64,000 nucleotides of DNA from an uncultured delta proteobacterium (GTDB lineage Bacteria > Desulfobacterota > Syntrophia > Syntrophales > UBA2185). Each line of letters starts with the position of its first letter. Position 1 is the first letter of the stretch. The notes beneath the pieces are model-generated. The model saw only the letters and a list, made by a program, of their open reading frames with translations, did no database searches and had not been told where the DNA came from. The position numbers and the translations under genes were made by a program. Of the stretch, positions 1-64,000 are shown one piece after another. The stretch is taken from assembly GCA_963695875.1 (NCBI GenBank), contig CAVOID010000008.1, positions 160,001-224,000 on the forward strand. The letters run 5' to 3'.

Positions 1-143
1 ATTTAAATCATGACCCGGAAGAGGAAAGACAGACGGGACCTAGATTGCAGCTATGGTTCTGAGAAAAAGGGCCATCATCTGGCATAGACCTATAAATCAA
101 AATGGCCGGATTGCGATCGGCATCCTGTCATAAGGAAGGATTG

Positions 144-599
144 ATGGAGATGAACGGATTAGTACTGTTATTATTCATTGTGCTGATGCTGGGCTGCTCT
201 GCAGGCCGGCCTGCCAATCTTGGCGTTACCCACGGCAAGCTCTTGCTGTGCCCGGATTCACCAAATTGCGTCTCTTCGCAAAGCCCAGATAAAAGGCACT
301 TCATCGATCCCTTTCTCTATGAAGGGGAACAGCTGTTGGCCAGAGACCGTCTGGTTGCAGTGATTCAGGGGATGAAACGCTCGAAGATCGTGACTGCCAG
401 TGATGATTACATCCATGCAGAATTCACTTCCGCTTTTTTCCGTTTCGTTGACGACGTCGAGTTCTACTTTGATAGTGAAGCAAAGACAATACACATGCGG
501 TCTGCTTCCCGGATCGGGTATTCAGATTTTGGGGTCAACCGGAAAAGGCTGGAGGATATAAAGTCGATGTTAAAAGGTCCGCCGATGAGAAGTGGGTAG
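144..599 (+). CDS. DUF1499 family lipoprotein
   Basis: Lipoprotein-like N-terminus (LMLGC) with the motifs CPDSPNCVSSQ, FRFVDDVEF and RSASRIGYSDFGVNRKR. Start moved to ATG 144 behind AGGAAGGA (ORF track starts at 102). Confidence 0.85.
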   Translation: MEMNGLVLLLFIVLMLGCSAGRPANLGVTHGKLLLCPDSPNCVSSQSPDKRHFIDPFLYEGEQLLARDRLVAVIQGMKRSKIVTASDDYIHAEFTSAFFRFVDDVEFYFDSEAKTIHMRSASRIGYSDFGVNRKRLEDIKSMLKGPPMRSG

Positions 600-1328
600 T
601 TTCGTATGTTCCGGAGGCAGAAAAACGCGAAATTTACCGGAATGGGCTAAGAGGACATTGTGGGGTGTGGGGATCTCTTCCTCGGTCAGTATCCCCGATG
701 AGGTGAAAATAGGAAGGTTTATATGTGAAACTTTACCAAAGCGCGGTTCAATAACGGAATGTTCTACCTCGAAACGAAGTAACTCTCCTGGTACAGTAAA
801 GAATCCGATGGTCCCTCCCGTGATGTATTCGATAACTTTTCCCTGGTTTTCGAAGTCATGAATCGATTTAGCTTCTTGAGTTTCTTCCTGCGCTTCAATG
901 CATATCTCCTCCCCCCATGTTCCCGTCACAGTGTATTTTACGTACCTGCCCTTGTCATCCTTTGATGCCTTTATATCAAATCTGATGTGTTCCCACGGTA
1001 TCTTTAGCAGATTAGTAAAAACAGCTATGAGCTTCGATGTGATACCGCTGCGAAGGAAAAAAACGCCTATTTTCCGCGTTTCTGGATCAAGAACATAGGT
1101 GCGCAAGTTAATCTGGTTATATGAGAAGTTGATTAAGGGCAGCCCGGATAACCGCACATACTTGTTGCGCAAGGCTACTACGGACACAAAGATATTCCCG
1201 TCGGATACTATTGCCGGATCAAGATTAGCAGGGATCAATGCACGTACTCTTGATTCAGGAACGAGATACGATACGTAGATGACGTCATGTATTGAGAGAT
1301 CAACTGAAAAATTCGGGATGAGTATCAT
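570..1328 (-). CDS. DUF2071/YqjF-like protein
   Basis: 252-aa ORF; pattern 'Y.VP...VRALIP..L' and 'YNQINLRTYV....GVFFL' resembles DUF2071. Confidence 0.6.
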   Translation of the reverse strand: MILIPNFSVDLSIHDVIYVSYLVPESRVRALIPANLDPAIVSDGNIFVSVVALRNKYVRLSGLPLINFSYNQINLRTYVLDPETRKIGVFFLRSGITSKLIAVFTNLLKIPWEHIRFDIKASKDDKGRYVKYTVTGTWGEEICIEAQEETQEAKSIHDFENQGKVIEYITGGTIGFFTVPGELLRFEVEHSVIEPRFGKVSHINLPIFTSSGILTEEEIPTPHNVLLAHSGKFRVFLPPEHTKLPTSHRRTF

Positions 1329-1352
1329 CGGATGTCAGACAGTTCATGACTG

Positions 1353-2367
1353 TCAATAGCCAAGGAATGATAGTAACTTCCTGATCTCCCCCATCAGCTT
1401 TTCAAATCCTTGAATCGTCAAAGATTGAGGGCCGTCCGACAGGGCCTTGTCCGGTTCGGGGTGCACCTCGACCATTATACCATTTGCACCCGCCACAAGC
1501 GCTGCCATGGACATAGGCGGGACAAGGCTTCTCTTGCCTGTGGCATGAGAAGGATCGATAATTATCGGTAAATGCGACAGTTCATTAATCAGCGGTATGA
1601 CTGAAAGGTCGAGACTGTTGCGTGTGGCTGTCTCAAAGGTGCGTATGCCGCGTTCGCAGAGGATGACTTTGTGATTTCCTTCCGCATAGATGTATTCGGC
1701 CGCTGCCAGGAATTCTTCTATGGTCGCGCTCATCCCGCGTTTCAGAAGCACAGGCTTGTGTATCCTTCCTAATTCTCTCAACAGGTCGAAATTCTGCATG
1801 TTGCGGGTACCAACCTGGAGCACATCGGCATATTCCTCGACTAGCGCATACATTTTCCGGTGTCATGACTTCCGTTACAATCGGAAGCCCCGTCTCTTTT
1901 TTAGCAAGGGATAAGAAGTTTCAGTCCCTCTTTTTCAAGTCCCTGAAACGTATGAGGTCCTGTCCGCGGTTTGAAGGCGCCGCCCCTGAGAAGATCAGCT
2001 CCCATGCGCTTCACGGCCACGGCGGTTCTGATAATCTGATCTCTCGCTTTCCACGGCGCATGGACCGGCAATGACGATGGGTCTTTTTCCTTCCCCGATT
2101 TCAACATCGGCGACTTTTATTACGGTCCCTCTGTGGATGGAAATCCCTGGATACCATCTTATAAGGTTTGGTAACGTGAATTACTTCCTTCACCCCTGGA
2201 AGGTCACGGATGTTTAAATCATCTATATACCCCTTATTGCCCAGTACACCGATAGCAGTTCTCTGGCTTCCGGGGATGGGCTTGGCCGTTAATCCCATAA
2301 TTTTCACAGCCGCAATGACAGCATCAATCTGCTTGCGGTTGGCTTTGTGATGCATTACGATAAGCAA
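1353..2367 (-). CDS. aroF: 3-deoxy-7-phosphoheptulonate (DAHP) synthase, class I-beta, split by about four +1 frameshifts
   Basis: Pieces join into one protein: N-terminal regulatory domain (KPYKMVSR), [64 protein letters not shown]. Extra bases near 2127, 2041, 1911 and 1848. Confidence 0.9.
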
Positions 2368-2656
2368 GATTTCCTCCGGTATGTTTATTGTAGTTTCTTC
2401 AACTTGTTATTATAAGTTTAAGACAGAAATGTCAAATTATCTGATCAGAAGCGAAACATATTTAAAGAGTTTATTGATTATCTTTAAAAAATAAGGACAT
2501 CATATACTGCTTTCGGTTGAAACTCTTCGGGAGAAAATTACTTCCTGTAAGGGAGCGTTTTAATTTTTTTATAGATATACTTGCTTTCAATCCGTAATAA
2601 ATACAATTCACGCCATACCATAAACATCATACTTTACTTTTTGGGGTTATTTATCA

Positions 2657-2685
2657 TTGACATACAAGACCGAGTTTCATATATT
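2657..2685 (+). promoter_or_regulatory. putative sigma-70 promoter
   Basis: TTGACA-17 bp-TATATT upstream of the 2737 ORF. Confidence 0.45.
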
Positions 2686-2736
2686 GCGACCATTAACAAT
2701 TAATATTCTTAAAAAAATCAAACAAAGGGGGCGAGG

Positions 2737-3135
2737 GTGGAAATGGGCTTCAAGGATAAGATGGAAGGTTTCGGCGTAGCTAAGACTATAGTCTGCTTGG
2801 CTATACTGACAATGATGTTTTATCTTCTTACTTCTTGCGCCTATGACATTGCAAATAGGTATTACGGAAATAAGACTTATCCAGCTAAACTAGTGAATGA
2901 AGTAGAAATACTGACGAAGTCTCCCACTCGACCTTACGATGTGATAGCGGATTTCCAATCTCGACGAGAAACTCCAGAAGATATGAGACGCAAAGCGGCA
3001 GAAATAGGCGCTGATGCTGTAATCGTCTCCACGTTAGGGGGTTATCGCGCAAAAGGAGAGGAATGGGCTGGTTCTGATTCTTACGCTAATACCTATACTC
3101 GAATTACGGGAACAGCAATTAAATATCGAGACTAA
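2737..3135 (+). CDS. small lipoprotein, YbjQ/heavy-metal-binding-like fold
   Basis: Lipobox LTSC and the motif 'RRKAAEIGADAVIV...TGTAIKY'. Confidence 0.6.
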   Translation: MEMGFKDKMEGFGVAKTIVCLAILTMMFYLLTSCAYDIANRYYGNKTYPAKLVNEVEILTKSPTRPYDVIADFQSRRETPEDMRRKAAEIGADAVIVSTLGGYRAKGEEWAGSDSYANTYTRITGTAIKYRD

Positions 3136-3154
3136 GGCATCACAGGAGGAAAGA

Positions 3155-3502
3155 ATGAGGGTAAAAACATTATTATCGGTTGCACTGGTTTTCTTGTTCA
3201 TAGTCGGCTGCGCTATGGTAGATGTGACGAAGACAGCGAAGGGATTCTACAATGCTACTAATCCCAATGAGGTGGAAATCCTACTGACTAGACCTGAAAA
3301 ATCGTTTATTGAACTCGGTACGGTTACAGTCACAGGTTATCTCAGGGACGAAACTGCCGAGATGCATAACGCCATCCGAGCCAAAGTAGCACCGCTCGGA
3401 GCAAACGCTGTTATATTAACAAGCCAAGGTATTAACCCGAACAACAGAATATGGGCAATGGGAGTGGCTATTCGTTACAAGACCGAGAATACACAGAAGT
3501 AA
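3155..3502 (+). CDS. small lipoprotein, paralog of the upstream gene
   Basis: Lipobox IVGC, 'NEVEILLTRP', 'RAKVAPLGANAVIL...GVAIRYK'; RBS AGGAGG. Confidence 0.6.
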   Translation: MRVKTLLSVALVFLFIVGCAMVDVTKTAKGFYNATNPNEVEILLTRPEKSFIELGTVTVTGYLRDETAEMHNAIRAKVAPLGANAVILTSQGINPNNRIWAMGVAIRYKTENTQK

Positions 3503-3890
3503 GAACGGGAAGATTGGACGTTCGACTTTTATTTGCCGAGTAGCTAAATGCATGACCAAAGAATGGGGAGGGATTCCTCTCTCCCCCAACCTTTATCCAT
3601 CTTTAATCAAAACCGGCAGATTGCATTACGACCAGTCAACTTAAACATTTCAATCGATAATCTTCGTTACCTACTCCATGTTGATGCTCACACTTTGTAG
3701 GTGTAACAAATACTATCCTTTTATCTCGTTCTTCTTGGAGTCGACACCCACCTATCTTGCCAGAACCTACATGATCACAGATGGGAATGGTGACATCCTG
3801 GTTCATTTTATTTCATAATTCCCTTGAACTATGATAAATTTAGGCGTATCAGTTAACCGATGTGATAAATTATTGATTGATTTATAACCC

Positions 3891-3960
3891 TACACCCAAG
3901 GAGGGTGTGATGGACTGAATATTGAACCCCGTTTCCCTAAAGAGATGGGGTTTTATATTT
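3891..3960 (+). promoter_or_regulatory. structured leader: hairpin with SD, minimal ORF and terminator-like hairpin
   Basis: TACACCC-aagga-GGGTGTG stem, ATG GAC TGA, then AACCCCGTTTC/GAGATGGGGTT stem followed by TTATATTT. Confidence 0.45.
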
Positions 3961-3978
3961 CAAGAAAAGAGAAGAATA

Positions 3979-4719
3979 ATGAAAAAATGTCCCTTTTGTG
4001 CTGAGGATATCCCAAGCAAAGCCATTAAATGTCGCTATTGTGGTAAAGGGATTGACACGAAACCCACAACCGGTGACTCGGACGAGCAACTAAAAAATCA
4101 GGACAAGTTGCGTGGTCAGGACTATAGTCAACCCCATAAAGCACCTAATGCGGAACAGCATAAGGATTACGCCATTTTTTTAGAGCTTTACCGTCTTGCC
4201 CATGGCAGACTCGGTTATTACAAGAAGGCAATGAAGGATTTTGATCGGGCCATAGAGCTGAACCCGAAAGATGCACATGCCTATTATAACCGAGGGCTTG
4301 CCTATGGTATGCTTGGCAACGACAATCAAGCAATAAAGGATTATGGCATGGCGATTGATCTAAACCCGAAATATGCAGACGCCTATTGTAACCGAGGGAC
4401 TGCCTATCATAATCTTGGCAACTACAATCAGGCAATAAAGGATTTTGACAAGGCGATAGAGATAAATCCAGAAGAAGTAGAGGCCTATTATAAACGGGGG
4501 GTTACCTATGGTATGCTTGACAACTACAATCAGGCAATAAAGGATTGTGACAAAGCGATCGATCTAAGCCCTAAAGATGCAGAGGCCTATTATAACCGAG
4601 GGCTTGCCTATGGTTGCCTCGGCAACGACAATCAGGCAACTAATGATCTGAGAATAGCGGCAAGATTAGGTAACCAAGGGGCACAGGACTTTTTAAGAAA
4701 AAAGGGGATTGAATGGTAG
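3979..4719 (+). CDS. zinc-ribbon + tetratricopeptide repeat protein
   Basis: N-terminal CPFC...CRYC followed by repeated AYYNRG..Y..LG.Y.QAIKDFDKAIE.NP units. Confidence 0.85.
   Translation: MKKCPFCAEDIPSKAIKCRYCGKGIDTKPTTGDSDEQLKNQDKLRGQDYSQPHKAPNAEQHKDYAIFLELYRLAHGRLGYYKKAMKDFDRAIELNPKDAHAYYNRGLAYGMLGNDNQAIKDYGMAIDLNPKYADAYCNRGTAYHNLGNYNQAIKDFDKAIEINPEEVEAYYKRGVTYGMLDNYNQAIKDCDKAIDLSPKDAEAYYNRGLAYGCLGNDNQATNDLRIAARLGNQGAQDFLRKKGIEW
4225..4645 (+). repeat. in-frame TPR tandem repeats, about 102-nt period
   Basis: Recurring 'gcctattataaccgagggcttgcctatggt' and 'aatcaggcaataaaggatt' units. Confidence 0.8.
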
Positions 4720-5415
4720 ATTGTTTGCCATCTTTCTGTTAGTCTCTACTGCCTCTTGTACGGGCATTCTGTTACAGCCCATGTTCACCGGAATTTGTTT
4801 TCTCTCGTAAATATCCCCTTTGCTGGTATAAATGGTAGCTTCTTCCCTCTATCTGTTTTTTCCATTTTGAACTGTTTGGCAGTAGGTGTACTCAACGTTA
4901 CCCTATTTACCGCTTCCTGAAGTCCTGTTTTTGGCATTTTCATTCAGAATGCATTAGTTCAAACGGAAATCAGCAATTTGGGCTGGAAAAATGGAGGCAA
5001 TTTGAGGAGGAAAATTCCCCATTGACGTCCTGGGAAAGAAAGGCTACTTTTTTTGGGTGATTGTTATTCCTATCGCGGCTTGATAAACCCACTACTTCTG
5101 GTGGAAGTCGTGGGAAGGAGTTTCCGGGAGGTCCCAATATGAAGGCTCCAGAGAAATTTTTATTCCTTTGGAGATTTTCCATTTCAGGGAACTTGCTGTT
5201 TTCGAATGAAGAAGCCCTGAAAGGTCTTGAATAACAAAGACGCTTTTTTGGCACTGCTGTACAACATCTTATATAACACGGCTTCTTGAAGCTCAAAAAC
5301 CTGGTTTTTTGTTTGATTTCCCCATGCCGTCTCGTAGGATGCTGTAAAAGACAGTCGCTGTATAAAATATAATGTTAGGCGTTTGTGGCACCAATCACAA
5401 AGAGGAGGTAATGCT

Positions 5416-6018
5416 ATGAAAAACCAAGAAGCTCTTCAGCACACGAACAGGCGGGCTCTTCTAAAGCTTACTGGGCTTGGCGTATTGGGAAGGTTGATCG
5501 GAAATGTGCTCTCACATCGTACTGTGTGCATGCTCGCATGCATAACAATTTTCATCACAATATGTGCACCGAAAATATCTACCGCGCAACAACAGGCAGT
5601 GACAATTGACATTCCTTTCGAATTAACCCAAGCAAAGATCGTTTACAACATTGCGCACGCGACCTTTACCGCGAGCGATTCGCCAGAGGGACTTTTCTTT
5701 CTCGGCCTTACTGCGAAGACAATCCACGACATCGGTGCAAAAGCTGATTTAAGGGCAGTTTTTTCGGCCGGAGCTGGGTATCTACTGTTGAACGACGAGA
5801 TGTACAATCGAGTCCGGCGGATCAACACGGGCAATCCTCATAAGGGCACAATCAAGGCGCTCATGGATCAAGGCGTGCAGTTCGAAATGTGCGGGGCTAC
5901 CATGAAGACTTATGGTTGGAGCAACAAGGATCTGTTAGCTGGCATCAAGGTCAATAGTGGTGCCAACACTCGTGTCACGCAGTTAGTACAGCAGGGATTC
6001 GTGCAGTTTCAATATTGA
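5416..6018 (+). CDS. DsrE family protein with N-terminal export signal
   Basis: C-terminal GVQFEMCGATMK...LLAGIKVNSGA..RVTQLVQQGF; twin-arginine-like NRRALLK; RBS AGGAGG before ATG 5416. Confidence 0.7.
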   Translation: MKNQEALQHTNRRALLKLTGLGVLGRLIGNVLSHRTVCMLACITIFITICAPKISTAQQQAVTIDIPFELTQAKIVYNIAHATFTASDSPEGLFFLGLTAKTIHDIGAKADLRAVFSAGAGYLLLNDEMYNRVRRINTGNPHKGTIKALMDQGVQFEMCGATMKTYGWSNKDLLAGIKVNSGANTRVTQLVQQGFVQFQY

Positions 6019-6529
6019 CTGGTTCTTGTCGGTGTTAGGTTGCAGCCGCAGCGAAGTCCGCTGAGTATGACTATGTGGGCGGCATCAGCGTGATTGAGCT
6101 TGGGTAGTGGTCTCACCAAGGGTCATTTGGGCCTTATTGCCCAGCCCGGGGCCCAACCGCACGCGCCGGCTCCGCATTATGCTCGCTTTCAACCGGTAAT
6201 CCTTGGCCATCAAAGCTATCTTGTGCTGCACCTTTGTAGGTGAAGCCGAGAATCCAGCCAGGACTTAATTTGCCAGATATGAGGGTGGAAATTGAGAGAG
6301 TTTAAAGAATCTTAAGCTCCTCTGAATGGGCTTAAGCGTTATAAAAGATCTATCATACAAAACAGTGGATATTTCCCCTGCTTTAAATCCCACATTCAAT
6401 TTCATTTATACATGCACCTACACCCGTTTGAGGGTAATAATCCTTCTTCTTTCTCGACAAAGAAATAAAAATGGCTTAGTATTTATAATAGATATTTCAG
6501 TAGGAAACAAACAGGAGAACAGAGGAACT

Positions 6530-7561
6530 ATGAAAATTATATTCACCAAGAATAACGGCCCCATTGACAAGCTCATCGAGCAATTGATGAAGACCGCCGA
6601 GGGCATCCGGAGGCCTGAATACGTCCGCGAAATGATCATCGCCTCACTCAAAGCAGGGCAGGAAGACGATGACAGTGCAGACCTCAAGCTGATGAACACA
6701 ACGCTCAAGGAGATGCGGTTTACTTCCAAGGTCTTCGGCCCTTACCGGAACGTGCGCAAAGTGACTGTCTTCGGCTCGGCGCGCACCCAGCCGGGTGATC
6801 CGGTGTACGAGATGGCAAAACTCTTCGGGGAAAAGCTCGCTGAGGAGGGATATATGGTCATCACCGGCGGGGGAGGAGGCATCATGCAGGCCGCCAACGA
6901 GGGAGCCGGCTCCGAGCATTCCTTCGGTGTGAACATCCGCCTGCCGTTCGAGGAAAAACCGAATCCCGTAATAGATGGCAACCCGCGCCACATAACTTAC
7001 AAATATTTTTTCAACCGCAAAGTTGCGTTCCTTAAGGAGGCCGATGCAGTGGCACTGTTCCCTGGCGGCTTCGGCACGCTCGATGAGGCAATGGAGACAC
7101 TCACCTTGGTACAAACCGGCAAACGCAATCCCATGCCGCTCGTGCTCATAGATAATCCGGAGTGTTCCTATTGGATCCACCTGATCAAGCTCCTTGAGGA
7201 AGAGCTTCTGGCTCGTAACTATATCTGCCAGTCTGACTTTGCGCTCTTCGAACGGGTTTGCTCCGTGGATGCTGCGGTGGAGAAGATTAAGCATTTCTAT
7301 CACCGCTATCACAGTATGCGGTATGTGAATGGTAATCTCGTGATCCGGCTCACGTCTCAGCTCAGCCCCGATGACATCCGAAAGCTGACAGATCAGTTTC
7401 ATGACATACTTCTGCCCGGGGGAAGTATTACGGCATCCGGGGCCTTGGAGGCTGAAATGGATGATACGGATATTGTTCATCTGCCGCGGCTTGTGATAGA
7501 CTTTAACCGCAAGGACTTCGGTAGACTCAGGAGTCTTATTGATTCGATCAATGATTTTTAA
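6530..7561 (+). CDS. LOG family (TIGR00730) Rossmann-fold protein
   Basis: VTVFGSAR, ITGGGGGIMQAANEGA, YFFNRK and PGGFGTLDE motifs. Start set at ATG 6530 behind AGAGG. Confidence 0.88.
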   Translation: MKIIFTKNNGPIDKLIEQLMKTAEGIRRPEYVREMIIASLKAGQEDDDSADLKLMNTTLKEMRFTSKVFGPYRNVRKVTVFGSARTQPGDPVYEMAKLFGEKLAEEGYMVITGGGGGIMQAANEGAGSEHSFGVNIRLPFEEKPNPVIDGNPRHITYKYFFNRKVAFLKEADAVALFPGGFGTLDEAMETLTLVQTGKRNPMPLVLIDNPECSYWIHLIKLLEEELLARNYICQSDFALFERVCSVDAAVEKIKHFYHRYHSMRYVNGNLVIRLTSQLSPDDIRKLTDQFHDILLPGGSITASGALEAEMDDTDIVHLPRLVIDFNRKDFGRLRSLIDSINDF

Positions 7562-7720
7562 GATTTGAGAAAATGGACAGGTTGAATATATTGCACTGAA
7601 AGACTATCTGCAAAGGAAAGTATGCAGATTTAATTGATGGACCTTTAGGGAGTCATGATTTCTTACTTTTCTTGTGCTTATACATCATTGGGGGGATGGA
7701 TACTGAAATGGTTTAAAAAA

Positions 7721-7760
7721 TCTTAAGCCCCTTAGCATGGCTGCATGAAGGGGCTTAAGA
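7721..7760. terminator. inverted repeat between convergent genes
   Basis: TCTTAAGCCCCTT...AAGGGGCTTAAGA, perfect 13-bp stem. Confidence 0.65.
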
Positions 7761-7811
7761 GGACAACGGATCATGAAAAGATCTCTTATGTTTTACATGA
7801 GAAGGATGATT

Positions 7812-8048
7812 TCAAAAATCCTTTCGCTTTAACCAGGCTTCCTGATAAAGCCTTCCTATACTGGTAAACAGGGCCAGAAAGAACAACCCGAGCATAAAGT
7901 TGGGAGCCGTACCCAGAACCTCATCCAGCAGGTGTCCCAGGTAGAGGAAAAGGAATGAGGCAATCACGATTACAAAGCCCCAGGAACTCAACATCAGGAT
8001 AGAGCTGTACATTCTGCGGTCTTCACGTATCTTATATCTCGTTAACAT
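7812..8048 (-). CDS. AtpZ/ATP synthase protein I-like small membrane protein
   Basis: 78 aa with two TM helices and 'G..LD..LGT.P.FML' pattern; RBS GGAGG. Confidence 0.6.
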   Translation of the reverse strand: MLTRYKIREDRRMYSSILMLSSWGFVIVIASFLFLYLGHLLDEVLGTAPNFMLGLFFLALFTSIGRLYQEAWLKRKDF

Positions 8049-8115
8049 TTCCTTAACCTCCTTTCCCTTCAGGGTAGATCACCATACCGGCATGAAAACC
8101 GGTATGATGGTATTC

Positions 8116-8391
8116 TTAGCTTACCAAGGTCTTAATGGTATTGAAAACCGGAGCCGTGAACAGGGCGATGAGAATTGTGTACATCGCGAATACGCCCATC
8201 AGCTCTCCGGTATACATCTTGGAATACTTTTGCTTCAGAGAGATGATCGTCATTCCGCCGACAATCAGACATCCGAGTTGAAAATAGGGGAATTCGCTCA
8301 CACCTGTTACTGTATACTCAGCGAAGCCGAAGGTAGCCGTCACCAGCACCACAAATATCGCCAGGACTAATGTTTTAAGTGTCTTTTTCAT
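8116..8391 (-). CDS. small membrane protein
   Basis: Signal peptide plus two hydrophobic segments; strong RBS AAAGGAGG. Confidence 0.65.
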   Translation of the reverse strand: MKKTLKTLVLAIFVVLVTATFGFAEYTVTGVSEFPYFQLGCLIVGGMTIISLKQKYSKMYTGELMGVFAMYTILIALFTAPVFNTIKTLVS

Positions 8392-8436
8392 GATCTGTTT
8401 CCTCCTTTGTACTTAATTTGTTTTGACTTATATTAA

Positions 8437-8453
8437 CGCATTATCCATGCCAA
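8437..8453 (-). promoter_or_regulatory. putative sigma-54 promoter
   Basis: Minus strand TTGGCATGGATAATGCG fits the GG-N10-GC (-24/-12) consensus, about 45 nt upstream of the 8391 start. Confidence 0.6.
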
Positions 8454-8615
8454 CCTTGAGAGTTTCGGGGATAAAATTTATAATATATGGATTATACGAA
8501 GCTATTACGAATTGACATGATTTCAGGATAGCTCTTCAAAACCCCAAAAAGTGAAGGGTATTTAAAGAAGCGTTAAATGACATTTAATAAAATGAGAAAT
8601 TGGAATACTAATCCT

Positions 8616-10157
8616 TTATCCTTTGGTTTTCCTGGTGAGGGTCAGTAAGATGCCGGTGAGGAGAATATAGGCGAGTGCAATCGTGTAATGCGCATGTGAT
8701 GCGACCGCCCAGGGCAGGTAGACCTCGCCCGTGGGGAGCACAGAATGGATGATGCCAAAGGGGGTGAGTATGGCACAGGTCAAGGTGCAAAGAGCGGCAA
8801 GCCGCGGCTTGCGGTCGATCATGAAGGCCAGCATGCTGCCCCAGAGGAGCGCGGTTATTATGAAGCCGTTGCTGAGTACGGTCAGGCTCTGATGCAAAAC
8901 CTGTAAACGTATTGGAAGCATGTCGGATGTAATGGCCATGGCACCAAGGAACTGGCCGAGAATAATGATAATAAGGTTTGCGATAACCGGCATGAAACTC
9001 AGACTCACGGCCGGGGAATGTGCTTCAGGCGCCTCTTTATAAGCTTGATGGACTATCTCGAAACCGATATAGATAAAGATAGGGGCCAGCACCGCCCGGG
9101 GGATTAGACCCACGATCACGGACAGGAGACCGATCAGGGAGCCGATACCGATCAGCAGCGCAGTTAAGAGGGTGTACCAGTAGGTGGCGCCCATCTTCTT
9201 ATACGCCGGATGGCCGATATAGGGTGTGGTCTGAGCCACACCGCCAAAGAAGGCAGCGATCAAAGATGTGAACGCCTCGGTCAGAAGGATATCACGTGTG
9301 CGATACTTATCGCCCGCGAGACGGGCGCTCTCTGTATTGTTGATCCCGCCGATTATTGTCATAATTCCGAAAGGGATGGCAATAGGCAAGTACTGGATGC
9401 TTTGCGGCAGAGTTTTAAGGAATGCAATGGAGAAAACGGGCAGACAAAGGGCCATCTCAAAGGTTGGCTCCTTGAACTCCGGTATGTATCCATTGTAACC
9501 CAGGATGAAATGGATCGCAGTGCCCAGAAGCACCGCAATCAGCACGCCTGGGATGCGACCGGGAAGCTGCATCTTACCTAGGAGGACGGCAAAGATAATC
9601 CCCATGGCCACCATGCCCACGACGACCTCATTGAATATCTCAATAAGCGGCAAAAACCCAAGCAGCAGAAGGCCAACACCGGCGATGGACCCGAGAAGCC
9701 CAGCCGTAGGTATGATGCGCTGCACCCAGCCGCCGAGAAAGGAAGTGATGACCTTGACAATGCCGATCATGAACAGAGCGGCTATACCGATGTGCCAGGT
9801 AAGCTCTGCGTCATGTGTGGCGATATAGGCGGGTCCGAGCACGGCATAGACCAGACCTATGGAAGTGGGTGTATCAAGACCCAGCGGCATGGCGGTGACG
9901 TCGCTGCGGCCCGTTTTCTTTCGCAGTCGGATAGCCAGATAAGTATATACAAGATCGCCGAAGAATACCCCGATGGCAGTGCCCGGGATCATACGCGTCA
10001 GTATAATATCCGCTGGATAGTTGAAGGTGAACATGAGGATGGAGCTAAAAAATATAAGCACCCCGAGGTTATCGAGAAAGAGGGCCAGAAAGGCGGTTGT
10101 TTCCCCCCAGAACCTGTCCTGATTGAACGTGGTACGTTCCTTAATCATATAATCCAT
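8616..10157 (-). CDS. NCS2/AzgA-like nucleobase permease
   Basis: Polytopic; motifs TAMPLGLDTP, NNTESARLAGD and TTPYIGHPAYKKMGA. Confidence 0.75.
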   Translation of the reverse strand: MDYMIKERTTFNQDRFWGETTAFLALFLDNLGVLIFFSSILMFTFNYPADIILTRMIPGTAIGVFFGDLVYTYLAIRLRKKTGRSDVTAMPLGLDTPTSIGLVYAVLGPAYIATHDAELTWHIGIAALFMIGIVKVITSFLGGWVQRIIPTAGLLGSIAGVGLLLLGFLPLIEIFNEVVVGMVAMGIIFAVLLGKMQLPGRIPGVLIAVLLGTAIHFILGYNGYIPEFKEPTFEMALCLPVFSIAFLKTLPQSIQYLPIAIPFGIMTIIGGINNTESARLAGDKYRTRDILLTEAFTSLIAAFFGGVAQTTPYIGHPAYKKMGATYWYTLLTALLIGIGSLIGLLSVIVGLIPRAVLAPIFIYIGFEIVHQAYKEAPEAHSPAVSLSFMPVIANLIIIILGQFLGAMAITSDMLPIRLQVLHQSLTVLSNGFIITALLWGSMLAFMIDRKPRLAALCTLTCAILTPFGIIHSVLPTGEVYLPWAVASHAHYTIALAYILLTGILLTLTRKTKG

Positions 10158-10175
10158 GCCCCAAAGAATCGTGAA

Positions 10176-10941
10176 TTACTTCATCCGACTGAAAAGGGCG
10201 CTTCCCACCAGTACCATCAGCACCGCGAAGAAGGCAATAACACTGAGATCAACATAGAGCGGAAATGCGTTCAGACCGAGCAGGGCGCCTCTGACACCAT
10301 CGACAGTATAGGTTAGAGGGTTCAGCTTTACCAGTCCCTGCAGCCAGTCGGGGAGCCGGTCATTTACAGGGAAGAGTGCACCTGACAGGAAGAAGAGTGG
10401 GAAGACGACGAATGTAGCTATGACCTGGAAGCCCTCCAGGCTCTCGAAAAGGGAGCCGAGGGCAAGGCCCATTGAAACCATGGCTATGGAAGTTATGGTA
10501 AGTATGAGCAGGGCAAGGGGGATGCCCCAGGGGGTGATGGTAGGGAAAAGGAATGAGAAGAAGAATAGTACTACCACCTGAATTGTGACGTCGGTGCAGC
10601 CGCCGAGCACCTTCCCGAAGAATATGCTTATGCGCGATACAGGCGCCACCAGCACAGCTTTGAGCACGTCAAGCTTCCGGTCCCAGACTATATAGAGGCC
10701 GAAGAATACCGACCCGAAAAGGACGGACATCGCCAGAATCCCTGGGTATATGTAATCCTGGTAGTTGACACTCGCCGACATTGACACTGGCCCCCACACC
10801 GCCGCCGAAGAGGAATAGCCACATGAGCGGCTGGACTATGCTGGATACCACGCGGCTCTTTTCTCGCTGGAAGACCTTGATTTCACGCCACCAGATGGCG
10901 TATACACCGAGAAGCTCTTTCCGGATAAGCGTGTATTCCAT
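10176..10941 (-). CDS. ABC-2 type exporter permease (DrrB-like), one +1 frameshift near 10773
   Basis: N-part (WWREIK...VQPLMWLFLFG) and C-part (YPGILAM, VFPLFFLSGALFP, NPLTYTVDG) lie in different frames. Confidence 0.85.
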
Positions 10942-10944
10942 GCC

Positions 10945-11961
10945 TTAGCGCCCTCGCGCGCGGTAGCGTGCAACTGATTCCACCCAGCCGCCGGTGTCTT
11001 CGGTTTCTTCTTCCCTTATGTCCCGTCCCGTAAGCTTGATAAACACGTCGTTAAGAGTGGGTGCCCTTGTCTCCACCCGCTCCACGTTTTGGACTTTAGA
11101 TAACAGATCGGGAAGGTGAAGATGGGCATCTTTCATGGTTATCTCAACCAGGCCATCGTTCAGCTTCACATCGGAGACGTAGGGGAGGTCACGTATCATG
11201 TCAAGGGGCGGCTCCTTTACCTGAATGACCACCATGTAGCCGCCCATTGATTCTTTGAGATCGTCCGGGGTATCTAGCGCGATTATCTGGCCGTGGTCAA
11301 TAACGCCAACCCGGTTGCAGACCTGCTCCGCCTCTTCCATGTAATGAGTGGTGAGCACAACGGTGGTCTGCTCATTTTGAGCCATTTTCTTGATGTAGTC
11401 CCATGTCCGCGCCCTTGTTTGCGGGTCGAGCCCCAGGGTGGGCTCGTCGAGGAAGAGTACCGCCGGCCGATGCAAAAGGCCGCGGGCCAACTCGAGACGC
11501 CGCCGCATACCGCCGGAATAGGTGCGCGTAATGTGTTCGGCGCGGTCTTTCAGATCGACAAGCTCCAGTATCTCTATAATTCTTTTCTTTCGGACGTCAG
11601 CGGGGATGCCGTAGAGACGGGCGTGAAGTTCGAGGTTTTCGCGACCGGTGAGAAGTGTATCCAGCGTGGGATCCTGGAAGACGATGCCAACATTGCGCCT
11701 CACCTCCGCGGGCTCCTTCACTATATCGTGACCGACTATAGAGGCACTGCCCGAACTCGGACGGATGATGGTACAGAGCATCCCGATTGTGGTGGTCTTA
11801 CCCGCCCCGTTGGGACCGAGCAGGCCGAAAATCTCGCCCCTCTCTATGTTCAGGTCTATGCCTCGAACGGCCTGAATCTTGCCATAAGTTTTTGCAAGTG
11901 CCCGGGTCTCTATGACGGCCATCTTTGATGAGAATTCCTCTTTTGGAAATTTAATATCCAA
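10945..11961 (-). CDS. ABC exporter ATP-binding protein (DrrA family)
   Basis: Walker A GPNGAGKT, signature YSGGMRRR, LFLDEPT, TTHYMEEA. Confidence 0.92.
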   Translation of the reverse strand: MDIKFPKEEFSSKMAVIETRALAKTYGKIQAVRGIDLNIERGEIFGLLGPNGAGKTTTIGMLCTIIRPSSGSASIVGHDIVKEPAEVRRNVGIVFQDPTLDTLLTGRENLELHARLYGIPADVRKKRIIEILELVDLKDRAEHITRTYSGGMRRRLELARGLLHRPAVLFLDEPTLGLDPQTRARTWDYIKKMAQNEQTTVVLTTHYMEEAEQVCNRVGVIDHGQIIALDTPDDLKESMGGYMVVIQVKEPPLDMIRDLPYVSDVKLNDGLVEITMKDAHLHLPDLLSKVQNVERVETRAPTLNDVFIKLTGRDIREEETEDTGGWVESVARYRARGR

Positions 11962-12595
11962 TACCTTTTGATTTCAGAATTTTTTTGGCCTCTTGATGTC
12001 CTGTTCTGGCAGCGGCTTGAATATCCTTGATAGATAGTTCATGCTTTCCGAGCATTTCATAAGAAGTTCCGCGGTTGATATAAGCCATTGCAAATTTAGG
12101 GTTAAGCTCTATTGCCTTATCGAAATCTTTTAAGGCCTGTTCATGGTTACCCGATCTCGCATGGCAAAGGCCTCGCCTGTCATAAGCTTCAACAAAGTTA
12201 GGACTCAATTCAATGGCCATATCAAAATCCTTTATAGCCTGCTCAATGTTTCCTAATTCCCAATAACTGCGGCCCCGTGCGAAATAAGCTAAAACAGCTC
12301 CGGGCTCCAATTCACAGGCTCTGGTAAACGCTAAGATGGCTTCCTGGTGACTACCGGAGATCTGCAATGTACAGCCTTTACCAATCCAGTCCACAGCCCT
12401 CATTTCTGTCTTATCTCTCGTTTTCTTACGTCGGCCATGACTCCAGACGAATAGAATAATGCCAAGAAGTGTTAACACAATGAAACCTGCAGGACCTGTA
12501 TGATAGGAAGAATCGATCATGTAGCCAAACAGCGGCATTAAAAGAGAAAATAATTGAACAAACAGATATGTGTCTCGCCGGAATGAAACTTTCAT
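11951..12595 (-). CDS. membrane-anchored TPR protein
   Basis: Two N-terminal TM segments followed by TPR units (QAIKDFDMAIELSP, QALKDFDKAIELNP). Confidence 0.8.
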   Translation of the reverse strand: MKVSFRRDTYLFVQLFSLLMPLFGYMIDSSYHTGPAGFIVLTLLGIILFVWSHGRRKKTRDKTEMRAVDWIGKGCTLQISGSHQEAILAFTRACELEPGAVLAYFARGRSYWELGNIEQAIKDFDMAIELSPNFVEAYDRRGLCHARSGNHEQALKDFDKAIELNPKFAMAYINRGTSYEMLGKHELSIKDIQAAARTGHQEAKKILKSKGIGY

Positions 12596-12659
12596 TTCTA
12601 TTTCATACTCCGTTCTCTGGTATCGCGCTGCAACAGTTTCTGAGAGAAGAACACCGAAC

Positions 12660-13085
12660 TCATTTCGCCGCTGATTTCTTTAACGTTATAAAGGCAGCTT
12701 CGTTATCACTTGTCGATATAATTACTCTCACAGGACAGACATCGAGGCTTGTGGTGGCATATATAAATCTGATATTTATGCCCTTGAACGCCAATAAGTT
12801 GGTAACTGTCTTTAATGCGCCGGGCTTGTTATCAAGTTCGACCATGATTACGTCAATTTCCTCAATTGGTCCAAAATCTCTCTCTTTTATTGCTTCACTT
12901 GCGCGGCGGATATCGTCTACGACCAGCATAATTGTAGCCTGGTTTGACCCTGGTATTTCATAGCCTGCTATTGCCTCGATGTTGATTCCGCGATCAGCCA
13001 GATACCCTGCCATTAAATCCAACACGCCAATCTTGTTGACCACCGTTACAGAGATCTGCTTTGTCAGCAATGCTTTCTTTAACAT
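12660..13085 (-). CDS. tandem ACT domain protein
   Basis: KQISV...NKIGVL...GINIEA and VELDNKPGAL...GINIRFIY. Start ATG 13085 behind AGGAGG. Confidence 0.85.
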   Translation of the reverse strand: MLKKALLTKQISVTVVNKIGVLDLMAGYLADRGINIEAIAGYEIPGSNQATIMLVVDDIRRASEAIKERDFGPIEEIDVIMVELDNKPGALKTVTNLLAFKGINIRFIYATTSLDVCPVRVIISTSDNEAAFITLKKSAAK

Positions 13086-13128
13086 AATTGCCCTCCTTTC
13101 TGTTATCAGGATATAAATCCCGCAATTG

Positions 13129-13184
13129 AAAAAGCCAACCATTTTCCGGACTATCGGTTTCCAGCCGGAAGAGGTTGGCTTTTT
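13129..13184. terminator. long hairpin, bidirectional terminator-like
   Basis: AAAAAGCCAACC-A-TTTTCCGG...CCGGAAGA-GGTTGGCTTTTT. Confidence 0.65.
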
Positions 13185-13213
13185 AGTATTAATGATACCT
13201 CCTCAATACCCAG

Positions 13214-13525
13214 TTATATCTTTTCAAACATAGACTGAAGTTCCTTAATCAAAGCTATCTCCATTTCGATGAAGTGGTCGTCGGTGAGGATGAATTCGAC
13301 CTCGTAATACGTCTGGTATTCTACTGCACTGGTGGTATGCTCGACGACCTGGGTGATGGCAATGTCCTTGAGGCCTTCGTAATCTTTGGTACGGGATATT
13401 TCCGTTTTGCCGAGGATGAGACGCATGGCTTTTTTGGCATCATCAACGGTCTTAAGAATGATATCAATTCCCTCCAGCTTTCTAATGGCCTTGCTGATCT
13501 TCTCGTCCCGTACTCTTATTCTCAT
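13214..13525 (-). CDS. hypothetical protein
   Basis: 103-aa ORF with RBS GGAGG and protein-like composition. Confidence 0.65.
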   Translation of the reverse strand: MRIRVRDEKISKAIRKLEGIDIILKTVDDAKKAMRLILGKTEISRTKDYEGLKDIAITQVVEHTTSAVEYQTYYEVEFILTDDHFIEMEIALIKELQSMFEKI

Positions 13526-13754
13526 GATCCCTCCACATCAGATGATAACACTTTACAGTCATACATATTTCCTAGTTTCAAAAGGAGTGTATTAAATTTG
13601 TTGTTGGGTGTCAACAGAATAGAAGGGACTGTATGATATATTTCAGTCGAAGCTCTTTCAGGGTATTAAATCCAAGGGGCTTTGATTGACTGTATTTCAT
13701 TTTTGTTATAAATTTATATAGAGAGTTAGTTTTTCTATTTGAGAGGCAAAGATT

Positions 13755-13958
13755 ATGAAGAAATGTCCATACTGTTTAGAAATTATCGAAAGCGAAGCGA
13801 TTGCCTGTGAATTTTGCGGCAGAGACATTCCTAAACCCAAAACAGATTCCAAAAGGATGTTTCTTTGTCCATTATGCCAAACGGAAGATTCTTATTGTGA
13901 CTCTACAAATAGAATATATTGTCCCCACTGTCTGGATTATATTAAGCGAGATGAATGA
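13755..13958 (+). CDS. small double zinc-ribbon protein
   Basis: CPYC, CEFC, CPLC and CPHC pairs in 67 aa; RBS GAGG. Confidence 0.65.
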   Translation: MKKCPYCLEIIESEAIACEFCGRDIPKPKTDSKRMFLCPLCQTEDSYCDSTNRIYCPHCLDYIKRDE

Positions 13959-14052
13959 CGGTTTAACATAAGAGCTTTAAATACAATTACAGTAGGGACG
14001 ATTCCTCGATGCATATTAACATTTTTCAGATAATTCAAAGGGGGATGTAACT

Positions 14053-14481
14053 ATGAAAGTCATTTCTTTTTATTCAATACTGATGATCTGTATGGTTGTT
14101 CTGGTGTTACCGTCTGCCGTGCGCGCAGAGGAAACCAGTGGCAATGCTGTACAGAAGGGCGTGCAGACGATAGAGAAGAAGACCGAACAGGGCATCCAGA
14201 AGGTGGAATCCGCGGCCGAAAAAGCTGCCGAGAATATTGAAGCAAAAAAACGGGAAGCTGAGGCAAGGATCAAAGCAGCTGCAAAATATGGACATGAGAA
14301 AGCACAGAAAAGAGTTGAATGGCTGAAGAGGAAAGCCGCAAAGCTGGAAGCAGAAGCGGCAAGGATAGAAGCACGCATTGAAGCCGATATCCGGAGGGAA
14401 CGAGATAGAATCGAGAAAAAAGCACTCGAACTAAAAATGAAGCTGGAAGGCGAAAGGCCAAAGACGGAGGAGAAGAAGTAG
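14053..14481 (+). CDS. exported coiled-coil protein
   Basis: Signal peptide ending VRA, followed by an E/K/A-rich helical body. Confidence 0.7.
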   Translation: MKVISFYSILMICMVVLVLPSAVRAEETSGNAVQKGVQTIEKKTEQGIQKVESAAEKAAENIEAKKREAEARIKAAAKYGHEKAQKRVEWLKRKAAKLEAEAARIEARIEADIRRERDRIEKKALELKMKLEGERPKTEEKK

Positions 14482-14497
14482 ATTTGGGGAATTTCCC

Positions 14498-15121
14498 TTA
14501 CGGCAATAAAATGCTTATCAGAGCTAAAATAATCCAGCGGAAAAAAGCAATGAGAGGGTCCAAAGCCCCGATATACAACAGGCCAATAATGATAAATAAT
14601 CCAAAAGGCTCAAGTCGGGAAAGATAATATTGAAATCTTTCCGGGACGAATCCCATGAGGATTTTTGAACCGTCAAGAGGTGGGATCGGAATTAAGTTAA
14701 ATGAAGCCAGTATGATATTTATCTGTGCCAGATAAAAGAGAAGTGTTGCCAGAACTCCCGAAGGTGCCGGTGATAAAAGGCGAAGTAGAAAGAAAGCAAG
14801 AAAGGCCAATATCATGTTTGCTGTGATTCCCGCCGATGAAACGAGTATCAGCCCCTTGCGCGTGTCACGCAAATTATTAAAATTCACCGGCACAGGCTTT
14901 GCCCATCCAAAACCGAAAATAAAAAGCATGACTGTGCCGATAGGATCGAGATGTTTTAACGGGTTGAGGCTTAACCTGCCTAGCGACTTAGCCGTTGGAT
15001 CACCCATCCGGTATGCCACCCAGCCGTGGGCCAGCTCATGAAAAATAACGGAATACAAAAGAGGTATCGCAAGAAGAATAAATGTAAAAGGATCCTTGAT
15101 CAGAAGATTGAGTAGTCCCAT
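14498..15121 (-). CDS. site-2 protease (peptidase M50)
   Basis: HELAH and NLIPIPPLDG motifs. Confidence 0.92.
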   Translation of the reverse strand: MGLLNLLIKDPFTFILLAIPLLYSVIFHELAHGWVAYRMGDPTAKSLGRLSLNPLKHLDPIGTVMLFIFGFGWAKPVPVNFNNLRDTRKGLILVSSAGITANMILAFLAFFLLRLLSPAPSGVLATLLFYLAQINIILASFNLIPIPPLDGSKILMGFVPERFQYYLSRLEPFGLFIIIGLLYIGALDPLIAFFRWIILALISILLP

Positions 15122-15378
15122 TTATGCACCTATTATATCAGCTTTCGATTTTCAAAATCAGTCTTGTATTTATAATATACGATTGTGCAGTTTTAAAATA
15201 GTGTTTTTAGGATATAATAAAACATTAATCCAGGCTATACAAAAATCAAAGATGTTGGAAATGAAGAAATAAATATAGAGCCTGGGAAATCTTCCATATC
15301 TTGCTAATACAGAAAACAGAACACCCACCATAAATAGCAGACCTATGATTTAGAATGTGGTATAGGTAGCATAGGCAG

Positions 15379-15582
15379 GTGACTATGGTTAAAAGTGTTA
15401 TTTTAAATGTCGGACAAAAAATAAAAAGAAAAGAGTTAGAGAAGCAGGAATGGGTATTGCTAATGAATTTGCCTAATGGCAATGAATTATTCAGCCGCAA
15501 TAACATAAAAGTGATGTGGGATCCGAAAAATGAGGAAATTGTGCATTTATTCACTTCCACAGATACTTATAGACATTTTTAG
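15379..15582 (+). CDS. possible small hypothetical protein
   Basis: 67-aa ORF in an AT-rich gap with AGGTG upstream of ATG 15385; no recognisable family. Confidence 0.35.
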   Translation: MTMVKSVILNVGQKIKRKELEKQEWVLLMNLPNGNELFSRNNIKVMWDPKNEEIVHLFTSTDTYRHF

Positions 15583-15663
15583 AACATTCTAATCCGAAGC
15601 AAATAAAGATTTACACGCACTAATTTTTATACAATACTCCGAGTCGCTACATAAGAGGTTAAA

Positions 15664-17082
15664 ATGAAATCATCAATCTGGAAATCCATCCTTCCTTTGC
15701 TCTTGGGTATCATTATCGCCTTACTACCAGCCCCCCAGGGACTGAGTTTGACGGCCTGGTATTTCTTTGCCATCTTTTCCGCCGTTATCTTTGGTCTGAT
15801 CCTCGAACCTATTCCGGCCGCCGCGATAGGGTTTATAGGTGTATTCCTGATAGCAGTTTTGGGCTTTGTAGGTCCAAAGCCGGGAGACTCAATCAGGTGG
15901 GCATTGTCCGGTTTTTCCAACACAACGGTCTGGCTCATATTCGGGGCGTTCATGTTCGCCCTGGGCTATGAAAAGACAGGACTTGGCAAACGTATTGCGT
16001 TGATCCTTGTCAAAATATTAGGCAAAAGGACCCTGGGATTAGGCTATGCAATAACCTTTTCTGACCTGATTCTGGCCCCCTTTACCCCATCAAACACCGC
16101 GAGGAGTGCCGGTACTATCTTCCCTATTATACGAAATCTACCGGGCTTATATGGTTCTGCCCCCGGGGAAACGTCACGCAGGATTGGGGCGTACATCATG
16201 TGGACAGCATTTGCAACGACCTGTGTCACCAGTTCAATGTTTATCACCTCTTTGGCGCCCAACCTCCTGGCTCTTGAACTGGTGAATAAGACGGCGAAAA
16301 TCAGCATTTCCTGGATGGAGTGGTTTGTCGGATTTCTCCCCGTAGGCGTCATCCTTGTCCTCATTCTTCCATACCTAATTTACAAAATCTACCCGCCCGA
16401 GATCAAATCCAGTCAGGAAGTACAATCCTGGGCATCTCAGGAACTGGGCAAGATGGGCAAGTTTAGCCGCAAGGAGCTGGTGATGGCACTGCTGGCTATT
16501 CTCGCCCTGGCTCTGTGGATTTTCGGTGGAAGCATCGTGGATGCTACCACTGTGGTAGGTGTAGTCATATCTTTGATGATAATCACAGGAATCGTTACGT
16601 GGGATGATATCCTCAGCAATAAACCTGCCTGGAATGTGCTGGCATGGTTCGCTACACTTGTCGCCATGGCAGACGGCCTCAACAGGGTGGGTTTCGTCAC
16701 CTGGTTCGCCAAGAGTGCATCAGCTCTATTAACCGGGCTGTCTCCAATCGTCATCATGGTCAGCCTGTTGGTTATATTTTTCATCGTTCATTACATGTTT
16801 GCCAGCATTACGGCTCACGTTACGGCTGTTCTGCCCGTGATTCTGGCAGCCGGCGCCCTTGTGCCGGGCATGCCCGTCAGGACTTTTGCTATGCTTCTCT
16901 GTTACAGCCTGGGGATAATGGGCATAATCTCTCCGTATGCCACTGGTCCCGGCCCGGTCTATTTCGGGAGCGGGTACGTCAATCGAAAAGATTTCTGGAC
17001 CCTCGGATTAATCTTTGGTCTGATTTTTCTTACGGCGCTGATAGTCATTGGTATCCCATACCTTCTCGCTATACAACTTTGA
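15664..17082 (+). CDS. DASS family di/tricarboxylate antiporter (CitT/TtdT-like)
   Basis: APFTPSNTARSAG, HYMFASITAH and SPYATGPGPVYFGSGY motifs. Confidence 0.9.
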   Translation: MKSSIWKSILPLLLGIIIALLPAPQGLSLTAWYFFAIFSAVIFGLILEPIPAAAIGFIGVFLIAVLGFVGPKPGDSIRWALSGFSNTTVWLIFGAFMFALGYEKTGLGKRIALILVKILGKRTLGLGYAITFSDLILAPFTPSNTARSAGTIFPIIRNLPGLYGSAPGETSRRIGAYIMWTAFATTCVTSSMFITSLAPNLLALELVNKTAKISISWMEWFVGFLPVGVILVLILPYLIYKIYPPEIKSSQEVQSWASQELGKMGKFSRKELVMALLAILALALWIFGGSIVDATTVVGVVISLMIITGIVTWDDILSNKPAWNVLAWFATLVAMADGLNRVGFVTWFAKSASALLTGLSPIVIMVSLLVIFFIVHYMFASITAHVTAVLPVILAAGALVPGMPVRTFAMLLCYSLGIMGIISPYATGPGPVYFGSGYVNRKDFWTLGLIFGLIFLTALIVIGIPYLLAIQL

Positions 17083-17124
17083 TATTAATATAGACAAGGG
17101 CCAGAACATCTATAAGGAGATCAT

Positions 17125-18213
17125 ATGCCTTCATATCGAATCGCAATTATACCGGGAGATGGGGTTGGAAATGAGGTGGCGTCGGAAGCTACCAAGGTTC
17201 TAAAGGCAGTTGCGGATAAGCACGGATTTAATATCAAGACGGAAAATTTTGACTGGGGTTGTGACTATTATTTAAAGAATGGTATGATGATGCCAGATAA
17301 TGCCCTGGAGATATTACGAGGTTTTGATAGCATTTTTTTGGGATGTATCGGGGATGCCAGTAAAGTTCCCGACCATATCTCCCTGACCTTCCTTCTCACA
17401 ATTCGCAGGGGGTTTGATCAATACATAAATTTACGGCCAATCAAGCTCTATCCCGGAGTTGAATCACCGGTGAAAACCGCAACACCTGAAACTGTTGATA
17501 TGGTGGTAATCAGGGAAAATACCGAAGGAGAATATTCGGCTGCAGGGGGTTTTTTCAAGCTGGGAACTCCTGATGCCCTTGCCATTCAGACCGGTATCTT
17601 TACCCAAAAAGGATGCGAAAGGGCGATTCGCTTTGCTTTTGAGCTTGCCCGCAAGCGGAAAAAGTTTGGCAGGAAGGTTCCTGTCGGGATGGTAACCAAC
17701 TGCACTAAATCCAACGCACTTAACTATTCCATGGTTTTTTGGGATTCGGTGTATCAAAGAGTGGCTAAAGAATATCCGGACATAAAGACAGATATGGCTT
17801 TGGTAGATGCCCTGACTATGTGGTTTGTGAAAAATCCGGAATGTTTCGATGTGATCGTAGCCTCCAATCTCTTTGGAGACATCATCACGGATCTCGGAGC
17901 AATGCTTCAAGGGGGTATGGGATTTGCGGCAGGGGGTAACATTAATCCGGAGAAAATTTACCCGTCTATGTTCGAACCTATTCATGGCTCAGCGCCTAAG
18001 TATGCCGGAAAAGCAATTGTCAATCCCATAGCGTCGATTGAATCGATTCGGATGATGCTGGATCACTTAGGAGAAGAGCAGGCCGCCTTGGATATACAAA
18101 AGGCTGTGATGACAACCCTGGCCTTGGGGAAAGTCAAGACCTCTGATATGGGGGGGACAAATAAGACGAATGAAGTCGGCGATGCAGTCAGGAAGGCTAT
18201 TCTCAATACATAA
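17125..18213 (+). CDS. tartrate/D-malate/isopropylmalate dehydrogenase family (decarboxylating)
   Basis: [43 protein letters not shown] and FEPIHGSAP motifs. Confidence 0.88.
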
Positions 18214-18232
18214 GCTGGAAGGAGGATAATTT

Positions 18233-19217
18233 ATGCGAAAACATAATATGATTATAGTATTACTTGTTGTGATTCTGGTTTCTGCGTGCGTAGGACCAAG
18301 AGTCAAGCTTTTCAGTGAGGCACCTGAGCCCCTTAAAGAGTTCACTATCGAAGGCAGCGGTACGGATAAAATCTTGCTGATTCCTGTAAACGGATTGATT
18401 TCAGACATGCCTAAAAAAGGTTTAATCGGTACATCACCTAGCGTGGTTGAACAAGTTGTTGCGCAGATGCACAAAGCGGAGAAAGATAAACGTATCAGAG
18501 CGGTTTTGCTCAAAATAAATTCTCCCGGGGGTACGATCACCGCCAGCGATCTTCTATATCATGAAATTTTATCATTCAAAGAGAGAACGGGTGCTAAAAT
18601 CATAATTTCCATGATGGATGTTGCCACGTCCGGGGCTTATTATATGTCTCTTCCTGCCGATATGATCATTTCGCATCCGACAACAGTAACGGGTTCCATA
18701 GGTGTTATTTTTCTGCAACCTAAAGTCAGTGGCTTGATGAACAAAATCGGTCTTGGTGTGGATGTGAAAAAATTCGGTAAAAATAAAGATATGGGGTCGC
18801 CTTTCAGGGACAGCAGTGAAGAAGAACAAAAACTCATACAAAACGCAGTAAACGATTTCGGAGAACGATTTATACGTTTAGTACAAAAACATCGCAATCC
18901 GGAAAAGGCAGGCTCTTGTGGAAATTTCCACAGCGCGAGTATTTCTGGCCGATGAGGCCTTGAAGATGGGACTGATAGACAAAATCGGCTATCTAAATGA
19001 TGCTGTCAAAGAGTCAAAAAAACTGGCGAGGATTCCCGAGGATGCCAGAGTTGTAGTATATCGGCGTACTGAGTTTCCTGAAGATAATTATTATAATATC
19101 GCAGGAGCTGCATCTGAAGGTTTCATTTGCTCATCTATTAATATAGAAATCCCCGAAAGCCTCAATCTTAAGACCGGGTTTTATTACCTGTGGCCTGGAG
19201 CAATTGCAAGCGATTGA
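18233..19217 (+). CDS. sppA: signal peptide peptidase SppA (S49), +1 frameshift near 18908
   Basis: INSPGG, ATSGAYY, TGSIGV and KDMGSPFR, then ARVFLADEALKMGLIDKIG in the next frame. Confidence 0.88.
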
Positions 19218-19248
19218 GCTTCTTTAATAAAGATAGGAGTGTGAAGAC

Positions 19249-19443
19249 ATGACCACGATTATGCCCGAAGGAGAAAATATTCGCAAAGCCGTCAAATGGA
19301 TCTCCAGCGAACTGCAGGAAAATCCGACCAAGTCCCTTCAGAAACTTGTTAATGATGCGGTCTTACGTTTTGACCTGTCTCCGAAGGATGCGGAGTTCCT
19401 GACTTCGTTTTATCGCAAAGATAGCACGAATATTCCTAAGTAA
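19249..19443 (+). CDS. conserved small hypothetical protein
   Basis: PEGENIRKAVKWIS...LRFDLSPKDAEFL; RBS AGGAG. Confidence 0.7.
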   Translation: MTTIMPEGENIRKAVKWISSELQENPTKSLQKLVNDAVLRFDLSPKDAEFLTSFYRKDSTNIPK

Positions 19444-19618
19444 ACACATTGAGACGATACTGAAATGATACACACCGTCCTGCAAGCATGGGGGTATGGT
19501 TTGGTGTGATTATAAATCACTACATATCAACATGTCAGAAATGTGTCATGCACACATTTCAAATGATAATGCTTGAGAACGTTAGAAATTCCTTATTTTT
19601 TATAATTTTTATCCTACA

Positions 19619-20512
19619 GTGGACAAACCGCAAAATATAATTTGGGAAGCGGGTCGCCTCGCCAGCTTCCTGCTAAGGGTATTACGCAGCTTTAAACGTA
19701 ATCAGGGCATACTTTTATCTGGTGCCGTTGCATACTACACCCTGTTATCAATCGTTCCCATGTCAATTCTCATTCTCATCGTACTGTCGCATTTTATAGA
19801 CGAAGTACAGTTGTTTCACACTTTATCGACGTACATAGAAATGGTGATACCGGGCTATGCGGCAACCTTAACTGAACAGGCGCGAATATTTCTTGCACAC
19901 CGTAGGGTGATTGGCATCATCGGATTTCTGGTTATGCTGTTTTTCAGCTCCATAGCATTTACGGTGCTTGAAAACGCCATGTCGGTCATTTTTTTTCGTC
20001 GTGTCAGAATTCTACGTCGCCATTTTCTAATTTCCGCCATAATCCCTTATGTATATATATTTTTGTTGGGTACCGGTATATTGCTGGTATCTTTTATTGC
20101 AGGAATGTTAGAGACACTTGCCAACAGGCCATTGGTAATCTTGGGATGGGGTTTGAGTGTTCAAGCCACCACCGGACTTGCGCTGTATATACTGGGCATG
20201 ATAGGTGAGGTACTTATGCTCACATCCTTATATCTGGTTATGCCTGTTGGGCGTATTGCCTTTCGTCAAGCACTGATCGGAGGGATCACAGCAACGATTT
20301 TATGGGAGATTACGCGTCGTGTTCTTGTCTGGTATTACTCGGCAATTTCCCTCGTTAATTTAATTTATGGTTCTTTTACCACTGTTGTAGTGTTCCTTCT
20401 CAGTATAGAAGCTGCAGCGTTAATCCTTCTGTTGGGTGCCCAGGTCATAGCGGAATTTGAACATGGGTCGGACAAATTAACTTTGGATAATCAGTCAGGT
20501 TTTGAAACGTGA
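19619..20512 (+). CDS. YihY/virulence factor BrkB family membrane protein
   Basis: AVAYYTLLSIVP, LIYGSF and LLGAQV motifs. Confidence 0.88.
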   Translation: MDKPQNIIWEAGRLASFLLRVLRSFKRNQGILLSGAVAYYTLLSIVPMSILILIVLSHFIDEVQLFHTLSTYIEMVIPGYAATLTEQARIFLAHRRVIGIIGFLVMLFFSSIAFTVLENAMSVIFFRRVRILRRHFLISAIIPYVYIFLLGTGILLVSFIAGMLETLANRPLVILGWGLSVQATTGLALYILGMIGEVLMLTSLYLVMPVGRIAFRQALIGGITATILWEITRRVLVWYYSAISLVNLIYGSFTTVVVFLLSIEAAALILLLGAQVIAEFEHGSDKLTLDNQSGFET

Positions 20513-20781
20513 TTATAATCTCATGTTGCTAAAAAGCATTTATGCTGATAGCTCTATGGACGAGACTGACCTTAATGAAATAAATGGCGAACGATGTTTG
20601 TGTTCTCTTGTTAAGAAATAACAAAAATGGTATATTTATTGCCATTGATAAATAATAACCCTCAGTTATAGGGATAGAGAAGCTTTTATCCCGCCGCACA
20701 GCAGCAATAAGGAGTATCTAATCGAAAGCAGGGCAAGCAACGGGACTGCAGGGATATCACACATAGACTTAGATAATTTAT

Positions 20782-21961
20782 ATGACAAACGAGCTGACAT
20801 ACGTGGTGATCACACCATATAGTCTTATCAAATCCAGGACTGGTAATATTATTGCGCGGCTCATGTCATTTTCCGGCTGTGATCTGGTCGGTGTCCGGAT
20901 GATGCGGCCATCAGATGAGTTTGTCGACGAATATATCCGGCGCGTGAAAAATCTGAGCATTGATCCCAAAGTAGGAAAGGCACTTGTCGATTACATCGAT
21001 CAAAACCTGCGGCGTGAAAATATCCTCGGTCAGGCAAACCGGTGTCTGTTTCTCCTGTTTGAGGGCGAAAATGCTGTGGAGCAGGATCTACGAAGTTGTC
21101 GGCAAGCTCACAACAGAGACGGAATCGGAGGCCATTCGTGGAACTATTCGGGGGACTTACAGCGACTTTATTACCACCCCCGACGGAACAGTCAGATATT
21201 TCGAACCGGCTGTACTGGTGCCGACACATCTTGAATATGCGAGAAATAATTTAGAGTTGTTCGCACAGCTTGGATTCAACGACTCCGGTATCTATGAGGA
21301 GACTGCTGAAGGGGAAACGACACTGGTAATTTTAAAGCCGGACAATTTTTTCAAGCATTCCGTCCGACCCGGCAATATGATCGATATGTTTTCCAAGACA
21401 GGCCTCCGGATTGTCGGTGCACGCATGATCCGGATGAGTGCCGCTCAGGGTGAGCAGTTCTATGGATTCCTTCGGGATATGTTCAGGAGGAAACTCAAGG
21501 ATCGGATAGCGGAGAAGATCAGGGAGGGGATTGAAGGTCTATTCGGTTTCGAGATAACAAATGAAGAATACAAGGCCATGGCCAGTGTAATCACAGAAAA
21601 GAATGCTGCATATGAGTTTTCGCAAATCGTGAAATATATGACCGGTATTGATCCAAGCACAGTGTCACAGGAAGACCGCAACAAGCCGGGGACGCACCCG
21701 GCGCTTGCGCTCCTTTACCGCGGATATAGCGCGGTCGGGAAAATCCGCGAGCGCTTAGGCGAATCCGATCCGGCAAAAGCCGCGGCAGGTACAATTCGTT
21801 CCGACTTCGGGCAGAATATCTTGCAGAACGCTGCACACGCGTCCGACTCTGTCCAAAGGGCTATCCATGAACGGAAGATTATAGGTCTTTATGATAACGC
21901 CGGTGATGACTGCATACAAACTATCACAGACTGGCTAAAGGGTAGCTATAAAAAGTCTTAG
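20782..21961 (+). CDS. ndk: long two-domain nucleoside-diphosphate kinase, +1 frameshift near 21080
   Basis: TLVILKPD, GTIRSDFG and NAAHASDS (catalytic His) in the C-domain; the N-domain has TYVVITPY...GTIRGTY. Confidence 0.8.
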
Positions 21962-22018
21962 CTTAATGCTGGCTTGTAACTCCAGTCTACACTGAGGTAT
22001 TTACGAAGGAGGAATGAT

Positions 22019-22411
22019 ATGACTAAGCGAGACAAAGAAGATGCCAAGCACTGTGTAGAAAGGGCCGTGGCATTTTATAAGGCCTCCGGTAAAAGAATCG
22101 CTCTGGCTGAATACACAAATCCCAATGGTCAGTTTGTGAAGGATGAAATGTATATCTATGCCTTAAACCCCAGAGGAACCATGCTCGCACATGGAGTCAA
22201 TGAAAAATTTGTCGGGGAGGAATTCATTGACATCAAGGATTATGACGGCAAGGAGTTTATTAAGGAGATCGTCGATATAGCCAACAGAGAAGGCAGCGGC
22301 TGGGTGTCTTACAAATGGTATAACCCGGTAACCAAAGAGGTGCTCCCTAAGACCGTATATTTCAAGAAAGTAGATGACCTGATAATTTGCAGCGGTATCT
22401 ATGGGGAGTAA
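22019..22411 (+). CDS. stand-alone single Cache domain protein
   Basis: YIYA...GTMLAHG...D.DGKEFIKEI...GSGWVSYKW.NP...K..Y....DDLIICSGIY. Confidence 0.85.
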   Translation: MTKRDKEDAKHCVERAVAFYKASGKRIALAEYTNPNGQFVKDEMYIYALNPRGTMLAHGVNEKFVGEEFIDIKDYDGKEFIKEIVDIANREGSGWVSYKWYNPVTKEVLPKTVYFKKVDDLIICSGIYGE

Positions 22412-22475
22412 TTTATTCATAGTCACCCCATTTGGGAAGCAATCATTGCCCGGTTAGATTTGTAAGAAATATTAC

Positions 22476-23235
22476 CTACGAAAAGTTACGCCTGATTCTG
22501 TTTTTTACTTTCTCCCATGATCTGGTGATGAGAAAGCTTTCTTCCATGTTGTCTACCATGCGGACGAATTTGGGCCAGGGGATGGCAAATGTCAGCACAC
22601 CGGCAGGAACGAACGGCCGGGCAGAGACATCGAACATACCTAAGACAGCGCGGGACCGCTCGTTTTTGAGCTCTTTATAAGGATAATCCACGATGGATCC
22701 GCAGCCCGCGCAGAAAGGTGCTATAACACCGCAAGGTTCCGGTTCATCGAAATTCGCTAGAGTGAAGAGACCGGAAAGTACATCGGGAGGTGCAAAGAAA
22801 ATAATCACCAGAGGTTTGTCGCCTTTCTCCATACTGTCCCATCTTTTAAACATAATGTATTTTGCAGGTGCCTTGAATGACGTCTGATGTTTCATATGTT
22901 CTGTGACCAGTTCCGGTGATTTCTTATACCTTTCGCCCTCAAGCTTTCCCGGGATGCCATAGGAAAGAAAGTATTCAAAGTTAGGCATCTGCATTTCCTC
23001 AAAGCCCAGGTATCGCTTCCCGCCTCCGCAGCCAATGGAATTAACGTCAAAACATAAATGTCTTGCCGGCACGGACTTTTGCCAGATCACAGATGATGCA
23101 TCGATGCCCTTTCGGAGTTTTCGGCATAACCTTTTTGTCTTCCACATCAGTGTAATAAAAGCCAATGGGCAAATCAGCACCGGGAAAGTATTTATTCCAT
23201 TTTTCGATGAATCCTTCCTTAAATTCCTTATCCAT
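22476..23235 (-). CDS. DUF169 family protein, +1 frameshift near 23057
   Basis: LPIGFYY, CIICDL, GCGGGKRYLGF and PFCAGCGSIVDYPY joined across frames. Confidence 0.75.
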
Positions 23236-23250
23236 GGCGAGCCTCCTTTT

Positions 23251-24049
23251 TTATTTCAAGGCGTGTTTTATTTCCCTGACAAATGATGATGCGATTTGTA
23301 TCAGGTTTTCATTGCCGCTGTTTTTTTCAATTAGATCGACGAATGCGCTTCCAACTACGATGCCATCCGCGTAAGATGCTATCTCTGCGGCTTGCGCCGG
23401 CGTCGATATGCCAAAGCCTATAACGAGGGGTAGGGCGGTTAATTTCCGGATGCGTTCCACATCTGTTTTTATGTTTTCAATGAGTGGCTTTGCCGTTCCG
23501 GTTACACCGGTTATGGAGATATAGTAAAGGAACCCTGTGGCATTTTTTGAGATACTAAGGATACGTTTGTCATTGGTTGTCGGTGCAACAAGAGAAATGA
23601 AATCGAGGCCGGTAAAATCTGTGTACTGTCTGAGTTCGTGTGATTCTTCCGGCGGAAGATCAACGACGAGAATACCGTCTACGCCGACTTTTTTAGCTCT
23701 CAGGGCAAATCGCTCACTTCCATATGAGAAGATGGGGTTGTAGTAGCCGAACAGGACGATGGGAATATCACAGTCGTTCCGGAGGAATTCAATCATATCT
23801 AGGATGCCGGAAAGTGTCGACGCCACTGCGCAGAGCCCTCTGTGAGGCAGCCTGAATGATCGGGCCGTCCGCTGTTGGATCAGAAAAGGGGACGCCTATT
23901 TCAAGAATGTCAACGCCTGCCTCCTGAAGTCCAAGGACAAGACGGTGGGTCGTTTCCAGATCCGGGTCACCAGCTGTAATGTATACAACTAATGCTTTCT
24001 GATTTTTTTGTTTAAGGTCACTGAATTTCTGTTCAATTCTGCCGGTCAT
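23251..24049 (-). CDS. trpA: tryptophan synthase alpha chain, +1 frameshift near 23820
   Basis: [42 protein letters not shown] and GFGIS motifs. Confidence 0.95.
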
Positions 24050-25242
24050 TGATGGTTCTCCATTCTCTGTGTGATTATTTCCGCATCTTTATCCCCTCTT
24101 CCTGAAAGGTTGATCACGATGATCTTATTCTTATCGAGGGTAGGAGAAAGTTTCATGGCATAGGCCACTGCATGGGCACTTTCCATGGCCGGGATGATCC
24201 CTTCACATTTGGAAAGAAGCATGAAAGCACGGATGGCCTCCTCATCATCGACACTTACGTACTTTGCTTTGCCTGTGTCTCTGAAATAGCCATGTTCCGG
24301 TCCAACACCCGGATAGTCAAGACCGGCAGCGATGGAATAGGCATCCTGTATCTGGCCGTTTCCGTCCTGAAGCAGATATGTCTTATTGCCGTGAAGGACG
24401 CCGATACTTCCCGCAGATATGCTTGCTGCATGATGTCCTGTCATAATGCCTTTTCCTGCAGCCTCAACACCGATCAGTTCAACACCGGGAGAGTCCTTAA
24501 AGGGATAGAAAAGTCCCATGGCATTACTCCCGCCGCCAATACAGGCAATAAGGATATCGGGAAGTCTCCCTTCTTTTCTCAAAATTTGTTTTTTTGTTTC
24601 CTTACCGATGATGCTCTGGAATTCTCTGACCATCATTGGATAAGGATGTGGCCCTGCCGTCGTACCGATTACGTAAAAGGTGTCTCTCACCCGTGATACC
24701 CAGTGCCGCATTGCCTCATTCATGGCATCCTTGAGTGTTGCTGTTCCGGAGGTCACAGGAACGACTTCGGAGCCGAGTATCTTCATGCGGAAGACATTGG
24801 GGGCCTGACGTCTGATGTCCTCTTCTCCCATGAAGATCCGGCACTCCATCCCGAAAAGAGCGGCAACCGTTGCTGTGGCGACGCCATGCTGACCGGCGCC
24901 CGTTTCCGCAATAACCCTCTTTTTGCCCATACGCCTGGCAAGCAAGGCTTGCCCCAGGGTATTGTTGATCTTGTGTGAACCGGTGTGATTGAGATCTTCA
25001 CGCTTCAGGTATATCCTTGCACCTCCAAGCTCTTCGGTGAGACGCTTTGCGTAGTAGAGAGGGGTTTCCCTGCCGGCGTATTCTCTAAGGTAGTAGGCGA
25101 ATTCATCTCTGAACGCCCTGTCTTTTCTTGACGCCCTGTAAGCCTTCTCGAGCTCAATGAGGGCGGGCATCAGGGTTTCCGCGACATAGCGGCCGCCGAA
25201 TATTCCGAAGTGTCCCTTTTTATCGGGTAGTGATGGCTCCAT
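24046..25242 (-). CDS. trpB: tryptophan synthase beta chain
   Basis: [32 protein letters not shown] and LSGRGDKD motifs. Confidence 0.97.
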
Positions 25243-25273
25243 AATATTTCCTCTTATATATAAATTTCCGGGC

Positions 25274-25921
25274 TTAAGATGGTGCAAATATCGTTACCGG
25301 ACTTTTTCTCTTAATCGCATGTACCATCTTAATGATGTTTTTCATTTTTTCCGAGTCTTTCTTTTGTGGTGAAACTTCAACACCGCTGTTAACATCAACG
25401 GCATTTGGTAAAACCGTCTCGATTGCTTCCAGAATATTGTCGGGATTCAATCCACCGGAGAGAACGAGCGGATGCATTTCCTTCAACTCCATTGCCAATT
25501 CCCAGTTGGACTTCCTTCCCGTTCCTCCGTAAAGGCCGGGATCACGCGCATCTATCAGGATAGCCTTTACAGGGTAATTTTTTACAATGCTAATGTCATC
25601 CTCACTCCGGGGAGATAACGCCTTTATCAGTATAGATTCCGGGAACTGCCCACAGTATTCAGGCGATTCATCACCGTGAAGCTGAATGAGGTCGAGTCCG
25701 CAGAATTCATATATATCGTTTACCTCTTTAATCTCGTTATTTACAAAGACACCCACTGTTATGGTATGTTTTGGCAGATTTTCCATTATTTGCTTTGCCA
25801 TTTGCGGGTCAATATATCTCGGGCTTTTCTTGTAAAAGATAAACCCCAGGGCATCGACACCATATGTGCAGGCATTAATTGCGTCTTCCAGATTGGTGAT
25901 GCCACAAATCTTTATTTCCAT
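25274..25921 (-). CDS. trpF: phosphoribosylanthranilate isomerase
   Basis: KICGIT, QLHGDES, GGTG and VDVNSGVE motifs. Confidence 0.95.
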
Positions 25922-25931
25922 TGCTGATACC

Positions 25932-26708
25932 TCATTCAGCACCCAAAAGCTCTCTCAACTTTTTTCCGATATTATCGGAAAGCATCAGGGTCTCGCCAAT
26001 CAAAAATGTATGGATTCCCGCCTTCATTAATGTCTCGATATCACGCCTGGTATGTATGCCGCTTTCACTGATTACAATCTTGTCTGTGGGTATATGCGGT
26101 GCTATATCCAGAGAGGTTCTCAGATCTGTAGAAAATGTCTTAAGATCCCTGTTGTTAATCCCTATGATGCAGGCTTCAGCAGCAAGAGCCTTATCCAGTT
26201 CACCCCGGGAATGAATTTCAACAAGCGCAGAAAGACCGAGCGATTCGGCAAGGTGAATATATTCTCTCAACTGCTCCTCTTCCAGGAGGCCTGCGATGAG
26301 GAGGAGGGCATCCCCGCTAAGACTCCGTGTCTCATATATCTGGTACGTGTCGATGATGAAGTCCTTTCTTAACAGGGGAAGAAGGACATTATTTCTTATA
26401 TCTCCAAGATATTTTTCATCACCGCCAAAAAATTGCTTATCAGTGAGGACGGATACTGCTGCAGCACCGTTTCTCTCATAGATGGAAGCGATTTTGATGG
26501 GATCAAAATCTTCCCTGAGGATTCCCCTGGAAGGAGAGTGCCTTTTTACCTCGGCAATAATGGCACATTCCTTTCCGTTGATCGCTTTCCGGAAATCACG
26601 GACAGGAGGAAGGTCTCGAAGAACCGCTTTCAATTCCTGGAGGGGCCTGGTTTGCTTTAAAAGGGCGACTTCCTCTTTTTTGACGGATATAATCTTGTCT
26701 AAAATCAT
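25932..26708 (-). CDS. trpC: indole-3-glycerol phosphate synthase
   Basis: IIAEVKRHSPS, SVLTD, LRKDF, GINNRDL and SESGI motifs. Confidence 0.96.
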   Translation of the reverse strand: MILDKIISVKKEEVALLKQTRPLQELKAVLRDLPPVRDFRKAINGKECAIIAEVKRHSPSRGILREDFDPIKIASIYERNGAAAVSVLTDKQFFGGDEKYLGDIRNNVLLPLLRKDFIIDTYQIYETRSLSGDALLLIAGLLEEEQLREYIHLAESLGLSALVEIHSRGELDKALAAEACIIGINNRDLKTFSTDLRTSLDIAPHIPTDKIVISESGIHTRRDIETLMKAGIHTFLIGETLMLSDNIGKKLRELLGAE

Positions 26709-26717
26709 GTCAGCAAA

Positions 26718-27728
26718 TCATCTATTACTCAGATCAATCAGGCCCTGCAGCTTTTTAACAGCAGTGCCGCTGTCAATGCAAGCCTGTGCTATTTCGATCC
26801 CTTCCCTGAGTGTTCTTGCCTTTTCTCCCGCCATAATTGCCAGGGCGGCGTTTAGGACAACAATATTTCGACAGGCCTCGTTTTGGCCAGTTAGTACATC
26901 CTTAGTGATCTGCGCATTAAATGAGGCATCACCACCTGTAAGCGTCTCACCCGGGAAGATTTCACCGAAAAAATCAACGGGGTTGATATTATAAGTATTT
27001 ATAAGGCCATTCTTCAGTTCCGTTACCCGCGTTTCACCGGTAACGGTTGCTTCATCAAGACCGTCTGATCCATGAACGACGAAAGCCCTCTTCGTGCCAA
27101 GATTTTTCAGTACACCGGCAAACATCTCCGTTAACCGGGGATTATAAACTCCAATGAGCTGAGATGTGGCCCCGGCCGGGTTTGTCAGGGGTCCCAGCAT
27201 ATTGAAAATTGTCCTGATCCCGATTTCCCTTCGTGGACCGATAGCGTATTTCATTGCTCCATGCAATTTAGGCGCAAACAAAAAGCCGATCCCGATTTGA
27301 TGGATACATTCTTCTACTATCTCCGGCGGTGCATTGATGTTAACGCCCAAGGCCTCAAGGACATCGGCGCTTCCACAACCGCTGGAGACGGCGCGGTTTC
27401 CATGTTTGGCAACTGTAAGGCCTGCCGCCGCAACGACAAAAGCGGCAGTTGTTGAAATATTAAAAGTTTTCATTGCGTCTCCTCCGGTGCCACAGGTATC
27501 CACGATGACCGAAGAGCGTGCATCTATCCTTGTTGCTTTTTGTCTCATGATGCGGGCAGCCCCTGTAACCTCATCAACCGTTTCACCCTTGATCCTGAGT
27601 CCCGTCATGAAGGCAGCGATCTGTGCGGGCGTCGCATTTCCCTCCATAACTTCATTCATGACTTCCATCATTTCGGTCTCATTTAAGTTTCCATGATCTA
27701 CTAGCTTTGCAATTGCTTCCCTGATCAT
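26718..27728 (-). CDS. trpD: anthranilate phosphoribosyltransferase
   Basis: DTCGTGGD, NIST, KHGNR, GSADVLE and FNMLGPLTNP motifs. Confidence 0.97.
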   Translation of the reverse strand: MIREAIAKLVDHGNLNETEMMEVMNEVMEGNATPAQIAAFMTGLRIKGETVDEVTGAARIMRQKATRIDARSSVIVDTCGTGGDAMKTFNISTTAAFVVAAAGLTVAKHGNRAVSSGCGSADVLEALGVNINAPPEIVEECIHQIGIGFLFAPKLHGAMKYAIGPRREIGIRTIFNMLGPLTNPAGATSQLIGVYNPRLTEMFAGVLKNLGTKRAFVVHGSDGLDEATVTGETRVTELKNGLINTYNINPVDFFGEIFPGETLTGGDASFNAQITKDVLTGQNEACRNIVVLNAALAIMAGEKARTLREGIEIAQACIDSGTAVKKLQGLIDLSNR

Positions 27729-27810
27729 TTTATATGCTCCTTTTTCATCTAAGAATCCCCATCTCTTTCCCTCCCCGCCGATGCGGGGGGACTGACGGCG
27801 AAAGTGTTCA

Positions 27811-28390
27811 TCAAGAAGTTTTATTAACCAGTCCTAAGAAATTCTTGATAATCCGCTTTCCATGTGGCGTCAAGATCGATTCAGGATGGAATTGTATACC
27901 TTCCACAAGGTACTCCTGATGCCTGATGCCCATGATTTCTCCTTCTTCTGTCTCTGCGCTGATCGAAAGGCAGGACGGAAGGGAAACTTTCTCCACAAGC
28001 AGGGAGTGGTAACGTCCTGCAGTAAAAGGGTTTGGCAGATTCCTTGAAGATGGAATTTCCATCATGAAGGATCTGCGAGGTTTTACCATGCATGAGCCTT
28101 CCGGCTCTGACCACGTTGCCACCAAAGGTATAACCGATGGCCTGATGCCCCAGACAGACCCCCATGATTGGTACTGATTTATGAAATTCTCTGATAACAT
28201 CAACGGTGATTCCGGCTTCCTTTGGTGTGCATGGCCCGGGTGACAAAAATATGGCATCGGGTGCAAGCTTCCTGATTTCATCTATGGTTATCACATCATT
28301 CCGGTAGACCGCGACATCCTGGCCTAACTGGCCTAAATACTGAACGAGGTTGTAGGTAAAGGAATCGTAATTATCGATCATCAAAATCAT
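27811..28390 (-). CDS. trpG: anthranilate synthase component II, +1 frameshift near 28042
   Basis: IDNYDSFTYN, SPGPC and GVCLGHQ, then RYHSL and QFHPES in the next frame. Confidence 0.95.
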
Positions 28391-28401
28391 GGCATGCTCC
28401 T

Positions 28402-29900
28402 TCAGCTGTTCTTCTTTATTTCAAATCCCGAAGCGGCAAGGCGTATTGCCTGCATCATTCCCTCACCCTTATTGACGGTTTCCTGATATTCCTTATCTGG
28501 GTCAGAATCGGCTACAATGCCGGCGCCAACCTGGATAAAAATCTTCCCGTCTTTGACTAGTATGGTTCTAATGGTTATGCAGAGATCCATATTCCCCGTA
28601 TAACTGAAGTATCCTACAGCACCTCCGTATGGTCCGCGCATGGTAGGCTCAAGTTCATCGATGATCTCCATGGCTCTCACCTTCGGTGCACCGGACAGTG
28701 TGCCGGCAGGGAAGGTTGCTCTCAGGACATCAAAACAGTCTTTTCCCTCAGATAATTGTGCCTGGATATTTGTGACAAGGTGCATTACATGGGAATACCG
28801 TTCTACACACCATAAGTTGATTTACCTGGACACTCCCGATCCGTGCTATCCTTCCCAGGTCATTTCTCCCCAGGTCAACCAGCATGACATGTTCCGCCCT
28901 CTCTTTGGGATCTTCGAGAAGCTCGTCGGCAAGGTGCCTGTCTTCCTGTTCGTTTTTCCCCCTTCTCCTTGTTCCGGCAATAGGTCTTAGTTCGGCTATT
29001 CCTTCTTCAAGGCGAACCATGACCTCGGGAGAGGAACCGATAAGAAACATATCATCAAGTTTGAGGAAAAAAAGGTAAGGGGATGGATTTACGTAACGAA
29101 GGGCACGATATAAATTAATTGGATCAATCCCGTTTTCTGTGTGAAATCGCTGTGAGAGGACAACCTGGATGATATCACCGGCAACAATGTATTCCTTTGC
29201 CATTCTGACAATGGACTTAAAAGCTTCAGGTGACATATTGGATTGGAGGGCGGCTTCGTTTTTCACCTTCTGATATTGTTCCTTTGTTTTCCAGGGGGGT
29301 TCTCAGGATATTGATCATCTCTTCTATCTTTTTGATTGTCTCGTTGTAGACCGTCTCAGGATCTTTATTATCTTCAATGAAGGCGCTCGAAACTACTTTA
29401 ATCGTGTGTCTGATATTATCAAAGACGATCAGGGTATCAGTAATGATAAAGATTGAATCGTCAGTCTTCAGGTCATCATGAGGCTTAGCATCAAGCTTTT
29501 CAAAATATCTAACCATATCATAACCTAAAAATCCAACGGCTCCACCATAAAACCGGGGTAGTCCATCCACAGGAACGGGGCGATAGATGTTAAGTAAATT
29601 TTTCAGAAATCTTAGGGGATCTCCATCGTGTTTGTAACAGTGAACCTTGTCATTTTCGTGGATCAGGACATCCTCACCTTTGACCTTGAAAATTATGCGG
29701 GGATCTGATCCAAGAAAGGTGAAACGTCCCCATTTCTCGCCACCTTCCACGCTCTCCAGAAGAAAGACATGGGATTTTGACCTTAGTTTCATGAGGGCCG
29801 ATACGGGTGTTTCTATGTCGGCCAGGATTTCCTTGTAGACGGGGATCAAATTGCCCTGGCAGGTAAATTTTTTGAATGTATCAATGTCCGGATAATACAT
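28402..29900 (-). CDS. trpE: anthranilate synthase component I, +1 frameshifts near 29258 and 28806
   Basis: [60 protein letters not shown] and [10 protein letters not shown] motifs. Confidence 0.95.
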
Positions 29901-29924
29901 GATTAATATTCCTTTTCTCCATTT

Positions 29925-30060
29925 TACAAAATAAAAAAGGCCGCTTATCATCACGGCCTCTTTGTTACACTCAAACATAAAAAAGCCGTGGAGACCGCAA
30001 GAGGTCTCCACGGCTTGTGCTTCAATTAATGAGAAGTTAGCGGTGGACAAACCTCTTTGT
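29925..30060 (-). promoter_or_regulatory. trp operon transcription attenuator: antiterminator plus two tandem terminators
   Basis: Terminator 1 is a 14-bp stem (29983-30016) with U-tract. Antiterminator arm AAGAGGT..TCCAC.GCT (about 30038-30057) pairs with AGC.GTGGA.ACCTCTT. Terminator 2 lies at 29931-29963. Confidence 0.9.
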
Positions 30061-30105
30061 TGAATTCTGCCACCACCAATTAATGTTTGAAAATTTTTGC
30101 TTCAT
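30037..30105 (-). CDS. trpL: trp leader peptide MKQKFSNINWWWQNSTKRFVHR
   Basis: 22-aa ORF with three consecutive TGG codons directly upstream of the attenuator and trpE. Confidence 0.9.
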   Translation of the reverse strand: MKQKFSNINWWWQNSTKRFVHR

Positions 30106-30136
30106 ATTCTATTCGCATGTATAAAAAGTTGAACGA

Positions 30137-30165
30137 TTTATAGCAATGTTTAAGGCTAGTGTCAA
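30137..30165 (-). promoter_or_regulatory. sigma-70 promoter of the trp operon
   Basis: Minus strand TTGACA-17 bp-TATAAA. Confidence 0.75.
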
Positions 30166-30525
30166 TAGTATTTTTTATGATCATGATTTACATGTATGAT
30201 CTGACTATAAAGTGCATATCGTACGGTTTTTAGCCATGCATTTTTTTATAGAGCTCGTTCAGAGAGCTCGAATTTTGGTTAAAGTATCTGCCTGAACCGA
30301 CATGATTTATAACAGAGTGTTGATAAGGACTGTACAGACGATTTGCCCAGAGACCTGAGGCAACTTGTTTGGGTGTATATTCTTTGCCTGTTGATTTTTG
30401 CAGAAACAATTTGTAAAAGAATTATTTAGGATTTCCACCAGGGCCTGTCTGATACCTCAAATGTTCTTGTCGGGGAGGGAATGACTCATATATCTACTTT
30501 GCAAATAATAGAGGAGTGAAGACAT

Positions 30526-31563
30526 ATGTTTGCTGACATTCTGACAATCAAAAAGCTGCTGCTGCCTTTGATAATCATTGTTGCTGGATTTCTCACAGGA
30601 ATAATATTTGAAAAAATCATCCTTAGCAAGATCAGAAAGCTGTCCTCAAAAATAAAATGGGAGAGTGATGAAATATTTATTAAGGCACTTCGCGGAACGA
30701 CTACGGTTTTATTCCTTTTGGCGGGTATTTACCTGGCTCTGGAGAGCATTGAGTTAAGTCCTGATCTCTTAAATTTTATTCACAAGGCTTTACTGGTACT
30801 TGTTATCTTTTTCGTAACTGTGGTTTTATCGAGAGTCTCCGTCGGTTTTGTGAATGTATACAGCAAAAGGGTGGGCGGGGCTTTCATATCGACGTCAATG
30901 TTCGCAAACATAACGAGGATCTTGGTTTTAGTAATTGGTATTCTCATAATACTTCAGTACCTTGGAATATCCATCGCACCTATACTCACCGCACTGGGGG
31001 TAGGCGGACTTGCCGTTGCCCTTGCCCTTCAGGATACCCTTAGCAATTTATTTGCCGGCATCCACGTGATTGCATCAGGCCAGTTAAAACCCGGGCATTA
31101 TCTGAGGCTGAGCAGTGGCGAAGAGGGATATGTTACGGATATAACATGGCGATACACTACCATTCGATCGCTGCAGAATAATACTATAATTGTTCCAAAC
31201 TCAAAATTGGCGTCAGCAATTGTTACAAACTTTAATATCCCGGACGAGGATATACTGACGTCTATTGAAGTGGGCGTGAGCTATGACAGTGACCTTGACA
31301 AGGTTGAAAGAGTGACAATTGAGGTTGCCAGAGAAGTCATGAAAGACATAAGGGTGGGTGTACCGGACTTTGAACATGTTATTACTTACAAAAAGTTTGC
31401 TGATTCAAGCATTAACTTCGACGTGTATCTTCATGTAAGAGAGTTTGTCGATCAATATACCGTTAAGCATGAGTTCATCAAGAGGCTGCATAAACGCTAC
31501 AGGGAAGAAGGGATTGACATTCCCTTTCCTGTCAGAACAGTTTACATGAAGGAAGAAATTTAA
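30526..31563 (+). CDS. mscS: small-conductance mechanosensitive channel
   Basis: GVGGLAVALALQDTLSNLFAG, EGYVTDITWRYT, VPNSKL and GIDIPFP motifs. Confidence 0.92.
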   Translation: MFADILTIKKLLLPLIIIVAGFLTGIIFEKIILSKIRKLSSKIKWESDEIFIKALRGTTTVLFLLAGIYLALESIELSPDLLNFIHKALLVLVIFFVTVVLSRVSVGFVNVYSKRVGGAFISTSMFANITRILVLVIGILIILQYLGISIAPILTALGVGGLAVALALQDTLSNLFAGIHVIASGQLKPGHYLRLSSGEEGYVTDITWRYTTIRSLQNNTIIVPNSKLASAIVTNFNIPDEDILTSIEVGVSYDSDLDKVERVTIEVAREVMKDIRVGVPDFEHVITYKKFADSSINFDVYLHVREFVDQYTVKHEFIKRLHKRYREEGIDIPFPVRTVYMKEEI

Positions 31564-31609
31564 GTGAATCATGCTCCTCGTTGCCGGAGCAATGAAGATT
31601 CTTTTTAAG

Positions 31610-32746
31610 TTATTTCAGTGGCCATTTTTTCTGCACGTCTTCTTCCGAATCAGCATATTTCTGCGCTAACTTATTAAATTGGTTAGCCAGTGCTAAAAAG
31701 GCATCCACCATGTCGGGATCAAAGTGGGCACCTGATGCCTCCCTGATAATATCAACCGAGTCTTCATGAGGGTAGGGCGGTTTGTAAATGCGACGACTGA
31801 TTAAGGCATCGTATACATCAGCAACTGCCATAAGACGCCCCGGTATGGAGATATCGTCTCCCGATAACCCCTCAGGATAACCTGCTCCATTCCACTTTTC
31901 GTGGTGTCCGTACGCTATTTCCATACCAACCTGTAAGAAGGGAACAGGTGTTCCAAGGAGATTCTCAGCAGAAAGGATAGCATCACGGCCAATGGTTGTA
32001 TGAGTCTTCATTATTTCGAATTCCTCCGGGGTCAGTTCGCCTGGTTTCAGCAAAATGTGGTCCGGAATGCCCACCTTGCCCATGTCATGGAGCGGCGCAG
32101 ACTTGAAGAGCAGCATAATCTTTTCGTCAGTTAAAAAATTCTTGAATCTCGGATGATCCTTTAGTTTGGAAGCCAGCAACTTTACATAATTCTGGGTACG
32201 ACGTATGTGATTGGCCGTCTCATTGTCACGCGTCTCCGCGAGTGATCCCATGGTAACCATCGTGACATCCTGAATCATTGTTATCTCTTTTGTTCTCCTT
32301 ACCACTTCCTGTTCCAGATACTCGGCCTTATCTTTCAAAAAGTCTCTTGCACTTTTTAATTGAAGGTGAGTATTGATGCGGGCGAGAAAGACGGGAGGGC
32401 TTACCGGTTCTGTAATGTAGTCTACTGCTCCAAGTTCAAACCCCATCTTTTCTTCTTCTGCATCGTACTTCGATGAAAGAAAAATAACCGGTATATCGTT
32501 GGTCTCAGGAATGCTCTTGAAGTAGCGACACATATTGTAACCGACCCTCTCCGGCATCATAATATCAATAAGAATAAGATCCGGAGGGGCTTCAGAAAAG
32601 GCAATCTGAAAGGCTTTCTCCATATTGGTGGCAACTTCTATTCTATAGATGTCTTTCAGTATAGAGCTCATAAAGACAATGTCGTCCGATGAGTCGTCAA
32701 CAATGAGAATAGTTTTTCTTTGGTCATCAGCTTTCAATCCGGTCAT
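31610..32746 (-). CDS. response regulator with HD-GYP c-di-GMP phosphodiesterase domain (RpfG-like)
   Basis: REC domain (ILIVDD, DIMMP) plus LHDMGK, HHEKWNGAGYP and ADVYDAL. Confidence 0.92.
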   Translation of the reverse strand: MTGLKADDQRKTILIVDDSSDDIVFMSSILKDIYRIEVATNMEKAFQIAFSEAPPDLILIDIMMPERVGYNMCRYFKSIPETNDIPVIFLSSKYDAEEEKMGFELGAVDYITEPVSPPVFLARINTHLQLKSARDFLKDKAEYLEQEVVRRTKEITMIQDVTMVTMGSLAETRDNETANHIRRTQNYVKLLASKLKDHPRFKNFLTDEKIMLLFKSAPLHDMGKVGIPDHILLKPGELTPEEFEIMKTHTTIGRDAILSAENLLGTPVPFLQVGMEIAYGHHEKWNGAGYPEGLSGDDISIPGRLMAVADVYDALISRRIYKPPYPHEDSVDIIREASGAHFDPDMVDAFLALANQFNKLAQKYADSEEDVQKKWPLK

Positions 32747-33015
32747 GTTCCCTCCCTAAAATATTTTTTAAGGGTGTTTGCAAAACATATCATTTGATAG
32801 AATTCGTATTTATGTTCAGGGAGTGTAAGGAAAAGAAAGTTATGTGTCAAGAAGAAATGACCCCCAAAATGGACACTTGGCCTTTTTGTTGTCACATTAA
32901 GTTTATTTGCTGACGTGATCGTGATTGTAAATAAGGGAATCGGCCCATCTCTCTTGACAGGAGTTGTCAAGTCCATTAATGTCTGGCTTATTCAAATAAA
33001 ATCAGGAGAAGTATT

Positions 33016-34044
33016 ATGACTGATATTTGTTTTCGCAAGATTGAGGGTTCCCCTGATCAATATAGAAAGTATCTCGCTTTTTTGCTCGGGGATTTAAAAA
33101 GTCCTTTCAAAAAAGGGGATAAAATAGGTATCAAACTTCACTGGGGTGAGAGGGGCAATCACAGTTTCTTACCGCCAACCTATGCTGAAGAAATTGTCAA
33201 ATGGCTTCAAAAACAGGGCACAAAACCTTTTATCTTCGATACTACGGCTCTATATTCTGGAGGTCGCCGCACAGGAGTCGATACGTTAAAAACAGCAGAA
33301 GAACATGGTTATACGGAAAGGGCTCTCGGCTGCCCGATTGTAGTTGCAGATGGTATGGATGGTCGGGACATCGTAGATATACCCGCCGGTTTCAAGCATT
33401 TTAAAACAGTCCAGGTTGCTTCTGTCGTGGAAAAAGCGGACGGCTTCGTTATTTTTTCTCATTTTAAAGGGCACATGGCTGCCGTTTTCGGTGGAGCCAT
33501 TAAAAATATATCCATGGGTTTCGCATCCCGGGCGCAGAAGCAGCGTATGCACTCAGAAGTACGACCATATATGAAAAGGGAGAAATGTGCACGCTGCGGT
33601 ATTTGCGTTGAAGTTTGCCCGTCGGGAGCGGCTCAGCTTGATAACGAAGGGTATCCGATCTATGATCATGATACGTGCATTGGCTGCGCACAATGTATTG
33701 CTCTCTGCGGTGAAATGGCGCTAAAAATCTTGTGGAATGTAGAAGATAAGATATTTCAGGAGAAATTAGTTGAGACGGCAGCAGCTGTCTGGAAGCGCAT
33801 TAAAGAGAGATGTGTGGTAATAAACGCTCTTATCAACATAACCACAGAGTGTGACTGTCTGCCGGGAGAAAATCCCGCGATGTTCCGCGATTTAGGTTTT
33901 ATGGGTGGATACAACCCGGTGGTGGTTGACGCTGAATCTCTGAAATTTATCGGTGTAGAACCATTTGAAAAAGCTCATCCGAATATTCCTTGGCAAAGAC
34001 AATTCGAATACGCAAGAGAAATAAAATTTTATCACAATGATTGA
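33016..34044 (+). CDS. DUF362 domain 4Fe-4S protein
   Basis: KLHWGERGN, SHFKGH, GGAIKNISMG, two CxxCxxCxxxC motifs and CDC. Confidence 0.88.
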   Translation: MTDICFRKIEGSPDQYRKYLAFLLGDLKSPFKKGDKIGIKLHWGERGNHSFLPPTYAEEIVKWLQKQGTKPFIFDTTALYSGGRRTGVDTLKTAEEHGYTERALGCPIVVADGMDGRDIVDIPAGFKHFKTVQVASVVEKADGFVIFSHFKGHMAAVFGGAIKNISMGFASRAQKQRMHSEVRPYMKREKCARCGICVEVCPSGAAQLDNEGYPIYDHDTCIGCAQCIALCGEMALKILWNVEDKIFQEKLVETAAAVWKRIKERCVVINALINITTECDCLPGENPAMFRDLGFMGGYNPVVVDAESLKFIGVEPFEKAHPNIPWQRQFEYAREIKFYHND

Positions 34045-36010
34045 TTACGAGAAAGAACTTAACCCGGAACAACTGCGCGTCGTAATGGAGGGAGACGGCC
34101 CAATTCTTGTTATTGCTGGCGCGGGAAGCGGCAAGACTCGTGCATTGACCTATCGGGTAGCTCGTTTAATAGAATCGGGAAATAGGCCGGAAAGGATTCT
34201 GCTTGCAACCTTCACCAACAAGGCCGCGCGGACAATGCTTTCCAGAGTGAAGGCTCTTACCGATATGGATATCAGCCATATATGGGGCGGCACGTTTCAT
34301 CATATCGCCCACCTTATTCTAAGAGCAAATTCACATCTTTTAGGTTATGAACGGAACTTTTCCATATTAGATAGCGAAGACTCGACTCAACTGATTAATA
34401 CATGCGTATCCGAGAAAGGGATCATTACTAAAAATGGTAAGTTTCCCAAAGGGGATGTGCTGAGAGATATTGTCAGTTTTTCCTTAAATACAGAGGTTAC
34501 TATTGAAGATGCAATAAAAACGCGATATCCGTTTTTTTGTGATTGTATTGATGACGTAAGGCAGGTAGCTGTACACTATCAAATGCGTAAAAAAACATTA
34601 AATGTCATGGACTTTGATGATCTTCTCAGCAATTGCAAGAAACTTCTTATAGATTATCCCGATTTATTAAGAAAATATGCAGAGAAGTTTTCCAATGTCC
34701 TTGTTGATGAGTACCAGGATACGAATACAATGCAGGCGGAAATAGTGGATCTTTTAGCGTCAGGCCATACAAACCTTATGGCAGTGGGAGACGATTCACA
34801 GAGTATATACGCCTTCAGGGGCGCCAATTTTGAGAATATAATCAAGTTTCCAGAAAAGTATCCGGACTGTAAGGTTTTCAAGCTGGAGACGAACTACCGG
34901 AGCACGCCTGAAATCCTGCATCTGGCTAATATGAGCATCATAAACAATGATAAACAGTATCAGAAAACACTCAGGTCAGTGAGAGAAACAGGTATAAGGC
35001 CGATTCTCATACCGGTAAAGGACGTTATGCAACAGGCTAATTTTGTTGCTCAGAGGATGCTTGAATTGATACGGGAAGGGACACCTCTCAGCGACATCGC
35101 AGTCCTGTATCGAGCCCACTATCATTCCATGGAACTTCAAATGGAAATGGTGCGCAGAGGAATACCCTTTGAAATCCGCTCCGGCATACGTTTTTTCGAG
35201 CAGGCCCACATAAAGGATGTGACCGCATATATGAGGATCATCATGAATGCTTTTGACGAACTGGCATGGAAGAGGGTGCTCGGACTTTACAGTAAAATCG
35301 GGAAAATAACAGCCGATAAGTTATGGAAGTTTTTGGTATCAAAGAAAAATCCCCTGGCAGAGGCGCTCTGCGCTGATTTTCTGAATTGCGCATCAAAAGT
35401 TGCAAAAGAGGGCATTCTGAGATGCCAAAATACGCTTGGAAAACTTACAAATCATTTGCCTGGTATAAGTCCATCAGAGATTATCGATGTTTTACTGGAG
35501 AACGGTTACCGGGATTACCTGCAGGAGAAGTATACCGATGCTTCATCAAGAGAGGATGATTTGGTTCAATTGTCTAATTTCTCCACGAGGTTTTATTCTT
35601 TAGAAGATTTTTTGGGTGAACTGTCACTGTTAACGAACATGACCGAAGTGAATGAGTCCGAACAGGATGACACGAATGGAGACAAGGTTATCCTCAGTAC
35701 AATACATCAGGCCAAAGGACTCGAGTGGTCCGTCGTTTTAATTATCTGGTGTGCTGATGGAATGCTTCCCCTTGCACGCGCCCTGAAAGACCCGGATGGC
35801 GAAGAGGAAGAAAGAAGGCTTTTTTACGTGGCAACGACAAGGGCGAAAGATCAGCTTTATCTTTGCTACCCGCTTGTGAGCTATGCAAGGGGAATGGGGA
35901 ATATGATGCAGGTACCCTCCAGGTTCATCAGAGAACTGTCGCCTACAACAAGGCATACTAAAGCCTGCCCGTATGATCAATGGGTCGTTGACGAAGACTG
36001 GAGATTCTAA
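34037..36010 (+). CDS. uvrD: UvrD/PcrA family ATP-dependent DNA helicase
   Basis: AGAGSGKT, VDEYQD, VGDDSQSIYAFRGA, NYRS, TIHQAKGLEW and EERRLFYVATTRA motifs. Confidence 0.92.
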   Translation: MIDYEKELNPEQLRVVMEGDGPILVIAGAGSGKTRALTYRVARLIESGNRPERILLATFTNKAARTMLSRVKALTDMDISHIWGGTFHHIAHLILRANSHLLGYERNFSILDSEDSTQLINTCVSEKGIITKNGKFPKGDVLRDIVSFSLNTEVTIEDAIKTRYPFFCDCIDDVRQVAVHYQMRKKTLNVMDFDDLLSNCKKLLIDYPDLLRKYAEKFSNVLVDEYQDTNTMQAEIVDLLASGHTNLMAVGDDSQSIYAFRGANFENIIKFPEKYPDCKVFKLETNYRSTPEILHLANMSIINNDKQYQKTLRSVRETGIRPILIPVKDVMQQANFVAQRMLELIREGTPLSDIAVLYRAHYHSMELQMEMVRRGIPFEIRSGIRFFEQAHIKDVTAYMRIIMNAFDELAWKRVLGLYSKIGKITADKLWKFLVSKKNPLAEALCADFLNCASKVAKEGILRCQNTLGKLTNHLPGISPSEIIDVLLENGYRDYLQEKYTDASSREDDLVQLSNFSTRFYSLEDFLGELSLLTNMTEVNESEQDDTNGDKVILSTIHQAKGLEWSVVLIIWCADGMLPLARALKDPDGEEEERRLFYVATTRAKDQLYLCYPLVSYARGMGNMMQVPSRFIRELSPTTRHTKACPYDQWVVDEDWRF

Positions 36011-37896
36011 ATCCAGCGGTCCAGCTTCGATTTCGCTTCATACTCTTCCCTGAGGGCGATTTGCGTGGCTTCCGCGATATCTTCCACCCTATTAACCAGA
36101 TCTTCAAACTTTATATCCACACCGAAGATGCCTACCATTTCATCATTATCATCGGCAAGAGGAGCTGAAACAGTTATGCAAAGCGCCCCCGTCATTTTTG
36201 ATATATAGAAATTGGTCACATGCATCTTGCCGCTCTGTAAAGGCTTAATAAACCACTCCCTGTCTGACTGGTCCGTCCCGACTCCGTAGTTTTCGTATTT
36301 TGCCCTGTCCGCAATATTGGTAATGTTCTTTGTAGTCTTCTTACCATTCATATCTACTACATAGGCAAACTGAATAGACGGGTTATCTTCAATACACTGC
36401 TGCATGACCGGTTCCTGAAGCTCCGGTTTCATGGTCTTCATTACCGGATGGTCGATCACCTGTTTGACGACATCCATAGCGGCCTGTGTCGCCATGAATT
36501 TGATCTTCTCCAGATCGGACATAAAGAGTTCCGGCAGATACTTCCGGACCATTCTCTCAAGTTCTTCATGGGAAATCCCTGTTGCCCTGCCGGATTCATA
36601 TTGATCCGTAACCCATTTATGGATTTTCGAAACGCCGGGATGTCTTTTATCGATTACGGTTTTGCCTTTTTCGCTCAAACGTGCATTGATCCAGTGAGCT
36701 ATACCGGCTTTCCCGGATTTGTCGGTGATCATGGTCACGATGGGTCTCTTCAGTATTTTGGTCGTATCGAAGATATTATAGATTTCTTCGTTCTTGATGA
36801 GACCGTCGGCATGGATACCGGCCTTCGTTATATTAAATTCTGCACCGACGAAGGGAAAATTAGTGGGAATTTTTACACCAATTTCCTTTTCAAAATATTG
36901 GGCAATATCGGTAATAACTGTAGTATCAATACCGTTGTTTGTCCCCCTCAATCCGATATATTCAATGATCAGGCCTTCTATGGGGGCATTGCCGGTACGC
37001 TCTCCCAGTCCGAGCAAAGTTCCATTTGCTGCGCCGCAACCGTACAGCCAGGCTGTTGTAGCATTGATCAGGGCCTTGTGGAAATCGTTGTGGCCATGCC
37101 ATTCCAGCAGATTACCGGGAACGCCGCCCTCATCGATAAATGCCCTGATCAGCTTTTCAACACTCCGCGGCAGTGATGCACCGGGATAGGTTACGCCATA
37201 ACCCATGGTATCGCAGAGCCTGATCTTAATGTCGATACCGCTTTCTTCACGGAGCTTCATGAGCTCAATGGCCAGGGGGATGCAAAATCCATATATCTCG
37301 GCCCTGGTTATATCTTCAAAGTGACACCTGGGTACAATACCTTCACCAAGAATATCTTTTACAATGCCGAGGTAGTCATCAAATGCTTTCTTTCTTGTCT
37401 CATTAAGTTTGAGAAAAATGTGGTAGTCAGAAACAGAAGTCAAAATGCCCGTTTCCTTCAATCCTGCCTCCTTTACCAGTTTTATGTCCTCTTTCTGGGC
37501 CCTGATCCAGCCTGTTATCTCGGGATATTTCAGGCCGAGTTCCAGACATTTCGCCACTGCTTCCCTGTCTTTCTTACTATAGAGGAAGAATTCGGATTGT
37601 CTGATCACACCGTTCTCACCGCCCAACCTGCTCATGAAGGTGTAGAGATCAACGATCTGCTTTACCGTATACGGTGGGCGTGCCTGCTGCCCATCTCTGA
37701 ATGTAGTATCCGTAATGAATATGTCTTCGGCAGGGTTTATCGGTATTATCTTATGGTCAAAGTCAATCCTGCTCACCTCATCATAGGGGAATACACCCTT
37801 CTGCAAATTAGGCTCCGCCACATCCTTGAGATCCAGTTGCCAGAATTTTGTATGTTCATGATCCAGAACTCTTTTTTCTTTATTCCATTTTGCCAT
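36007..37896 (-). CDS. Re-citrate synthase (DRE-TIM metallolyase) with C-terminal Cache-like domain
   Basis: DTTFRDGQQA, HFEDITRA, CDTMG, HGHNDF, GERTGNAP and AGIHADG motifs; the C-terminus has DREWF...FYISKMTGALCITVSAP....VGIFGVD (Cache-type). Confidence 0.8.
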   Translation of the reverse strand: MAKWNKEKRVLDHEHTKFWQLDLKDVAEPNLQKGVFPYDEVSRIDFDHKIIPINPAEDIFITDTTFRDGQQARPPYTVKQIVDLYTFMSRLGGENGVIRQSEFFLYSKKDREAVAKCLELGLKYPEITGWIRAQKEDIKLVKEAGLKETGILTSVSDYHIFLKLNETRKKAFDDYLGIVKDILGEGIVPRCHFEDITRAEIYGFCIPLAIELMKLREESGIDIKIRLCDTMGYGVTYPGASLPRSVEKLIRAFIDEGGVPGNLLEWHGHNDFHKALINATTAWLYGCGAANGTLLGLGERTGNAPIEGLIIEYIGLRGTNNGIDTTVITDIAQYFEKEIGVKIPTNFPFVGAEFNITKAGIHADGLIKNEEIYNIFDTTKILKRPIVTMITDKSGKAGIAHWINARLSEKGKTVIDKRHPGVSKIHKWVTDQYESGRATGISHEELERMVRKYLPELFMSDLEKIKFMATQAAMDVVKQVIDHPVMKTMKPELQEPVMQQCIEDNPSIQFAYVVDMNGKKTTKNITNIADRAKYENYGVGTDQSDREWFIKPLQSGKMHVTNFYISKMTGALCITVSAPLADDNDEMVGIFGVDIKFEDLVNRVEDIAEATQIALREEYEAKSKLDRWI

Positions 37897-37916
37897 AGTA
37901 AATGCTCCAGTTTTTT

Positions 37917-38060
37917 AAAAAAAAAGAGGGCACCCTGAAACCAGTTGAGCCCTCTTTGGGAATATGCATCGGGTTTCAGTCTACCGGTAAATTCGCTTCC
38001 TTTGGGCTAAATATGGCTTAGCCGCACCTGCCTTTTTCTCGGAGGCCATATGTTTTACAT
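37917..38060 (-). promoter_or_regulatory. attenuator-like leader upstream of Re-citrate synthase
   Basis: Terminator AAAGAGGGC...GCCCTC followed by a U9 run about 20 nt before the start codon; competing helix CTGAAACC/GGTTTCAG; a uORF ends at 37981. Confidence 0.6.
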
Positions 38061-38308
38061 TTCCTACAGAATGAACTGCTTGTTTTTCGGCAGAAATCTT
38101 TTCTTCGAGGACAGCTGCTTTCGTCGGTCGTTTTGTGCACCCCGGGAAAACAAACATAAGACCTGTGAAGTGAACATAGTCCAAACCATTGATAATGTGA
38201 CCTGTACTTTATCCTTCTGTTTGTCCCACGACAAAATAGCAAAAGTTTCTTCTTATTTACTAAATTAATAATACAAGGCTATCTTGTCAATAGAAATATC
38301 TATGAAAA

Positions 38309-40084
38309 TCATACAATTTTCAGAGAAAGCTCCATCAACTGTTCTATGCTTACTTCCGATGGCGCATCTGTGAGAAGGCATGTCGCTTTCTGTGTCTTGG
38401 GAAATGCTATGACATCCCTTATGCTCTCAACACCGGCCATGATCATGATCAGCCTGTCAAAACCTATGGCAATACCTCCATGGGGAGGTGTCCCGTATTC
38501 TAAGGCATCGAGGAGAAACCCGAACTTCTTCCTGGCCTCGGAATCTTCCATGCCCAAGACACTAAAAACCATGGACTGGATATCCTGCCTATGGATACGG
38601 ATGCTTCCTCCACCTATCTCTGTCCCGTTCAGAACAAGATCATAGGCCCTTGCTCTAACCTTGCCGGGATCACTAGTAAGTAAGTGAAGGTCTTCCATGA
38701 CAGGGGAAGTAAAGGGATGGTGTTTTGATACATACCTTTTTTCCGTATCACTGTATTCGAATGAGGGAAATTCATTTACCCATGTAAAAGAATATTGCCC
38801 GGAATCAATCAGATTTAATTTCTTAGCAAGATGAATTCTGAGATTGCCCAGTGCTTCATGAACAACCGAAGGAGTGTCGGCCAGAAAGACGATCACATCC
38901 CCTTCTTTAGTCTCCATTGTTTTGTTAATATTATCGACTTCAGAGGCCGTGAGAAATTTAAAGATAGGCGATGTCCATCCCTCGGGATTGACTCTGGCCC
39001 AGGCGAGGCCCTTTGCGCCATATGTGCTGACATAATCGGCCAGGCCATCGAGATCCTTTCGGGTCAGGCTCTTTCCGTTTTCAATCTTAATGGCTTTTAC
39101 CACTCCGCCACTGGCTGCAACTTCCTGAAACACTTTCAGGGTGGAGTTCTTCACGATTTCGGTGAGGTCTCTTAATTCCAAAGAGAAACGGATATCGGGG
39201 TTATCTCTGCCATAACGCTCGACTGCCTCTGTGTAGGATATTTTAGGAAACGGGGTTGGTAATTCCTTTCCGAGACATGTTCTGAATAGGTGAACTATAA
39301 GGCCTTCAGTTATTCGATAAATATCATCCTCGGAAATGAACGACATCTCTACATCGATCTGCGTAAATTCCGGCTGTCGATCAGCCCTCAGGTCTTCATC
39401 ACGGAAACATCTGACGATCTGGTAGTATCTGTCAAATCCGGAAACCATCAGCAACTGTTTGAAGAGCTGGGGTGACTGGGGCAGGGCATAAAACATCCCC
39501 TGGTTAATCCGGCTGGGGACAAGATAGTCGCGCGCACCTTCAGGTGTGCTCTTTGTCAGAACCGGTGTTTCAACTTCAATGAACGCTTCCTTTTGAAAGT
39601 ACAGCCTTGCTTGGGCTGCAACATTGCTTCTGAGGATAAGATTCTTCTGCATTTCAGGCCGTCTCAGATCAAGGTATCGATACTTCAATCGGACGTTCTC
39701 AGATACCTCTATATTCTCATTCAGTACAAAAGGCGGTGTTTTGGATTCGCTTAAGATCTCCAGTTCGTGGGCCATAACTTCAATCTCGCCGGTCTTCAAA
39801 TCAGGATTTTCCATTCCCACAGGTCTTCTTTGAACCTTGCCTCTTACGGCGAGGACAAATTCATTTCTTATTTTGTGAGCCTCTTTGTGACTGTCAGGAT
39901 CGATATCAGGGTTAAAGACTACCTGGGCAAGACCTTCACGATCCCTGAGATCTATGAAAATAACACCTCCATGATCCCTTCTCCGGTGCACCCAGCCCAT
40001 CAGGATTACTTCCTCGCCTGTATTGGAGGCATTAAGATCACCGCAATAATGTGTCCTTTTCTTGACTGTCAAAAAATCGGTCAA
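38309..40084 (-). CDS. aspS: aspartate-tRNA ligase
   Basis: [47 protein letters not shown] and GTPPHGG motifs. His in RDHGG suggests a non-discriminating type. Confidence 0.97.
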
Positions 40085-40091
40085 AGTATGA

Positions 40092-41357
40092 TTAACTCCC
40101 TCTAATGATTTTTACAATTGTTTCCTCAAGGTTTTTAAGACCCAGAGTTTCCTGTGTTCCTTTTTTCATATTCCTCAATTCAGCTTTGCCCTCCAGAATT
40201 TCTCTGTCGCCCAGCATAAGTGTGTAATGTGAGCTGAGCCTGTCCGCCCTTTTCATCTGGCTTTTCAGGCTTTTTCCCGAATAATCCATTTCAGTTTCAA
40301 TACCGCTTATTCGTAATCTATTGCATATGGTAAAAGCAAGCTTTTGTGCATCCTTACCAAGAGAGGCAATGAATAATCGGGGTGGAAGCAGCAATTCCTT
40401 GTCATTGATCGGTGAAATTGAAATCAATCGTTCACATCCTATAGCAAATCCGATTCCGGGGACGTCCGGTCCGCCAAGGTCTTTCACCAGGCCATCGTAT
40501 CGGCCGCCGCCTGCAACGGCATTCTGGGCCCCCAGATGTTCCGTCACGACTTCAAATGCCGTCTTTGTGTAGTAATCAAGGCCCCTTACCATCTTGGGGT
40601 TTATTTCAAAGCGTATGTCAAAAGTATCTAGAAATTCCTCTACCTTTGCAAAATGATCCCCGCAGTCTGGACATAAGAAGTCAAGAATCTTCGGCGCATG
40701 TTCGATTAATTCGATGCAATTTGTCATTTTACAATCAAAAACCCTGAGGGGATTCATATTGATACGCCTCTGACAATCTTTACAAAGTCCTTCTTCTTTT
40801 CCGCGTAAATAATCGGTTAATGCTTGTCTGAATAGAGGGCGGCATTTGGTACATCCGAGAGAATTAATCTGCAAGCTTAGATCGGGGAGCTCGACACGCT
40901 TCAAAAATTGCATGAGCATGAGAATTACTTCAGCATCGGAGCGAGGATCATCAACACCGATGAATTCGACATTGATCTGGTGAAACTGCCTGAATCTTCC
41001 TTTTTGAGGCCTTTCACGTCTGAACATGGGGCCCATGGTGAAAAGCTTTGTAACCGGATCAGTTGCATAAAGCGCATGTTCGAGATACGCGCGAACGATG
41101 GAAGCTGTTGCCTCAGGACGGAGAGTAAGGTATTCATCTCCGCGATCGAGAAATGTGTACATCTCTTTTTCAACTATATCGGTGGATTCCCCGATACTTC
41201 TCCTGAAAAGGTCTGTCTTTTCCAGTATTGGCACCCTTATCTCCCGAAAACAGAAATTAGTAAATATCTCACGCGCTATGCACTCTATGTATTGCCACTT
41301 TCCCGATTCCTGGGGAAGTATATCCTTGAACCCTCTAACTGCGGTTATAATTTCCAT
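40092..41357 (-). CDS. hisS: histidine-tRNA ligase
   Basis: [30 protein letters not shown] and GGGRYDGL motifs. Confidence 0.97.
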
Positions 41358-41542
41358 GATGACTGACCACTAAGCTTGATTATTTAAAAAAAACCGTACA
41401 TATAAATAATATTACTGAGTTTGTTATTATTCGAAAGCGAGCTGATCGATAACACATAAAGCATTGCAGTGCAATAGAAGTTTCGCTATCGATCTAAAGA
41501 GACAGAAAATGAGAATCAAGCACGGAAGTCATAATAAGTGCC

Positions 41543-44038
41543 TTATTTGTAGGAACTGTAGGCTATATTCTTACCGTCTGTTGTAACATCAACGGCACCA
41601 TTTATATCAGTTCTCAATATCTTCGTTCCAAGCTGTAGGTATCTTTTGAGAACATCAGGGCGGGGGTCGTTATAGACGTTGTCCGCACCGCAACTGATCA
41701 CGGCAATTTCCGGTTTTACGCTATTAAGAAATGGTATAGTACTGGAAGTGAGGCCGCCATGGTGAGGGACAAGTATGACCTGGCTCCTGAGATTTTTGCC
41801 TGATTTGACGAGGCTGGTTTCCGTAGGTTCAGATATGTCTGAAGGCAACAGGATACTGACATTACCAAGCGTTAACTTCATCACAATGGCGTCATTGTTT
41901 GTTTCGTCAAACTTCCTGGACAAGTCATTCATCGAGTCAATTGACTTTGGCGGATTCAGGATAGTAATCGTAGCGCCATTGATTGTTATATTGCCGGTAT
42001 CTTCTGTGATGAGCCTGTGGGTTATGTTCTTTTCATTTATGATCTTTGCAAAATCTTTGTATGTCTCTATTTCTGCAGCTTCGCCATTTGACCAAACCTC
42101 TTTAACGTCAAAATTTGACAGAATATGAAGCAACCCGTTGAGGTGATCGGGATGGGGATGCGTCAGGACTACAATGTCGATATTTTTTATCCTTTCATGC
42201 CATAAATACGGGGCAACTACATACTTTCCAATATCAAAAATATTTTCGTAAGATCCACCGCCGTCTACAAGGACCTTTTTGCCTCCAGGCAATCTGATCA
42301 GGGAGGAGCTGCCCTGTCCGACGTCGATGTATGTAATTTTGAGGCTTTCACTGTTATCTTTTATATGTATGTATGCAGCCTCAATTATAAAAAAGAGCGC
42401 GAGGACTGCAAGTATAACGCGATACAGTAGAGGACTAATTGTGCTTTTTATCTTAAAGGCATTGCTTTCATCACGTTTTATGAAATCAATGAGCTTTACC
42501 GCGGCTATAAGAAACAGATAGTAGGCTGTAATCTCCAGTACTGTGGGCGTGGTTATAAAAACAGATGAACTTGGGATTGAAGCGAAGAGATCGACCATTG
42601 AGACGGAGATCCGCACAAGAAAAGATGAAATATCTAAAAAAAGTATAGCTAACGCATTTGATAATGGGGCAACGAGGATAATGGCCGTACATACAGGAAT
42701 GGCAATAATGCCAAGTATGGGGACGACGATCAGATTTGAAAGAAGTACTACGGTTGACATCCTGTTAAAATAAAAAACAATTAAAGGAAGAGTCCCCAGT
42801 GTTGCACTTAGGGATACACCAAGAAATATATAGATATTATTAAGAATCTTCTTTGTCATGGCTCTATGTCTTGATTCATCTTCGGTTTTTCGCTGGGGGA
42901 TCATCGAGGTCAATCTGGGTGTGATGAAAAGAATAGCCCATACTGCCACAAATGAAAGCTGAAAGGAAACGTCAAATAGGGAAGGGGGATAAATAACGAG
43001 TATTATCAATGCAGCAAGGGCTAAACTGTTATAAAGGTCCCTCTCCTTGCCCAGAATGATAGCTATCATAAAGGTCACAGCCATGATAGCGGCACGAACC
43101 ACGGATACACCCATACCTGCTATGAAGGTATAAATTATTACCGGAATTATTGCGCATATGGTAGAGACTTTGAAAATATTGAACCTCAAGAGAAGATATG
43201 TCGAGGATTTCATGATTAATCTAATGACAATGAATGACAGGAACGCAACAATGCCTATGTTAAATCCGGAAATTGCGATAATGTGTGTTGTCCCGGTCTT
43301 GTTGAACTTATCCATTACTTCCTTCGGGATTTCCTTCTGATCTCCAAGGATCATTGCCTGGATAATTTCTCCTTCAGGTGATGAAGAATTATCCCTGATC
43401 AGTCTTTTTAAGCTTCTTCTCATTCGTTCAAGGTATAACTTGAAAATATTCCCCTGATTTTCTCTCAAAACCACAAGTCCAGAGGGTTCCTTGATAAACC
43501 CGCGAGCCATTATTCCTCTGTATCTGAGGTGCTTTACATAATCAAAGCCGCCGGGATTCCGAAAACTGTGCGGTGCCTTAAGCCTGGTCTTGAATCGTAT
43601 GAAATCCCCATATTTAAGTTCCTGGTTACCGTTGACACTTAGCAGTACGAGGCCCTCAATGGGTATAATGGCATCATCATCATCATGAATGAGCCTGACT
43701 GTTGAAACGGTTAGCTCCATACGGTCAGTTGACACCTCAGGATTTTCTGAGATTATTCCTTCAACAATCAGCTTCTCTGTGCCGATATAATTTATAATGT
43801 GTTGTGATCCGGGATCCTTATACAGATAAAGGTTAATGTCCAGAATACCAATAATGACTGAGGAAAGAACGAGGAGGACAGCTATGACTCTGGTCGACTT
43901 CTTATGCGATGCGAGGAGCATCAGCATTAACGTGACGAGGAGAGCTGTCAGTAACGGCAGGTCTGAAAATTGATAATAATTACCAATCGTAATTCCTGCG
44001 ACAAAGGAAGTAAGGATAGGAATTAATGGTCGTTCCAT
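41543..44038 (-). CDS. comEC: DNA internalization competence protein ComEC/Rec2
   Basis: DUF4131 region, HIIAISGFN, SFQLSF, DVGQG, THPHPDH and VPHHG. Confidence 0.93.
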   Translation of the reverse strand: MERPLIPILTSFVAGITIGNYYQFSDLPLLTALLVTLMLMLLASHKKSTRVIAVLLVLSSVIIGILDINLYLYKDPGSQHIINYIGTEKLIVEGIISENPEVSTDRMELTVSTVRLIHDDDDAIIPIEGLVLLSVNGNQELKYGDFIRFKTRLKAPHSFRNPGGFDYVKHLRYRGIMARGFIKEPSGLVVLRENQGNIFKLYLERMRRSLKRLIRDNSSSPEGEIIQAMILGDQKEIPKEVMDKFNKTGTTHIIAISGFNIGIVAFLSFIVIRLIMKSSTYLLLRFNIFKVSTICAIIPVIIYTFIAGMGVSVVRAAIMAVTFMIAIILGKERDLYNSLALAALIILVIYPPSLFDVSFQLSFVAVWAILFITPRLTSMIPQRKTEDESRHRAMTKKILNNIYIFLGVSLSATLGTLPLIVFYFNRMSTVVLLSNLIVVPILGIIAIPVCTAIILVAPLSNALAILFLDISSFLVRISVSMVDLFASIPSSSVFITTPTVLEITAYYLFLIAAVKLIDFIKRDESNAFKIKSTISPLLYRVILAVLALFFIIEAAYIHIKDNSESLKITYIDVGQGSSSLIRLPGGKKVLVDGGGSYENIFDIGKYVVAPYLWHERIKNIDIVVLTHPHPDHLNGLLHILSNFDVKEVWSNGEAAEIETYKDFAKIINEKNITHRLITEDTGNITINGATITILNPPKSIDSMNDLSRKFDETNNDAIVMKLTLGNVSILLPSDISEPTETSLVKSGKNLRSQVILVPHHGGLTSSTIPFLNSVKPEIAVISCGADNVYNDPRPDVLKRYLQLGTKILRTDINGAVDVTTDGKNIAYSSYK

Positions 44039-44269
44039 AGTTTGTGCTAATTTGATTCTTTAATAATTAAGGATAAATACAATGCAGGAGGAGCCTACCC
44101 CGTGAAGGCAGGGGGACCTTTTAAACGCCGTCAAATTTGTTAGATTTAATTCTAATTTTATAATACCATGCCGTCAATGGTATATACAGTAAACTTTGCA
44201 TTGATAATCTTTATTTTGTATATCGAGGGATACTCATTAATCAGGTAGTGATACAAAAAGAGCGATCAA

Positions 44270-45934
44270 ATGTTACATGAAGAAAATATGGCTTCGAGAC
44301 TTCGATGGTTAGTGATATCGAGAGTCGCAATCGTAACCTTTCTTTTAGGTATAACCACATTCTTTAATATACAGAAAACAGAACTACTGCCTGAGACGTC
44401 GATCACATCACTTTATATCATTTTTGCACTAACCTACTTCCTTTCAGTAGTTTACTTAATTCTTTTAAAGTTTGTTAAAAACCCCAAATTGAACGTATAC
44501 ATCCAGACCTTCTCAGATGTGGCATTGATAACAGGTCTTGTGTACGTAACAGGTGGAATTAGAAGTATATACTCGGTTCTTTATCCTTTGGTTATCATAT
44601 ACTCAGTTTTGTTTTTAGGAAAAAGAGGCGGACTCATTATCGCCTCCATTTCCAGCATTCTATACGGCTTATTACTTGATTTTGAATATTACAACGTTAT
44701 TCCTCCGATAAAATCTGCGGCAATTCACGATTATGACTTGAGTGCAGGGTACGTCTTTTCGAGAATCTTCATACACATTTTATCTTTTTATATAATCGCA
44801 TTGGTTGCCAGTTATGCAGTTGAACAAGAGAAGAAAACAAGGGTGCTTCTTGCCGAGAAAAGAACTGCCTTTGACAAACTTGATTTATTACACAGGATTA
44901 TTATTCAATCGGTCGATACAGGTATTATGACAATCGATCTCCAGGGCAGGATAAAATCTTTTAACAGGGCTGCAGAAGTAATATCGGGATTTGCCTTCGC
45001 TGAAATAGAAAATAGAAATGTCGTTGAAATATTTCCAGGCTTCGCACAGATGAGGGAGATTCTCAACGGAGAAGATAAAAGAGGTTCGGCAAAAAACAGA
45101 TACCATATGGATTTCGTAAACAAGGAAAATCAAATATCGATATTAGGGTATTCGGTATCAACTCTTAAGGATAATAAAGAGAAAATAATTGGAGACATCG
45201 TGATATTCCAGGATCTTACATCTATAATCAAAATGGAAGAAGCCCTCGAAAGAAGTAGAAAGCTTGCCATCATAGGTGAAATGGCTGCAGGTCTTGCCCA
45301 CGAGATGAGAAACCCTCTTGCGTCAATCAGCGGATCAATTCAAATCCTCAATAAGGATCTTGAATTAGGTGCAACAGACGAGAGGCTAATGCGAATAATT
45401 CTCCGGGGGAAGGATCAGCTCGAAAGTATAATAAAGGATTTTCTGCTACTTGCGAGACCGGCGCCGGGAAACAAAGAAAACATTTTTATAAAGGAAATTA
45501 TAGATGATGTAGTTGAATCCATTCATTTTGTGCCTGACTGGAATGATGGCATCAAGGTTTTTCTTTCGCTATCGGATAATTTGACAGTTCATGCAAACAA
45601 GACGGAAATGAAGGAAGTAATGTGGAACCTTATCCTGAATGCTGTTCAAGCTATGCCCGATGGGGGACTTTTGTCACTGGAGACGAGAAAGAAATTATCC
45701 GGTGATAATACAGATGAGTATCTTGAGATACTGGTGAGTGATACTGGTTGTGGCATTGATGAAACATATTTGAATCAGATTTTTGAACCGTTTTTCACGA
45801 CAAAGGAGAGAGGAACAGGCCTCGGTCTCGCCATAGTGAACAGAATTGTCGAGGGATATACCGGAACCATTAAGATTGAAAGCGAGATTGAAAGAGGGAC
45901 AACATGTACTATCTCTTTACCCTTTAATAAATAA
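44270..45934 (+). CDS. pilS: PilS-like sensor histidine kinase
   Basis: Six-TM N-terminus (TGGIRS), PAS domain, AHEMRNPL, NAVQAM and GTGLGL; adjacent to a pilR-like gene. Confidence 0.85.
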   Translation: MLHEENMASRLRWLVISRVAIVTFLLGITTFFNIQKTELLPETSITSLYIIFALTYFLSVVYLILLKFVKNPKLNVYIQTFSDVALITGLVYVTGGIRSIYSVLYPLVIIYSVLFLGKRGGLIIASISSILYGLLLDFEYYNVIPPIKSAAIHDYDLSAGYVFSRIFIHILSFYIIALVASYAVEQEKKTRVLLAEKRTAFDKLDLLHRIIIQSVDTGIMTIDLQGRIKSFNRAAEVISGFAFAEIENRNVVEIFPGFAQMREILNGEDKRGSAKNRYHMDFVNKENQISILGYSVSTLKDNKEKIIGDIVIFQDLTSIIKMEEALERSRKLAIIGEMAAGLAHEMRNPLASISGSIQILNKDLELGATDERLMRIILRGKDQLESIIKDFLLLARPAPGNKENIFIKEIIDDVVESIHFVPDWNDGIKVFLSLSDNLTVHANKTEMKEVMWNLILNAVQAMPDGGLLSLETRKKLSGDNTDEYLEILVSDTGCGIDETYLNQIFEPFFTTKERGTGLGLAIVNRIVEGYTGTIKIESEIERGTTCTISLPFNK

Positions 45935-45984
45935 CAGTATTGATGTATTGTGCAAAATAATTATGTTTTGCAGGGGAATGTCGA

Positions 45985-47349
45985 ATGGCAAAGATTCTAG
46001 TCGTGGATGACGATCAAGGAATGAGAGAATTTCTTGAAATCATGCTAACTAAAGAGGGGCATGACGTGACAAGTGCAGTTGATGCAACGAAAGCCCTGAA
46101 CCGTTGCAAGAAGGATCATTTTGATCTCATACTTACAGATTTAAAGATGCCAAAAGTCGATGGAATTGAATTTCTGAAATCAGTCAAGGATGTTTCTCCG
46201 GAAACAATGGTAATACTGATTACTGCCTATGCATCTCCGGAAACGGCAGTATCCGCCATGAAAGAAGGGGCATACGACTATATAGAGAAAGGCATTGATG
46301 TAGAAGAACTAAAGTCAATCATCAGCGGTGCTCTTGATAAGAAAGGGGTCGGGGAAACTGATGCTTTATTTATAAAGGTAGTTGAAGATGCCGTTTCATT
46401 CAGCAATATGATAGGGAAAAGCAGAGGCATGCTCAACGTATATAAAGACATTAAAAAAGTGGCAGAAACTCCGACAAACGTTTTAATCCTAGGTGAAAGT
46501 GGAACAGGCAAGGAACTTGTCGCTAAAGCTATCCATGAAAACAGCCCCAGGAAAAAAATGCCCTTTACTGTTGTTAACTGCGGTGGCGTTCCTGAAAGTC
46601 TGCTTGAGAGTGAATTCTTTGGTCATATGAAGGGTTCCTTTACCGGAGCACACGTCGATAAGCCCGGGCTTTTTGAGATCGCAAAAAATGGAACTATATT
46701 TCTGGATGAAATCGGTGAGTTACCCCCATATCTTCAAGTAAAACTTCTTAGAGTTGTGCAGGAAAAGACGTTCAGAAGGGTAGGGGGCGCGGAGGATATC
46801 AAAGTAGATGTCAGAATTATCTCAGCCACGAATAAGAATCTGGAAAAGAAAGTTAAGGATGGCTCCTTCAGGGAGGATTTATTTTATCGCCTCAATGTCA
46901 TACCAATACATGTGCCGCCCTTGAGAGAACGTAAGGAGGATATCCCTGTCTTAACTAAACATTTCATTGAAAAGTATTCCACGGCGTTTGGCAAAGAAAT
47001 CAAAACGATTTCATCCTATGCCATGGAACTCCTCATGAACTATCCATTTCCCGGCAATGTCAGAGAACTTGAGAATATTATTGAACGCAGTGTTGCTCTG
47101 GAAACATCAAATATCATATTGCCGGAGAATCTTTTAATATCGGGAAATATACAGGATGTAAGCGACTTTTCGGATGTTAACATACCGGATGATGGAATAG
47201 ACTTGAATGATGAAGTGGCAAAGTATGAGAGGTGCTTAATAGAGGAAGCTCTGAAGAAGGTGAAAGGATCTAAGACGAAAGCTGCTGAGATGCTTCGGGT
47301 AAGTTTTGATTCATTACGATACAGGATTGAAAAACTCGGCATAGACTGA
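45985..47349 (+). CDS. pilR: sigma-54-dependent response regulator (PilR/NtrC family)
   Basis: REC domain, GESGTGKE, ESEFFGHMKGSFTGA, FREDLFYRL, FPGNVREL and a C-terminal HTH. Confidence 0.85.
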   Translation: MAKILVVDDDQGMREFLEIMLTKEGHDVTSAVDATKALNRCKKDHFDLILTDLKMPKVDGIEFLKSVKDVSPETMVILITAYASPETAVSAMKEGAYDYIEKGIDVEELKSIISGALDKKGVGETDALFIKVVEDAVSFSNMIGKSRGMLNVYKDIKKVAETPTNVLILGESGTGKELVAKAIHENSPRKKMPFTVVNCGGVPESLLESEFFGHMKGSFTGAHVDKPGLFEIAKNGTIFLDEIGELPPYLQVKLLRVVQEKTFRRVGGAEDIKVDVRIISATNKNLEKKVKDGSFREDLFYRLNVIPIHVPPLRERKEDIPVLTKHFIEKYSTAFGKEIKTISSYAMELLMNYPFPGNVRELENIIERSVALETSNIILPENLLISGNIQDVSDFSDVNIPDDGIDLNDEVAKYERCLIEEALKKVKGSKTKAAEMLRVSFDSLRYRIEKLGID

Positions 47350-47368
47350 AATTAATAAGAATTTGCAC

Positions 47369-47397
47369 TTGACATTGATGCGGTTTGGTTTTATAAG
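47369..47397 (+). promoter_or_regulatory. sigma-70 promoter of the Phe-leader operon
   Basis: TTGACA-17 bp-TATAAG. Confidence 0.75.
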
Positions 47398-47429
47398 CAC
47401 GCCACGGGAAGAATTAAAGTAAGAGGGAA

Positions 47430-47513
47430 ATGATGGACATGCTGTGCATAAGGGTACAAATATTTTTTACTTTTTTTGCATTTTTTAGTGGGGTCTGCCT
47501 GCCGCGCTCATGA
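47430..47513 (+). CDS. phenylalanine-rich leader peptide MMDMLCIRVQIFFTFFAFFSGVCLPRS
   Basis: 27-aa uORF with RBS AGAGGG and six TTT codons in FFTFFAFF; its 3' end is the antiterminator arm. Confidence 0.85.
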   Translation: MMDMLCIRVQIFFTFFAFFSGVCLPRS

Positions 47514-47610
47514 CCTGGAATTGTTAATAGAGCCGCGGGCAGACCGTTTAGCTGTCCGCGGCTTTTTTTATGTAAAAGGCTGTGGATTCTCCAGAGCCTT
47601 TTTTTATTTT
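47492..47610 (+). promoter_or_regulatory. Phe-responsive transcription attenuator: antiterminator plus two tandem terminators
   Basis: Antiterminator GGTCTGCCTGC (47492-47502)/GCGGGCAGACC (47535-47545). Terminator 1 AGCCGCGGGCAG/CTGTCCGCGGCT plus U-tract. Terminator 2 AAAAGGCT-G-TGGA/TCCA-G-AGCCTTTT plus U-tract. Confidence 0.85.
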
Positions 47611-47624
47611 ACAGGGGGATTGAT

Positions 47625-48830
47625 ATGAAAAAAATATTCTATGGGATTCTTTGCACAGTACTTACGGGATTCATTCCTTTGTGTCTTATTTCGGGCGCAG
47701 ATGCGAAAACAATAAAAGTCGGTGCAGCAATAAACATGACTGGTCCTGCATCCACCTGGGGGCAATTTCATGCCAAGGGTCAGCAGGACTATTTCCGGTA
47801 CGTAAACGAGGTTAAAGGCGGCGTCGGAGGGAACAAGATCGAAATGATTCTTGTTGATACGGGGTACAAAGTCCCGGAGGCTGTCTCGGCTGTGAAAAGA
47901 TTTGCCATTCAGGATGAAGTTGATATGATTGCAACCTGGAGTGCCGGCGAAGGGCTGGCAGCAAAACCGATTATCCAGCAATATAAAATACCAGCCATCA
48001 ATTATTCTACGAGCTGGGAGATTCTTGAGTCACCGATAAGCTACATGTATTTGCCCTTTGGCAGCTATCGGTTGGACAGTTATGCAATTCTCGAATACAT
48101 ACGCACTATACACAAGGGAAAAGATGCACCGAAGGTAGGACTTTTGACATATAACAACGCATATGGCCGCTCTATACATCAACCTTGCAAGGAATACGCA
48201 AAAAAAATAAATATTAACATTGTTGCCATTGAAGAGTTTCCGCCGAAGACTGTGGATTTAACCACTGAATTGCTGCGTTTGCAGAAAAGCGGTGCGGAAT
48301 ATGTATTCATGCAAATACTTCCTGCCGCTATTATAACGGCATTCAAGAGTGCGGACCGCATCAATTATAACCCGGCATTTTTCGGTACCTGGACATCAAC
48401 AGACCCTGATTTTTTTAAGCTTGGCAAGGGCTTGATAAAAGATCGCCTGCGCATTCAGTTTTCAGGAGGTCTCCCTGTTGATAAGAGTCAGGGCATGAAA
48501 GTTATGACGGAACTGTGGAAACGCTACAAAACGGTCGATAAGTTCGATGCCTCATACTGGGAAGGCGTAGTGATAGGCATGATAATGGAAAGGGCATTCA
48601 TCCGGGCCAATCAAAAATATAAAGTAATCAACAGAGAAACAATCAACAAGGCTATGGAGTCGTTTAAGAATGAAGATTTTGGCGGTCTTGTTCCGAATAT
48701 TACATACGCAGCGGATGATCATGGGGGATCATTCAAAGCCAGGATTGTAAAAGTCAGAGAAGACGGTTCATATGCACCTATGACGAATTTCTTTAATCCC
48801 CTGAAGGAAAAGATCAAGTTATTGAAGTAA
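47625..48830 (+). CDS. ABC transporter substrate-binding protein (LivJ/HAAT family)
   Basis: Signal peptide, IKVGAAINMTGPA, VNEVKGGV.G.KIE..LVDTGY and NNAYGRS. Confidence 0.9.
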   Translation: MKKIFYGILCTVLTGFIPLCLISGADAKTIKVGAAINMTGPASTWGQFHAKGQQDYFRYVNEVKGGVGGNKIEMILVDTGYKVPEAVSAVKRFAIQDEVDMIATWSAGEGLAAKPIIQQYKIPAINYSTSWEILESPISYMYLPFGSYRLDSYAILEYIRTIHKGKDAPKVGLLTYNNAYGRSIHQPCKEYAKKININIVAIEEFPPKTVDLTTELLRLQKSGAEYVFMQILPAAIITAFKSADRINYNPAFFGTWTSTDPDFFKLGKGLIKDRLRIQFSGGLPVDKSQGMKVMTELWKRYKTVDKFDASYWEGVVIGMIMERAFIRANQKYKVINRETINKAMESFKNEDFGGLVPNITYAADDHGGSFKARIVKVREDGSYAPMTNFFNPLKEKIKLLK

Positions 48831-48843
48831 CCGTATCGGATCT

Positions 48844-49671
48844 ATGAAAGCATATCGAGGAAAACCAAGCATATTCGATACCCGGAATGCGGAAGATAGG
48901 ATTGCAGAACTTAATGTCTGTAACCTTTCCTTGAGTTTTGGCGGTGTCAAGGCACTGAGCGATATCGATCTTTCTGTGAGTACCGGTGAACTGGTGGCAA
49001 TCATTGGGCCGAACGGTGCCGGAAAGACAAGTCTTTTGAACTGTATAACGGGCTTCTACAGACCGCAGAAGGGACGCATTCTTTTTAACGGCAAGGATAT
49101 AACTCATTTGCCACCTCACCATCTTGTCCGGATAGGCATAGGAAGGACTTTTCAAAACATCGAGCTGTTTCCCGGCATGACAGTTCTATCAAACATGCTT
49201 CTTGCTCGCCATAACCACTGCAAATATGGGATCGCTCCGGCTTGTCTTTTCTCATCATCAATACGAAAAGAGGAGATTCATCACCGTCGCGTCCTGGAAG
49301 AACTGATCGATTTTTTGGAAATCCAGGCCATCAGGAAAAAGACTGTGGGATCATTGCCGTACGGTTTGATGAAGAGGGTTGAACTGGGCCGTGCACTTGC
49401 CCTGGAGCCGGCTCTTCTGATTCTTGATGAACCATTCGCAGGAATGAACCTCGAAGAGAAGGAAGACATGGTACGTTTCTTGACAGAGATGAACCAAGCG
49501 TGGGGTCAGACGATGATTCTGGTAGAACATGACATGTCTATAGTGATGAGTATTTCTCAGCGAATTGTAGTATTGAACTTCGGTGAAAAACTGGCTGAGG
49601 GTAACCCGGATCAAATCAGAAACCATCCAGAGGTAATCAAAGCATATCTCGGTGATACAGTCAGTGTTTGA
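48844..49671 (+). CDS. ABC transporter ATP-binding protein (LivG-like)
   Basis: FGGVKAL, GPNGAGKT, RTFQNIELF, LPYG, LDEP, VEHDM and VIKAYLG. Confidence 0.92.
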   Translation: MKAYRGKPSIFDTRNAEDRIAELNVCNLSLSFGGVKALSDIDLSVSTGELVAIIGPNGAGKTSLLNCITGFYRPQKGRILFNGKDITHLPPHHLVRIGIGRTFQNIELFPGMTVLSNMLLARHNHCKYGIAPACLFSSSIRKEEIHHRRVLEELIDFLEIQAIRKKTVGSLPYGLMKRVELGRALALEPALLILDEPFAGMNLEEKEDMVRFLTEMNQAWGQTMILVEHDMSIVMSISQRIVVLNFGEKLAEGNPDQIRNHPEVIKAYLGDTVSV

Positions 49672-51629
49672 TGAATAAGGTATTTCCTGTGGCCAGTTAT
49701 AAAATTGCGGATGATGAAATACTTGCATCTTTATCTCAATATACGTTGCCCCAGATTTTGTCAAAGCAGGCGGAGAGACTCGGATCGGAAGAGACAGCTA
49801 TTCGAGAAAAGGCATATGGTATCTGGCAGACATATAGCTGGCAGGATTATTACCGATATGTGAAAAGAACCGGACTCGGCTTAATCGCTATCGGACTTAA
49901 AAAAGGGGACAATGTTGGCATCATTACAAACAACGTCCCGGAATGGCTCTTTAGTGAAATCGGCTGTCAGTCAGTCGGCGGGATATCCCTCAATCTTTTT
50001 ACGTCTTCTGTTGCGGAAGAATTGTGTCATGCCCTGAGTCGTATTAAAGCGGCCTATATCATCGCCCAGGACCAGGAGCAGGTAGACAAGATAATTGAAA
50101 GTCGTGAGAAACTGACTCATGTTTGCCGGGTCATCTATATAGATCCAACTGGGATGAGGACATATAAAGACAACCCCTGGCTACTCAGTTTTTCTGATCT
50201 TTTAGAGTTAGGCGAGAATCTTGACCGTGAAAAGCCTGATTTTTTTTCAGAGGAATTGCAGAAGGGCAGGAGGGACAATATTGCCATAATGATACAGACC
50301 TCGGGGACGATGGGAATTTCAAAACTTGCCATGCTGTCACATCGGAACATAACCGAAATGGCCAGGAAGTGGGTGGAAGCTCTTCAAATAAAACCCGGGG
50401 GAAACTGGATTTCAATATCTCCGCCGGCATGGATTGTAGATCAGATGTGGGGAGTAGGTGTGGCGCTCCTGGGCGGGATGGTCATGAATTTTCCTGAAAT
50501 GCCGGATACGATAGCCGAAGATTTTCGAGAAATCGGATCATCAATTATCATCACGTCATCGCGTTTCTGGGAGGATCTGGCCTCACGTATTATGGTTAAA
50601 ATGGACGATGCCGGTTTTATCAGGCGTAACCTCTTTGTCTATTCCATTAGAATAGGGAAAAAGGTTGTGGGGATTCAATCACAAAAAAAGGTTGTTCCCG
50701 GATATCTGAATTTACTTTATCGAATTTCCTCAGTAATGATCTACAGACCCTTGCTCGATAGAGTAGGATGTGCCTGTTTTAAAGGCGCCTTTACGGGAGG
50801 TCATCCTATTAGTCCTGATGTGATTCATTTTTTTCGCGCTATTGGATTAAATCTTAAGCAGTGTTACGGTCTGACCGAAGCAGGTGGAATATTCCAGGTT
50901 CAGCCCGATGGCGAAGTAAAGCTGGAGTCAGTAGGGAAGCCGCTGCCCAGGACCCTTGTGAAAATAGCAGATGATCAGGAAGTTCTGGTCCAGAGTGATT
51001 CAAACTTTGTAGGATACTATAACGATTTCAGAGCGACAGAAGATGCCTTTGACGGCGGATGGCTCAGAACCGGTGACGCAGGTTATATAGATAAAGACGG
51101 TCATCTCGTGATTATCGGGCGTAAGGGCGATATTATCAAAAACAAAGACGGAGAAGCATTTTCACCGGATTTCATAGAGACACGTCTCAAGTTCAGTCCA
51201 TATATCAAGGAAGCCGTAATGTTTGGTGAGGGGCGTCCATACATCACCGCACTTATTAATATTGACATGGGCAACGTAGGGAACTGGGCTGAAGAGCGCA
51301 TGATACCGTACACAACATACATAGACCTGTCTCAACAATCAGCTGTTGAGGACCTCGTACTTGATGAAGTCAGAAGGGTAAATATCAATCTGCCGGATAC
51401 CATGAAGGTCCGGAAATTCATATTGCTCTATAAACTCCTGGATGCCGATGATGAGGAGCTGACGAGAACGGGGAAGGTGCGCAGGAGATTTATTTATGGA
51501 CTCTATCTTAAACTCATAGAAGCGATGTATACAGGAAGGGATCAGGTTGATATCAAAACAAAAATCCAGTATCGAGACGGGCAGATAGGCGAAATTGAAA
51601 CTACAGCGAAAATAATTAAGGTTATTTAA
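49668..51629 (+). CDS. long-chain-type acyl-CoA synthetase (AMP-binding)
   Basis: QTSGTMGISK, YGLTE, GWLRTGDAG, GRKGDII and ELTRTGKVRR motifs. Confidence 0.88.
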   Translation: MMNKVFPVASYKIADDEILASLSQYTLPQILSKQAERLGSEETAIREKAYGIWQTYSWQDYYRYVKRTGLGLIAIGLKKGDNVGIITNNVPEWLFSEIGCQSVGGISLNLFTSSVAEELCHALSRIKAAYIIAQDQEQVDKIIESREKLTHVCRVIYIDPTGMRTYKDNPWLLSFSDLLELGENLDREKPDFFSEELQKGRRDNIAIMIQTSGTMGISKLAMLSHRNITEMARKWVEALQIKPGGNWISISPPAWIVDQMWGVGVALLGGMVMNFPEMPDTIAEDFREIGSSIIITSSRFWEDLASRIMVKMDDAGFIRRNLFVYSIRIGKKVVGIQSQKKVVPGYLNLLYRISSVMIYRPLLDRVGCACFKGAFTGGHPISPDVIHFFRAIGLNLKQCYGLTEAGGIFQVQPDGEVKLESVGKPLPRTLVKIADDQEVLVQSDSNFVGYYNDFRATEDAFDGGWLRTGDAGYIDKDGHLVIIGRKGDIIKNKDGEAFSPDFIETRLKFSPYIKEAVMFGEGRPYITALINIDMGNVGNWAEERMIPYTTYIDLSQQSAVEDLVLDEVRRVNINLPDTMKVRKFILLYKLLDADDEELTRTGKVRRRFIYGLYLKLIEAMYTGRDQVDIKTKIQYRDGQIGEIETTAKIIKVI

Positions 51630-51639
51630 GGTATAGCTT

Positions 51640-52518
51640 ATGAGCTTTTTTCTACAACTTTTCATAAATGGTATAAGTATTGGTTTTTTATATGGGCTGT
51701 CCGCCATGGGTTTTGTCATGATTTTTAAATCTTCCAGCGTCCTAAATTTTGCACATGGCGAGTTACTTGCCTTAGGGGCCTTCTTTTTTCTGGCCATGGT
51801 GACATGGGCCAAATTACCTATTGTGGTTGCCTTCCTGGTGACCCTCGTAGGTTGTTTTGTTTTGGGATTTCTGATTGAAAGATTATTTCTGCGTCCTCTT
51901 ATCGGTGAGCCTCTCATCTATGTGATCATGCTGACAGTGGGACTGGCTTCTATGTTCAGAGGTATAATGCTCTTTATATGGGGAGGAAATTTGCAGACCT
52001 ATCCTGATTTTCTGCCTGAATCTCTCAGTATTCGGTGGGACGTGATTAACGTACCGCCGGCCTATACCGCAGCTCTTATTATCGGGGTACTTTTTCTTAT
52101 ACTTTTTGGTCTTTTCTTCAAGTATTCTTCACAAGGCATATTTATGAGATCTGTAGCTGATAATCAAAAAGCGGCACTCTCATTGGGGGTTCATGTTCAA
52201 AAGGTCTTTGCACTATCGTGGGCTATTGCTGCACTTGTGGCCGGCATGAGCGGTATTGTAATGGGTGTTATAAATGGCATTAACGTGCATGATCTCAGCG
52301 CCATTGGACTCAAGGTATTCCCTGTGGTTATCCTTGGAGGTCTGGACAGCATTGGCGGTGCGATTCTTGGCGGTCTCATTATAGGTATTCTGGAAACATT
52401 CACCGGGGGCTATATTTCACCGTCGCTCCGTGATGTTGTACCATATATTGTACTTGTATTTATCCTCATGATAAAACCATATGGGCTTTTTGGCCTGGTG
52501 GAAATTGAAAGGGTATAA
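51640..52518 (+). CDS. ABC transporter permease (LivH-like)
   Basis: LNFAHGEL, RSVADNQKAALSLG, VILGGLDS and KPYGLFG. Confidence 0.92.
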   Translation: MSFFLQLFINGISIGFLYGLSAMGFVMIFKSSSVLNFAHGELLALGAFFFLAMVTWAKLPIVVAFLVTLVGCFVLGFLIERLFLRPLIGEPLIYVIMLTVGLASMFRGIMLFIWGGNLQTYPDFLPESLSIRWDVINVPPAYTAALIIGVLFLILFGLFFKYSSQGIFMRSVADNQKAALSLGVHVQKVFALSWAIAALVAGMSGIVMGVINGINVHDLSAIGLKVFPVVILGGLDSIGGAILGGLIIGILETFTGGYISPSLRDVVPYIVLVFILMIKPYGLFGLVEIERV

Positions 52519-52525
52519 GTCAGTA

Positions 52526-53596
52526 ATGAAAAGATTTCATTTCCATCCCTGCGGTAATTACAGGGAAAAATACGAACAAGAAATTACTGTCTTCGAGACC
52601 GACTTCGGCAGACTTTGGCTGTGGATCGGCATTTTTCTCCTTTTCGTCATAGTTCCATTCATAAGCAGTCCTTATTTCCTACATGTACTGAATACAATCG
52701 GGATAGCATCAATTGCGGCGATCGGGTTAAATATCCTTATCGGATACACGGGACAGATATCTCTTGGTCACGGGGCCTTCATCGGCGTCGGGGCTTATGC
52801 CGCTGCAATACTTGCAACGTCAGCAAACATTCCTTTTCTTCTTAACCTGCCGATGGCCGGACTGGTATCTGCCCTGGTAGGTATGATTTTCGGCATACCA
52901 TCCGGACGTCTCAAAGGCCTGTACCTCACAATTGCAACGCTTGCTGGCCAGATTATCATTGAATATGTTTTAATCCACTGGGAAAGTCTAACGAAAGGCA
53001 CTATGGGAATTACACTTCCCAGCCCCTCCATTTTTGGATTCGAATTAGCCAGCGATAAAGACTTCTTTTTTATGATATTCGTAAGCCTCATAGTAATGAT
53101 CTGGATAGCGGTAAACCTTATGAGAACAAAATATGGCAGAGCCTTTATTGCGATTCGAGATAATGACCGGGCTGCGGAAGGTATGGGTATTCCAATTTTC
53201 AGGTACAAGCTCCTTTCTTTTGGAATCAGCTCGTTCTATGCAGGCTTTGCCGGTGCAATATGGGCTTATTACATGGTCAGCATCACATCAGAACCATTCA
53301 ACCTGGGTCTCTCCGTCGAATACATCGCAATGGTGATCATAGGCGGCCTGGGAAGTATTACCGGTTCCATTTATGGCGCCATCTTTATAACCTTTTTGAA
53401 TGAAATTCTGAGATGGCTGACGGATATCGTGATGAACGTGGGAATCTTCACGGAAGCTGGTTTGAATGTGGCACCATTGAGAGAATTTTTCTTTGGACTG
53501 GCGATAGTTCTCTTCATTCTCTGTGAGCCGCGCGGACTTGCGGAGATATGGCGTATTATACGTTCCAACTTCAGGCTGTGGCCGTTTGCTTATTAA
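52526..53596 (+). CDS. ABC transporter permease (LivM-like)
   Basis: GLNILIGYTGQISLGHGAF, LKGLYLTIATL, AIRDND.AAE.MG and IIGGLGS. Confidence 0.92.
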   Translation: MKRFHFHPCGNYREKYEQEITVFETDFGRLWLWIGIFLLFVIVPFISSPYFLHVLNTIGIASIAAIGLNILIGYTGQISLGHGAFIGVGAYAAAILATSANIPFLLNLPMAGLVSALVGMIFGIPSGRLKGLYLTIATLAGQIIIEYVLIHWESLTKGTMGITLPSPSIFGFELASDKDFFFMIFVSLIVMIWIAVNLMRTKYGRAFIAIRDNDRAAEGMGIPIFRYKLLSFGISSFYAGFAGAIWAYYMVSITSEPFNLGLSVEYIAMVIIGGLGSITGSIYGAIFITFLNEILRWLTDIVMNVGIFTEAGLNVAPLREFFFGLAIVLFILCEPRGLAEIWRIIRSNFRLWPFAY

Positions 53597-53607
53597 GAGT
53601 TATCCGC

Positions 53608-54411
53608 ATGACTGAAAGTACTATTCTCGAGATCAACAATATATCTGTCGTTTATTCAGATGTTATTCAGGTCCTTAAGGGAGTATCCCTTATCGTTGAA
53701 CGGGACTCCATTGTGTCCCTTCTGGGCAGCAACGGTTCCGGAAAATCGACAACGCTGAAGGCCATATCTGGCCTGCTTAAACCTGAAAACGGCAAGGTGA
53801 CGGAAGGGACCATTATGTATGATGCAAAGCCCATTCAGAATCAGTCTCCCGAGGTCATTACGCGCAAGGGAATAATTCAGGTTCTGGAAGGCCGTCAGCC
53901 TTTCAAATATTTGACTGTTGAAGAAAACCTTATTGTCGGAACGGCCATCAGGTGGCGGAAGCCTTATAAGAAAGATCTGGAAATGGTTTATCATTATTTC
54001 CCCGCCATATTGAAAAGAAGGAAGATGCTGGCCGGATATTGCAGCGGTGGAGAACTTCAAATGATTGTCATGGGAAGGGCTTTGATGGCCCACCCGGCTC
54101 TTTTGCTTTTGGATGAGCCTTCTCTCGGGCTTGCTCCCATGGTTGTGAAGGAAATATTTCAGATCATAAAAAAGATAAATGAGGAACAGGGAACAACAAT
54201 TATGCTCGTCGAACAGAATGCCAATATGGCCCTGCAGATTTCTGATTATGGTTATGTAATGGAAAATGGAAAGATCGTTATGGAAGGTGGTGCAAAGACC
54301 CTTGTTGAGAATCCCGATATAAAAGAATTCTACTTGGGTATGGGGGCAACGGGCGTGTTAAAATCATATAAAGATGTCAAATCATATCGCCGTCGAAAGA
54401 GATGGCTGTAA
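53608..54411 (+). CDS. ABC transporter ATP-binding protein (LivF-like)
   Basis: GSNGSGKST, SGGELQM, LDEPSLGLAP and VEQNA. Confidence 0.92.
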   Translation: MTESTILEINNISVVYSDVIQVLKGVSLIVERDSIVSLLGSNGSGKSTTLKAISGLLKPENGKVTEGTIMYDAKPIQNQSPEVITRKGIIQVLEGRQPFKYLTVEENLIVGTAIRWRKPYKKDLEMVYHYFPAILKRRKMLAGYCSGGELQMIVMGRALMAHPALLLLDEPSLGLAPMVVKEIFQIIKKINEEQGTTIMLVEQNANMALQISDYGYVMENGKIVMEGGAKTLVENPDIKEFYLGMGATGVLKSYKDVKSYRRRKRWL

Positions 54412-54503
54412 ATAGATGGCGTGGTATCCGAAGAAAGATCTTTCATTCAGCATTGACGAGAACAATTTTTGGATCTGCAAAAACTTTATGAGGGATATAG
54501 CCT

Positions 54504-55760
54504 ATGGCAGATTGTTATGATTATAAAGAATGTGTGCCTGTGGAAGAAAGAGAACGCAGGCGCTCACTACTAATAATGGAAATGCTCAAGTCGGGTTATC
54601 AAAAATCAAGTCGCATAAGAAAGATGTTTGCCCAGCTGAAGATGGATCATTCTGAAATTAAAACCCTGAGTGATTTCGAAAAACTTCCTGTTATCTCCAG
54701 GGGAAAGCTAATTGAGCTCGAAATGTCGGAACCTCCATACGGAGGGCTGAACAATTCAGACTCAGATGTTGATAGAATTTTTATTTCTCCTGGTCCTGTA
54801 TATGAACCACACCTCTCGGAGAATGACAACCTATGGGCAAGGGCATATTATGCTGCCGGCATCGGAAAGGGAGATGTGGTTCTCAATGCTTTTTCCTACC
54901 ACATGGTTGCTGCCGGCTTGACCTTCCATGGAGGATTAAGACACATTGGTGCTACAGTCATCCCTTCTGGAACTTCAAGTTCACAACTTCAGGTACAGTT
55001 AATTCGCGACCTATCTGTAACAGCTTATGCAGGCACTCCCAGTTTTTTAATGAGCATTATAAATAAAGCAGAAGAAATGGGTTATGATTTTAAGAAAGAT
55101 TTCAGGATGAGGCGAGCCTGCTTTGCCGCGGAACCTCTTGCGCCATCGTTGAGAGAAAAATTCGAGCGGGAATATGCTATTGACACATATCAGATGTATG
55201 GCGCAACGGAAGTGGGGGATGTATCTTTTGAATGCAGAGAAAAGAAAGGATGGCATATCTGTGAAGAAGTCCTTCTGGAGATTATTGATCCGGCCACAGG
55301 GAAAAGTGTGCCGCCTGGAACGATGGGTGAAGTTGTCGTTACCCGGTTCAATAACATTTTCTTCCTTTTCCGGTTCGGGACCGGTGATCTTTCAAGAGTA
55401 ATAGAGTCACCATGCACCTGCGGAAGAACATCGTTTCGCTTGGATGGCATTGCCGGACGAGTGGGCGATGCGGTGAAAGTCAGGGGACTTTTCATCGCAC
55501 CGAGTCAGCTTAATAAAATCAAGGAAAAATTCTATAGTGTTAAATTCCAGCTCCTTGTCAGCCGAACTTCTCATGAGGATATTTTAACCGTGAAACTGGA
55601 GCTGAAAGAGGCAGGAATGAATACCGTATCCCTGGAAGAGAACTTCAGGGATCATTTCAAAGATGTATGTACGGTGAGAATTGACCGTCTGGAATTTTTG
55701 AATCCCGGCACATTAAGAGATGATGATAAAATGATCGTCGATCAGCGCGAGTGGAAATAG
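54504..55760 (+). CDS. phenylacetate-CoA ligase family protein
   Basis: FEKLPV, AGIGKGDVVLNAFSYH, YAGTPSF, YGATE, LEIIDPATG, RFGTGD, CTCGRT and VKVRG. The P-loop reads FISPGP rather than SSGTTG. Confidence 0.8.
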   Translation: MADCYDYKECVPVEERERRRSLLIMEMLKSGYQKSSRIRKMFAQLKMDHSEIKTLSDFEKLPVISRGKLIELEMSEPPYGGLNNSDSDVDRIFISPGPVYEPHLSENDNLWARAYYAAGIGKGDVVLNAFSYHMVAAGLTFHGGLRHIGATVIPSGTSSSQLQVQLIRDLSVTAYAGTPSFLMSIINKAEEMGYDFKKDFRMRRACFAAEPLAPSLREKFEREYAIDTYQMYGATEVGDVSFECREKKGWHICEEVLLEIIDPATGKSVPPGTMGEVVVTRFNNIFFLFRFGTGDLSRVIESPCTCGRTSFRLDGIAGRVGDAVKVRGLFIAPSQLNKIKEKFYSVKFQLLVSRTSHEDILTVKLELKEAGMNTVSLEENFRDHFKDVCTVRIDRLEFLNPGTLRDDDKMIVDQREWK

Positions 55761-55785
55761 ATATATAGAACTGAGGGCAAGTGTT

Positions 55786-57525
55786 TTAAATATAGACCGG
55801 TGCGGACATGTCTTTCATCTTGAGCTGGATGTCGTAAACCCCGTTCCAATTATTGATATGAGGAGTAAAGGCTATATCGAGCGCAGATCCAGAGAGGGAA
55901 TCGACAAGATGACCTTTATTGAACCAGATAGAATTATAGGATATGCCATTCCCCTTCAAGCGCATCCACAAGTGGTTATTACCTACCACAGAGTGGGAGG
56001 TGACATTAATATTTCTTGCGCAAAGAACAGGTTCAGGATTGCCGCTGCCAAAGGGGGCAAGCCTGCCGATCTGTGATATAAGCTCATGGTTTATATCGTT
56101 GAGATTACAGATGGCATCAATGCTGGTTTCAGAAACAAAATCAGAAATATTAATTTCTTTACTGATAACATTCTCGAGCATGATTGCAAATTCTTTAATG
56201 TCTTCTTCCTTGATTGATATTCCGGCAGCATATCGGTGTCCCCCATAAGAAAGCAGTAAAGAATCGCATTCTTTCAAACCCAGATATATATTAAAATCAG
56301 AAATACTTCTTCCGGAACCCTTGCCGATGCCGTCTTTCAGACTTATCAAAATAGTAGGCCTATTATACCGATCTACCAGTTTTGAAGCTACGATGCCTAT
56401 TACACCCGGGTGCCATTTATCAGAAGCGAACACAAGGGACCGAACATTTCCGGGGTCTATTGTTTTTTCAATTTGATCAAGAATCTCGTCAAGTATAGTT
56501 TTCCCCATGGCTTGACGCTTGCGATTGTAAATTTCGAGATTTTGGGCAATCCTCCTGGCCTCTTCAATGTTGTCAGTCAACAGAAGTTGAACTGCTTCAC
56601 TTGCAGTTGCAACGCGCCCTGCCGCGTTGATCCGAGGAATTATGCAGAAGGAAGCCTTGCTGGAATCAATAACCTGAGTATCAATGCCGCAAATTTCCTT
56701 TAATGCCCGCAGCCCCACTCTTTTACTTTCTGTGATAAGATCAAGGCCGATCTTCGTAAATACCCTGTTCTCATCTATAAGCGGACAGATGTCGCCGATG
56801 GTTCCCAGAGCGACAAGGTCCAGGTATTCCCGAAGATTTGGATATTTTTTATTCTCCCAGAAACCGTCTTTCCGCAGTTTTCCCCTCAGGGCTATAAGAA
56901 AATTGAAAACTATGCCCACAGCGGCAAGATCCTTAAATGGGAACATGCATTCCCTGCGATTCTGATCAATAATCGCGACGGCATCAGGTAGGATGTTGGG
57001 AACTTCATGATGGTCCAGTATGATAGTGTCTATGCCGACTGACCGTGCATAAGATATACACTCATGATCGGAGATGCCGCAATCCACAGTAATAATCAGC
57101 TCAACATTGCCGGCCTTCATCCTGTCAATTGCAGGCTTGTTGAGGCCATATCCCTCTTTGATACGGTCCGGGATGTAATATGATACAGTCGGATCGATTT
57201 CCCGGAGGAACTTCAAGAGAACAACGACGGATGTTACACCATCGGCATCATAATCGCCATAAATGACAATTTTCTCCCCGTTATAAATTGCCTTGATTAA
57301 ACGTTGGACTCCCTTTTGCATATCCATCATCAAGAGAGGATTATGCAGATCATTCAAGGAGGGTGACAGATATCTATTGGCATCGTCGAATGTTAAAATC
57401 TGGCGACTCGTCAATATACGGGAGACAATGTGGTGGATATGCAGTTCCCTGACCAGCATATCCTGTATATCCCTGTCGCTCTCTAATAACTTCCATTGAG
57501 TTGTGGGTAAACCTACTGCCGTCAT
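55786..57525 (-). CDS. recJ: single-stranded DNA exonuclease RecJ
   Basis: YGDYDADG, EGYGLN, TVDCG, DHH, PRINAAGR and GGHRYAAG motifs. Confidence 0.96.
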   Translation of the reverse strand: MTAVGLPTTQWKLLESDRDIQDMLVRELHIHHIVSRILTSRQILTFDDANRYLSPSLNDLHNPLLMMDMQKGVQRLIKAIYNGEKIVIYGDYDADGVTSVVVLLKFLREIDPTVSYYIPDRIKEGYGLNKPAIDRMKAGNVELIITVDCGISDHECISYARSVGIDTIILDHHEVPNILPDAVAIIDQNRRECMFPFKDLAAVGIVFNFLIALRGKLRKDGFWENKKYPNLREYLDLVALGTIGDICPLIDENRVFTKIGLDLITESKRVGLRALKEICGIDTQVIDSSKASFCIIPRINAAGRVATASEAVQLLLTDNIEEARRIAQNLEIYNRKRQAMGKTILDEILDQIEKTIDPGNVRSLVFASDKWHPGVIGIVASKLVDRYNRPTILISLKDGIGKGSGRSISDFNIYLGLKECDSLLLSYGGHRYAAGISIKEEDIKEFAIMLENVISKEINISDFVSETSIDAICNLNDINHELISQIGRLAPFGSGNPEPVLCARNINVTSHSVVGNNHLWMRLKGNGISYNSIWFNKGHLVDSLSGSALDIAFTPHINNWNGVYDIQLKMKDMSAPVYI

Positions 57526-57841
57526 GGTTATTTCAATTTCTTCATATCCGGAATTTGATATAGATTATGCCTTAAATGACTTTTGTTTTATAATATCAAT
57601 ATAAGCATCCATGTCAAGGAAAGAATGATTACAGTAACAATATCGCGTTCAACGCACACTTGGTGATTGATGGTCAATATAAGGAGAAGGCTCTCATGAT
57701 AAGACTGCTGTTAAGGTGATTATTGGCGGTATTAAAAGCGAGGCTGGCAGACACTTCAAGGACTGAGTTTATTCAGTGATCATAGAGATTATTTATGTTC
57801 CTTAATCATGGTTGTCAGGAAGCTCTGATTATGATGATTTT

Positions 57842-58039
57842 TTATAGCGCCTTCTTCACAAAACCGGAACGTATGCACCTCGTACATACTCTTGTACGTT
57901 TTATTGCTCCTGTTTTCTTGTCCACACAGCGTAGCTTTTGAAGGTTAGGATACCATGTTCTTTTTGTTTTGTTATTTGCATGGCTTACATTGTGACCAAC
58001 AATCGGCTTTTTGCCGCATACCTCACAGATTCTTGACAT
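57842..58039 (-). CDS. rpmB: 50S ribosomal protein L28 (zinc-binding form)
   Basis: [10 protein letters not shown]...[13 protein letters not shown]...NLQ...VCTRCIRSG. Confidence 0.97.
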
Positions 58040-58291
58040 ATTTAATCTCCTAAATGAAAAGTGGGCTGATTTCTAAAACATCATAATGAAATTTGCAAGG
58101 GTTTTTTTACTATCCGCCTGACAAGGCATCTTAAATTATATAGACTGCTCGCATATGACACTTATTTTTGAAACTTGATGTTGATATTTTAGTATATTGC
58201 AGTTATGTTATATAAGTGCGATTAAATTATTGAAGAATGATCATAACATCTAAGAATTAATCAAAGAACGTAATACTGATGAGGACTAAGG

Positions 58292-59399
58292 ATGATGAAA
58301 CTGAAGATAGCCGTTCTAACAGGGGGAGGAGATTGTCCCGGCTTGAATGGTGCGATCAAATGGGTTACAAAAACCGCTCTTGATCCAAAACTTGCTGAGA
58401 AACGTTCAGTTTCTTTTGAGGTTATAGGTGTTACCGAAGGCTGGAGGGGCTTGGTCGAGGTTGATCCGGACGACCCCAAAAGCCGTGACCGATACCTTAG
58501 ACGTCTGGATGAAGAGATCGTACGAACATGGGACCGCTATGGTGGAACACACTTAGGGACATCGCGGACAAACCCTTTTAATCCGAAGAATGATCGCTCT
58601 GAAAAATTAATCGATAACATCAAAGAACTTGGGATTGACGTTATCGCTGTACTCGGAGGAGAAGATACCCTTGGTGTGGCGTATAAATTACATAAGTTGG
58701 GCATTAAGACCGTAGGCATCCCCAAGACTATCGACAATGACCTCACGGGCACAGAATATTCCCTCGGTTATGATACGGCTGTTAATGTGATCACGGAGGA
58801 AATTGACCGGTTGAGAACTACCGCCGGTTCTCACAGCCGTAATTTCGTGGTTGAAACAATGGGACGTCATGCGGGATGGCTTGCTCTTCATGGAGGTGAA
58901 TGCAGCGGTGCTTATATAATCCTGATACCTGAATATCCTTTTGATATAGACGTGGTGTGCGAACTTCTTCGGGAACGAAAGGGACGGGAAATAAACTATT
59001 CAATTATTGTTGTTTCCGAAGGGGCCAAACCTGTGGGGCAGCAGGAACTCACTCAGAGATAATAAAGTTGATGAATTCGGACATCCCACGCTCGGGGGTA
59101 TAGCGAGCTCTGTTGCAAATGAAATTGAAAAGAGAACTGGCTTCGAGTCACGCTCTCTCATACTGAGCCATTTACAGCGGGGAGGGACGCCTTCTGCACA
59201 TGATCGCCTGATGGCCAGGTGGTTTGGGATAGCCGCTGTGGATATGGTTGTCAATGAAGATTTCGGCCGTATGGTGAGCCTTACGAGGGGTGAAATTACG
59301 AGTGTCCCGCTTAAGGAGATAATTAATAAACTAAAGCTTGTCGACGTAGAAAAATATTATGATACCGAACGCTACAATGGCCGGAGATCAATATTGTAA
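58292..59399 (+). CDS. pfkA: 6-phosphofructokinase, +1 frameshift near 59054
   Basis: TGGGDCPGLN, GGTHLGTSR, PKTIDND and ETMGRHAGW, then DEFGH and LSHLQRGG in the next frame. Confidence 0.92.
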
Positions 59400-59411
59400 A
59401 AAAATTTATCC

Positions 59412-60065
59412 TTAACTTTCGAGTGCAACCAATCCTTCACGAATGGCATATTTAGTCAACTCTGCAATAGTATGAATTTCCAGTTTCTCCATGATATTCC
59501 GTCGATGAGTTTCTATGGTCTTGATACTCAGGTTTAAATGAGCAGCTATTTCTTTAGCTGACAAACCCTCTGCAAGCAACTGCAGTATCTCACGCTCCCT
59601 TGAAGTGAGTATGGTGCGCGTCGTCAGAGAAGAATCAGACACTTTGTTGAGATATCCTTTTACAACTACATCAGCGATTTTTGGGCTCAGATAGGTATTG
59701 CCTGCCGCGACTTGTCGAATGGCGCTGACAAGCTCGGCAAAGGCACAATCCTTCAGGAGGTAAGCCGATGCACCGGCTTCCAGCATGCCGAGAACGAACC
59801 GTCTGTCAGTGTGCATGGACAGTGCAATGACCTTCACATTAGATGTTCCGGCTATGATTTTTCGAGTCGCCTCTATACCATTAAGGTCGGGCATGGAGAC
59901 GTCCATAATGATAACATTGGGCGACAGCTTCTCAGCCAGCTTGACAGCTTTTCTGCCGTTTTCCGCCTCCGCGACTACTTCCATCCCTGCTTCCTTTTCT
60001 ATCAGGTTGCGCAGGCCATCCCGGAAAAGCTTGTGATCATCGGCTAGAAGTACTCTGATGCTCAT
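59412..60065 (-). CDS. NarL/FixJ family response regulator
   Basis: ADDH, MDVSMP and LuxR HTH (LTSREREIL...KTIETHR). Confidence 0.93.
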   Translation of the reverse strand: MSIRVLLADDHKLFRDGLRNLIEKEAGMEVVAEAENGRKAVKLAEKLSPNVIIMDVSMPDLNGIEATRKIIAGTSNVKVIALSMHTDRRFVLGMLEAGASAYLLKDCAFAELVSAIRQVAAGNTYLSPKIADVVVKGYLNKVSDSSLTTRTILTSREREILQLLAEGLSAKEIAAHLNLSIKTIETHRRNIMEKLEIHTIAELTKYAIREGLVALES

Positions 60066-61542
60066 TTTTTATTATCCTCCTTTTATTTTTCTTTTTTCGA
60101 GGTGCCAAAAGAGTAATACATGTACCGAGTCCTTTTTCAGTTTCAATCTCAAAAAGACCGCCGAGGTATTTAAGCCGCTCATGTATGCTGAGAAGACCGA
60201 ACCCTCCTGTCAGTTTTGCAACATTGCTGATTCCGGAGATATCAAATCCTACCCCGTCGTCTTTAACAATAATCTGTATGTTGTTGCCTGTTTTTTGAAT
60301 CATAACGTGAGCCTGTTTTGCGCGGGCATGCTTGACAACATTCATGAGAAGTTCTCTTGTGGCCCGAAAAAGCAGCAGCTGGATTTCCTCATCGATCCTA
60401 TGGATTTTAAAATCATTTGTCAGGACAACCTGTAGACTGTGCTTCGTCTGGATCTGCTCACAGAGCCAATATATAGCTTCGGTAAATCCCAACTCGTATA
60501 GAACAGAAGGGCTGAGGTCTGTCATCAACGACCTGGCTTGTTGAATGGACTGGTTGATCATATCCCCAATTTCCAACAGGGGCTTCTTTAAACCGTTTTT
60601 TGATGTTTGACTGATAAGAGACTCCAGTTTAATTTTGGTCAGGGCGAGTGTTTGTCCGATGTTGTCGTGCAGGTCGACGGCGATCCGCCGCCGTTCCCTT
60701 TCCTCCGTCATGACCAGTTCTGATGTAAGCGATCTAAGCATTTCATTGTTGGCCAGTATCTTTTCTTCCGCACTCTTGAGACTTGATATGTCAAGAAGGG
60801 ACATGACTGTTCTTTCCGTCGATGGTATCTCCGCGATATTTACAAGAACATTTCGGATCTCACCCTGCCTGTTGGTGATACGGAATTCATAGCCGTCCTC
60901 CGACATTTTAAAATGCTTTCCCCACAGCCGCCGGAGACCGTTTACGCTGGGCAGATCATCATCAAGAACAAAATCCATCCAGCTTTTTTTACCTTCTATC
61001 TCATATCTTGAAAATCCGGTAAGACTTTCAAACTGCCTGTTTGCGAGGATAATGGTTGTGTGCTCATCTATAATAATAGTCGCTGTTCCCGTGTTTTCAA
61101 AAATCGTCCGGTATCTGACCTCCGATTCCTTCAGCACATTTTCCATTCGCTTCCGTTCGGTCCTTTCCTCAACCTCAGAGAGCGCCCGGGAAACTGCAGG
61201 CCCTATACGGGACAACCTGTCTTTTAGAACATAATCAGTTGCTCCCTTCTTGAGCAGCTCAATGGCCATTTCCTCACCCAATGCACCCGAAACAAAGATG
61301 AAGGGCACATCCGGGCACATTTCCATGGCTATTTTCAGAGCTGACAGACCGTCAAATGACGGCATTGAATAATCTGAAAGAATGATCTCCGGTTTAAATT
61401 CCTCCAAGGCTTTGAGAAAGGATTTCCTGGAGGAGACGAGTCTTGATGTGAAGGTAAGGCCCGCTTCTGTGAGTTCATCTTTCATCAATTCAGCGTCCGT
61501 AGGGACGTCTTCCAGGATTAATATGTGCAATTCCCCGCTCAC
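60037..61542 (-). CDS. REC-PAS-HisKA_3 hybrid sensor kinase
   Basis: N-terminal receiver (SDYSMP), PAS domain, EERERRRIAVDLHD, NVVKHA and DDGVGF. Confidence 0.9.
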   Translation of the reverse strand: MSGELHILILEDVPTDAELMKDELTEAGLTFTSRLVSSRKSFLKALEEFKPEIILSDYSMPSFDGLSALKIAMEMCPDVPFIFVSGALGEEMAIELLKKGATDYVLKDRLSRIGPAVSRALSEVEERTERKRMENVLKESEVRYRTIFENTGTATIIIDEHTTIILANRQFESLTGFSRYEIEGKKSWMDFVLDDDLPSVNGLRRLWGKHFKMSEDGYEFRITNRQGEIRNVLVNIAEIPSTERTVMSLLDISSLKSAEEKILANNEMLRSLTSELVMTEERERRRIAVDLHDNIGQTLALTKIKLESLISQTSKNGLKKPLLEIGDMINQSIQQARSLMTDLSPSVLYELGFTEAIYWLCEQIQTKHSLQVVLTNDFKIHRIDEEIQLLLFRATRELLMNVVKHARAKQAHVMIQKTGNNIQIIVKDDGVGFDISGISNVAKLTGGFGLLSIHERLKYLGGLFEIETEKGLGTCITLLAPRKKKNKRRIIKNEHQSTSSR

Positions 61543-61812
61543 GATTAAGCCTCAGTCCTCCTCAGTATACTAAACTCACATCATCACTTTAAGATAATAC
61601 AAATTCAGGTGAATCAACCTAGTATTTAATATTTTGGATTAAGGTAGAAATCAATGGGGATAAAAAAGTAGCGGAATGGTAGGTGAATACTACCTATAGA
61701 TAAGAGTATTTGGCATTGCTGTTCTTCATAATCAAAAATTATGAAACGAATTGATATGTCATTTTCTCACCTGATCCATTCATGAAACCAATCTTTCCTT
61801 TTTCCTTACTTT

Positions 61813-62100
61813 TTAAATACCTTTGTCAGTGGAGACGGGGAGTTCCACATCCACAAACATGTCGGGCCTGAGAATATAGCCGGGATTATCCGCTACAAGT
61901 CGAACCTTCAGGGTCCGCGTGGCAGGATCGAACTGGGGCAAAACAGAACTCACCGTTACCGTAAAAGTCTTCTTTTGATGAGGGAGATAGACCTTTACGG
62001 CCTTTCCCGGCTTGAGGTACACCGCTTCATTCTCGAAAATATCTGCAATTATCCAGACGCGTCTCAGGTCTGCGATCCGGTAAAGTTCCGTGCCCTTGAT
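61813..62100 (-). pseudogene. fragment of CusB/CzcB-type efflux periplasmic adaptor
   Basis: Only LYRIADLRRVWIIADIFE...DPATRTLKVR...LRPDMFVDV remains; no N- or C-terminal parts and no partner genes. Confidence 0.75.
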
Positions 62101-62380
62101 ACATCATCCTTTTCCTGACAGATGAACAAGGAATTTAGTACCTTGAATCGAGTTTTCCCCCGATTGTGGGGGCATTTTTACTTTGGTATATGTAACGCAA
62201 AATATCAGTCGTCTATCGAGAGCAGCGTGACACGATTATATAACACCTGGTTAATTTGATTATTAAGGGAGGCAATGCAGGATGTTAAATAAATCATCTC
62301 GTTATCTTTTTTGTTCCACTTATCAAAGGCATATACCTCACTTTTGAACAAGGGAAATTCTCACAGATAAATTAAGAAAG

Positions 62381-63038
62381 ATGGGGGATATAATGAAAGG
62401 TATTCTTGCGAGATACAGAAAACATGGCTCCTTGTTCGCCGTTTTCATCGGACTCTTTATTCCGTGTCTTCTGTTGACCTTCCCCTCCTTGGCCGATGTC
62501 TATAGGTATGTCGATGAAAATGGAATCGTCCATTTGAGCAATGTCCCTACGAATCCCAAGTTCAAGGTCTGGATAAAAGAAGGGCCGGTTCATTTCCTGC
62601 CTGGGACTGATTTTACCGAGTACGATTCACTGATTGCAGAGACGGCCCGCAAGTACGGAGTGGACTTTGCTCTAGTGAAGGCCGTAATAAAAGCTGAATC
62701 CAATTTTAACCACAGGGCGGTCTCGAAAAAAGGCGCTAAAGGTCTCATGCAGCTTATGCCCCAGACAGCGTCAGTTCTGGGAGTAAACGACTGCTTTCAT
62801 CCCGAAGATAATATCGTTGGCGGCATACGCCATCTCTCCTATCTGATTGATCTTTACGGCGGCAGACTTAAAGCTTGCCTTGGCCGCATATAATGCCGGT
62901 GAAAATGCAGTCGCCAGGTATCGAGGTATCCCGCCTTACGCAGAAACCCGCACCTATGTACGTCGTGTCCTTGACAATTATGAGCGTTACAGGCATGAGC
63001 CCATAGTCGTTAAAGCCACTGTAAAGACAAGACAGTAA
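62381..63038 (+). CDS. lytic transglycosylase (DUF4124 + SLT), +1 frameshift near 62873
   Basis: [17 protein letters not shown] and [10 protein letters not shown], then LALAAYNAG and ETRTYV in the next frame. Confidence 0.9.
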
Positions 63039-63392
63039 TGTTTGTCATCCGTTCCCTGATAGATAAAGCAGATATTTGCCTGTCTGGATCAAGTTTTCCT
63101 CCCATAGAAAATAAGCCGGAAAAATGACACATTTCTTGCGTAACATCAGATCACATTCTTTAATTGAATTGAATTCGACAGCAAGCGCATTGCCCGTGGG
63201 ATTTGCGTATTGCATGCTCAAGGATAGTGGTGTATATAAACTAAGTTCATTTCCAAATAAGTTGCTGGTATCTTGAGACTTCTAGGAGTCAAGGAGTTGG
63301 GAATTTGAGGGATCGGAAATAATTACTGGAACCCTTGAATCCCTGAATCTTTGCACCCTGGTTTTTGTTAATAAGTTTCATACCAAGGAGTC

Positions 63393-64000
63393 ATGAATTT
63401 GAACAATTCCATACAAACTCTATCTGCCGAGGAACTTCCGAAGGTACCGCTTGTGTTGGATGGGTTGTCTACCCGGTTCATTCGTGAGCATAAGATCATC
63501 CCTCTGGAGATGAAGAATAACCTGCTCAAAGTGCTCATGGCCGATCCCGCAAACGGTGAGGTTATCGATTCCCTCCGGGTAGCCCTGTCTGTCGATGTAC
63601 AGGTTTATGGCGGAGACGGGAAAATGATTGACGATTTTATTTCCCGCTACTACAGCCAGGAGACCCAGGATATAGGGAAGATGATCGAAAACATCGATGA
63701 GAACGGGGTCGAGTTCGTCGGTGAAGAAGGGGAGGATGTCGGACATCTCAAGGATCTGGCTTCGGAAGCACCGATCATCAAGCTTGTGAACCTGTTGATT
63801 ACGCAGGCTGTGGAGAGCCGGGCCAGTGACATCCATATCGAGCCCTTTGAGGATGAATTGAAAGTGCGCTACCGTATCGACGGCGTTCTTCACAACATAG
63901 AATCGGTGCCGAAAAAACTACAGGCGGCCCTTGTTTCCCGGGTGAAGATCATGGCAAAACTGAACATCGCCGAGCGCCGCCTTCCCCAGGATGGCCGCAT
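63393..64000 (+). CDS. gspE: type II secretion/type IV pilus ATPase GspE/PilB (5' part, runs off the window)
   Basis: ATG 63393 after AAGGAG; APIIKLVN, RASDIHIEP, RYRIDG and KIMAKLNIAERRLPQDGR. Confidence 0.9.
   Translation, partial: MNLNNSIQTLSAEELPKVPLVLDGLSTRFIREHKIIPLEMKNNLLKVLMADPANGEVIDSLRVALSVDVQVYGGDGKMIDDFISRYYSQETQDIGKMIENIDENGVEFVGEEGEDVGHLKDLASEAPIIKLVNLLITQAVESRASDIHIEPFEDELKVRYRIDGVLHNIESVPKKLQAALVSRVKIMAKLNIAERRLPQDGR

Follow-up and report, generated by a model that had tools for sequence, protein, structure and literature searches.

We examined what a short, phenylalanine-rich open reading frame does ahead of a seven-gene uptake and CoA-ligase operon within the genome of an uncultured member of the Syntrophales, and what that operon carries into the cell. 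The window, i.e., the whole stretch of DNA analysed (64,000 nt), supplies all of the coordinates given here. An earlier note, made from the letters of this DNA, proposed that a Phe-sensing leader peptide controls the operon, and that the operon imports and activates phenylacetate or a related aryl acid as a route to Phe. Our answer to the first part is that a Phe-codon leader, competing hairpins and two terminators very probably switch on the transporter-CoA-ligase operon of this syntrophic anaerobe at Phe shortage; we put the probability that 47369-47610 is a ribosome-mediated, Phe-sensing transcription attenuator at about 0.85. The attenuator itself is classical in type and its target operon is unusual. 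The answer to the second part is more tentative.

The leader, all on the plus strand, begins with a sigma-70-type promoter read directly from the DNA (47369-47397: TTGACA at 47369-47374, a 17-nt spacer, TATAAG at 47392-47397); the relatives displayed likewise have TTGAC(A/T)-17-TATA(A/T)G upstream of their leaders. This promoter was not among the calls of a simple promoter scanner, because the scanner's rule requires T as the last base of the second hexamer. The uORF (47430-47513), also read directly and with homologous uORFs in relatives, has 27 codons plus a stop, TGA at 47511-47513, and encodes MMDMLCIRVQIFFTFFAFFSGVCLPRS; it starts at ATG 47430, or at the alternative ATG 47433, which is better spaced from GAGGG (47423-47427). 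Six of the eight codons at 47463-47486 encode Phe, all as TTT, in the arrangement FFxFFxFF. Folding places the antiterminator 5' arm (segment 2, 47492-47509) within the 3' end of the uORF, ending 2 nt before the stop codon. Folding and alignment place segment 3 at 47530-47545, which serves both as antiterminator 3' arm and as 5' arm of the intrinsic terminator T1 (47529-47569: hairpin 47529-47565, U7 47563-47569), so that the two structures are mutually exclusive. The promoter, uORF, antiterminator arm and overlapping terminator of the earlier note were thus all recovered by reading and folding. A second intrinsic terminator, T2 (47574-47605: hairpin 47574-47602, U7 47599-47605), is additional to that description; as with T1, it was identified by fold and covariation.

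When 47487-47570 is folded (-34.6 kcal/mol, z -2.75), the two antiterminator arms (47492-47509 / 47530-47545) pair with each other. The T1 hairpin is at -25.6 kcal/mol (z -5.74) and the T2 hairpin at -15.8 kcal/mol (z -4.45), with 0/200 shuffles equally stable in either case. Clustered codons for the sensed residue, a terminator before the first structural gene and an antiterminator sharing an arm with it are the marks by which, from sequence, the element would be classed as a ribosome-mediated attenuator. Folding revealed no leader segment 1 that might sequester segment 2, and the antiterminator would therefore be the default fold in the absence of translation. The minimum-energy fold of 47487-47612 with segment 2 free still contains T2; the case for polymerase passing T2 is therefore a kinetic one, backed by segments 4 and 5 being 81% paired.

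The earlier note had held that its reading would fail if the T-runs were homopolymer errors, or were not conserved as in-frame Phe codons. The former is excluded: contigs from two independent public runs cover the leader in one piece, and because these spanning contigs show only substitutions inside the uORF, the Phe run is not a homopolymer or assembly artefact; the indels between them (47427, 47547 and 47599) all lie outside the Phe codons. As for the latter, each of the six Phe columns holds a Phe codon (TTT or TTC) in 31-36 of 37 aligned sequences, with TTC used 33 times overall; the two spacer codons between the Phe codons take 11 different forms each in this alignment. To judge from these columns, selection is acting on the leader codons and not on the nucleotide sequence as such. 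Across the entire genome (2.86 Mb) we found 39 short ORFs having a one-residue run and a terminator, and this leader alone was of the Phe type.

Orthologous operons were compared for conserved Phe-codon uORFs and covarying stems, as the note had advised, and both were found. Among distinct regions ahead of orthologous binding-protein genes, 47/64 have the same leader element, all 47 of them in Syntrophales, and an FFxFFxFF-type uORF was present in 30/30 loci fetched from relatives; a strict RNA-scaffold pattern matched in 185/339 genomes of the order (reversed control pattern, 0). Across the 37 sequences the main antiterminator helix had 92.2% of cells paired, vs 33-41% with the partner slid. 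T1 had 89.6% of cells paired, with both partners altered in 15 cells, and T2, which certain lineages lack (alignment rows L028, L029, L072, L074), had compensatory changes in 8/12 pairs; in each case 0/500 shuffles matched. In 46/60 leaders preceding the binding-protein gene, the GGTCTGCC arm starts 19 nt ahead of the stop codon. Outside the order, a Phe leader was seen in 0/11 orthologous operons with the upstream region on the contig (12 fetched).

The codon content of the leader follows the regulated gene, because one scaffold bears different residues before different targets: the instances before the binding-protein gene (n=60) are Phe-rich with 0-1 Trp, those before DAHP synthase (3/63 instances) have leaders mixed for Phe, Tyr and Trp, and a Tyr-rich leader precedes a DeoC/LacD-family aldolase gene outside the order. 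The organism appears from its sequence to use the leader-peptide mechanism at other loci too. A WWW leader stands ahead of its trpE (30037-30105, minus strand, peptide MKQKFSNINWWWQNSTKRFVHR), and two Ile/Val-rich leaders stand ahead of acetolactate-synthase-type TPP enzymes. Read by eye, terminator-type hairpins with T-runs follow these leaders, two each for the trpE and the Val/Ile/Leu-rich leaders and one evident for the Ile-rich leader.

We conclude therefore from the anatomy, the in-frame codon conservation, the covarying stems and the target-matched codon content that this is probably a classical Phe attenuator; comparative evidence strongly supports the claim that the leader controls the operon. 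Since a Phe-codon leader is joined to a mutually exclusive antiterminator and terminator, the operon should be on when Phe-tRNA is scarce, and the same anatomy and conservation, together with codon selection and stem covariation, suggest that read-through depends on Phe. In the proposed mechanism, transcription would start constitutively at the sigma-70-type promoter and a ribosome would translate the 27-codon leader. With Phe-tRNA in good supply, this ribosome would reach the stop codon and cover segment 2, leaving segments 3 and 4 to pair; T1 would form, with T2 as back-up, and transcription would stop before the binding-protein gene. Under a shortage of Phe-tRNA, the ribosome would instead stall early in the Phe run (47463-47477), with segment 2 still 15-29 nt downstream; the pairing of segments 2 and 3 would then block T1, and RNA polymerase would enter the seven genes. 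A ribosome stalled at the last two Phe codons would cover segment 2 in part. The freed segment 4 may pair with the T2 5' arm in a relay that disarms T2.

The seven genes on the plus strand agree by Pfam with the content given in the earlier note: a periplasmic substrate-binding protein (47625-48830, 401 aa, Peripla_BP_6, HAAT-type); a LivG-like ABC ATPase (48844-49671, ABC_tran + BCA_ABC_TP_C); an acyl-CoA synthetase-like enzyme (49668-51629, 653 aa, AMP-binding + AMP-binding_C_3; Pfam and NCBIfam); LivH-like and LivM-like permeases (51640-52518 and 52481-53596, both BPD_transp_2); a LivF-like ABC ATPase (53548-54411, ABC_tran); and a PaaK-family (phenylacetate-CoA-ligase-like) adenylate-forming ligase (54504-55760, 418 aa; Pfam and NCBIfam). 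Peripla_BP_6, the two BPD_transp_2 proteins and two ATPases, one with the BCA_ABC_TP_C tail, make up a HAAT (Liv-type) importer. The synthetase gene shares its first 4 nt with the end of the LivG gene, and it is embedded in the transporter operon in 35/35 loci reaching LivF (44 loci in all); the best NCBIfam match of its product is FadD11-like at 246 bits, far under the cut-off of 950. The 93-nt gap after LivF held no terminator-like site, and the PaaK-family gene is probably co-transcribed with the operon. Such a ligase gene is downstream in 18/35 loci reaching LivF, and by our count it accompanies 15/21 leader-bearing vs 2/9 leaderless loci, the kin among these not being independent. With scores below the equivalog cut-offs (TIGR02155, 187.1 vs 646.3 bits; NF041878, 210.7 vs 700), the 418-aa protein is by sequence a member of the wider PaaK-like family; among solved chains it comes closest to 4r1l, which bears the name phenylacetate-CoA ligase (E 3e-49). 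The AlphaFold model of the binding protein (pLDDT 95.1) is nearest to 3lkb (23% identity), crystallised with valine, the second-best neighbour being the fatty-acid binder 4n03; the ligands of the remaining solved neighbours are fatty acids, Leu, aromatic acids or phenylpyruvate. The protein scored 49.2 bits against the LivJ/LivK-type model NF011933 (NCBIfam; cut-off 477), and neither its sequence nor its fold discriminates the ligand class.

It is very improbable that the uORF is no sensor, the T-rich stretch and hairpins being terminators of the upstream two-component genes with a chance frame, or the uORF encoding a functional small hydrophobic peptide. The region is T-rich, T-runs yield Phe codons in one frame of three, and the leader is close behind the stop of the response-regulator gene (47349); a promoter stands between that gene and the uORF, however, and the frame, the stop position and the Phe codons are kept with synonymous changes while adjacent codons drift. 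A conserved antiterminator overlapping the terminator also speaks against such an origin, as does the recurrence of the scaffold behind different upstream genes and, with other aromatic residues encoded, ahead of genes of aromatic pathways, and the C-terminal VCLPRS of the peptide is accounted for by the RNA arm that it overlaps. Given the Phe attenuator, the simplest logic for a Phe-starvation switch would have the importer take Phe itself or aromatic amino acids, as a LIV-type system in which both ligases serve another purpose. The HAAT-type transporter, the valine in 3lkb, the presence of pheA, which removes dependence on precursors, and the PaaK-like gene being dispensable (missing in 6/21 leader-bearing loci) all fit; but an acyl-CoA synthetase gene set between ATPase and permease genes throughout the loci, with its 4-nt overlap, would be useless to an amino-acid importer, and the binding protein is only 15-23% identical to any amino-acid-binding structure and far from the LivJ-type model. 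We consider Phe uptake unlikely.

We also doubt that the cargo is a carboxylic acid from which Phe is not made (e.g., a fatty acid, benzoate or cyclohexane carboxylate), with Phe-tRNA charging a proxy for general starvation or another need. In its favor, the embedded ligase is most like long-chain or FadD11-like synthetases, 4n03 binds fatty acid, the Phe leader is absent from the orthologous operons of other families within the phylum, and in a more distant Syntrophales-related group the operon precedes a generic FadD-like ligase and, in one case, an acyl-CoA dehydratase activase with its partner. Against this, leader codons match the target everywhere the scaffold occurs, and at the Trp leader of trpE and the Ile/Val leaders; codons so tuned, with a Phe-only leader kept in 47 regions, argue for a Phe-specific role. 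There remains the salvage of a phenyl-carboxylic acid, e.g., phenylacetate, which would pass through its CoA thioester and reductive carboxylation by indolepyruvate:ferredoxin oxidoreductase to phenylpyruvate and Phe; we give this somewhat less than an even chance. HAAT binding proteins labelled "branched-chain" frequently bind aromatic or fatty acids, according to PMC3223731. The earlier note's aryl-acid import and activation is coherent with the embedded synthetase, the PaaK-family ligase and the IorA-type genes found in 58/61 relatives (intact IorA over cut-off in 47/61). Less favorable to it are the PaaK-like scores, the absence of the Phe leader from operons beyond the order, and the genome context: of iorA/iorB and pheA, which the note suggested seeking, pheA is present, and iorA/iorB appear to be, in pieces broken by frameshifts in this assembly and unlinked, 37 kb from the operon (IorA as two adjacent pieces, 412.6 + 284.3 bits, single-protein cut-off 650.9; IorB as a 138-aa piece). 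Since pheA is present, as in 59/61 relatives, the aryl-acid route would be only a supplement. The probable Phe control of the operon assigns this uncharacterised uptake system to the cell's Phe supply; if salvage is true, the operon is anabolic, a phenylacetate-type acid feeding Phe alongside pheA.

Literature searches found no report of a Phe attenuator on an uptake and CoA-ligase operon of this kind, in agreement with the earlier remark that none had been described. In pheL-pheA and pheM-pheST, a Phe-codon leader lets ribosome position pick antiterminator or terminator, and expression rises when Phe-tRNA is scarce. The present leader resembles these in its short Phe-run ORF and its antiterminator/terminator choice, but has a three-segment design without a 1:2 hairpin and a second terminator in tandem, controls an uptake and CoA-ligase operon in place of pheA or pheST, and belongs to Syntrophales (Thermodesulfobacteriota), whereas those two leader-peptide attenuators are enterobacterial (for pheL, PMC3082878). 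It has no Rfam match in sequence or structure: cmscan of 47200-47800 with E up to 10 gave ten chance-level matches and no leader family, the Phe leader (RF01859) included. The textbook trp operon attenuator, modelled with a segment 1, is alike in mechanism, but Trp vs Phe codons and the target genes differ and the 1:2 hairpin is absent here; the genome's trpE leader, as read from sequence, likewise has two terminator-like hairpins and their T-runs behind it. The Firmicutes T-box controls amino-acid transporters by sensing uncharged tRNA through direct RNA-RNA contact; here too tRNA charging would govern a transporter operon and the specifier hints at the substrate class, but the sensor would be a translating ribosome. 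PMC2965389 mentions cases of a switch between T-box and leader peptide. For the operon, the nearest likeness is with HAAT-family aromatic-acid uptake systems beside CoA ligases, e.g., CouPSTU with the coumarate-CoA ligase gene of Rhodopseudomonas palustris; these are catabolic, and the passages of PMC3223731 consulted report no amino-acid attenuator for them. In both, Peripla_BP_6 and Liv-type genes adjoin an aryl-CoA (or similar) ligase gene and "branched-chain amino acid" labels mislead; the CouPSTU-type binding proteins are 16-20% identical to this one, and here a ligase gene is embedded among the transporter genes. Rumen bacteria and Methanococcus maripaludis convert aryl acids to aromatic amino acids via indolepyruvate:ferredoxin oxidoreductase, a route for which we know of no described transporter or attenuator. 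IorA-type genes recur among the relatives of this organism, in which the route is a candidate; were it operating, it could account for Phe shortage calling up both an importer and a CoA ligase.

The leader of the operon (47369-47610, plus strand) was read from its promoter to the binding-protein gene (47625-48830). The promoter (TTGACA at 47369-47374, 17 nt, TATAAG at 47392-47397) lies 3' of the response-regulator stop codon (47349); it was absent from the list of a simple scanner because of that scanner's own -10 hexamer rule, and the same list held T1, the first terminator, in a short form only. A Shine-Dalgarno sequence GAGGG (47423-47427) stands 5' of two ATG codons (47430, 47433), and the uORF, whose peptide reads MMDMLCIRVQIFFTFFAFFSGVCLPRS, contains six Phe codons, all TTT (47463-47486), and stops at TGA (47511-47513). 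Folding gave an antiterminator whose long helix joins 47492-47509 (segment 2, within the uORF) with 47530-47545 (segment 3), at -34.6 kcal/mol for 47487-47570 (z -2.75); the T1 hairpin (47529-47565, followed by U7), at -25.6 kcal/mol (z -5.74, 0 of 200 shuffles), which excludes the antiterminator helix; and a further hairpin, T2 (47574-47602, followed by U7), at -15.8 kcal/mol (z -4.45). The promoter, the uORF with six Phe codons, the antiterminator arm and the overlapping terminator described in an earlier note were all found in the sequence and the folds; T1 is the terminator of that note, which had overlooked T2. An Rfam scan of the leader (E up to 10) returned chance-level matches only.

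We infer from the established attenuation model that ribosome position would switch this leader, whose parts, overlap and conservation are seen directly. A ribosome stalled at Phe codons 1-4 would end 15-29 nt 5' of segment 2, leaving segment 2 free to pair with segment 3 and so to block T1; a ribosome at the stop codon, 2 nt past segment 2, would cover segment 2, and T1 would form. With segment 2 masked, the predicted fold was T1 plus T2 (-41.8 kcal/mol). Compared with the trp paradigm, segment 1 is absent here, so that an untranslated leader would fold as the antiterminator, and a second terminator follows. The 3' arm of T1 (segment 4) can also form a helix with the 5' arm of T2, at -18.8 kcal/mol (81% of alignment cells paired vs 35-52% when slid); the minimum-energy structure predicted for the whole leader contained this helix, and that of 47487-47612 lacked it. 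Such a relay might carry the T1 decision over to T2, and we put it forward as a kinetic hypothesis only.

We examined if the leader could be a product of chance or of faulty assembly. The assembly (2.86 Mb, 16 contigs, 82.6% complete) was scanned for short ORFs with a one-residue run and a terminator downstream; among the 39 candidates four were, by our reading, real amino-acid leaders, and this was the only one of Phe type. A WWW Trp leader, MKQKFSNINWWWQNSTKRFVHR (30037-30105, minus strand), lies directly 5' of the gene for anthranilate synthase component I (trpE), and two terminator-like hairpins with T-runs come after it (29890-30110, minus strand); the trp genes apparently run on to about 22476. 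On contig 3 an Ile-rich leader (..VVTIAIIIGIIIPF..) and a Val/Ile/Leu-rich leader (..ILIVAVVVVLVL..) stand before acetolactate-synthase-type TPP enzymes (G000 C3:160756-160845 and 163282-163368, minus strand; L032:6757-6846 and 9283-9369 in the fetched locus), with two terminator-type hairpins with T-runs after the Val/Ile/Leu-rich leader and one evident after the Ile-rich leader; the hairpins of these three leaders were read from the sequence and left unfolded. Together with the Phe leader, they indicate that classical attenuation is routine in this organism.

The T-runs of the uORF could have been homopolymer errors, as the earlier note had allowed. Contigs from two independent runs, about 98% identical to the leader, read through it without a break, and within the uORF they differ by substitutions only, one of which changes FFTFF to FFIFF; indels occurred at 47427, 47547 and 47599. 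Since the uORF differs by substitutions alone in both runs, its T-runs are not homopolymer errors. A look-up of RNA runs containing this stretch of DNA listed none. Elsewhere, genes were found split into adjacent frames: a DAHP synthase gene in three pieces (1353-2367, minus strand), iorA in two pieces and iorB without its N-terminus (G000 C8:245272-247654; L042:7273-9654), dnaJ in two pieces beside them (L042:10008-10953), and a LivG paralogue on contig 3 in two pieces (L123:6433-7288). These broken genes mean either that the assembly has indel errors or that the genes are decaying.

Orthologues of the binding protein (E up to 1e-60) were present in 47 of 61 related genomes; related contigs are titled Syntrophales, Syntrophaceae, Smithellaceae or Smithella. 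All 30 loci fetched first had an FFxFFxFF-type uORF ending in ...VCLPRS; these and 44 further loci gave 64 distinct upstream regions, 47 of which bear the leader. The binding proteins behind the 17 leaderless regions were 62-71% identical in 16 cases and 72% in one (L083). Each of the six Phe columns was TTT or TTC in 31-36 of the 37 aligned sequences (TTC 33 times overall), and the two spacer codons took 11 forms each; because the Phe columns are kept as TTT/TTC while the spacers vary, selection acts on the codons and not on the RNA sequence. The conserved in-frame Phe codons and covarying stems that had been proposed as a check were thus borne out. In the alignment, pairing in the antiterminator main helix reached 92.2% of cells (vs 33-41% with the partner slid), in T1 89.6% (both sides changed in 15 cells, 0 of 500 shuffles) and in T2 84.4% (compensatory in 8 of 12 pairs, 0 of 500 shuffles). 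Although kinship among the sequences inflates these figures, the slid controls and the compensatory pairs favour the structures.

The conserved RNA can be written as a scaffold, GGTCTGCC ... GCCGTGGG ... CCCACGGC-T run, of which the fetched loci held 63 distinct instances. A strict form of this pattern matched in 185 of 339 genomes of the order (reversed control 0), a lower bound since known carriers with a variant segment 4 escape it, and in 7 of 201 sampled genomes of the phylum, 3 of the 7 being outside the order. Sixty instances precede the binding-protein gene and have at least 4 Phe codons (usually 6), no more than one Trp and some Tyr; in 46 of these 60 the stop codon falls 19 nt 3' of where the GGTCTGCC arm begins, and leaders of a variant group, FFFF(F)-x-stop, have it just 5' of that arm. 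The other three (L089, L090 and L107, from genomes G066, G067 and G091) are mixed Phe/Tyr/Trp leaders, e.g., MDTKTANGTFNGFWGYYYPWVCPLPLSH, and stand before a gene for DAHP synthase (PF00793 with its ferredoxin-like domain). Outside the order (L117 and L118, from G497 and G430), the same scaffold was found with a Tyr-rich leader, MGEKGLYSPGYYYFYCYGTVVCPSSLG, before an aldolase gene of the DeoC/LacD family and, in another genome, with a Phe/Tyr-rich leader. The instances look like a family of recoded aromatic attenuators. Since the leaders of the DAHP synthase, aldolase-family and binding-protein genes differ in their codons, codon content follows the regulated gene, and this is the strongest argument for a Phe-specific role of the operon. 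One RNA scaffold recoded for different aromatic amino acids before different genes is also a clean natural experiment on attenuator evolution.

Behind the leader, the seven genes listed in the earlier note agreed with Pfam. The order binding protein, LivG, acyl-CoA synthetase, LivH, LivM, LivF was found in 35 of 35 loci reaching LivF; the other 9 of the 44 stop at contig edges, and a differing order was seen in none. The synthetase gene begins within the end of LivG, with a 4-nt overlap. In 18 of these 35 loci a PaaK-like gene (here 54504-55760) follows in the same orientation, unrelated genes intervene before it in five loci, and by our count, in which kin are not independent, it lies downstream in 15 of 21 leader-bearing vs 2 of 9 leaderless loci; the 93-nt gap 5' of this gene in the window contained no terminator-like site. 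The nearest solved chain to its product is 4r1l, named phenylacetate-CoA ligase (E 3e-49), and the protein scored far under the PaaK equivalog cut-offs; the embedded synthetase scored 246 bits as FadD11-like, vs a cut-off of 950. A second HAAT operon, followed by a PaaK-like ligase (435 aa), lies on contig 3 (G000 C3:323500-336500; L123), broken by a MULE-type transposase gene between a binding-protein fragment and the permease genes, so that the pairing of a Liv-type importer with a PaaK-family ligase recurs in this genome.

The subfamily of the binding protein is narrow: among 1.84 billion proteins, one cluster stood at 64% identity and the next full-length representatives at 38% or less. 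Its AlphaFold model (pLDDT 95.1) was closest, by Foldseek against the PDB, to valine-bound 3lkb (23% identity), then to a fatty-acid binder and to Leu-, aromatic-acid- and phenylpyruvate-binding proteins, all neighbours being at 15-23% identity; PDB sequence search, AlphaFold model, Foldseek and protein atlas did not tell the ligand class apart. One report (PMC3223731) describes 22 binding proteins of Rhodopseudomonas with a "branched-chain" annotation: Leu, Ile, Val and short amides gave no shift with any of them, and their ligands were aromatic acids, fatty acids or dicarboxylates.

On the same strand upstream (44270-47349) lies a PilS/PilR-like pair, a histidine kinase whose six-helix membrane domain is of PilS type and a response regulator that is sigma-54-dependent, with ComEC 5' of the pair; the order ComEC, kinase, regulator, leader, operon, recJ is syntenic in many relatives. 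The pair was considered as a regulator of the operon, and as no GG-N10-GC sigma-54 promoter was seen by eye in the leader, they were taken as unrelated neighbours. A survey of 20 loci around embedded-ligase homologues in other families of the phylum gave 12 orthologous operons outside the order (binding protein 59-69% identical), with a Phe leader or terminator in 0 of the 11 that had their upstream region on the contig, and 8 paralogous loci whose binding proteins were unrelated, or with none in reach; leaders rich in another amino acid (Trp, Leu etc.) were seen in none of the 20. A conserved stretch in the leaderless distant orthologues, translated as KFFTCNNFLD, proved to be promoter-like (TTGCAA-17-TATAAA) and was rejected as a leader motif. 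A promoter-like stretch, TTTTTTACTTGCAAT.., 17 nt, TATA(C/A)AAT, is common to leaderless L056, L059, L061-L063, L085, L125, L127, L128 and L131, about 300-400 nt 5' of the binding-protein gene, giving a long 5' untranslated region. At the distant orthologous locus L060, an acyl-CoA dehydratase activase and its partner of dehydratase/double-cubane type (L060:18989-21093) lie downstream of the operon and a FadD-like ligase, a hint of aromatic or 2-hydroxyacyl-CoA chemistry beside this transporter family.

Control by the leader very probably puts the operon in the Phe-supply regulon, and a ligase gene fixed inside a transporter operon suggests that the cargo is a carboxylic acid. In rumen bacteria and Methanococcus maripaludis, Phe is formed from phenylacetyl-CoA by reductive carboxylation with indolepyruvate:ferredoxin oxidoreductase, the sole acyl-CoA-to-Phe route known to us. 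As proposed in the earlier note, salvage of a phenylacetate-type acid to Phe is the most coherent reading of operon function, to which we give a probability of about 0.45. Several observations stand against certainty: the binding protein is uninformative on its ligand, the PaaK-like gene is optional, the orthologous operons of other families lack the Phe leader, and the distant leaderless group has a generic FadD-like ligase after the operon instead of the PaaK-like gene. Nor is iorAB linked to the operon; IorA was found in 58 of 61 relatives (above cut-off in 47), and the iorA pieces and shortened iorB of this genome lie 37 kb away. In many relatives IorA is on the same contig as the operon, about 10-38 kb apart, which we took as general synteny and not as linkage. 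The genome also has pheA (a 360-aa chorismate mutase/prephenate dehydratase), and PDT domains occur in 59 of 61 relatives; pheA has no leader of its own there, since it overlaps the end of the upstream gene.

A fuller version of the salvage reading is offered more tentatively. On Phe starvation, Syntrophales might use the importer and acyl-CoA synthetase, often aided by the PaaK-family ligase, to capture the phenylacetate of fermenters, convert it to the CoA thioester and pass it to Phe via indolepyruvate:ferredoxin oxidoreductase, with 4-hydroxyphenylacetate taken where the leader has Tyr codons; a single scaffold, with codons for Phe, for Tyr or for all three aromatic residues, would join uptake with de novo synthesis as one regulon of these peat and sediment syntrophs. 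If so, the codon content of the leader would naturally mark what an orphan transporter-ligase family carries, and aromatic fermentation products could be returned to amino acids by cross-feeding in energy-starved methanogenic communities.

Leader-peptide attenuators are textbook systems, and to our knowledge nearly all those described control genes for biosynthesis or for tRNA synthetases, in Proteobacteria and Actinobacteria. A search of open-access full texts yielded no Phe leader on a transporter/ligase operon and no Syntrophales attenuators, and passages of PMC2965389, PMC2836559 and PMC5109826 mention neither. Here attenuation is kept across an order of uncultured syntrophs, on an operon for uptake and CoA ligation whose database labels read "branched-chain amino acid" or "long-chain fatty acid", and this gives a specific, testable hint of function for an orphan system that is widespread. 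The leader falls outside the Rfam Phe leader family, which it did not match; its working principle would be like that of pheL-pheA and pheM-pheST.
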